Assembly (NCBI GenBank): GCA_044892505.1
Contig: CM097883.1
Location: 373,550,001-373,614,000 of the forward strand
Source: Schmidtea nova
Taxonomy: Eukaryota
DNA: 64,000 bases
Direction of reading: 5' to 3'
In this document: piece after piece, positions 1 through 64,000 of the stretch
How the letters are laid out: every line of letters starts with the position of its first letter
Position numbering within the stretch: position 1 is the first letter of the stretch
Notes under the pieces: model-generated
What the model was told of the DNA's origin: nothing
Databases searched by the model: none
Seen by the model: only the letters and a program-made list of their open reading frames with translations
Position numbers and translations under genes: made by a program

Positions 1-12400: not shown

Positions 12401-15400
12401 ACTTACAGACCGTTCTCAGTTGAGCCCTGCGCCTCGATTCTCGAAGTGAACGAATCAATGCAGATAGATGTGCAGTTTGTACCAGAACTACCCAAAGATT
12501 TCTCAGATGAACTTATTATTCATTACGAGACGGGTATAAATAACTTTAGTTATTATTATTGTTATTATGTGACAATGAACTTCCAGGAGAAGATGTATAC
12601 ATCCGGATTCATGGATCTGGCCAGGAGATCCCAGTGAGAATAGAACGGTCGCTTGTGCACATTGAGGAGACTTATGTCGGTTTGGCTAATCTAAGGAAGA
12701 TAACCCTCCACAATCGTAGTGATGTGATGATCCATTTCTATTGGAGCAATTTCTCAAGTCAAGTGGCCGAAGATCTAGACCGAGAAACATTTTTGAAGAT
12801 TCTTCAAATAGAAGAGGATGAAGAACAAGAAAGATTTACCTCCGATGAAAATTTGGGATTATTGTCATCCGATAAATTTTCAATTGTTACGCGTAATTAT
12901 ATCAATAAAAAGAAAGTAAGGTATCGCAATTATATGGTCAACTATAATAAATCCATTTAAGATGTTTAAAGAAAAGAAATCAAGATTTGTTGACGATATT
13001 TTTACTATTGATCCGATAGAAGGCGACATTTGGCCTCACACGAGTCTGGACATAACCGTAGCTTTTAAGCCTACAGAAGCCAGAACATACCAATCGTTTG
13101 CATTCTGTGAAGTAACCGGGAGAGAAACCAGATTATCCCTAAAGATAACTGGCGTTGGCATAGGTCCAAAAGTGGAATTCTCATTTAAGACCCTTGATAT
13201 GGGATATATATTTATTCAAGCTCATCATTGCTATGAAATCGTCCTCGTCAACAAAGGCGACATTGATGCGTTATTTAAAATCGAAGGAACAGGATCTCCA
13301 GTTAGTAGATGCTTTATATTCACACCAGATGACGGCCTTATCAGTCCTGGTAGCCACCAAGTCGTTCAAATACAGTTTCAAAGCAAAGAGTTTCTTGGAG
13401 CCTTCCATCAACCTTTCAAGGTGAAAATGGACGGTTGCATGGAACCTTCCATCATAGATTTCAAGTATAAGGATAACAATAGCGATAATAATTAAATACA
13501 TGTAAAATTGCAGGGGAATCGTTATTGGTCCTACGTTTGCGTTCAATGTGCAAAAAATAAAGTTCGGAGAGGTATCTGTTGGATTTCCAAGTTCCAAAGA
13601 GATTACATTGCAAAACACATCACTAGTTCCTTTACATTTTCGGTTGAGAGTGCCAACCGATGGGACAAGTGATCCAATATTGGCTGAGGATTTAACAAAC
13701 AATGTGTCGCCAAGGGAGTATTGTTCTAGGCACCAACCGAGGGAGTTCTCCATAGAGCCTTCAGAAGGTGCATTGGCGTCCATGACGATTTGTAAGATCG
13801 CTGTCGTTATTACAGCAAACAGCATCGGCAAATACCATACCGGATTAGTGCTTGATGTGATCGGAGTAGGAAACGAGTTGTATTCTATTCCAATTACCGC
13901 CAAGTAATTTCCAATCGTAACCTTTATTTAATATTTATTATTCCACCTGTATCTAGTGCAATCGTTCCTAAAGTGGAGTTGTCATGCGACGAATTGGACT
14001 TCAGTCGGTCTTTCCTTCAATATTCCTATGAGAAGGTCATCAAAATGTTCAATTCTTCTAATTTGCCAATCAAATACGAGATCCTCCGACAGACAGAGAA
14101 AACCGAGAACGTGTCATTTTCCAGTTCCTTGAATACGGTTAATTTGTGTATTTAAGTTTATTGAGTCCGCAAAATGGTAGTGCAAATGTTCAGGTATGGA
14201 ATAATACTTCATTTAAATCAAGGGTTCCCGGTTTTGGTTGCAGGGAGGCTTCCAGAGGCTAGTATACAATACTCTTTATAACATTTTGAATGGGTTGCAT
14301 TTATACTATTTATTTACTTCATTGACTGACTATTTTCTTTTTACTCTCTCTATATTAACTTCGCTGATGTTTGTATGTTTGTATGTGCCACGCAAATTTT
14401 GCAAGGTCAAATTAACCCACTTTCCATAATCGGATTGAGCTGAAATTTGGCAAGTATATCCGTTTTCAAGAACACTGTATGCTATTCAAATTTCAGATCG
14501 ATCCGATCACGGAAAGTGGTTATTTCAAAAAAATCAACTATAAAAAAAGTGATTTTACGTAATAATAAATATTTCATAGCATTGAGAACGCATATTAAAA
14601 TTTTAGTTTTGAGTGAAATTAAGAGAATGAAATATAGAGTTTCAAAAACCACGTTTTTTCATTGTTGATTTTTATTTAAAAATAATATTCAAATTCTCTC
14701 GGAACATTTTTATATCAAATTTAATCCAAAAGAATTTTTATATCATCAATAGAATAAACTAAAAAGCGGTTTGAATTTTGATAAAATAATATTGGATACT
14801 AGTAATATTATTTAGATTATATCACTTTTATCTCTTAATTTCACCTTTGATCTTTTCGTTTCTATTTCTGAAATTTTGACTTTTTTATAGACGATGAACA
14901 AATTTTTGGCAAAGTTTTATTTTCAAGTATTAACTCGTAAAAAGGCTGTGCCAGAAATTCGTGTACCTTCTTAAAAAAATTTGTTTGATCTAGTCTTTAT
15001 GAAAAATGAAAATGAAAATTATATTAATTCATATATTTTCATTTTTAAGATAATAGATCAAAATTTTTTCCTATAGAACACAAAATTTCGGCGATGTTTT
15101 CTTCAAAGTGAAATAAACATTTGAAAAGGAAAAAAGCGTTGTTGAAAATTCCTGTTGAATAGAAATGTTTTTGATTTATTGTCTTAACAATGAAAATGTA
15201 AGAAACTGTAAAAAACAACAAAAGAATGACAATTAAAGATGTTAATGATTTTTGTTATTATTTTATCAGTAAAATATAAATTATTAAAATTGTAAAAAAC
15301 AAAAATTATTTTATATATTATTTAATATTTAATTTATAATTAATATATTTAATATATTATTTAAAATTCATAAATTATTTTAAAATTATTTTAAACTTAG

Positions 15401-18400
15401 TTTATTATTTAAAATTTATTTAATATATTATTTTTATTATTAAAATAATAAAAAGTAGTAATTTAAATCAATAAATTTCATATTAATAATTGTATGACTA
15501 TAGATCAACATTTTCTTTGGTTGTTAGGTTGGTGTTAATATGAAAATTATTGATTTAAATAAACAGAGATCAAAAGTGAAACCTGAAGATAATTATAAAA
15601 AGTAGTGTCGAACTCATGGAAACCGATGGCGTAGAAGTCCTTACAAATGCGAACTAGGATGTTTAACTATGAATTTAATAGTGTCTCCAACATGTTCTAA
15701 TTTCCTGTTTCTAAACTCCTCTGTCCTTCACTCACATAATTCGATCCCAGAACTTATGTTCACAGTTGGTAGCCAAAGGAAAACACATTGTCACAGACAC
15801 TCAATTTCGATTTAAGGAGATCATAAAACCTGATAAGATATAATATGAGAGAGGACTATCATAGATATAGTATTTAATTTAGAAGTTGATACTTGATGAA
15901 CTGACTTGTTGGTTTGTGAAGGTGAGGATAGTACCACATCTATAACAGGTAGTTAAAATCATAGATATAAGGGGAAAACTATTCACAGGTGATATGGATA
16001 TAATTGAAGTTACTGCTAGGATGACTCTTATTAACATTTCTAATGGGCTTAATATGGCTGATGTTCTTAAATACTTTATGTATGACTTCATGGTTGAAAA
16101 CCGCTGTTCTATACTGCCATGTTCAAAATGCAATGTTTAGGTGTTATTCTGAAAAGGAATCTACGCGTTTAGATGTACCTAAATTTGTAATTACGTATTG
16201 CACGTTATTCTAAAGAGGATAATGCAATCCCAATATTATACTGAACCCTACCACACGTCAATGCGGACTCAAAACGTTGTGAACTATGTATATGAAATGG
16301 ACATAAATAACTGGTTTCCTTCATATAATAGGCAATCGTTTATCCGAATTCAGAGCTGGAGATTCCTATTGAACTGAAAGTATACACTATTGGGGAGTTG
16401 ACGACAAAAGTACATTTCAAAATTTTTGGATCCTCGAAAGAGCCATTAGTTAGACTTTTTGATAATTTGAATATAACTTATAACATCTTATAGGCTCTTA
16501 CTATTAAATGCATTGGAGAAGGTCCTGTTGTGAATCTTGATTCCGTTTCATTAGATTGGGGCATAATCAAAGTCCTCGAAGATAAGTCATTTAACCTTCA
16601 ATTGACAAACGAATCTGAAATTCCTGCCATTTTTCATACAACTTTGGTATTTATAACTGGGATCTTAATGAGGTGTAATTTCACGCAATAATTTCAGCTC
16701 AAAGACCAGTCTGTCTTCCGAGTGGAGCCCGAATCTGGCATAATGGAGCGTCATGCAACACTCATTTTGAAAGTCATAGCTAATTTAAATGACTGTGTGA
16801 AATTTACAGACGAAATCCACCTTCACATAGAAAATAGTAAGACGAAAATTGTGCCGTTAATTGCCGTTGGATCTGGAACGACAATTGAATTTGACCCCCC
16901 AATTCATTCTGTCATGAATCTTGGATCTCACTTTAGCAAAAGTCAACTCAATGAAACATTTCGAGTGACAAACAAAGGGAAAAGACATCAGCAATTAGTT
17001 TGGTCTAATGAAGGATATTCCTACACTAAGGCTATGCGTCAGACAGGAACTAAAGTAAAAAATTTTTAAGTCTGTTGCAACTTCAAATTTAACGAACATT
17101 CCAATTCGAATAGAACGCAATAAAAGCTCCCACGTTGACAGTTCATCCTCACCGATTTGATTTGAGTCCAGGAGAATCGGCAAATCTAGTAATCCAAGGT
17201 TATGTTGACAAGTAAGAATCCTTTCCATAACCTATTCTTTCTTTATTCATTAATCTATAAATGAAGACCGCAAGTTGTCCAGGAGCGTATCATGTGTCAT
17301 TCCATAATTGGCAGACAAGGGGGCAAGGAGCTTATTAAAAAGGTAGACTTGGAGGTGAATTTTATTTCTCCGGTTTTGGAGTTTTCCAATAGGTCTCTAC
17401 ATTTCCGACTGGACAAAGTATGTGTTAGGTTGCTGATTTCCTCCTCAAATCATAAAATTTAGAGCTTGGATACTGCATTCGAAATTCTGACACAAACCCT
17501 CAGCTTTACCAATGTTTCTGGACTCGATCTTAATGCAAAGATAACCGTTGCGTATCCTTTTAATATCTTAGAAGTGAATGAATTCTCTGTCTGTGAGAAG
17601 GTTAATTTGATCATTTTTATCCAGTTGTCATAATATCGAGATACCTTTAGCAACTGTTTCTTCATGTCAATAAGATGGAGACAATTACCGTCCAATTCAA
17701 TCCGCTGTACAAGTCAGACTCTCATAGCAGGATTGTTGAAGACTTTTTGAAGATTTCATTCGATGAGCATCCCCATGTAGTAAGTTTTCGTAGTTTTCTC
17801 AGTTAAATATTTTAGATATTTTTCAATGTAGTGAGTATTATGATTTCGTGTAACTATATTCTTTCAGACTATTAACCAATGAATTGTTTTCTATTCAGCG
17901 CATTGGTTTATGGTCTGAATAAATTGAAAATAAACGAAACTTTTAATGATTAATAAGTGAAAAAATAAGCCTTTGCTGCGAATTTTTTATTCGGTAAAAA
18001 TTTAATTTAATCAAGATTTAATTTGCTGGGGTTACTACTAAAACCATAAAAGTAAAATTCAAACACAATAAATAAAGTTAAAATCAAAAAAAATATCAAA
18101 ATAATTAAAAGTGCCAAAAAATTAATTAAAAATTATCAAAAATTAAAAATTAATATTCATCGAGGAGGTATTGGGTATGGTTGAAAACCAAATCATATGA
18201 CGGATCCAATAAAAATGATAAAAATTGAGTGAGAGATCCCCAGAGAAGACTATATTAAAAAAAATTAATTAAAATTAATTAATCGCTCAATGGGAAGCCC
18301 GAACCAATGGAAAGTTTGAGACAATGGTAAACCCGAGCGACGAGGAAAACTCGGAGCGCAGGAAGATCCGAGAGATCAAAGGTGGGTAATTGCGCAAAAC

Positions 18401-21400
18401 AATTAAAAACAAAACCCACCCGGGCGCTAATGAGGGATAGACAATTTAATTTGTTATTGTTCCAATTAGGCTTAAATATTTCCAGATATTCTAGATAATT
18501 ATCTTCCCGATAATGCTATAAAAGGAGAGCGGGAAAATACGAGCGGCCAGTTAGCCAAAAAGATTCAAGGTAAAATATTGAGTTGAGGAACTTTAAGTGA
18601 GATAAAAAGTGATTACAATAAAATTTTATTCAATTAAACGTACCAGAAAATGCTATTCATTAAATTGGAATTAAAGACAACTTTTAATTTAGTGTGACAT
18701 TCAAATAACAATACAGTAATACCTTGTACAACGCTCTATATGCGTTCCTGGAAATTGAGCGTGATAAAAAACAGCGCTATAGGACGCAAGAAACTGAAAT
18801 TTAGGGGTTACGTTACTTCTGTGTTAAATAAATACCATTTTATTTTTATTTTTTATTATTTTCAATTCATTTTTAATCAATAAATTGAAGTTATATGCAT
18901 TTAATTCAGTTCAATATATACTTCAAAATAAAAATATTCGATACTTTTTCAATAAATAAGTTTTCATTATGTATGTATCAAAAACATATAAAATAATAAC
19001 ATGATGAAATTTAAAACAGAAAAACTAAATTAAATTCTACATATTCCGTAAGAAAAACTGGTCTAATTTAGACTGTTGCCGATTCGATTGTTTCTCTTTT
19101 AAAATTTCAGTGTACGGAGTAAGACTTTTTGAAACACCTCTCTTAATAAAACCAGAGCGTTCAGAATCAGGGTCATTGTCAGTTAGAACATTTAAAGCTT
19201 TGGCAATTATTTCTAAATTTTCTTGTAAAACATTTTTTGTCAATTTCTTTGGCGGCTCTACATTTTCATCATCTTTACTTTCGTGGTTTTGGTATGATTC
19301 GTCTCCCATTTCGATTAAATCTTCATTGGAAACGCCTGCCTCATGTAAATTGATTATCTCTTCTACGTCTTCGTTCATTAGGTCGTCGAACCCCACATCA
19401 TGTGCAATCTGCACTGTTTCCACGATAATGGAGTGTAAATTATCGGGCACAGAATTTTCATTTTCTTTAAGAAGAATTTTATTCCAAACTCCTCGCATGG
19501 AATCATTTGTAACTTCATTCCAGGAGTCTCTAATATTTTCAATCGCCATCATGATATTGAAACATTTTCAAAATTTCAAAATTGTTTCTTTTTGTACATC
19601 AACTGCATGTAAAAGTTGCTTGAATGTACGCCGAAGGTAATAATAGACTTTAAAATAATAGCTTTAAAATTCGCTATAACTTCCTGGTCCATCGGTTGAA
19701 TCAAAGAAGTCGTATTCGGAGGTAAAAAAATAACTTCCACAGGTATGGTTTTTGAAAGCGCAGCTATATTTTTTAAATGCCCAGGTGCACTGTCAATTAT
19801 AAGAAGAGGTCTGGATTCCAGTTTCTTATTCTCGCAATAATCTTTTACTGCGGGCAAAAATATTTCACAAACCATAGCTCAAAAATAGCAGCCGTAACCC
19901 AAGCCTTACGATTGGACATCCAAATGACAGGTAAATTATCCTTGGAGTAACCCTTCATTGCCCGAAGATTTTCCGACTGATGCAGCAACAGATCCTTTAA
20001 TTTTCTCAGCCTTTTGCATAATTGTTCTAACAGTTGATCCGGGTAAATTCAATTCACTGCATACATCTACTTGACGTTTCCCATTATTGATAAGAAATTA
20101 TTTATTTATTTACAACAATAAATAGGAACATTTCAACAAGAAACACTGATTAACTGTTTAATTTTTGTTTCTAAAAAAATTCAAATGAATTATGTGAATC
20201 CCCAAAATATAAACAAAAATGTATGGAAATTTGAAATAAAATACACAGAAATCAATTTTAATGTATATATGTATATGTATTCTTTTTAATGATTTTTTCT
20301 TTTTAATGATTTTTTCATATCAATTTTTTTTGTTTTGAGCTTTATAACGAAACAGCGTTGTAAGAGGGAGCGTTATACGAGGTATTACTGTATTCTGTAT
20401 TAAGTAATTTTGATTTTGATATAAATAAAAGGATACGAGGAGTCAGAATTTGAACCAATCTATTGTTTAAATAAAATAACCCAACAAATTTATTTACTAC
20501 CATTGGCGTAACTATGGGAAGCGAGGGATACGAGCCGCCCTTGGCGAAACTTGCTTGGGCTGCAAATTCGTGATGGGATCGTCTAGTGAGGTTCTTANNN
20601 NNNNNNNNNNNNNNNNNNNNNNNNNNNNNNNNNNNNNNNNNNNNNNNNNNNNNNNNNNNNNNNNNNNNNNNNNNNNNNNNNNNNNNNNNNNNNNNNNNNN
20701 NNNNNNNNNNNNNNNNNNNNNNNNNNNNNNNNNNNNNNNNNNNNNNNNNNNNNNNNNNNNNNNNNNNATACACACTTGATAAAGGCTGTGCCGCAATATC
20801 GTGTATTTAACAACTAAAAATATTTTTATCTATAGTCATACAATTATGAAAATTATTGATTTAAATAAAAATAGAGCCAAAAGATAATTAGAATATTCTA
20901 ATTTAGGCTTTTTGTAATTGATTTCAACAATTTGACATATGTAAAATAAATTTTAATAAATCCCAAATCATTATTTTTATCTTCCAATAGATTTGTTTAT
21001 CTTTTCTCCACTGGCTTCATTATTATTTGAAAATTCCGCATTTCATTTGTAAAATTTCACTTAAAATTTAAAATTCTGAATCTTCGCATTGACGATTAAA
21101 AATTATGATAAAATCCTTAATTTATTTCAATGAATTATGTTATCATAATGAGGCAAATAGTCTTATTTACATCCTTACATTCGTGGTAGGCTAAAAGGTT
21201 CCTGGACTCGCGTAGAAATAATAAAGTTAGTAGGCCTAATAAAGGTCATAGTTTCACAGCATGCGTTAGATGGGTTTGACACCATTGATCAAAGTGTTGT
21301 AGTTTGAGTTAATGTTGCTGTTGGAAAAATCGACCCTCAAGACTCTTAAAACCCAAAAATACACTCAACATCACGCATTATAGATGTGAAGGGCCTGATC

Positions 21401-24224
21401 GAAGTATCTTTGGCGTTTTCTTTTTAATTAATATCCACTCTTTAGATTCTTGCCTAGAGTAAGTTATGTAAAGGCTCAAAAGTGTATCATCCTCTTTCTT
21501 GATATTTGCCAGAAACCTTGATTCAATGCGATCCAATAGGTAAAGGTTATTTTAGAAAAAGTAAACTTTTGCCAATCCGTTATATCTGCTATTAAAAAGT
21601 ATTTAATAAATTAGTATAAATATAAATAATTATTGTGTATAGCAAGGATGAGCAACCTTTTAAACGCGGGCCACATACAAACACAAAATTTCACGTGGGT
21701 CTTGTCTAAAAAAAACATCGAAAAAAGAGCATAAATTTATTATTTTTTATTAAAAAATTGACCATTTTACAATTCTATATAAATGCTAATAAAATCGCAA
21801 AATTTTATAAAATAATTCCTAAAATAAATTCCTAAAATAAATTCCTAAAATAATTAGAGCTTTTTTGAAATTTGAGGATTTTTCGCAATTTAGTTTCAAA
21901 AAAATGTTATTGTAAGGCAAAAAAGGCCTTTGCGGGCCGCGTGTTGCTCATCCCTGGTGTATGGTATTATTAAGTATTTAAAAGTAAATATCAATTTAAT
22001 ACAAATCTTTAACACAACAAATTAAAATGTGTAGAATGTTTCTTGCTCAAGAAATTGTTGTCGCAAAAGATTCTCGTTGTTTAAATATTGTATATATGTA
22101 ATAATTTTTTAAAAATCTTTAAAAATATAAAAGGATGCAATAAATACTAAAGTCACTCAGTATAAAAGTTTTCATATCGTCTTCATTTACAATATCTAGG
22201 TTCATATTAAACTTCTTTCCTGATCATATGCGTGGTGCGCCCGATAAGTAGTGAGGTTAATATATAAATAAATGTGTGATATGTGTCAAAATTTCCATGC
22301 TTATACATTAATGTATATAAGTTAACAAATTTAAGTTTGTTTTATTTGATAACGTTGGGCTGACACAATTATGGCGTAAATTTGAAAATGTCTCTAGAAA
22401 GTATACAACATCGCAACAGCATCAGGGTTTTGTTTATGAATGACAAGAATAGAAAAGAAATACGTTCAGAGTTAAAATCTGTTTATGATGATCAGTGTCC
22501 ATCATAAGTACAAAAACTTCCAGAGTAGAAGAACCTCTGTTATTGACAATGAAAAGCCAGGAAGACCTTGTAAAATTAGAGTGGAAAATTTCGAAAAGAT
22601 GAGAACAACCTTACATAATGAAAGAAAATTACATTCAGAGAATTAGCAATACATCTGAATGTGAGCAAATGGCACCAGAAAATTATTTTCTCACTTCGTA
22701 CCGAGGATTTTAACAGCGGAAATGTAATATAACCATTTTGAAACCTGCAAAGAGAATTATAAGATTTTTAATCGTTGTAATGTTCTCAATGCATGCGTCT
22801 TATTTTCCTTTGTATCTTGTTCCCCTCCCCCCCCCCTTTTTGTTTTTTGTTATATTACAGTTTTATTAAAATTTAATTCAAAAATTTGAATTTTGCTTTC
22901 TATAGTAAATAACTATAGAAAGCAAATGGATTAATAAAAGGAATCGATATTTAAAAAAATAAAATTATAAATTGAAAGATCCGAAATAATTATAAATTGC
23001 AATTATCCGAGCTACAACCAAATAAGAATAAATTATTGAAAGAAGAAAAGTCAATACGAAAAGGAAAGAATTTGAAACAGAAAATAACGAACGAAAACGA
23101 TTTAAACAATTTAAGAAGAGAGATTAAAAATAATTTAGAAGATATAAATTATTACAAATAACTCAAAAACAAGATCCAAACAAAAATAGAGCTTTTAAAC
23201 TAAAACCTTTAAAATTTGTAATTTGTAAGAAGACTATTGTGTCACAATCCTATCTGAAATTTTAAAGGGAGTGATCAGTTCAGAACAAATTTATTATTCC
23301 AAGAATTTTGGAAATTCAAGACTTTATTGAATTACGTGAGTATCTGTTTAGTCTTTAATTAAATAAAAGTTGTTATACGTTATTGTTAGTTATTAATCTT
23401 AGCACTTACAACATACACACGCACGCAATCACACAAATACACATCACACACCCCAGCTGTCCCAAGACAGTATCCTTTACCGGTGACTCGGCTGGGCTCT
23501 ACAGATCTTCTAACAAATCTCCTGCAACAAAATTTCATTATCAACACAATTCACTAACACTAACAATCGTCTTGGTGACCGTTTCTTTGCACAACATAAT
23601 ATCCATGGATGAAACTCCATTATTAACCTATATCCAAGAGTCAACTCGAGAATACCACGAAATATAAATTTTCTTGATAGCCAAGTTTAAAAAAAATGAG
23701 ATCATCAACCAGTCACCTTTTATGCTCTCTTCTTGGATGCAACTAGCATGATCACCGATAATAGTGTAAGGATTGGCAATAATTACTACTTGAACCTCGT
23801 GCAAAGTGCAAGGAAGTTCAAAAGAAAAGCCGGGTCTCTAAGCTGTATTATTTGCATAATAAAACTCCTATTTACACCAGTGTTATTTCGACAAAAAACG
23901 TTGAGAGCTAAGAACTCGAATTGGTCAGGCATCCTCCCCGCTGCCCTAATCTGGTCCCACTTGACTTTAACATATTCAACAACCTTTTAAAGAGCTTGAA
24001 AGGCCTGAACATTGCTTCCAAAGAAATTCAGTGATGAAATTTCTTCGAAAAACTCGACATATCTTCCAAATCGCCTTCCTAAACTTTACTCACAGCTGGT
24101 AAAATGTGTCGATATAAATTGAGATTATTTTCAGAAATACTACCTGTATTACTCGGCTATTGTTTAAAAACTAAAATCTTAGTGCTTGTTCTTTGCCCTC
24201 TATGAGAGTTTCACTTCTTTTTGG

Positions 24225-24257
<33 letters not shown>

Positions 24258-27200
24258 AATGCCACTGCCTCTTAATATTATAAATGTTATTAATATTATA
24301 TAATATTACTATTAAAAATAAGTAATATAATTGTATTAATTTTAATTTTAATTTTATCGATTTTTTTCGAAAATCCTTTAACATATTTTTATTATTATCA
24401 TTTATAAATAAAATGTATATAATACCACAGCCTGTCGATCTGTCACCATCCATATCTAATTTTATATAAATTCAAAAAAAATGCGAGCGTAATTTGAAAG
24501 GCCTTTTATACAGTTAGTATTATAATATTTCTTTATTAATAGGATGAAATTAAACTGATCGGGGAAGTCAATTTTCCGAATCTGCAATTTGACAGAACAA
24601 AAATTAACTTTGACTGCATTCTGAATCACTCGGAAGTAAGCCAATTCGTGACAATGCAGAATATTTCGCCTTTAGAAGTTCGATATTCCTGGAGTCTTTT
24701 GGTTGGAGACCAGCCAAACATAATCTTTCATCGTCGAATTCCTGAACCGATCGAAAAGCTCGAAAGTAAAGAGATAATTTTAGACTCAACCGAAAAAGAT
24801 ACAACTACGGAAAAGGCCGTGCAAGATTATAACCCATCTAAACAGGACGTGTATCTAGATACATATAGAATGGATGATGATCTTCAAGATACGATTAACA
24901 TTACCATTAGTGACGAAATGAAGCTTGATCTCAAATCATTTGACAAAGAGCAAGAATCTCACAATCCAGAATCGAATAAAAAATCTTCCATGTCAATAGT
25001 TCCAAAGAATCCTGATAAATCCGAAATAAATGAAAAGTTAAAAACACTGCTGGATACTGAAAATGAAATCATACCCTTGGGTATTGAGGAAATCTTTGAC
25101 GTGAAACCTTTATATGGAACTTTGAAACCAAATTCTTTCGAGCAGATCACGTTTACCTATTTCGGCCATTCAGATGTCGAAGCCCACGTAAGTGCCATTT
25201 GTGAAGTAGAAGGTGGACCCACATATCGATTTGAATTACACGGAGAAGCTTCCACGGTAAATTATAAATTCAGCGATTTGAACTTCGATTTCGGCCAAAT
25301 ACTCTATGACCAAGTGGCATTCAGAGAAATGACCCTCAGTAATTTAGGAAAAGTCGGGTTTGAATTCACATCAAAAAAGGCATCGGTAATTTTACCAGAA
25401 AATCAGTATCCCATCGGTCAACCCATTTTAATACCTTCTTCCGGTTTTGTCGAAGCTGCTAGTGAAATTAGGATAAAAGTCGGCTATCTATGTGGATTTC
25501 CGGGAAAGTTTTCCGATGATTGTGATATTCAAGTAGCCCATTTTACAATAGAAACCATTTCCATCTCAGGTCATGGTACATTTCCCAGAGTTACCGTCGA
25601 CCTTCCGAGAGACAATGGCATTGCAAAAGAATCTTCAAATGCAAGTGATGACATCTTTTCCATGAAAGTATTTTTTGATACCGATAAATCCTTTGCTGAA
25701 TTTTATCGAAAGACTAAAAATGAATTTGTGGAAAAAGATTTTGACCTATCTGATAGGGAACTAATGACCTATTTGGAAGATCTTGCGGTGACCAATCAAC
25801 CGAAAAAACCGTTGAACAAAGGAATAAACAAGTAGAAACTTTGGTATTTGATATTCTATATTAAATTGCTGTAGGCCACTGTTACCCGCCTACCGGTTGG
25901 AGTTTGGAAATGTGATTATAGGGGGTGTTGTATCTAAGGCTGTGAAAATTAAAAATACGGGCCATTTTCCTATCAATATGAAGCTTCAAAAGAGCTCAAT
26001 GCAACAATTCGGTTTTTTTATGAACCTTCAGCAAGTAAAGAATCTTCCATGTAAAGAAGATTTGGAATTTGAAATAAATTTCGATCCAAGAGCGGCAAAT
26101 CTAAATTTAGGGATTGTTGAGAGTTTCCTCATTTTAAATGTAAATCTATTTGAAAAAGTTTCTGTTATTTTTTCTTTCAAATAGATTATTGGGGGGCCTT
26201 GTGTTCCTATTTTATTGAGTGCAAATGTTACAATGCCGGATCTGAAAACAAGTTCAGAAGTAGTGGAGTTTGAAAATGTGAAACTAGGAGAAGCAAAGTT
26301 AATCACGATCCAGTTACACAATCCAACACCAGTACCGACAGAATGGACGACATCAACCTCTGAGGTGGATGACGTCCTCAAATCTCGGGAACATAAATCT
26401 AATGAACCAAGAACAATGCGAAAGAAAAGAAATAAAGCAAAAGAAAATGCTAAACCTTTAGTTTTTGAAATGATTCCCAGTGCGGGACAGTTGAGACCGG
26501 GACAGAAAACTAACGTACAAGTAAACACAATTAAATTCATTTCTAATCTACTCACATACACACCAGATAAAATTTATGCCACTCGAGGAGAAACCATATT
26601 CACACCGACTCGTTATGATGCTTGCTCACAGCAGTAAAAGGATAGTGGTGAAATGCACAGGGACTGGACTGGAACCAAAACTGGAGTTCAAAGAGACTTA
26701 TATTCAATTCGGACCTGTTCTGCCATTCACAAGCGGATGTGAAAAGATTATCAATGTTAGAAATCCTTGCGATTTCCCAATCGAGATATACAGTCTTGAA
26801 TTTGATAAAAATTATCTGGAGGTAATTTTCCTGGGTTTTTTTTTCATATTTACTTTTTCTTAAATTTAGGATGAAGAAATATTGCGTCATATTAGCGGTT
26901 ATGACAGTTTCGGAAATTTGCTGATGCCACCAAGAACTGCGGGAGAGAAATTGCCTCAGGAGTTCATTGAATATTACGATGAATACTTGAAACGTCACAT
27001 GGATACTGATATAGGCTTTCAAAAATCAGAAAAATTTAATGAAGTCCAAGATGTAATTTTATTTATATATTTATAATTAAATAATATAAAGAATAATAAT
27101 TAATATTTCACATTTCTATAATAAGGTTTTTATCTATTATTAGATAATAATAGTGATAATTATTTCAATTAGATTATGTAAATTTTATCTTTTAACTAGC

Positions 27201-30200
27201 TGCAGCCAATGAAAAATCACTTGATATACTAACACAATTTAAATTATATCGCTCATAGACCATGGATTATATCTTAATTATATTTTAAAAATACTCCGCT
27301 ACAGACCAATAAGAAATTTTACATTTTTATTTATTTTAATTAATAATAATAATTAAAAATTAAATTAATTTATATTAATTAAAAATATTAAATGATAAAA
27401 AATTACGTTAAAATTTTAAAAATACAAAAAAAATACAAAAGTTATGGATGTACGCACAATGGTAATTATATTACTATAATTACTAAGACAATGTTTATTT
27501 AATAAATAAAATTTACAAAACAAATCGGTTAAGTTTTACAACATTTTTTTCTATATGCTGATGCGATTTTTCTGAACAATTGAAAGTTATACAGTTTATA
27601 TTTTGTTCTAACTCATTTTCTTTTGCTAACCTTGAAAGCAGTGTTTCATTCAGACTTCCGAAATAGAACAGCTGGAGAATAGCATAGCAAATAAAAAGGA
27701 TGCCTCGCAATTCTTATCTAAATCTGCAATGTCAGTTACAAATTCAGAATCGCCAGCTTTAGATGAATTAGAACAAACACCAGTATCGCAAGCGATAGCT
27801 AGATATTTAGGACTTGAACTTACCCCCGAAGGTAAGGCTGCTCGTCGCAACAGAGGAATAGCAATGGTAGTCATTGGTAGTCCTATGTCGGGCAAGACAG
27901 GTTTCGCAAATAATTTTTCATACAACATTAAAGATTTATTTTTAAAGATACTGCCCAATATCTTGCAGACAAATATTCCGCTGCTCTTTTAACAGTTGAT
28001 CAAATCATTATGGAAGCTTTGACTAGTGGCTCAACTCCAGCGGCAAAAAAGGCCAGAGATCTTTGTTTAGATGCTGCCCGAAGAAGCGAAGTTTTTGATA
28101 TGGAAGACGGACAGGAAAAGAAATCCGTATTTGATGGGACACAAGGTAAATATCAACGAATACGTCCGCTGGAAAATTATATTCCTTTAAATATAATCAT
28201 AATAATCATAATTTCATTTCACCATTCATAGGAGGTTTGGCAATGTTCAAGCGTTAGTTTATTTTTATTTGGGTTCGATTCTCAGGTTGCTTGCGGGTAG
28301 TGTTTAACGAATTTGCATGGCTCGAAAATAAGATTTGCATGAAGTTTGATTTTTCTTTTCATATTTAGACGTGATTTTTTGTTATGTTTATTTAATTTTA
28401 ACATAGCCATGGCAGAATGAACCTTTTTATATCATTTAGTTACGTTGACTCACTGAAAGCCTCTGGGGTCTAATTTCTTATTAAAAGACGATAATTGCTT
28501 CACATTTTCATAATATCCTTAAGTTCAATTGAGTGTCTGCGGCAATGTCTTTTCCTTTGGGTACCAACTGTGGACATCAGTTTTGGGATCGAAACAAGGG
28601 AGTGGATGACAAACGATTTTTAGAAACAGGAAATTAAAGAAATTTCTCATTAATTAAGATGAACATGTTGGAGAAACTATTAAATGCATAACTAAAAATC
28701 TTCATTCACATTTGTAAGGACTTTTTCATCATCGCTTTCCATGAATGTTCAACATCTTATTTACACATCTTACTACTTTTTGTTATTTTAATAAAAACAC
28801 ATAAATTTGAAATAATATATTAAATGCATAACACAACAAGCATTGCACTGAAATAATTAAAAACAAAGGCCAAACCAAAATTATATTCTGCACAATATAT
28901 TTCGAGATGTTCCTTTCCATAACTGTCTTTCCTGTACTCGAGATTTAGACCATTGTCAATTGATGATGGGTTTGATCTTCAATCATAATGTTGTTTATAA
29001 ATATGGGAATATTTATAAAATATTTTTTAAAAAAGAATATGGTTTTTGAAAGATTAATTTATTTAAATTGAAAAATAATTTTATGTTTTGGCGTTTTTAT
29101 AAAATTATAACTTACATTTAAAAAAAAATTGATTAATTTTTTGAAAATCGATTTATATTGGAATGGTTGACTGAATAGACGAGAAGTTTCTCGAAATATA
29201 TTGTGTAGGATATAATTTTGGATTGGTGTTTGTTTTTAATATGTTAAATATTTAGTTTATATTAAAAGTTATTTTTGTTATTTACAATTTAAATCATTTA
29301 TTTATATTTTATCGATAAAATAATACTAAAAATATTATTAAATACAACTAAGTTAAAATTTTTCGAGAATCCAATGTTAGTTTATAAGGTTTCTCATTTG
29401 ATAGTATGATCTTTGCATCAGATAGTTTTAATATTTCATATATTAGTATTTTTTGGTAAATGTAATAATTTATATATAATTGTTTTATTATTTTTAATAC
29501 AAAATAAAAGTATAAGTGACCAAATAACAAAAGATAAGGGATATAAATTTATTTTGTATTACAATTCAGATAATAAATTATCATAATTACCCAAAAATAT
29601 CAATAAATGAAATATTAACACTATCTAATGCAAAGGTCATACTATCAAATGAGAAACTTTATATTGAAAATGCAAACCACTCCTTATTTTACTCATTGAT
29701 ATTATACTAAAATTCTTTTGTTAGGAAATTTAAAATAAAAAAATGTAAAAATATATAATTTCCTTGTTAAAAAAATTCACTCATTTCTATTATAATACCT
29801 GTAATCAAGTTTATTCGGCACTTATACACTTTATCCTTCTAAATTAAATAATTAAATAAAAATAAATCAATGTTATATTAATTTTATATTAATCTTTATA
29901 ATAATTTTATATTGTATCCATGGAACCTGATACACTTGATTCGTTGACTTCTAGAGTTTTTCCTGCCGATGAAAGCCAAATCATCGTCAGTTTCTTTTGC
30001 TCAGTTTCTTTTGCTCAGGATCTTGGTTTATTTGAAATCAACGAATCACAATTGGTTCGTCGTAAATACAACATGGGTCATGTCGCAAGGGACCAGTGGG
30101 TTTTCGGCGGAATAAATGTGGAAAATAAAGTAGTTTTTATTGTTCCAGTAGATCAGAGAAACCCGGAAACTCTTCGTTCCCTCGTTATCTGATATTTAAG

Positions 30201-33200
30201 GTCCGGAATTATAATTCACTCTGATTAATGGGCTGGTTATTGGGACTTTCCGAACTCGGTTACGTGCATTTGGTGGTTAACCACAAAGAACATTTTGTAG
30301 ATCCTCAAACTGGGGCTACTACTAACCACCAAGAATCGTGGTGGCAGAAAGTAAAAATGGGTACTGTTAAAAGATATGGGACTCACCGTTCGACGCTAGG
30401 ATTTCATTTGGCGGAGTTTTTATGGCGACAAAGATTTGAAAAGTTTCTGACCATTTCTATTGAGCATATAAAATAAGTTTATAATAATATTTCAAACAGC
30501 CCTACTAAATAAATTGATTTATTTTAATTTAATTATTTAATTTAGGGGGGAGTGTATAAGTGCCGTTTATTCTTGGAGCAAGATTTTTATGTTACCTTGG
30601 TAATAATCTGTTGCGCAAGATTCAAGTCTTCACTCGCGTCTGGAATAGCTCATAACATTAATGAAACCAAGCAGTTATTTTTTACATTTTATTGTGCGCG
30701 CAATCTTTACGACTTTATGAAAATCAAAAAATAATCATTTAACACGCAAATATTCTATCTTAAACGGAAACCAACATATTCACTAGATATAATTATTACA
30801 ATTTCTTTTGGTCTGCGATCATGTTGATATCTTTTCGGCTTTGTAACATTTATGAAACCCTTCGTTATAGACCTGCTATTTGAAAGACCAACTTTTTTCA
30901 TGACCATGTTTATTCGATGCCAATGACATTTTATGTCTCGTTTCTGAATTGGTGTCTGTAGACTGACTCAGAACGGATATATCCAAATGAGTGCGCAAAC
31001 CAAATGCCGCCGTTGCGAAAGTATCAGTCAAATACTCCTTTACTTTCATGACTTATTTTTTGAATTATTTCTTATTTCTTAGAAACACTTCTAGATAGAC
31101 TTGCTCTGTAAGTTTAAAGTGGTCAATGGTTCACTTTCCGAAAATTCAAGTTTTCTTCGTAATTCTCCCCCTTCAGAGTTTAATAATGTTGTCAATTTTG
31201 TTATGCCATGCAAAAATGCTATATTATTGAAAACCATTTTAATATTTGTATTTATAAATATTATTGCCATCAACATCTATTTGTATTATGAGTGGTCTTT
31301 AGGTTCCGTTGTGGGAATAACTGCTTTACATAATATGATGCAAGCCTCACATAACAGAAAAACAAGTACCGTTTCAAACGTGGGCCGCCATGCATCGAAA
31401 CAAGCTAGTTCCAATAAAGACCATGCAACCGAGAAGACTGATTCAAATACCTACCTTGTCAGTTATATATTTTATATGAAATGCCTATATTTGTTCATTA
31501 GCTTTGTTCAAGTCCACCTCCATTGGCAGGGCCGCCAATGATGAAATTAAACATTCAAATACCCGGAGAGAACTTAAGTCTTGTGAATTGTATACTTCCG
31601 GATGAAGTGATAATAGAGGTCCTCAGTGAACGGTTAATGCTTAACGATTGCCAAAAAGGAATCGTATTCGATGGACTAGACTGCATCTTCAGCCAAAGTC
31701 AGTCGTGTACTGCACAATTGATTCTCCATTCATTAAACAATAGACGATTTTTGTATTTTATTACTCTGAAAAAAGATTTCAAATCCATAAAAGAAGAAGA
31801 AAACGACCAAGAAGAACTGAAAAAGGTTTTGAAAGCAAAACAAGAGCAAGAAGAACTTATTTGGATGCAAGAAATGACAGAAGAAGAATATGAAATGTTA
31901 GACGAAGAAACTAGACACAAACTGGAAGAAAAGCGTATTAAACCTCGAAAAGAAAGAATGAAACAAGAAAAGGAAGAAAGGGAAAAAGAACGCATATTAC
32001 AGGAACAAGAAGCAGAACTACAAAGACTTAATAATGACAAGTATTATATAACGGTTACTAATTGCATATAATGATTATTTCTAAGAGCAAAGCCTAAAGG
32101 CGGCAAAAAGCAAGCTGCAATTGATGATCGCGGGAAATCTAAAACCGGCAAAGAGACATCAATGGGGAAAAATACACGTGAAAATACCACATTAACCAAG
32201 GAGCCAGCTGTAGCTGCAATAGACAAACACGTTCCGGAAAGGCCCGACTCCCACATGACGGAAATGTCTAACGAAGCGGACGACATGTACGTGATTTTTA
32301 ATGTGCATTTATTTATGATTATTTCTCTGCTTCTGTTTAATTTTCTATTGTATCTTTATCTATTTTTCAGGAAAAAAAAGAAAATCAAAGTCATGGATAA
32401 AAAGTCTGTGGGGAAAATTGATGAAATTTCAAAAGAATCTCAAGAATCCATGGATGAAATTATGAAAGACCCCAAAAAAGAACAGGAGTGGCTTCTTCAC
32501 CAAAAGTAATAGTTTGATTTTGATAAGAAACATTTAATTGAGTGTTTTAAAAGATTCAAAACCTTTGATACTGAATACAAACAAATCAGTGATATTGTTT
32601 CATTGTGGGATCGAGCCCATCCACCAATCAAGCCAAATCAGCTCCCAGTCGAGCAGCATGCAGAAAACATAAATGAGGAGAATGCTTCCAATCCATTAAA
32701 ACGTGTTGGACGAACAACAGTATTCAATAAAAGAATCAAAGATCATGGACAAAATTCAGGCCAAGCTCCTCCACATACTCCTGTTCATGATGAGAATCCA
32801 GAACATAATGCCGACATTCTCAATAGTGGTCCAGAAGAGTCGCCAGGTGTTCCAAATATAATCATAGAAGTATCAAAAAAATCCAAATCTGATCGAGAAA
32901 AGATCATTGAACAAAAATTAGAAGACGAATTGCCAAAAATCGATGAAGTGTTAGAAGGTCTTGGTCTTGGTGACAAAGGTCCCCCTATCCCACCACCAGC
33001 AACCTTTAGTATAGTTCAGTATCCTATAAGAAGGCGAGCTCCAAATATGTCGGAAATGATAGGAGAGAATGGACATTATAATTTTATGGGTACATTAGAA
33101 GACAAAGATGAAGAAAAAGGTTTGAAAGATATAATGGAAAGAGACGAGGAGAAAATCTTTGAAAAGGTAATTTTAAATAATATTTATTTTACAAATACTA

Positions 33201-36200
33201 TCATTATATTTGATGTAATTAATTATTAAAATAGATAAAAGAAGAAACGAATATTCAAGCATCAACAACCAAACCAATCCGTCCTAAAAAAAGTGAAGTT
33301 ATAGTCAAAGAAAAGAATTCCAAAGATAGAAAGAGTTCAGGTAAAAAGTCTAATTTATCAAGTTCTATCAGACGAGGATCTCAGTCAGCCACGTCCGCAA
33401 GTAGCATTCCCACTCCGATATCTGATGACGGATTCAAGTTTGTGCTTTCCATCTTTACTAATCCTTCAGTAATGGAATAATAGAATGCAAGTCTATCGGT
33501 GGATCATTCAGCCAGACTCAGAAATTAACCTACGACTGCGATTCAAATCTGACGAATTAGGTCAATTCGACCAATCGTTCAATTTTGAAATTCTCGATAC
33601 CCGTAGAAAGTATCAAGTATTTTGTCGAGGTATTTGTGCCTTCCCGAATATTAGTAAAGAACCAAGAATCGTATTCCCACATCGGAAGAGAAACAGAGAA
33701 AGCAATGAAATAGTTCACAGAAAATATGTTTTAGAAGAGGAAGTTTTTGAGTTTGGGCCACTGCTTATTCAGAAAGATAAACAGAGGTATGTTTTATTGC
33801 ACTGTAATATTGAGTCTAACACATTTCCTTGTATATCTTAGTATACAAATATTATAAATGATGGGTTATTAGTTTCGGTAGGAATTAATTGTGGTTCTGA
33901 CTTCTCGAGTCCTTTAGATAATAACAAAGATCCAACAAATTATAACTTTATTTGACAAATAACAAATTCTCTTAACAACTTCGATACATATTATACTTTC
34001 TTTACACACAAACGTAAAATCACTCCTTCGACAAACTGGTAAATTTGACTGAAATTAGTTTGCTTAAGTACCAAACCCAATCAATGTGAGAAAAGAAGGA
34101 AAACCGACAATCATTTACGTTTGTCATACTAAATCCTCATCTTAAATAAAGCTGCTACGAAGAAATCACCATTTTATACTAAATCTTTATCTTCTAGGTG
34201 TTTCCCTTTTTGACTTTGACAAGTCATTTTCCGGCTTGTCCAATATGACAATTTGCATTTTTCTCCATAATGACTGATGAGATTACTCTGATGAATAATG
34301 AGATTTATTAATTTATATCTTTTCTCTAGTCTCTCTCAGGGACCAACAATTAATTAAAAGTTATTTTATTCGTTTTCAACTTTAAATTTGCCATCGATAT
34401 CCATTTCACCCAAGAACAATATTGATTTTTACCCTTTTAAAATTTTAATTAATAATTAATTTATATTGCACATTTCTCGTTTCTTTTTAATTTTGTGCGC
34501 TTATGTATAACTCCAACATAAATATTATTAGACGGTGATATTAAAAATCAAATTTTAAAATCAAATATTTTCATAATTGTATGACTAAAGATCAATTTTT
34601 TGGTTGTTAAGTACACGATATTTCGGTAGTCTTTATCAAATGTGTATTTCAATCATTATATTAATTCAATCCTAAATAGTAAATTTAATTATTTATTTTA
34701 TATTTTATATATATTTTTAATATTTAATTGGATTAAATTAAATTAATATTTATCCAATAAAATAATTTTTAAAATATAAAAATAAATAATTAAATTTACT
34801 ATTTAGGATCAAGTTAATATAACTATTGAAATACAAACTTGATAAAGGCTGTGCCGAAATATTGTGTACTTAACAACCAAAAGAAATTTCGATCTTTAGT
34901 CATACAATTATAAAAATTATTGATTTAAATAAAAAGAGATCAAAAGTGAAACCAAAAGATAAGTTTAATATTGTAAAAAGTTATTAAAGATAAAGACTTT
35001 CATTAAGAAATTGTTATCTCAAAATTACAGTTAAGTGAATTTGAAAAATCGAATACTTCAAAGTTTACGAGAATAAAAGTGATCAAATATATAGCTAACG
35101 AAATCACTGAAGTTTTGCGTAAAAACGTCTAATATTAAGGAGGATAAAAAATAATCGTGTAAAGAATGGATATGAGGAAATTGTCAACTGAGATACTGAT
35201 CTGATAAGAGTATCACTGGGGTTCAAACAGTGGCGGATTGTACGGTAAGCGGACTAAGTCTAGCCAAAAAAGGCCGATTGTGTTCAATGTTTAAGGTAAA
35301 CATTATTTTATAACATTATTTTATGACTTGTATTCAATTTTATGTCGAATTTTATTTACTAGCATCAGAAACCAAAATGTATCGTCTCTTCACCAAAAGT
35401 AAAAATAGTTTTTTTAGGGCCCCGTTTTTTTACCGCTTAGGGCTCCCATTTTACTTGACCCGCCTCTGGGCTCAGGACAATTATCAGGTTTTTGATAAAT
35501 AAAATATTTAGCCATTACAATATCAATTTCCGTTGTATGTACGCGCCTTACGTAACGTAAGTAACAACTTTATTTATTATTGTAAATAGTATATTATATT
35601 TAATTATATTAGTATTATTAATTATCATTATCTGAGATTGACAAGGATTATTTTATAATCGAAAATTTTCTCACTTAATAAAATTATTTTTGCAGCAAAG
35701 GCTTATTTTGTTACTTATTTATTAATTTATATCATTATTGTTATGATAAAAATGGATAAACTAGACTTAAAATTAATTTCAGTAAAATATTTCATCTTTG
35801 TCACAAATAATTTATCTTCAATTTCAGTTTTCTTTTTTCACTTATGTTTTCCCTATCAATAATATTTGAAATTATAATTTTATATTTAACACTCATTTTC
35901 GATTAATTATTTTTTGACAAATTTAAATTTATTTAAAGTGATAAAAATAAAAAATTTTCATATCGAAAAAATGATGACACATTTTTAATAAAAACACGAA
36001 CTCAATACAAATGAAATATAGTTCATGGGAATTATCCTCATCATAATCTGTGTCACGTGTTGTATATGAAAACAATAATGACGTAATTAATATGATTTAT
36101 TGGGCTAATTAAATAATTTCAATGAAGCAGTTGCTGATTGAAAGTTAATTTTAGGGGATTGGATTTAGTTGTATTACAACTTCAGCAAATGAATTTATAG

Positions 36201-39200
36201 ATTTTATGTAAATTAATTTATTCTGATATTTTTTAAATAAAACTTGTTTCAGTGGATATAACACTCAAAGACAAAGTAGCAAACCAATAATATATCTATA
36301 TCATCCTTGTTCAAAAAAATACTACGTCCCAAAAAACAAAAACTCCGCAACATAGACTTACTTGTCCATATTCGCCGAACTTTCAACAACTCTTCCCCGT
36401 AACATTACAACTTAAGAAATTCCAAACACCAAAAGTGACTTTGAGCATCTCCCGATTTTCTATCAAATGTTTTTGTCTTTGAAAAAAACATTGTTTTATA
36501 AACTCGCTTGGCTAAGCTTGTCCAGGTACATTTACTAAACAAACTACTCCAACTTTTACCAGACTGGTTTAAAAATTCCATACACAGATCAGCCTTTGGA
36601 ACTTCATTCATTAAAAAATAGAATCTTTCTATTAACATTCAGCTCTCATAAATTACAGCCTTTTTGCTTTTTTTATCCATTCCTTTGTTTGCTTGGTTAT
36701 TTTCTCTAAAATAGGTAGTGCTCAAAATTCGTGTTAAATATAAAATTTATGCAAATTTCTTAATGTGAAATAGCAGTCTGGATGGAAAAATCGTTTCTCC
36801 TAGCGGAGGCACAGAATGACCATTCGTTATCATAATAATATGACTCATCTTGTAGGATCTTGGCCGGAAGATATCCAGAAAATATGGAACAAATTATGAT
36901 AAAAAATTCGTCACCAATGTTAGCAGAAATCAATTTTAGCTTTCTCAATGACGCAAACAATGACCGGTTCTTATTAGATCCTCTAAATATGACTCTTCAA
37001 CCAGAAGAATCGCAAAAATTAAACCTTTGGGCTTTTCCAAGATTCGCCCAGAAATTTGACGATGCAATAATCTGTTGTGTGAAAGAAAATCCTGAACCCG
37101 TTATCTACAAGATTTCATGTCTTGGAGTGTCACCTTTGGTTGAATTAGACACAAAAGTCATCCATTTTGACAAAGTTCTTCTTCACAGGTATATAACCCT
37201 CAATTATATAAAATACATCTATCTCAACAATATGCATTTGAAGGAAAGACATGAAAAGCGTTTACTTGCGTAACAGTACAGCTCTCCCAGTACACTGGAG
37301 GATTACCGGACTCGAGAGTCTAGGCGACGAATTCTCGTTCGCTCAAGATGGAGGAACAATTGAACCGCTTTCCGAGTTTAAACTGAATGCCTATTTCCGC
37401 GCTATGAAACCGTATAAAGCGAATACAAAAAAGAATATTAGACTCGAAATATCAGATGTGGATGAGTTGGCGGGAATACTGCAGACAGAAACTGTGCAAA
37501 TCCTTGCCGAAGCATACGACGTGGCACTGGATATGAGTTTTCCTAAAGGTTAATGTTTTATTTATAATTTTCCTTTTGAAATATCTCTATGCCTTCATAC
37601 ATTTCTTTAGTTGGAATTATACCAGGGAACAGTTATATATCAAGACAAGTTCCAATATAAGTTTGGAAAAAAGCTTTATTGTGTCTGAAAATTTTGATAT
37701 CAACTTTTTAAATTCCACATTTATTAGTCTGAGAATGATTATAGAAATACATAATGTTACATTATATGTGTTTATAATCTCATTAAAATTATTTATATAA
37801 ATTTACAATTACAGGAATACCTCGAACAGTACGGTTAATCGGTTCTGGAATTTAGCCGTACTATTTGAAACTGGACTATTCGAGGCATTCTGGCGCTAAT
37901 AAATTTACGGCTCAGTACCCCTATTAAGAAATTTAAAAATCGTGATTATAATCTAGTAAACAAAAAATATTTTGTTATGTATTTTTATTTTTCTGATATT
38001 CAAGAGCAAAACAAGCATATTTAACACAGTTGTACATTTAAATATATATTTATTGAAATTTATAAGCCGGCAATACCAATTCATTGCAACTTAATCAAAA
38101 AAAAGAATTTATTTCATATTAAAAATATTAAAAATAGCTGATGAAAAACAAGTAAATAAAATTAAATAAACACAACAATTTAATTTAAAAAAGATCAACA
38201 AAAGCAATTCACTTAAATTCTAATGTTTAGATTCATTTTTCATTGTTAAAAAATTTCAATAACGATGTCTGAACTTTTTTTGGTCGTTTCTCCTCATACA
38301 ATTTTTCACAATTTTCCGATTTCATTCCCATTTTTTTTCCTACTTTAGCAAACGAAGCCCCTTCCTCATGAAGTTTAATAACGCTAAGCTTCTGTTCTAA
38401 AGTGAGCCAATTGCGTTTTTTGGTTGTGGAGTCACTTTTACACTTTGTTCTGCCACTCATTTTATTTTTTAAATTAAAATCTAAATATATAAAAGTCAAC
38501 ATACTCTACGATTAAAAATATAAAACCAACAACTTTGATCTATTATTGATCTATTGATTTTATAATAACGAATAAATTCTAAAAAATTAATTAAAAAAAA
38601 CTTTTTTAAATTTTGAAAATTTTATTTAATCATTTTAAAAACAATCATATTTTGAAAATTTCAAAACCGTACTATAGAGAAACCGTACTGATCGAAACCG
38701 TACTATGCGAGGTATTCCTGTATACATTATTATGTCATTAAAAATATGTGCAAGTTGTATAAATAAACCAAAAAAACGGTTAGAATGTTAAAATGGATTA
38801 CAACACAAATGTAGATTTTCCTAAAATATTTTACATTACAAAAGAAGATGCTCGTGAATTCATGGAAACGTAGCGATTACGTTTCGAGAATCATTCTTCC
38901 GGTTATAAAGAAAATTATATTTCAGGCAAATAATCAAATTATACTTCTAATTCATAAAATAAATGTTATATAGGGTTTTTCATTTAATAATACGACCGTT
39001 TTCATTAAATAGTGTTAAATTTTCATTTATTAGTGTTTTTTTGGTAATGGTGATAATTTATTTATAATTATTATTTAAATGAATTCAAAACAAAATTAAA
39101 GTATAAGTGATCAAACAACGAAAAATAAGGTATATGCGTTTATTTTGTATTACAATTCACCTAAAAATTAAAATATAAATAAATTATCACAATTACCAAA

Positions 39201-42200
39201 AACAAATAATAAATATATACAGTATAAATGCATTGACTTCGCAATATACAGAAGAATTCAAAATCGAAATTTTCGGTTTAATGAATTTTATTTTTACATT
39301 TAGTACACTAATCCCTCGCCTAACGAATTAATTCGTTCCCAAAAAATTGAACGTAAATCGAAATTTAGCTAAGCGAATTTTTATTTTTATTTTATATTAC
39401 CGATAATTAAAATAAAAATTCGCTTAACGAAATTTTGATTTACGTTCAATTTTTTTGGGAACGAATTAATTCGTTTAGCGAGTGAATGGTGTATTTGAGA
39501 GTCCATTTTTTCAAATGTTATGGCAGTCAGTATTTGCAACCAATAATAATTCACTCGGTAACATTTTTTAATTTAATTATTTAATTTTTATATTAATAAT
39601 TATAAAAATGAATTTATCAATGAATATTAAGCTTTATTCATAACCCAATTTTTATAGTTAAATTTTAAAAACAAATTCTATAATAATTTAAAATCTTTTT
39701 TTAATATAATTTGAATTAAAAAATTATTTTAAATTTGTTTTGATGAATATATTTATTTAGTTATTATTGTGATGCTGTATTTAAAGCATCTGAAGATGAT
39801 AATGATGTTCTAGAAATATATTGCGTGGAACATAATTTTGGATTGGCATTTGTTAATTTCAAAATTATCTACTTTTTTTATTATCCAATCAAAAACCAGA
39901 TAATACAATTAATTTCTAACTATTCTCATTTTTATGTTTTTAAAAAACCTTAAGATTTATTAATTATACTTATAAATGGTTATGCAACTGGAAAACCGTT
40001 TTTATATTATTATTCATTCATATTTTTATGACAAGATCAAAGAAATATTCATAATACTTGAATACTCTTTCTGATCTAGGCTAAAAGCGTTTCTTATAAT
40101 AAATGTTTCCATTTAAAAGTGTTTCATTACATTGTGGAATAAATAAAGATGGGTGAAGATACCTAAATGCTTTTTCAAAAATGTCATCATTATATGACTA
40201 AATGTTAAGATCATAAGTAAACAATATTAAACAATACATTCTGCTGTTTGTGTTAGTCGATTAAAGTTTCTTAGTGACTGCAGCTAGTGCAAAGTAAAGG
40301 TTCACGAGTACCATTTTCGTTTGTGAAACTTTGTTTGATTTTTATAATATATGAACGCTTTATATACTTAGGTGCAAATAACGGACTGGATATGGGAACA
40401 TTGAAGGTTGGCGATGAAACGAAACAAATGATCACATTGAAAAATCGAGGTCCATATGAGATTGAATACAAGTAATGAATCATTAATTGCTGCTACTCAT
40501 TTGCTATCATAAATTTTAATGCTAATATTACAAAAGGTCTTTTTGGGTCTTTTTTTGATCACAAATTCTATTATCATAAGGCTTCATACAATCACATCAT
40601 AAATTTAAGAGACCTACGATCACCAATTTCTTATCCGTGTTGTCTTGAGTAGACAATATTTCCATTTCTTTCAAATCCATATAAATTGGAAAATTTTGAA
40701 GAGATGATGTAAAACCGTTATCAATATGATTAAACTATCATCACGTTGGACAAGAATTGTATTTAACTGTTCAGTTACATTCGATTTTGTAATGGATGGA
40801 TTTGCTCCTAGATATATTGATTTCTGAACATCATAGGAATCGAAGATTCATTGCAGTTTTCGACTGAACTACCTGATATCAATATTAATAATTCTATGGC
40901 CAATTTATCAAAAATAATAGGTTTATCATTTCGTTCCAGTATGAATGTGGCAATCGTACAATCTAGTGGGTTCTTTGAGGAAAAAAACGATATATAAATC
41001 TGAATAAGCATTTTAATCTCCATCATCTCATTGGGGAATTCCTTCATATCAATATGTCAAAATTACTCATAGCTATTTTTTGCACAAAAATTAAAACGCA
41101 AAAGAAAATAATAAAGATTTGAAACGAAAACATTTATTTTCAACAATTTGAACTAAGAAAATCCACTTCAAAAAATTCCAACAAGAAGCAATCGCAATAA
41201 AATTTGAATTTATAATCGAACAACTTCTGTCAAAACTCGAACAGACACAACAACCAAAAATCTACACGCACAAGAACTTCTAGCCACTAATTCCACAACC
41301 ACCAATCCAAATTTACGTAACCAAAACACAACTCGACACACACATTCAATTGATACGTTACAAATAATTAATCATAGAGACAATAAAGATAAAATCATAA
41401 AATGTTCTTAAAAATGTTCTTAAAAATGTTCTATGTAGGTTCGAGTTGGACACATCGGAGAATCGGAAATATGTCTTATCTAACCTATTTACATTGTCTC
41501 CGAGTCAAGGAAAAATGTCTCCTGGAGAAAAAGCTATACAAGTTCAAGTAATAGTTGCCAAATATTATCAATCGAACTGCATATAATTAATAATTTATAG
41601 ATAACATATTGCGCCAAGGAGGAAGTAGTGATCAAAGATGAGCAAATATTAAAATGTCATGTAATTGAACCGAATATTGCAGATCAAGGAGAGGTCATAG
41701 CTATCATTCCGATCAGGATCTCTGCCAGATCATTCTATAGCAAGTGCGTTTTTGATTGATTGCAATTTACAATTATTGTCATATTATTATTTTAGATACC
41801 AAATAACACCAAAAGCTGATATTAATTTTGGATCGGTCACTGTTCAAACTAGAAAGACCAGGCAGATTATTATTGAAAATATTGGGGAATTTGATTTCAG
41901 ATTCAATATAAAAAGTGGAAAACCTTTTCAAAACCTTACAGGGCCTCTTCCAAACTCAAACAAGGAAACTGGTCAAAAAGATTCAGTTGCTATGCAAAAA
42001 TCAAAANNNNNNNNNNNNNNNNNNNNNNNNNNNNNNNNNNNNNNNNNNNNNNNNNNNNNNNNNNNNNNNNNNNNNNNNNNNNNNNNNNNNNNNNNNNNNN
42101 NNNNNNNNNNNNNNNNNNNNNNNNNNNNNNNNNNNNNNNNNNNNNNNNNNNNNNNNNNNNNNNNNNNNNNNNNNNNNNNNNNNNNNNNNNNNNNNNNNNN

Positions 42201-43205
42201 NNNNNNNNTAATCAGAAATGAAAATGTGCTAATCGGAGGTAGCCAAAGTCGCCAACAATTTGGTAATTTTACATTGTTCCCAGCAACCGGGTTGGTCCCA
42301 ACGAAAAATTCAATAATTGTGACAGTTGATTGTATCTCAGATAACCCAGGAAAATGTGATGAAGTAATTATGGGCTATTTTTTAAAATAAACAATTATTC
42401 ATAAAAATTGCTTATAGAATCTTATTATTGAAATTACTGATCGGAATCCCAAGATTGACCCCAATGGTGTTCTCTATCGATTGTTCGTTGAGGCTTTTGT
42501 TCCCAGCATCGATGCAGCTAGTCTTAGTTCTATATTTGAAGAGCACCGGATATGCGATACAATTACCGTTATCAATAAAGAATTGCATCAGGTAATTCAA
42601 GATCCATAGGGAGCTTTATAGTTTTGATTTTGACCTCCAGTTATGCTCCGGAGGCATTTATGGGAAATTGGAAAATCGGTTCCTATTTACAAATGTTCTA
42701 GTTGGAAGTAAAGTAGAATCCAAATTCAGACTTGACAATCCAAATAATGTCCCATGTGACATAAGCTTGTCACTGAAACCACTACATGGGGGTCGGAGTT
42801 CAATTGGTGGACGAGGATCGGCTTCTGTGGGTGACATATTTGAAGTTGAACCGACAAAAGCTCAAATAGAACCGAGAGGATTCATTTATGTTTCTGTTAT
42901 CTTTAGTCCCCTCGCTATGCAGGTTTTTATTTTATATTAAAAAAATCCTCTTAAATGGCTTCAGCAATATATCGCCGTCTTTGATTGCTGCATTGAAGGC
43001 ATGCCTTCAAATAGCCCATACAGAAGCAAAGCTTTATCATTTGAGGTTTGTGGTGAAGGATATTTGCCTAGGATTGTTGTAACCAAACCCACGCTACGTA
43101 ATAAAAAGAGTCAATATCTATGTTTATTCAAAAAGTCACTCTTGGGAAGATGTCAATCTCAGAATGTAGATCTTTTCAATGACGGCTGCTTACCTTGTCG
43201 AGTAA

Positions 43206-43244
<39 letters not shown>

Positions 43245-45504
43245 GAATCGAGCCAAGACCATTTTCAATGCACTTTTTATTTCATCAATAAGCAATTCGC
43301 CTGTCATAATGTCAAAGATATCACTGTTTAACCTGAAATCATCAAAAGAAGCATTGATTGTTGACGTATGTCAGATTTTTGAATTCTCGATATTAAAATT
43401 GACTTTGAATCACAATTAACTTTCTTAAATTGAAAGGAAGGTTTGATATCTCTTGGGAATATAATATAATTTCCACAATCTATAGAAATAACTCTTTCGT
43501 TTCCAAAACATCGTCTTCAGTTTGAATAACAACCATCGAATTAGAATCTTCTTGCGTGAGAACGTTGCCGACATGATCAAAATGTGATGCGATTATCTCT
43601 ATAGTCATTTAGTATGAATTCGAGTCAGACATGGCGGATTTAAGAAAAATACCTTGAATCATAGAGAACAATATCCCTCAAACAGAATCACCAAAACCCA
43701 ATGTTGAAAATTTAAAAACCTTCCAATTAAGCAAAAATCAAAGTCTCCGAAAATTGCATTCAATTCTTCCAAATGATGCGATTAAACAAGCTTTTTTAAA
43801 TCCACCGAAAAACCAATTCAATTTTAGAATAGTTCGATCCAAAATAATCCTGCACACACAGACGCGACAATGATAAAAAAGCAATGCGCACACAGACGCG
43901 TACAAACTCANNNNNNNNNNNNNNNNNNNNNNNNNNNNNNNNNNNNNNNNNNNNNNNNNNNNNNNNNNNNNNNNNNNNNNNNNNNNNNNNNNNNNNNNNN
44001 NNNNNNNNNNNNNNNNNNNNNNNNNNNNNNNNNNNNNNNNNNNNNNNNNNNNNNNNNNNNNNNNNNNNNNNNNNNNNNNNNNNNNNNNNNNNNNNNNNNN
44101 NNNNNNNNNNNNNNNNNNNNNNNNNNNNNNNNNNNNNNNNNNNNNNNNNNNNNNNNNNNNNNNNNNNNNNNNNNNNNNNNNTTTGTTTAAATAATTCTCT
44201 AATGCATTTAAAATAATTTATTTTTCTAATTCATATTTAACAACTCCTAATGATAATATTTATATCGGGCACAGAGTCCGAACGAAATGTTTCTTACTTC
44301 GGGAGATCGAAACACCATCGTTTAATGTTACAGATATAAATTGGATTTGTTAATTCAATATTATTTATTATAATAAGAAATTATTTTTATAAAATTTATA
44401 ATAATCGGAGTTTAATCATAGAGCGTTACAGAATCACTCACATACCTAGAAAATTATATCTTTAAATCAGTGACTTCGAATATTTTTGATAAATATTTGA
44501 TAATATTTATGCTGAGTGGTAACTCAAAAATTTGCTTAGTAATACCATCCTTATTTTGCATATCATAAAATAGAACTGGTTTGCATCTTAGAAAAGTTTC
44601 TTAAATAAATTCTCTTTCACTTATTGCTTTTCCATGCTGAGCTATAGAATGAGAAATGAAAAAATTGCTGATGTTAAATTTACAGAGCCTTACAAATTTA
44701 AGGCTGGAATTCGGTCGAGTCTTATAGAGGTGTAGCTGCCTACAAATGCATTCCTTCTTTTTATCCCAACGTTCTTTTAAAAGATGGCAATGATTGTTTT
44801 CAAAATGTCAATTTATATTCTGTGTTCTGCATAGTTCCATTTCACTACACAGCATGTACAATGACCTGTTGTTTCTGTCACTAATTCCATACATCTCAGT
44901 CCAAATGTCTTGGAAGGGCAGCTACTGCTGCTACTACCACTTCCTTTATCATTTAATCTTGCTTTTTTATTTGTAAAATTCTTCATCACGTGTCTGCGAC
45001 TATAAATAAATTAAAATTACGAAATTTTCTCTAAAAAGTTAATAGATTTCAACCTTTGTAAGTGTTGTTGGGCTAACTCCTGTTATAAAATAATTCAAAA
45101 CACTACACTACGTGCAACAAACAAATATATGAGGATTGCGGCGATGTAAAACAAACGTTTGACTCTCAGAATGTCTCGTTGAACACTGCCAGGTCTCTTG
45201 CAAACAAAGAGAACAAGTATATCAGTTTTGACACTGAAACCATTGTTCAAATATTAAAAAGCCGAACATAACACACGCACCAGTGTTTGTGATCATCGCG
45301 AAAAAATGTCTCCGCGTCAGCATTTTGCTGAATTGGCTTATATGTACATAGCACAGGGCACGTCGACAGTTCTTTGGCGATGACCGTTCATAAGCATTGT
45401 GTGCCATCTTTAGATATAATAAATTATTTTTATAAAATTTATATATTACTTATTATAGTCAGTAGATAATCATACAGCATTACAAAGTCATTCTCATACC
45501 TAGT

Positions 45505-45579
<75 letters not shown>

Positions 45580-48500
45580 GATAAGTAATATAATAACAAT
45601 CAAATTATATAATTACTGTTAAACGTACGCCGAACGATTTGTATTACTTACTCTTTTTAAGTAATTAGTATTATTGTGATTAATAAATTGATTTATGACA
45701 GGTTCATATTGATATGATTGATCCAGACTCAGCATTTTGGATCAGTACAGGTGATCAGAGTGGGTCGGAATCTGGTCCAGTGACTAGTTGATTAATTATT
45801 AATAATTGAAAATGTTTAGTATAAACTAGGTAAACAACCGCATGATTTAGTATTATCAATGGATGTTGGCTCGAGAAAGTCTTTCGATGTCCAATTTAGA
45901 CCCCGTCTTTCCGGAAAATATATTGCGAATATCAAAATTACAGTGGTAAATAATCAGTATGAAGACACAATAATACAGTTGGTAAGAACAGGTGTCATAC
46001 CATATAGTTAATAATGGAAGAAAATATTCTAGATTGGAGAAGGATACGAAGACTTCATTACATTCGAGAACCTTCCAATGATTGAAAACAATATGCTTCC
46101 TATTGCCCCTGCTGCTCCCGTTACACAAAGTGGCACTAAATCAGTTCCTCAGCCACCACCGGAAGAAATCATTGAAGCATGGAAAAATAACATTCTAAAT
46201 TTCGGAGACTGTTTCGTAAATGAACCAAAATCAATTAGCTTTTCAGTAAAGAACCATTCTGAAGAGATCAGTGTACGATTTACATGGCCAAGCATCGACT
46301 CAACAACAAATAATCAAGGAAACGTCATTCCGGTCAAATTCTCTCCCTCAGTTGGTCATCTTCATCCTGGTCAATCTATCTCAGTCATAGCCACTATTCA
46401 ATCGGTATCGCCAAAAGCATGGCAAGAAAAGCCCATTCAATGCAAACTTGTAAGGATCAACATGACCGATCTGGAGTTAGGAGAAAAAGTAAATTTTATA
46501 CATTTCCTTTGGTTTAATTTCAATAATTTGATCCGAGATTAACTATTATTCTTATATTGCAGCCGCTGAACTGGGATGACACGAAGAAGACCATGAAATG
46601 GATTGATGTTCCCGTAGAGAAGTATAAAATAACTAATAAATGTCACGGTTCATTGCGTGCGTAATTAGCTCTCCGACTGCCGGTACTACTCACAAAAAGA
46701 AAGTTATCGAAACAGAACAGGAACCGAAATTCACAGAAGTAACTGAAACTGCTCGATCATTGGACTTGCTTATTACTGCCAATGTCAACTACTGCAAATA
46801 TAAATGCAAGGTTTCCGAGATCAATTTTCAAGACACCATGCTGTTTGAGACACGGATTTATGGGTTGAAAACATTTATGTTGTTTAGATCTACAATTCTT
46901 GACCCTATAATGCAGGATATCTGTGAAAAACGAAGGACAGATCAAGATGAAATATCGATGGAGTATAAAACTAGATAACAGTGAAATATTTACACCGAGA
47001 AGCAGTCGTCCAAACACCGCAAGACAAGACAGGTACGAAACGATTGATGAGGATGATTTGAATAATCCGTTTGTCATCACTCCTTCTGAAGGTGTTATAA
47101 AGGTCAACGAAAAACAAAGATTTGAGGTGGCAACTGATTGGAGATTTCTTTACGATTAATGTCATAAAATAATAAAATAGGTTTCGTTTAATCCTCTAAA
47201 TGTCGACCTTTACAAAGCAAGTATGGTTTGTGAAATTGAAAACCTCGATCCAACTTCCAATAAGCCTAGTATCTCTCTCTCGGGTCGTTCTTTGCAGCCT
47301 TATTGTCATTTTGAATTAACCGACTCAGATTACCTGGTAAGTGGCCGACGAGATCCGACTATGCGAGGTCCAGGAGGATCTCCGCCAGGAAATGGAATTA
47401 ATCCGAACACCAGAGTTATAGAAATTAATGTTATTGGATTAACCTCCAGAGATATTAAGTAAGAACATGTATATAAATGAAGTATAATATTGTTGACATT
47501 TATCGTTTTCCCAGACAATTTAATGTGGTCAACCCAACGAGAAATGATTTCGAATATCGCTGGATATGTGAGGATTCAGACCTACCTAAGAATAAGAAAT
47601 TGATACAATGTTTGGCCACGAATGGAATAATTGAAGCTGGGAAAAAATTTCAAGTATGATAAATATTAATTTTGTTTTCATATTTCATGGAAATAACTAA
47701 CTTCTCGCTGCCTAATGCCAAATAATGAAGCATTAAAAATTTACTTAATAATTTGTCAGTAAAATATATAATATTTAATAAATTAATTTGAGAACGAATC
47801 TTATACTTATAATAATAATAAATAAACTATAAAATAAAAATTATAATTTATTCAAATAAGTAAAAGAACATCAATTTCTAAAATATATTTTTGCAATATA
47901 TTTCGACAGCTCAGCTGTCATCAGGCTCTAAACAAATTCAATAAAATAAAAAATGATCTTATTCATACGTTTATTAGTGATTACATAAAATAAAACCACA
48001 ATTATAATAAAATTTATTAAAACTCTCCAAATGCACTTGGATATTGCATTTTGTATATTTATTTTAGGATTAAATGATTTCATCATCAAAGCCTCGCAAT
48101 GCACACGTTCATAATAATTTTTTAAATCCTTAGACAATATTTTAAAATTGTAAATATAAATGGTTTTCTTGCATGTATTATTATGCTCAATAATATTACT
48201 ATTTCCGCTCTTTCTGGCATGTCCTTGAACTCGTGTTATATCCAATGTATGCAACATTACACACATTACAAGTAAAACGATATACTAGATCAGAAAATAG
48301 AGAGGTTAATGTCGCAGATTTATTATTGAACATGTCTCAAACTTTACAAAACTTAGAAATTATTTTAACATTAGAATTAATATTTTTTAAAATAGATTTC
48401 TTAAAAATTATTAATTTCTAACAAAATAATTCCGATGAATTAATTATTGAATTAGTATTGAAAAACCTTCGACATAGGTGAGAAAGTTCTCGTCCTCTTA

Positions 48501-51500
48501 CCGACATCTTCGACAAAAATACTATCGGGATGGCATGGAACATACAGAATCGTCAACAAAATAAGTGATGCTAACTACATAATAGACACCAGTCGAACTA
48601 GAAAATGACTGCGGACCTTTCATGTAAACCTTTTACGGAAGTGGCATCGCCGAGAAGAAGCAAGCATACAAGCGTTGATCGCCGACGAAGGCAGGACCGA
48701 AACCGAGACTGTTAAAATAAACCCGGAAGCGAGCACCGAGACCATACAAATCGTTAAACAACTTGTTGAAAAATACAGCACCGTGTTTTCTTCTCTACCA
48801 GGCCTGATAACCGAAGCAGAATTCAACATAAATCTCACGGATGAAACGCCAATCAATCAAAAACTATACCAGCTTCCGCATTCACTTAGAGATAGTATAA
48901 ACGAAGAAATTCAAAGCCTACTCAAGCTAGGAATCATCGAAAAGTCAAATAGCCCATATTATCAGATACCGATAAAAGATAAAGACAGACCAAAATATGC
49001 GTTTACAACACCATTCGGATGATTCCAATTCACAACGATGAGTTTCGGATTCAAAAATGCTTCAGCTTGCTACCAAAGAATGATGGATAAACTATTCCAA
49101 AACGTATCAGGAACGTCAGTGTTCCTCGACGATATCATTATCTATTCCTCAACAGTCGAGAAACATCCGAATACTACAGACAGTTTTAGAGACCCTACAA
49201 AGAGCTAATCTAACCCTAAATGCAAAGAAATGCAAATTAATGATGTCGAAAACCGAGTTCCTAGGGAAACTAGTCGGAAACGGAGAGGTGTCACTGATAT
49301 CGGAAAAAATCGATGCAATCAAAGGAGCACCCAGGCCAAAGACAAAGAAGGGATTACGACGATTCCTCGGTATGATCAACTACTACCGAAGCCATATCAA
49401 AAACCTATCAAGGAAAATGCATTATCTGAACGAGAAACTAAAGAATTGAGCCTCAAACCGAATAAGATGGGACAAACAAAGCGAAAAAGCCTTTAACGAT
49501 ATGAAAGGATCACTGACAGAAGCGCCAGTACTCATAGCGGCAGACCACGACAAGACATTTTATGTACAAACCGACGCGTCCGACCGAACCATAGGAGCTG
49601 TCTTATCCCAAATTATAAAGACAAAGGAACATCCGATCGCGTTTTGATCCAAGAAACTTTCGGAAACTCAGATCCGATGATGAACAATCGAGAAAGAGCT
49701 GTTCGCAGTACTGGAGCGTACTGGAGCGATTCCGTTATTACCTATACAATCACAAATTCGTAATCCAAACGAATTATAAGCCGCTAAAATGGCTCGTGGG
49801 TCTAAAAATTAGGAACAGTAAAATCTCAAGATGGAGCCTCCTACTCCAAGACTACGAATTCGAAATCTAGTACAAGAAGGGTACCGAGAACACAAAATAC
49901 GATTACCTCAGTCGATTTAAAGAAACCCAAGCCGAGTAGAGGGACGGATGTGACAGTTTAGAATTAATTACTAAATAATTCTAAATCGATTTCATCATTT
50001 TTAAACATTTTTGTTTAAATAAGCTGTTTTTGAGAAAAGAATACATTTTAAAAAGTGTCTTAGTTATTGTCGTAACAATGAACAATTTCAATTTAAAAAA
50101 TATTTTTTAAACCAATTTAGNNNNNNNNNNNNNNNNNNNNNNNNNNNNNNNNNNNNNNNNNNNNNNNNNNNNNNNNNNNNNNNNNNNNNNNNNNNNNNNN
50201 NNNNNNNNNNNNNNNNNNNNNNNNNNNNNNNNNNNNNNNNNNNNNNNNNNNNNNNNNNNNNNNNNNNNNNNNNNNNNNNNNNNNNNNNNNNNNNNNNNNN
50301 NNNNNNATTCCATTATCATTCAAATTTAATCAAAGACACTGATAAAATACTATTCCTGTAGTGTTTAATTTTATTTAATTGAATAAATTGATATTATAAT
50401 TTATTAATAATAAGAAGAAGAATAAGAATAAGAATAATAAAAAAATAATAATAATAAAAAAATTAATTAACAATTATATTAATAACAATAATAATAATAA
50501 ANNNNNNNNNNNNNNNNNNNNNNNNNNNNNNNNNNNNNNNNNNNNNNNNNNNNNNNNNNNNNNNNNNNNNNNNNNNNNNNNNNNNNNNNNNNNNNNNNNN
50601 NNNNNNNNNNNNNNNNNNNNNNNNNNNNNNNNNNNNNNNNNNNNNNNNNNNGTTTATTGACTAAATTGGTTTAAAAAGATTTTTTTTTAATTGACATTGT
50701 TCATTTTTTGATGAGGTCAAGATAACCGGAAAGTACTGGTTTTGCTTTTTAATATCTTATCAGCTTTTTATATTGGACTAGCGAAATCTCGGAATGCGTT
50801 GCAATGCCTTCAAGAAATTTGTATACATGAGATACAGAAACCTAACACCACCGGCACGGAAACAACAACTTCCCAAAGTTTCGACGCAATCTGACAAACA
50901 GTGAATATTGAAAGAAATTTCAATAAATAAAATTTCTTTAATAACGATTTTATAGAAAAACATTAACTTACAGAAAATTCAAATTAAAGGAAAAGTTTAT
51001 TATTACAAAATTAAAGAAATAAAACACAAATAATGATACTGATGATGGATGATGATGATTATATCGATAATGGTTGATGAAAAAAATTATAACTGATGAT
51101 GTATATAAAATTTCATCTCGATTTATACTATTTATGATAATCAAAACTATATTGATTTATAAAAAAAAATAATTTTAATGTAAAATTATAATGAAGTCAT
51201 CTACCGATGTACTAAAAAAGCAATAGGGTTCCTCGTCTAAGGGGTATCTACCATATAGCAAAATTTCAGCACAATAGTACGAGTATAAATTGAGTTATGT
51301 TAGAAAATGTATTAGACATTTCTAAAAATTCCAACTTTTCCTCACTTCTGCTCACTAAAAGAACTGAAGCCATCGCCCGATCAACCTCACAAACAATAGG
51401 GTTTTTCATTAAAGATGTATCTACCAAATAACGAAATTTTCAAGACGATAGCTCTAACCGCTCCCGGGTCTAGAGCAGACATATATACATTGTCTAAAAA

Positions 51501-54500
51501 TTTTTCCTACTATATATATATATATATATATATAGATTTGTGCAATATTTCTATATTTTGTACACCTTTCACATGTGTTCTTTCATGCTCTTTCCTTTAA
51601 TTCCTTTAAACGGTTTTGAAATACTCTTAAATATTTTTCTTCATATTTTAGACCATACATCAATATTTGTTGTGTTTTGTTTTGATAATAATTAATAGGG
51701 CGACTAGAATAATTTCACATTACAAGGACTTTCTTTTGTTGACTTTTAATATTTTCAGTGCGGATTTCAATTCACTTCCCAATCAGTCGGAGTGACGGAA
51801 TCATTCTGGAGATTTGAAATACCGGAAATGGGAATAAACGTACCTTTTCTCGTTGTCGGACAGTGCACGGAACCGAATGTTACTTTCGATAAATCCCATT
51901 TTAAATTCCCGGCTCTTCTCATTGGTCATGAATCGGTTGAAACTGTTGAAATCATCAATTTTGACAACCAATCCTACAATTTTGCATTCCAAGAAATTAG
52001 TCGTCATGCACCAGGTCACAGCAACAGTTTAAAAATTGAACCGATGCATGGAATTATTCCGAGTTGTGGGAAAGTCTCAGTCTACATTGGATTTACTGCA
52101 ACCTTTAACCAGACTCTTAATTTTAACTTAACGTGTCAAGTTGATAAAAAAACGTATCCTTTATCTATTAATGTCAAAGCAGAAGGCTATTCAGTGGATA
52201 GCACAGTTTGGTTTGAGGATGCCAACGGTCACAGTGTCGAGTTGATCCCATGCCCAAAGAACAGTGATCAGGAAGTGTATAATAACATCAATATAGGTCG
52301 AATGGAAGTCGGTGAGCAACAAACGAGATGGATAACATTAGTGAATGACGGGAAATTCAATTACGATTTCAACTGGGATATAAAATGGAAAGACGATCCA
52401 AAACTAAGCAGCATGCTGCTTTTGACGCCAATTTCAGGCACTGTAATTATAGGAGAAAAGCAAAGATGTGACCTTCACATAATTGCAAACAGACCAACAA
52501 TCTTACAAAAGGTTGTCGCTCTCCTAACAATTGGATATGGCAATAGCTACCTTTTGAACATCACTGCAGATATCCATCGGCCGATTTTGGAATTCTCATT
52601 TTCTCGACACGATTTTGGGCACTGCTTCGTTTATCGAGCAGGCATGAAACAGCTGACGGCGGAACTAGTCATAACGAATCGAGACTCGAAGGATTCGAAT
52701 CAAAAACCCATTAGTGTTGAATGTCTAACTGAATCAAATGACGTTTTCATGCATAATTTCGAGGCTGCTGTCATCATTCCTGGCTCATCAACGACTATTA
52801 AGATCACTTTCCTGCCACGAAAACCGAAAAAATATCAACAGCTTCTTTTGTTTGAAGTTAATGGTATCTCAAGACATTCGGTTGAGTTGACTGGATACTG
52901 TGAGGAATTGAAACTCGAGGCGGTTGATATACCAAATCATACTGTCAATCTCGGAATGTTAAAAGTAGGAGAAAAAGTAAACAAAATAGTCACTATTATC
53001 AATACGACGCACGTCCCCGTGACATCAAAATTAGTATTTTCGCCGACATGTGAAGAACTTCAACAACGAGGAGTTTTCAAAATTACTCCTTTAGGTATGA
53101 TACTGATATATAATTTACAATGTTCTATCAGGGACTTTCATTCATTTTTGTAACATTGACATTTAATAGTGTTAATTTCTAATTTAATAGTATTTTTTAA
53201 TTTTATTACTAATTATCTTTTAATGATCTATAATATAGTCTGAAAAAATGACAAATAATTAATTAATTTATAATCAAGTTTTAATCAATATTTATATTGA
53301 ATATTCAATAATCGGTAAAATATAAAATTTGTATAATCCAAATTCATTTTATATTATAAAAATAAAATACTATTAAATGTCAACATTAATACAATTATTA
53401 TTTTATAAAAATTTGTTTATCAGCTGAAATGATTAATAAAATATTTTCCAGATAGAGTATTTTTAACACCTCTCAACAAAGCTCTACCTCAAATTGTCTT
53501 TCCATTTTGTCGTTCCACTACCACAAACTTTTGCTTTTCGAAAAATATAGTTTATAAACTCATCTGTCTAAAATGTGATACAGAGCTTTCCGCATTCGAC
53601 TTAATAAATACATTAAAAGTAGAACCAGTAATTATCACGAATATTGAGAGTAGGTGCATAAGATGGTCCCATTTAGTAAAGAAACAAAATATCAAGTTTT
53701 ACAAGGCAGATCTAAAAATTCCTTATAAATATTAGCTTCCGAAACTTCCTTCGTTAAAGTTACAATCTCTTCATAATTCATAACAAATTAACAAATTAAA
53801 ATATATATTTTTAAAACAGTGCCCACTTGATAGTATTTAAACAAGGTTAATTATTGAACATCACTCTCCTCCTCTTCATTTTCTTTGAATCTCTTCAGCC
53901 ATTCAATTCTTCTTGATTTGATTGAGTTTGGAAATTGTAATTCAACTTGTCTTGGTGATAAGAATTTTAAAATTTTGTAAGGTCCTTCATATTGGATTCC
54001 CTCTTTCTTTCGTCTATGTGGTTCCAAGCGAACTAACACTTTCTCTCCCACCGTGAAAACTCGAGTACCTCGGTGTTCTAAATCTCTATTTTGCATTGTT
54101 GTAGCTGCTTTCTCTAGATTAGTTTTTGTTTTATCCACGATTTCTTCTTTGTTTTTTTGTATATGTCCTAATCTAGAATATAAATTAATCTTCCGACCAT
54201 ATACAATTTCAAAAGGTGAGAAATTTGTTGAGTTTTGTATTGTAGCATTCAAACTAAATTCAATCTTCGGTAACAATCTGCACCAATTATTTTCTGTTCT
54301 AATCTCTGTCAATGATGTTGCCAACATGTCCCGAACTGTTCTTATGATGCGTTCTGCTAAACCATTTGATTGATGTTGATATGGTGAACTGAATTCTTGT
54401 TTTATACCAAATTTCTCCATCCAATCACGAAACATTGATCCTTCAAAAATTCTTCCTCTATCTGTAAGAATGCTTTCTGGTCTACCAAAACGATATATCC

Positions 54501-57500
54501 AATTATTTAAAATGACATTCAAAATTGTTGATTCATCCTGCGTGCTTGTTGCTGATAAGCTGTCTCCATATATGCAATATCCACTACTATCTGTTCTAAA
54601 AACCGTTCTCCTGTTCTTGGCAATATAATTTCATTTGTTCTTCCTTGATCAATCTTTCTAGTAGCACAAATGTTGCATTTATTAATACATTCCGTAATAC
54701 TTTGATTCATCGATGGCCAAAAGAAAAAGTCTTTTTAATAAAATAAGGTTTTCTTGATACCCAAATGACACAGTTCAATATGAAAATAATTTACCAATGT
54801 TTTTACGTACTTGTCAGGTACTACAATTGCAAGTTTTCCATCTGCATTAGTCATCAATACGTCATCTTGTATCTGTAATATTTTTAGATACTTGAATATA
54901 CTGCTACTGATTGTTTCATAAGATATATGAGCCTCATTTCCATTAAGATGTGATATGATTTCTGAAATAATTTTGTCTTCGTTTTGCTTCTGTTTAATAA
55001 TTTTCATAATATTTGAACTTCCTTGTAGACTATTAATGTACCGAGTTCTACATTTTGACTCTTCAGCATCCTTGTGTTTCATCTGACAATGAGCGCATAT
55101 GGCATTATTTAAACGAGACATACCATCTGCATTTCCATGTTCTTCTCCCTTCCTATATTTTAACTCAAAATCGTATTCAGATAAATATGCCATCCATTTC
55201 TGAAACTGCGGACTTATTGGTTTCTTTGTCGTGTTCATAAACGTCAATGCCTTGTGATCCGCTCTAGCTACACATTTTCTTCCATATAAATATTGCTTGA
55301 AATGTACAATCAACTCGCGAAGTGCCAACAACTCTTTTCTAGTAACACAATATCCCATTTCATGTGTTGTCAAATGTCTTGAACCATACGCTATTACTCC
55401 CTCAGTACCATCTTCCTTAATTTGAGATAAAACGTCACCTATAGCTCCAAAACTAGCATCCGTATCAAGAATAAATAGTCGATCTGCCCTTGGAAATTCT
55501 AATATTGGTGCTTCACACAAGAGTTTCTTTAAATTGATAAAACTTTTTCTACATTCTTCAGTCCAAACAATAATTTTATCTTTTCCTGTTGTTGCGGCAT
55601 ACAAAGGTGCTGCTATCATTGAATAATCTTTGATAAACCGCCGATAATAATTAGTTAAACTTAAGAATGACCTCAATTCTGTAACACTCTTCGGTTCAGT
55701 TGCATTTTCAATTTATGAAATCTTTCTTTTGTTTGTTTGAATTCCCTTTTCACTCACTGTATGACCAATGAAATTTAATACGCTTTTATGGAACGCGCAT
55801 TTTTCGGGATTAACTTTCAAACCGGCATCTCTAATGCGTGTGAATACTTCAAATAGAAGTTTATTATGAGTTTCCTGATTTTCAGTATATATTAAAATGT
55901 CATCAAGATAGACAACCACTCCTTTGAAAATTAATCCTTCCAATATCTTATGCATCAGTTTCTGAAAAGTGGCAGGAGCTGTTGATAAACCAAATGGTAA
56001 CCTGTTAAAACAGAATTGTCCCTCTTTTGTACTAAATGCCGTCTTGGTTTGGGAATTTCCATGCAACTCTACCTGATAATAGGCTTGACCTAAATCAATT
56101 GATGAAAATATCTTTGACTTATCGAGACAATCCAATAATAACTGCATGTCTGGCATCGGGAACGAAAACCTTTCTGTAACTGAATTTAATAGCCTAAAAT
56201 CTAGACACATTCTTATAGAGCTATCCGTTTTTCCAACTATTACTAGTGGTGTGTTCCACGGACTCTGACATTTTCTCACAACTCCAACTTCTAATAAATT
56301 CTGTATTAACTCTTCAATTTTGACTTCTAAATGCATGGGTTGTCTTCTTGGATTTTGTAAAATTGGAGGACCCGAAGTCGTTATTCCACGTGTTATTACT
56401 TTTGTATGACCTAAGTCAAATCTGGATGCCATAAAAATGTTGCTAAACTTAGATATTAAAGTACCCAACTTCGAATTTTTGTCCAACTTGAGTGTCAATA
56501 ACGCAAACTCTAAACGATCAGAATCTGTAAATCTCTGGGTAATTAACGATGCATCTATATTATTGACTTCTTTAAGCTCCATGCCAAATATTCTCATGGT
56601 GTCTACACCTCCTATAAAATCTGGATGAATTTTTCTGACAATAATAACATTCAATTCTCGACATTTGTTGTTCCATTTTGCAACGATTTTAACGCTTCCA
56701 AGAGGTTTCTCGTCTTCTTTTGAAAAAACTCCACTCAACCGTATTCTGCTTTCCATCAAATTTGGACTGCCAATTAATCTCCAACATTTCTCACTCATTA
56801 CACTGACTGAAGCTCCTGAATCCCATAGCATCTCTACATAAAATTCATTTATTTCAATAGTACTCCACTTTCTGTCATCATCCTTCTTAAACATCACATC
56901 CTTCTTTACAACATTTCGTTTTTTATACTCATCTACTGTCTCGACCCTACTGACGAAATGTAGACAACAGGGTCTTCTTGGTTTTCTTTTTGAGTCTCAA
57001 CATTATGTATGACTGGGGCTATCAATTCCTCTGATCTGTCATCGTCTTCGTGTATACAGTACACTCTTGGTTCCAGTCTTTGTGTATTGCTTCTTGATTT
57101 CACTAACAAATTGCAATTTCTAAATGAATGACCTTCTTTACCGCATATTAAGCATTTGTCCTTCAAAGGACACTCAAATCGCATATGGTCACTTTGTCCA
57201 CAACAAAAGCATTGACCAGATCTTAACCTTTCTTCTGCTGGCTCAGGTAGACCACAACATCTATTATAAACTTTTCTTGCGATATGTTTCATTGAAACTA
57301 ACGGTGGTGGTCTACGATCCATAGTTGTCCTCTCATTATATTGTTCTACCACGGGTTTCACTCTATCAATTTTTCTTTCGCTTCTTTCATTTCTATTTTG
57401 ATAACTTATTTCTGGTTGACGACTCGAATACATTCTATTATTTAAAGATGTTTTTTTAGTCCATTTCTTCTGTTTATCTTGAGCAACGTTTGCATAGGTT

Positions 57501-60350
57501 GATTTCACTACTGCCTGAACTTCTTCAAATCGTTCTTTTGCATCGTAGCCTTCTCGTGCCTCATATACTTTTGCTAAATTTCTAATTTCTTCCCTCGTGA
57601 TATTAGCCTTCGTTGAAATATTTTCTATCAAACGGTCGCTCCGAACTCTGCTGCACAAAATCATTTCAACAATATTTTCTTTTGAAATTCAACAGTCAAA
57701 AACTTTGTCAACAAGTTTCTTTACTCGTATCTCGAATGTAATAAATCTTTCATCGTTATTTTGTTTCACTGCTGATAAGTCACAAATCTTATCCATAATG
57801 GACTTCTTTTTGGTAAATGTTTCATTAAACCATTCACTAGCTTTTTCATTCGTTGTGGCGATGTCCTTAAATTCTTTCCAGAGAATAGATGCCTCTTCAG
57901 ACAATAATAAATCAAAAATACTTACTAAATTTAGATCATTTAGTAGCATCCAATCTTCAATATCCTTGAGCCATTTCTCTACTTCTACCGTGCTTCGGCC
58001 GTCGAATCTTCTGACATTAAAATTCAAAATGTCTTTTGCCTGTTTAGACAAAGATTCCATTATCATCTTTCTATGCTGATTTCTTGTCACCGCGTGAATC
58101 GGCTCGATATTTTCGGCGTGGTCGCCAGTTACAATCTCTTCATAATTCATAACAAATTAACAAATTAAATATATATTTTGTAAACAGTGCCCACTTGATA
58201 ATATTTAAACAAGGTTAATTATTGAACATCACTGCTAAAAAACACAATACGACCATCAACATTCATTTCGCATAAAATCATGTTAAATTATAAATAAAAT
58301 TTTCATCCAGTAAAATTAATTTAAAATAAATAAATCATAAATTTAATATTTAAAATTAAGTAAAATATAAGGCATACTTGAAAAAATCCGTGTAAAATAT
58401 TCGTGTGCTAAATACACTAATTTTGATCAATAAACTTTATAGAAAAAAATGTAAATTTCTTAAATAGAAAAAAAGAAACCAAGGGTGAAAAAGATAAACG
58501 AGATCAATGATATTACATCATTATGTAATTGAAAGTAATGATAAAATTAATTAAAGAGGTTCTCATTTGATAGACTGATCATCGCACTAGATAGTGTTAA
58601 TATTTCATTTATTAGTGTTTTCTGGTAAATATGATAATTTATTTATAATTAATTTTTAGGNNNNNNNNNNNNNNNNNNNNNNNNNNNNNNNNNNNNNNNN
58701 NNNNNNNNNNNNNNNNNNNNNNNNNNNNNNNNNNNNNNNNNNNNNNNNNNNNNNNNNNNNNNNNNNNNNNNNNNNNNNNNNNNNNNNNNNNNNNNNNNNN
58801 NNNNNNNNNNNNNNNNNNNNNATAGATAAAAAATTTTTTTTTTATAAACAATAACACAATATTTCGGCACAGCCTTTATCAAGTGTGTAAATACACACTT
58901 GATAAAGGCTGTGCCGAAATATTGTGTTATTGTTTATAAAAAAAAAATTTTTATCTATAGTCATTATGAGAATTATTGATAATAATAATAAAAAAAGATC
59001 AAAGGTGAAAAAAGATAATTATGATAATATATATATATATATATATTCCTTGTTCTGTGTCGTTTGGTCACTTACAATTTTATTTTCTATTAAATTTCAT
59101 CTAAAATATAATTATAAATAAATTATCACAATTGCTAAATACACCAATAAATGAAATACTAACATTATTAAATGCAAAGGTCATACTATCAAATGAGTAA
59201 CTTTATATTAACAATTTATTTAAAATTGACAGTAACCAATTATATATAATTCATACACTCGTTGTGCTATTATTTATTCTCCATTTGCTAAATAATTATT
59301 GTTTCATTATTCACCATACCCACACAACCCCTTCCAAAAACTATTTCGTCCTATATTGTCCTTCCTGGGAAATGATCAGTCTATATTATAGGAATATTGC
59401 TGTATTTTCCTGTTGTAAAACCCTCCAAACTGACTCAGATCTTTTGTTTTCATTTCTGAACTCAGGCTTGGAATAAAAATAAATTCAATTTACATCGCGA
59501 ACTGCGCATCATATATCAAAGTATAAAAGATAATAATTTATAATGATTATACTACTATGAAACGCAAAACAATAATTCGTCGTCTCCCTGACTGCTGTAT
59601 GACGTGAACATTTACATTCAGGTCAGGAATTGGTAATTAATCCAGGCAAGGCCAATGGTGTTCCCATTCAAATAGCATTTTCTCCAAACAGAAGAATCTC
59701 AAAGTTTAATGAGGAAGTATATTGTGAGGCAGTTGGGGTAACATTCCCTATTTTCATGATGACTGGAGGATGCCAGGCTCACGACATTCGCTTTGATGTT
59801 GAATCAATTTCGTTTGGACTGGTTACCAAAGGCAGTCACATTACAAAGAAGTTATCAATGACAAACTACGGCGATATTGGAGCCAGGTAAGATTTTCAGA
59901 AACTTTTAGACATTTATTGAATTCTTATAGATTTAAATGGAATAGTGACTCATTCAAACCTGATTTCTCCATAACCCCTGTCTCTGGATACATTTCTCAA
60001 GGGATGGAAGTGGTTTTTGAAATTTGCTTTTCTCCAGTTAGACCAGCTCCGGATGTTCGATATGACGTAATAATTATATTACTTATTATTATTATTATTT
60101 GTAAAAGATATCGCTGAACTCTAAAACTGATTTACTTATTACAATTACTAATAGTTATAATTCAACATTATTAAAGAATGTTGAAATATAATTACAGAAT
60201 AATACTACATTCCATCTAGGTCAGTGTTTCCCAACCTGGGCGATTTGAAATGTTAGGTGCGCGATGATTGTTGTTTTGCATATGTCAACTTTTTTTACCA
60301 CTGTTTTTATTTTTTCCGTATCGTTCTAAATTCTAGAATCTAGATACAAT

Positions 60351-60428
<78 letters not shown>

Positions 60429-62269
60429 CGCAGACAAACACAAACAAGTCTTATAAATGACCTACGTCTATATATACCTCTGCCCTTAATTTGTCAATCT
60501 TTATAGTATAACAATATATGATGCACACACATCACCTTACATGTAGTTGCATCTACTCTACCCTAGTGCTTCGCAACCTGGGCGATATCGCACACTAGTG
60601 GGCGATTTGAATTTTTAGCAATTGGAAATGGGCGATAATCGTAAAAGGGTTGGGAAACGCTGATATAGGCGATAAACAAAATTAGTATTTCTAGTTTAGC
60701 GTACTGGATAACGGTGCATTAGTTTCCTTGTTCAAATACTTAGTTCTCAAGAGTGGGTAGTCTGTGTATCGTTCGGAATTCTTTTAACTTTGTTGTAATT
60801 CATCTGAATCATTTTTATTCTTTTATCTCTCAATGGATAAGTCCGCCGATTTGCTACCGATTCAGTCTGGAAGGACCATAATATTTAGAGACATTAATTT
60901 GCCCATTCTCTCTCTTGATCATAACTATGTCTCCAATCTCAACTTTCTATGAATTATTCCTTTATCATAATGCTGTTTCTGAACAGCATTCTTGCTTTTA
61001 CTGTTTCCTAATACAAATTTCTGAATTCCTTCTGTTCATTTTCCTGTTGTGTTCTGAATTGTGAATCGGATTCCCAATTTCAATAATAGACAAAATGTCA
61101 TCCCAATCGTGTTTCCTTCAGAACGCTAGAAATTACAGCTTTTGTTGATCAGCATATTACATTGTTGATAAAGCTGATGTAAAAATTATGTTTAGTATGA
61201 ATTATAAACATCAATGGAAATTATTTAGCAATTTATATGTTTGTTATCGAAATAAACGTAAGCTACCATGTTGCACTAGAACAGACAAAGCCCCGTACAG
61301 CGCGTATCTTCCCAAACTCTTGACATACCCTCAGGATTACACATACCACATCCACAAATAATCTGCANNNNNNNNNNNNNNNNNNNNNNNNNNNNNNNNN
61401 NNNNNNNNNNNNNNNNNNNNNNNNNNNNNNNNNNNNNNNNNNNNNNNNNNNNNNNNNNNNNNNNNNNNNNNNNNNNNNNNNNNNNNNNNNNNNNNNNNNN
61501 NNNNNNNNNNNNNNNNNNNNNNNNNNNNNNNNNNNNNNNNNNNNNNNNNNNNNNNNNNNNNNNNNNNNNNNNNNNNNNNNNNNNNNNNNNNNNNNNNNNN
61601 NNNNNNNNNNNNNNNNNNNNNNNNNNNNNNNNNNNNNNNNNNNNNNNNNNNNNNNNNNNNNNNNNNNNNNNNNNNNNNNNCAGTCGTATCGATGTTTGTG
61701 AATATGTGAGTGTGAGAGTTTTGAGTCCGTGTGTTTGCCTCATTTTTTGCGGTTTAAGTAAATTAACTGATGTGGTTGTTGATGGTGTTTATTTTCTTCT
61801 TTTGATTTGTGTTCTATACTCGTTTAATTTTTCAAATGTCATGGGCGTAATGCCACATACTTTGGACAAGACTGATCGTCTTTTCTGTACTCGAGTTTTA
61901 GAGCATTTTCAATTGGGGATTATGGATTTCGTTTTCAATCATTCTGTTGTTTATAAATATGGAAATATTTATAATATATTCTTAAAAAAATATTTTTTAA
62001 AATAAAAATAAAAGATTATTATATTTTTAAGATTAATTTATTTAAATTAAAAAATTTTAATCGATTTAAATTTTTTGCTATAATATATAATTTAAAATAT
62101 ATATTTTATTTTAAAAATTAATACTAATTTGTTTGAAAAAATCGATTTATTTGATTTAGATTTGAATGTAAGATTGGGTAGCACCTGATGAAGAGAATTA
62201 AGTTCTCGAAATATATTGTGCAAAATATATATTTGGATTGGCGTTTGTTTTTAATTTTTATTATTATTA

Positions 62270-62319
<50 letters not shown>

Positions 62320-62937
62320 GTTATTATGCGACCATTTCAAGGCTGATGTTCGACTGAATTGACAAAATAATTTGCTAACGATTTCCTCTAGGTTGTTTTC
62401 GGTAGATTAATCACCTCTATACATTTCTCTTTCGGTTATGAAAGCGATTTCGCATGTCATCTGTGATTTATATAGATTATAATAATGTCGTTTAACTGCT
62501 TAATACATTATAAAATAAATTAATAAATGACAGAATAAGCCTTTGCTGCAAAATATTTTTATTAATGGAAAATTTTCGATTTTAAAATAATCCTTATCAA
62601 TAATCCTTACATTATTATTATTGAAAGCTTTTATGCTTGTAGAATTTACAATGTTCTATCGAGGGCTGGAAGAATCTTGGGCTCGTATTAACTGGGGTGT
62701 GTCAGACTGTTACTCCTGTGAAGGAAATGTTAAATTTTAATGTACCAGTGCGTCAACAAGACGTTAAATCACTGAAAATTGGCAACAATACTAATGCAAC
62801 ATGGATTCTAAAGCCTGTAATTGAAGGAGAACATTGGACTGGGTCGGAGACATTTGTTGTTGAACCACAACAAACGAAAAACTACGAAGTAACGTTTAGG
62901 CCACTAACAATGACAACAGATGGCAAAAAGCATCAAG
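8203..62937 (+). CDS. HYDIN: HYDIN, axonemal central-pair protein; multi-exon gene, 3' end beyond window
   Basis: Spliced translation matches HYDIN as I recall it, in colinear order (MTPSEF..IELLDMGNTTYQ, LFQPFPS, LILRNNDK, TEREKFIVPI, LDFPD, LPPRTAGEKLP, GSPMSGKT, CILPDEVIIEVLSERL, YRWII, FRPLTMT). GT-AG exons traced by eye: 8203-8334, 8383-gap, 8984-9103, 9156-9490, 12409-12533, 12587-12915, 12962-13464, 13514-13903, 13957-14137, 16332-16448, 16494-16646, 16698-17054, 17114-17211, 17267-17417, 17463-17600, 17651-17779, 24543-25831, 25875-26139, 26185-26520, 26567-26821, 26870-27052, 27654-27900, 27948-28145, 31303-31457, 31502-32040, 32086-32286, 32371-32505, 32554-33166, 33235-33437, 33484-33786, 36856-37188, 37244-37548, 40372-40471, 41439-41547, 41601-41743, 41796-gap, 42216-42363, 42418-42591, 42641-42922, 42965-43201, 45702-45786, 45851-45981, 46033-46488, 46563-46621, 46669-46863, 46916-47126, 47181-47458, 47515-47653, 51759-53094, 59622-59886, 59931-60066, 62643-62937. 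Individual boundaries may be off by a few nt. Confidence 0.95.
9866..10082. mobile_element. Tc1/pogo-type MITE, 217 bp
   Basis: TIRs ccgtatttgccggtgtataagacccc / ggggtcttatacaccggcaaataagg, flanked by TA on both sides. Confidence 0.85.
10517..10559 (-). ncRNA. Minimal hammerhead motif, mirror copy
   Basis: Minus strand AAAGC-CTGATGA-T-GACAGC(TAA)GCTGCT-GAAA-TATA-TT-GCATT, with one stem II mismatch. Confidence 0.62.
10926..10968 (+). ncRNA. Minimal type I hammerhead ribozyme motif
   Basis: AAAGC-CTGATGA-T-GACAGC(TAA)GCTGTT-GAAA-TATA-TT-GCATT: intact core, 6-bp stem II, palindromic stem III, stem I with one mismatch. Confidence 0.75.
11854..12009. repeat. 13-bp minisatellite, 12 units (AGTCACCATAGGC)
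   Basis: Direct head-to-tail repeats with point variants and no spacers. Confidence 0.92.
12409..14137 (+). CDS. HYDIN: HYDIN exons 5-9 (ASH/Ig-like repeats)
   Basis: PFSVEP, GEDVYIRIHG, DPIEGDIWPHTS, GRETRLSLKITGVGIGPK, GIVIGPTF, SNSIGKY-type segments joined by 46-53 nt GT-AG introns. Confidence 0.92.
14349..14802 (+). mobile_element. Possible non-autonomous Helitron-like (HINE/DINE-type) fragment
   Basis: TCTATATTAA start, gtttgtatgtttgtatgt microsatellite, cacgc, ggattgagctgaaatttggc. CTAG at 14799 but no clear 3' GC hairpin. Confidence 0.3.
16332..17779 (+). CDS. HYDIN: HYDIN exons 10-16
   Basis: CIGEGPVV, LTNESEIPAIF, ANLNDCVKFTD, NLGSHFS, NKGKRHQQLVW, EHPHV; short GT-AG introns. Confidence 0.9.
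17849..18699. repeat. Possible solo LTR (851 bp)
   Basis: TGTAAC...GTGACA termini; 4-bp flanks ttcg/ttca (3 of 4 match). Confidence 0.35.
18714..20390 (-). mobile_element. Tigger/pogo element, internally deleted and degenerate
   Basis: TIRs cagtaatacct(t/c)gta(c/t)aacgct with TA flanks. DDE fragments LLIIDSAPGH, IFLPPNTTSLIQPMDQEVIANFK, AIENIRDSWNEV..GVWNKI, QSKLDQFF. Confidence 0.88.
21643..21956. mobile_element. hAT MITE, 314 bp
   Basis: TIRs caaggatgagcaac / gttgctcatccctg; 8-bp TSD gtgtatag / gtgtatgg. Confidence 0.85.
22230..23340 (+). mobile_element. mariner-like remnant interrupted by a solo LTR
   Basis: TIR-like cgtggtgcgcccgataagt and ttattgaattacgtgagta. Broken frames resembling KEIRSELKSVYDDQCPS and DNEKPGRP. 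Confidence 0.45.
22776..23246. repeat. Solo LTR (471 bp)
   Basis: TGTAAT...GTCACA termini; 5-bp TSD atcgt / atcct (4 of 5 match). Confidence 0.6.
24543..28145 (+). CDS. HYDIN: HYDIN exons 17-23, including P-loop-like segment
   Basis: GEVNFPNLQF, LGIEEIFDVKP, CEVEGGPTY, LPAYRLEFGNV, GLEPKLEF, NPCDFPIEIYSLEFD, PVSQAIARYLG..GIAMVVIGSPMSGKT. Confidence 0.92.
29386..29660. repeat. Foldback repeat family A, outer arms only
   Basis: ctcatttgatagtatgatctttgcatcagatag and ctatctaatgcaaaggtcatactatcaaatgag are inverted. The same arms occur at 58560-59200 and 39008-39211. Confidence 0.7.
29817..30564 (+). mobile_element. Merlin transposon, internally deleted (748 bp)
   Basis: Perfect 14-bp TIR ggcacttatacact / agtgtataagtgcc and perfect 8-bp TSD gtttattc. 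ISXO2-like motifs EINES..RRKYNMG..QWVFGG, IHSD*WAGY, VNHKEHFVDPQTGATTNHQESWW, HLAEFLWR. Confidence 0.92.
31303..33786 (+). CDS. HYDIN: HYDIN exons 24-30 (adenylate-kinase-like and charged coiled-coil region)
   Basis: CILPDEVIIEVLSERLMLNDCQKGIVFDGLD, E/K-rich helix, GLGLGDKGPPIPPP, YRWIIQP..GQFDQSFNFEI..CRGICAFPNISKEPRIVF. Confidence 0.92.
34567..34918. repeat. Foldback repeat family A, inner arms with hammerhead-like motifs
   Basis: Inverted arms of about 160 bp. Plus-strand motif at 34835-34867, degenerate minus-strand copy at 34613-34643. Confidence 0.75.
36856..37548 (+). CDS. HYDIN: HYDIN exons 31-32
   Basis: GRYPENME..NSSPM..FLLDP..CCVKENPEPV; LRNSTALPVHWRI..AEAYDVALDMSFPK. Confidence 0.92.
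37812..38720 (-). mobile_element. Tigger-like internally deleted element (909 bp)
   Basis: TIRs caggaatacctcg..agtacggt with TA flanks. ORF 38233-38502 joins an N-terminal HTH (KRNWLTLEQKLSVIKLHEEG) directly to a C-terminal tail (VQTSLLKFF). Confidence 0.85.
39306..39491. mobile_element. MITE with long TIRs (186 bp)
   Basis: Inverted arms of about 80 bp (ctcgcctaacgaattaattcgttcccaaaaaattgaacgtaaatc...), TA flanks. Confidence 0.8.
40372..43201 (+). CDS. HYDIN: HYDIN exons 33-40
   Basis: LKNRGPYEI, YQITPKADINFG, IENIGEFDFRF, FGNFTLFP, SIFEEHRIC, FLFTNVLVG, GEGYLPRIVVTKP. Confidence 0.9.
43206..43244. repeat. (TTA)n microsatellite
   Basis: Directly visible. Confidence 0.9.
44470..44995 (-). 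mobile_element. hAT (GTF2IRD2/SPIN-like) transposase N-terminal remnant
   Basis: Broken frames FQDIWTEMYG, HFENNH, FFISHSIAQHGKAISEREFI*ETFL, KQIFELPLS. Confidence 0.55.
45506..45578. repeat. (TA)n microsatellite
   Basis: Directly visible. Confidence 0.9.
45702..47653 (+). CDS. HYDIN: HYDIN exons 41-48
   Basis: VVNNQYEDT, GEGYEDFITFEN, FSPSVGHLHPG, LNWDDTKK..KW, KKVIETEQEP, FQDTMLFETRIY, QPYCHFELTDSDYL, FNVVNPT. Confidence 0.9.
47880..48266 (-). mobile_element. Penelope-like element 3' fragment (GIY-YIG C-terminus plus hammerhead-bearing tail)
   Basis: CNVAYIG, frameshift, then TRVQGHARKSGNSNIIEHNNTC..NFKILSKDLKNYYERVHCEALMMKSFNPKINIQ. Hammerhead motif downstream at 47893-47926. Confidence 0.8.
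47893..47926 (-). ncRNA. Hammerhead motif with 3-nt deletion
   Basis: GC-CTGAT-GACAGC(TGA)GCTGTC-GAAA-TATA-TT-GC: perfect 6-bp stem II, one TGA unit lost from the core. Confidence 0.5.
48463..49948 (+). mobile_element. Ty3/gypsy remnant with Gmr1-type order (integrase C-terminus, RT, RNase H, PPT)
   Basis: FDIGEKVLVLLPT..WHGTYRI..NYII..FHVNLLRKW precedes RT (PINQKLYQLP, AFTTPFG, FLDDIIIYS, LRRFLGMINYYR) and RNase H (VQTDASD..IGAVL, DYLSRF). Purine tract, then TGTGACA at 49949. Many stops and deletions. Confidence 0.8.
51759..53094 (+). CDS. HYDIN: HYDIN exon 49 (large exon)
   Basis: ESFWRFEIPE..PFLVVGQCTEP..LLIGHESVETV..NFNLTC..HDFGHCFVYRAGM..FEVNGIS. Confidence 0.93.
53851..56897 (-). pseudogene. 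pol: pol (protease, RT, RNase H, integrase), split by frameshifts and a deletion
   Basis: ORFs 55713-56897, 54735-55676, 54519-54710 and 53851-54522 with canonical motifs. Short deletion in the integrase core after DIAYMET. Confidence 0.9.
56933..58150 (-). pseudogene. gag: gag (two frames), with two zinc knuckles
   Basis: RRFDGRSTVEVEKWLKDIE; CFCCGQSDHMRFEC and CLICGKEGHSFRNC. Frameshift near 57665-57690. Confidence 0.85.
58854..58886 (-). ncRNA. Mirror copy of the U3-A8 hammerhead-like motif
   Basis: Exact reverse complement of 58895-58927. Confidence 0.58.
58895..58927 (+). ncRNA. Minimal hammerhead-like motif with U3-A8 variant core
   Basis: ACAC-TTGATAA-A-GGC(TGT)GCC-GAAA-TA-TT-GTGT. 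Confidence 0.62.
59622..62937 (+). CDS. HYDIN: HYDIN exons 50-52 (last exons in window)
   Basis: FSPNRRISKFNEEV, FDVESISFGLV, GDIGARFKW, PDFSITPVSGYISQGMEV, LQCSIEG, GEHWTGSE, YEVTFRPLTMT; donor GT at 62938. Confidence 0.9.
60222..60662. mobile_element. hAT MITE with internal (TA)n
   Basis: TIRs cagtgtttcccaacc / ggttgggaaacgctg; TSD atctaggt / atataggc (6 of 8). Confidence 0.75.
60800..61060 (-). mobile_element. gypsy integrase C-terminal remnant
   Basis: QKQHYDKRNNS*KVEIGDIVMIKRE..SKYYGP. Confidence 0.55.
62181..62221 (+). ncRNA. Minimal type I hammerhead ribozyme motif (family B)
   Basis: GCAC-CTGATGA-A-GAGAAT(TAA)GTTCTC-GAAA-TATA-TT-GTGC, with all stems intact. Confidence 0.78.
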
Positions 62938-63090
62938 GTAACTTGAAAGATTTTGGATTAATATCTATTATTTCTCAAATAAATTTATTTTCTTCATTAA
63001 ATTATACATAAAATAAATTTATAAGATTCGATTTATTTTACTTTTTAGGATTATATTATGAGGATTATATTTATTTTCATTCTTTTAGAC

Positions 63091-63218
63091 CAGGGGTTCC
63101 CAACCTTTTCATAGTACCGTACCTGTACGTTGTAAACAATTTGATGGCATACCGGTAACCCTAATTTTTTAATGGGGTATAAAATGCAATGGAGATTTGT
63201 AATAAAGACAAGTAACTT

Positions 63219-63288
<70 letters not shown>

Positions 63289-63515
63289 CTGCTAAACATA
63301 TAAATAAAATATAATTATGACTTAAAAGATAACCTTTATTGAATAAAGTATTACAATACCAACAATGGATAAGAAATTGTAAAATATTAAAATGTATGGG
63401 TAATTGTAGTCATGTTTTTTTCGCAAAACAGATTTTTAATAGATTTTTGTTTTATATATAGTAAAGTAATTCTCGAACCGGTACTGGTACGAGTACCCAA
63501 GGTTGGGAATCCATG
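63091..63515. mobile_element. hAT MITE (425 bp) with internal (TA)n
   Basis: TIRs caggggttcccaacc / ggttgggaatccatg; perfect 8-bp TSD ttttagac. Confidence 0.88.
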
Positions 63516-64000
63516 TTTTAGACTATAGATCCATATGTTTTCATATATATGGTATGTTAGAATGAAAATAATCAAAAAGGTAAGTAACAAATTAAATGTG
63601 ACCAATAGAAATTATTCAACACACACTTGATCAAGATCAATCTTGATCAATATCATTTATATCATTTACCTAACAATCAAAGAAAATTTTGATCTATAGT
63701 CATACAATTATTGATTAAGAAACGATATCAAAGGTGAAACCAAAAGATAATTAAAATATAATTATGCTCAATTGTCATGACTTTCAATTTGCTTTATGTG
63801 GGAAGCTTTTGAACAAAAAAATCGGGCCCAACAAAAGCGGGCCCGGTGCAAAGTTTTCGAAGAAGTTCTTGAAAGAAATTTCTTGCAATAAATTTATTTA
63901 TTATGTTCAGAATAGTAAGGAAAACATTCAAATTAATAAAAAATAAAACTAACATTTCAAATTAAAAACTTTGTAATTATGACACGTATTTTTATTTATT

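What the first reader, a model, noticed from the sequence alone, without database searches (positions are those of the whole stretch)
58854..58927. Head-to-head pair of hammerhead-like motifs with a compensatory U3-A8 core pair at the apex of a foldback element
Seen: ACAC-UUGAUAA-A-GGC(UGU)GCC-GAAA-UA-UU-GUGU on the + strand, and its exact mirror on the - strand 8 nt away. The core differs from canonical CUGANGA at exactly positions 3 and 8. Established: C3 and G8 form a Watson-Crick pair in the active hammerhead, so U3/A8 is the compensatory double change, and minimal hammerheads with a short palindromic stem III are known from Penelope-like elements and can cleave as dimers. Inference: this AT-rich repeat family encodes a variant self-cleaving RNA that a plain CUGANGA pattern search would miss. 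The arrangement offers a ribozyme on either strand.
Basis: partly seen in the sequence, partly recalled or inferred. Interest (0 to 1): 0.82.

Follow-up and report, generated by a model that had tools for sequence, protein, structure and literature searches.

The report
Palindromic retroelement junction with hammerhead-like motif
Two copies of a short mobile-element repeat sit head to head in an intron of a cilia gene, and each carries a sequence that loosely fits an already published "minimal hammerhead" self-cutting RNA of Penelope-like retroelements, so this is a marginal, probably weak or dead, example of a known kind and not a new ribozyme.

Summary
The hammerhead-like string lies at 58895-58927 (+), with its exact mirror at 58854-58886 (-). 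Both sit at the centre of a 137-bp near-perfect palindrome that starts at the edge of an N gap.

The palindrome is a head-to-head pair of units of a ~140-nt interspersed repeat (family A, at least 10 units in the window). Its anatomy is that of Penelope-like element (PLE) insertions: an adjacent inverted copy, a ~40-nt tail on one arm only, and a 12-bp target duplication in one copy.

PLEs are present here. A second family (H) has a canonical CUGAUGA minimal hammerhead just 3' of a GIY-YIG endonuclease remnant. That motif recurs 3' of homologous ORFs in eight foreign contigs, with strong covariation.

Support is marginal: 18-19 bits against a model of family H (E about 0.02-0.03), no Rfam hit, a 3-bp helix II, and no compensatory change. 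U3 is invariant while position 8 drifts. An RNA spanning both arms folds into a -92.6 kcal/mol hairpin instead.

Verdict: partly supported, a new member of a known kind, low to moderate interest.

The parts
58895..58927 (+). Hammerhead-like motif of the right (direct) arm: helix I ACAC/GUGU, core UUGAUAA, unpaired A, helix II GGC/GCC with UGU loop, GAAA, palindromic AUAU, U17. Predicted cleavage after 58923.
   Evidence: Scores 18.0 bits, E 0.034, against the PLE min-HHR model R2. Isolated fold -6.5 kcal/mol, z -0.86.
58854..58886 (-). Identical hammerhead-like motif of the left (inverted) arm.
   Evidence: Scores 18.9 bits, E 0.02, with R2.
58822..58890 (-). Inverted family-A unit (5' part only). 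It is cut off by the N gap.
   Evidence: nhmmer profile positions 7-72.
58891..59026 (+). Direct family-A unit, complete to its 3' tail.
   Evidence: nhmmer profile positions 3-136.
58661..58821 (.). N gap that interrupts the left arm. Not filled and not inferred.
59027..59047 (.). (TA)n microsatellite directly abutting the 3' end of the direct unit.
   Evidence: family D1
58547..58659 (.). Left arm of an older, imperfect outer inverted repeat (family B) in whose centre the family-A palindrome sits.
   Evidence: (I2, I19). 79% identity to 59101-59211.
59101..59211 (.). Right arm of the outer inverted repeat (family B). Other family-B copies are at 29383-29671 and 38957-39232.
58370..58502 (+). 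Old, diverged solo family-A unit 300 nt to the left, with its motif decayed.
34553..34973 (.). Second family-A head-to-head pair: arm 34553-34651 (-) and arm 34827-34973 (+). The arms continue inward as a further inverted repeat. The arms are 82-86% identical and only the right arm carries the ~40-nt tail.
20768..20897 (+). Family-A unit whose contig starts at the unit's 5' end immediately after N gap 20598-20767. Its motif has GCAA in place of GAAA.
14819..15214 (.). Cluster of four old family-A units forming two head-to-head junctions, at about 14930 and about 15112, at the same unit position as in the finding.

Best explanation
The palindrome is the junction of two head-to-head copies of a short (~135-145 nt), AT-rich, non-coding interspersed repeat (family A). 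The repeat was inserted by the machinery of Penelope-like retroelements (PLEs). It lies in an intron of a HYDIN-like gene, inside an older foldback repeat.

How the palindrome most likely formed (inferred): the PLE enzyme nicks and extends both DNA strands. Two cDNAs of the same short RNA are therefore made in opposite orientation and joined at the RNA's 5' end. This gives a palindrome that is perfect at birth, with the 3' ends pointing outward and a ~40-nt tail on one side only.

The hammerhead-like string is a consensus feature of the first ~38 nt of the unit. It is most likely a diverged relative of the PLE minimal hammerhead, in its published U3-A8 form. It is probably weak or inactive.

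In any RNA that crosses the apex, the antisense arm pairs with the motif in a 68-bp hairpin, so the ribozyme fold cannot form. Only single-arm transcripts, as dimers and perhaps with protein help, could cleave.

Shown: the anatomy, the repeat family, the presence of PLEs and of genuine PLE hammerheads in this window, and the marginal model score. Inferred: PLE dependence of family A, the two-strand priming origin, and the ancestry of the motif.
For: Family and anatomy:
- nhmmer finds 13 family-A arm segments.
- Head-to-head junctions at the same unit position occur at 58890, at about 14930 and at about 15112. At 34651/34827 the arms run further inward. The contig at 20768 begins at that same position right after a gap.
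- In two of the three complete pairs one arm is 40-53 nt longer at its 3' end.
- The copy at 15460-15594 is flanked by a 12-bp direct repeat.
- The unit in the finding ends at a (TA)n tract.

These features match published PLE features:
- Adjacent inverted 5'-truncated copies, a 30-40 bp tail at one end, trouble for shotgun assemblies, and (TA)n targets in one clade (PMC8557442).
- Cleavage and extension of both strands, and a tail that lies between two reverse-transcription start sites (PMC11167929).

PLEs are in this window:
- ORF 47931-48266 (-) has 16 relatives. One of them has RVT_1 with the match at its C-terminus, and three have GIY-YIG.
- The ORF just upstream has two cysteines between its GIY and YIG motifs, which is the PLE hallmark.
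- A canonical minimal hammerhead lies just 3' of it. It recurs 3' of the homologous ORF in 8 foreign contigs. In that alignment 94.9% of cells are paired, 8 of 10 pairs have double-sided changes, and 0 of 500 shuffles reach the score.

- It shares with that family the 4-bp helix I, the unpaired nucleotide after A9, G10.1-C11.1 and a palindromic helix III.
- It is the best non-family hit of the family model over the whole window: 18.9 and 18.0 bits, E 0.02-0.03.
- The U3-A8 core is documented for PLE hammerheads.
- The first 38 nt are 92-95% identical among the three best copies, against 72-77% for the rest of the unit.
Against: - No family-A unit is joined to a PLE ORF, and its 3' tail is unlike that of family H, so PLE dependence is circumstantial.
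- The model E-value is rough (a factor of about 5 either way). With a model built from window copies only, it was 0.28-0.52.
- Helix II has 3 bp, against 4-6 bp in the relatives found here and 6-8 bp in the literature.
- No Rfam hit.
- No compensatory change in any helix, and position 8 drifts alone.
- All 8 aligned PLE hammerheads (3 from this window, 5 from foreign contigs) keep C3-G8, and so do the three further foreign motifs.
- C3-to-U and G8-to-A are both GC-to-AT transitions, the expected direction of neutral decay in a 30% GC genome. Two random hits among the four G/C core positions fall on the 3/8 pair one time in six.
- The perfect mirror arm ends at a gap, so part of the palindrome could be an assembly product.
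Confidence: 0.5

Rival explanations
1. Chance resemblance. Family A is an ordinary foldback or MITE-like repeat with no ribozyme ancestry, and the hammerhead-like string is a coincidence in an AT-rich consensus.
For: The descriptor was written after seeing the sequence. It is expected 0.03-0.09 times per 64 kb in shuffles, and another unrelated U3-A8 hit exists at 35634-35672. There is no Rfam hit, no covariation, and the isolated fold is not better than shuffles, z -0.86. The model hit is borderline, and background hits reach 16-16.6 bits.
Against: The motif matches four features that were not needed to find it and that are typical of PLE minimal hammerheads. It is the top non-family hit of a model built from real PLE hammerheads of this genome and its relatives. 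It is the best-conserved part of the unit in the youngest copies. The insertion anatomy is PLE-like rather than MITE-like: an asymmetric tail and a 12-bp duplication.
Confidence: 0.3
2. One reading: family A encodes an active variant hammerhead (U3-A8) that self-cleaves, as a dimer, on either strand.
For: The architecture fits the PLE minimal hammerhead, and the U3-A8 variant is documented. The C3-G8 pair is established, and a swapped pair partly restores activity in a PLE hammerhead. The motif is intact in the youngest copies, and the arms here are identical, so the family was active recently.
Against: Even canonical PLE minimal hammerheads cleave poorly in vitro and need dimers, an extended helix III or protein. 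Here helix II has 3 bp and the intermolecular helix III would be four A-U pairs. Cofolding predicts no such helix. In this locus the antisense arm competes with the ribozyme fold, -92.6 against -6.5 kcal/mol. No covariation. The copy at 20768 has A13C and the copy at 34647 has lost helix II.
Confidence: 0.15
3. The mirror arm is an assembly or library artefact: a fold-back chimera at a contig end next to a gap. Only one arm would then exist. This question is independent of the others.
For: The arms are identical over 61 nt, and the left arm is only 68 nt long and ends at the gap. The single difference is a homopolymer length, a typical read error.
Against: Of the 18 contig ends at gaps in the window, only this one is palindromic, so there is no general assembler signature. 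Older, diverged head-to-head pairs of the same family, with the junction at the same unit position, are real. Another gap ends exactly at that position. PLE inverted insertions are known to break shotgun assemblies.
Confidence: 0.2
4. The hairpin is a small-RNA precursor (miRNA or hairpin-RNA locus).
For: A perfect 68-bp RNA hairpin inside an intron of a transcribed gene. Rfam miRNA models match at E 1e-8 to 1e-11.
Against: All miRNA matches are below the gathering scores (58 against 80, 54 against 84, 45 against 51). They occur on both strands alike, as expected for any long perfect hairpin. There is no sequence match to a mature miRNA, and the element is a multi-copy repeat.
Confidence: 0.05

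Closest known systems
PLE minimal hammerhead (min-HHR), including the U3-A8 core variant of Schistosoma mansoni Cercyon elements (Cervera and de la Pena 2014, PMC4209133)
   Same: Helix I of 4 bp without a defined loop. Unpaired nucleotide between A9 and 10.1. G10.1-C11.1. GAAA. Palindromic 15.2-16.2, so that helix III can form only between two copies. U3-A8 in place of C3-G8. Occurrence as two motifs close together on opposite strands. Widespread solo copies away from any ORF.
   Different: Helix II has 3 bp with a 3-nt loop, instead of 6-8 bp (4-6 bp in the relatives found here). The two motifs are 8 nt apart instead of 100-700 bp. There are no consensus subfamilies with compensatory changes in the sample available. 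No link to a PLE ORF was shown.
Family H of this window: canonical PLE min-HHR 3' of a GIY-YIG endonuclease remnant (62177-62227, 10923-10973, 10512-10562, 47885-47934)
   Same: Same order of parts and several of the same letters: xCAC before the core, U at position 7, one unpaired nucleotide after A9, G...C closing helix II, GAAAUA...UU, then GUGx. Both also occur as head-to-head inverted pairs.
   Different: Family H has C3-G8, helix II of 5-6 bp and a six-nucleotide palindrome AUAUAU. It has strong cross-sample covariation and sits next to a PLE ORF. The flanks of families A and H are not alignable. The family-H model scores family A at only 18-19 bits, against 60-64 bits for the intact family-H copies.
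PLE insertion architecture (Craig et al. 2021, PMC8557442; PMC11167929)
   Same: [quoted passage not shown]
   Different: The unit is about 140 nt and non-coding, and a recurrent 5' end replaces random 5' truncation. This suggests a short non-autonomous RNA rather than a truncated autonomous element.
Canonical type I hammerheads of animal satellites and retrozymes (Rfam Hammerhead_1)
   Same: Type I topology, a short palindromic helix III and dimer-dependent activity.
   Different: No loop-loop tertiary contacts, helix I of 4 bp rather than 6, not in direct tandem arrays, and no Rfam score.
Foldback elements and MITEs
   Same: Short, AT-rich, multi-copy, long inverted arms, hairpin-forming.
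   Different: The arms are asymmetric (a tail on one side), the junction is at a fixed internal position, and one copy has a 12-bp target duplication. No terminal motif or fixed duplication length was seen.

Membership tests
Hammerhead ribozyme (Rfam clan: Hammerhead_1, _3, _II, HH9, HH10) | Score at or above the curated gathering threshold of a hammerhead covariance model | tested here: not met
   No hammerhead hit at gathering over the whole window. None at E <= 10 on 1.8 kb or on 61 nt. The genuine PLE hammerhead at 62177-62227 also gets no hit, so these models are blind to this subtype.
Hammerhead ribozyme | Conserved core C3 U4 G5 A6 N7 G8 A9 ... G12 A13 A14 ... A15.1-U16.1, H17 | tested here: not met
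   All positions fit except U3 and A8. There is also an extra A between A9 and 10.1.
Hammerhead ribozyme | Site-specific self-cleavage | not testable with these tools
   Needs in vitro transcription. The predicted site is after 58923.
PLE minimal hammerhead (min-HHR) | Short helix I (4-5 bp) | tested here: met
   ACAC/GUGU, 4 bp. Paired in 75% of cells across the family.
PLE minimal hammerhead (min-HHR) | Unpaired nucleotide between A9 and 10.1, and a G10.1-C11.1 pair | tested here: met
   A at 58906, G58907 paired with C58915. The criteria come from PMC4209133.
PLE minimal hammerhead (min-HHR) | Palindromic 15.2-16.2 / loop 3, allowing a dimeric helix III | tested here: met
   A15.1-U-A-U16.1 reads AUAU. 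However, cofolding predicts no such intermolecular helix.
PLE minimal hammerhead (min-HHR) | Long helix II (6-8 bp in the literature, 4-6 bp in the relatives found here) | tested here: not met
   GGC/GCC, 3 bp with a UGU loop. Relatives.
PLE minimal hammerhead (min-HHR) | Consensus families with covariation and compensatory changes | tested here: not met
   0 pairs with double-sided change. Covariation score 0.086, below the shuffled mean of 0.161. Only 10 arms were available, all from one window.
PLE minimal hammerhead (min-HHR) | Significant match to a model of verified family members | tested here: inconclusive
   R2, built from 8 PLE hammerheads of this window and of foreign contigs: 18.9 and 18.0 bits, E 0.02 and 0.034 over 64 kb, the best non-family hit. 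R1, built from window copies only: E 0.28 and 0.52. The calibration is rough.
PLE minimal hammerhead (min-HHR) | Location in the pLTR or 3' region of a PLE, or in truncated PLE copies | tested here: inconclusive
   The insertion anatomy is PLE-like, but no family-A unit adjoins a PLE ORF in the window. Four collection scans for more copies found none.
Penelope-like element insertion | Adjacent inverted copy at the 5' end, and an optional 30-40 bp tail at one end | tested here: met
   Four head-to-head junctions, and arm-length differences of 40 and 53 profile positions. The criteria come from PMC8557442 and PMC11167929.
Penelope-like element insertion | RT plus GIY-YIG endonuclease ORF | tested here: not met
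   None in or next to family A. It is present as a remnant next to family H at 47931-48333 (-).
MITE / foldback DNA transposon | Terminal inverted repeats reaching both ends, and a target duplication of fixed length | tested here: not met
   The arms are asymmetric. The only significant duplication is 12 bp in one copy. The 7-bp matches elsewhere are at chance level for AT-rich DNA.
microRNA precursor (MIR6274, mir-3688, mir-31, mir-875) | Score at or above the gathering threshold | tested here: not met
   58/80, 54/84, 45/51 and 33/84 bits, on both strands alike.

The most novel reading that the evidence does not exclude
Family A is a short non-autonomous parasite of Penelope-like elements. 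It carries a working U3-A8 minimal hammerhead with an unusually small 3-bp helix II at the very 5' end of its RNA. The head-to-head palindromes made on insertion switch the ribozyme off by hairpin formation. That would be a natural on/off arrangement, and a natural activity test of the 3-8 pair swap.
Probability: 0.1. Interest if true: 0.5.

Novelty: new member of a known kind. Interest (0 to 1): 0.3.

Why it matters
If the motif cleaves, it would be a natural example of the U3-A8 core with the smallest helix II reported for this class. It would also tie a ~140-nt non-coding repeat to the PLE life cycle, which is still poorly understood.

As the evidence stands, the value is mostly practical:
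- It shows how PLE-type inverted insertions create perfect palindromes that break assemblies. Two of the nine gaps in this window end at such junctions.
- It shows that a hammerhead-like string at such a junction should be judged against the PLE minimal-hammerhead literature before being called new.
- The by-product is more solid than the finding itself: a well-supported PLE hammerhead family that Rfam models miss.

Tried and rejected
- Rfam at gathering and at E <= 10 gave only sub-threshold miRNA-type hairpin hits, and none for any hammerhead.
- I looked for more family copies in public collections with two metagenome scans, one genome scan and one viral scan. All found 0, so covariation could be tested only on the copies in the window.
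- Pfam and the word search on the endonuclease-like ORFs found nothing. Only the full HMMER search and Pfam on its hits identified them.
- I suspected that ORF 61706-62002, next to the family-H copy at 62181, was also an endonuclease remnant. BLASTP against ORF 47931-48266 found nothing, so that claim is dropped.
- Contig-end palindromes as a general assembler artefact: only this one of 18 contig ends is palindromic.
- 7-bp 'target duplications' around other copies were rejected as chance in AT-rich DNA. Only the 12-bp one is kept.
- Homodimer cofolding predicts swapped helices I and II and no extended helix III.
- The organism could not be named. HYDIN-like exon relatives are about 70% identical and come from unnamed metagenome and read-assembly contigs. 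Nothing suggests human DNA: 30% GC, with PLEs present.
- The gap was not filled or inferred.
Full report
**What is in the sequence**

The window is AT-rich (about 30% GC) and eukaryotic, with nine N gaps.
- A large HYDIN-like gene runs along the + strand.
- A Ty3/gypsy element lies on the - strand at about 53758-58233.
- The finding sits in the intron between the exons at 51792-53153 and about 59630-59887.

- The two motifs are the inner ends of a palindrome with arms 58829-58889 and 58892-58952 (100% complementary, 2-nt centre).
- The palindrome runs out to 58822/58958 with one homopolymer-length difference.
- The left arm stops at the N gap 58661-58821.

**What it belongs to**

The arms are units of an interspersed repeat of about 140 nt, which I call family A. 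A profile of the arms finds 13 segments in the window.

- Recurrent head-to-head pairs. Besides the finding, head-to-head junctions at the same unit position occur at about 14930 and about 15112. These are old, with diverged arms. At 34651/34827 the arms continue inward as a further inverted repeat and are 82-86% identical. The contig that follows gap 20598-20767 begins at exactly that unit position.
- Asymmetric arms. In two of the three complete pairs, one arm carries 40-53 extra nucleotides at its outer (3') end.
- Target duplication. The short copy at 15460-15594 is flanked by a 12-bp direct repeat.
- Setting. The unit in the finding ends at a (TA)n tract. The whole palindrome sits in the centre of an older imperfect inverted repeat, family B (58547-58659 / 59101-59211), which has copies at 29383-29671 and 38957-39232.

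**Why I read this as Penelope-like element (PLE) handiwork**

Published PLE insertions have the same traits:
- An inverted 5'-truncated copy immediately adjacent, and a 30-40 bp tail present at one end only. They are known to break shotgun assemblies, and one clade prefers (TA)n (PMC8557442).
- A purified PLE protein nicks and extends both DNA strands. The tail corresponds to the stretch between two reverse-transcription start sites (PMC11167929).

Two cDNAs of one short RNA, primed from both strands and joined at the RNA's 5' end, would give what is seen here: a palindrome that is perfect at birth, a junction at a fixed unit position, outward-facing 3' ends, and a tail on one side. This mechanism is inferred, not shown.

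PLEs are demonstrably present in the window:
- ORF 47931-48266 (-) had no Pfam or word-search hit. The full HMMER search found 16 relatives.
- Among those relatives, one has RVT_1 with the match at its C-terminus, and three have GIY-YIG.
- The ORF just upstream has two cysteines between its GIY and YIG motifs. This is the diagnostic feature of PLE endonucleases.

**A genuine PLE hammerhead family found on the way**

My relaxed descriptor also hit a canonical core at 62181-62221. It belongs to a second repeat family, which I call H.
- Copies lie at 10923-10973, 10512-10562, 47885-47934, 39782-39832 and 29163-29212, plus a truncated one at 28884-28941.
- The copy at 47885-47934 lies just 3' of the endonuclease remnant.
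- The same motif lies 3' of the homologous ORF in eight foreign contigs: L002, L003, L004, L005, L007, L008, L009 and L011.
- On an alignment of eight sequences, 94.9% of cells pair and 8 of 10 pairs show double-sided changes. No shuffle in 500 reaches the covariation score (0.771 against 0.243), and C3-G8 is invariant.
- Its architecture is the published PLE minimal hammerhead: a 4-bp helix I, one unpaired nucleotide after A9, G10.1-C11.1, a helix II of 4-6 bp, and a palindromic helix III (PMC4209133).
- Rfam does not detect it.
- Family H also forms head-to-head pairs: 10483-10998, where each arm starts inside the endonuclease coding region, and 28853-29242.

In favour:
- It has the 4-bp helix I, the unpaired A after A9, G10.1-C11.1 and a palindromic AUAU.
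- The U3-A8 core was already reported for PLE hammerheads of Schistosoma mansoni, as were motif pairs on opposite strands.
- A covariance model built from the eight family-H sequences ranks the two arms as the best non-family hits in the whole window: 18.9 and 18.0 bits, E 0.02 and 0.034 with a rough calibration.
- The first 38 nt of the unit are 92-95% identical among the three best copies, against 72-77% for the rest (p 0.005-0.05).

Against:
- A model built from window copies alone gave E 0.28-0.52. Background hits reach 16-16.6 bits.
- Helix II has only 3 bp.
- The isolated motif folds no better than shuffles: -6.5 kcal/mol, z -0.86.
- Across 10 arms there is not one compensatory change.
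- The copy at 20768 has lost A13, and the copy at 34647 has lost helix II.
- All 8 aligned PLE hammerheads keep C3-G8, as do the three further foreign motifs.
- Relative to them, U3 and A8 are two GC-to-AT transitions in a 30% GC genome. They can be read as a compensated pair or as ordinary decay. Two random hits among the four G/C core positions land on the 3/8 pair one time in six.
- The post-hoc descriptor is expected 0.03 (U3-A8) to 0.09 (any Watson-Crick 3-8 pair) times per window by chance.

**How it would work, if at all**

- Canonical PLE minimal hammerheads are poor catalysts in vitro. They need dimers, an extended helix III or the PLE protein.
- Here the intermolecular helix III would be four A-U pairs, and cofolding does not predict it.
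- Any transcript that crosses the apex, for example the HYDIN-like pre-mRNA, contains the motif and its perfect antisense. It folds into a 68-bp hairpin of -92.6 kcal/mol.
- The head-to-head arrangement therefore works against ribozyme folding rather than offering a ribozyme on either strand. Only single-arm transcripts could fold the motif.

**Artefact question**

The perfect arm next to a gap invites suspicion. Three observations argue the other way:
- Only this one of 18 gap-flanking contig ends is palindromic.
- Diverged pairs of the same family share the junction position.
- Another gap ends at that same position.

I put about 0.2 on the mirror arm being an assembly product. This question is independent of the ribozyme question.

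**Verdict**

The motif is plausibly a diverged member of the already described PLE minimal-hammerhead class, in a PLE-type inverted insertion. Activity is unshown and unlikely to be strong, the claimed compensatory event is not visible in the family, and neither the U3-A8 variant nor the opposite-strand pairing is new.
- Novelty: a new member of a known kind.
- Interest: 0.3.

Noticed in passing
window 62177-62227 (+), 10923-10973 (+), 10512-10562 (-), 47885-47934 (-), 39782-39832 (+), 29163-29212 (+), 28884-28941 (-): A separate repeat family (H) carries a canonical-core PLE minimal hammerhead: CUGAUGA, one unpaired nucleotide, helix II of 5-6 bp, GAAA, palindromic AUAUAU. Three copies are intact and the others are decayed or truncated. 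The motif recurs 3' of homologous PLE ORFs in eight foreign contigs with strong covariation. Rfam misses it.
   Followed up: yes
window 47931-48333 (-): [quoted passage not shown] Relatives carry RVT_1 and GIY-YIG. A family-H hammerhead follows the stop codon.
   Followed up: yes
window 10483-10998: A ~515-bp foldback made of two head-to-head 5'-truncated PLE 3' ends. Each arm starts inside the endonuclease coding region and carries an outward-facing family-H hammerhead about 30 nt from its end.
   Followed up: partly
window 28853-29242: A short inverted family-H fragment, broken inside helix II, is joined head to head to a longer direct copy. This is the published PLE arrangement of an inverted truncated copy followed by a direct copy.
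   Followed up: partly
window 20598-20767 (gap) and 20768: The contig after this N gap begins exactly at the 5' end of a family-A unit, the position of the palindrome centre in the finding. This suggests that the gap hides another head-to-head junction. The gap was not filled or inferred.
   Followed up: partly
window 29383-29671, 38957-39232, 58547-58659 with 59101-59211: Family B is a ~290-bp foldback repeat with ~100-nt arms about 79% alike. Two copies lie within 150-500 nt of family-H copies. Its relation to families A and H is unresolved.
   Followed up: partly
window 15448-15459 and 15595-15606: A 12-bp direct repeat flanks a 135-nt family-A copy that has an inverted 5' part. This looks like a target-site duplication of a retro-insertion.
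   Followed up: partly
window 36005-36054 (-), 35634-35672 (+) and 21109-21157 (-): Further weak matches to the PLE hammerhead model (16.6, 12.5 and 16.0 bits). The first looks like a decayed copy with G5 changed. The second is an unrelated U3-A8 descriptor hit.
   Followed up: no
window 53758-58233 (-): A Ty3/gypsy-type LTR retrotransposon with gag, protease, RVT_1 and integrase ORFs and ~108-bp terminal direct repeats, inserted in the same intron.
   Followed up: partly
window 39262-39470: Another unrelated long palindrome (foldback or MITE-like), seen while reading the sequence.
   Followed up: no
window 19037-19875 (-) and 4509-5959 (-): ORFs that look by eye like a pogo/Tigger-type DDE transposase fragment and a divergent tubulin-like pseudogene. 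Neither was tested against any library.
   Followed up: no
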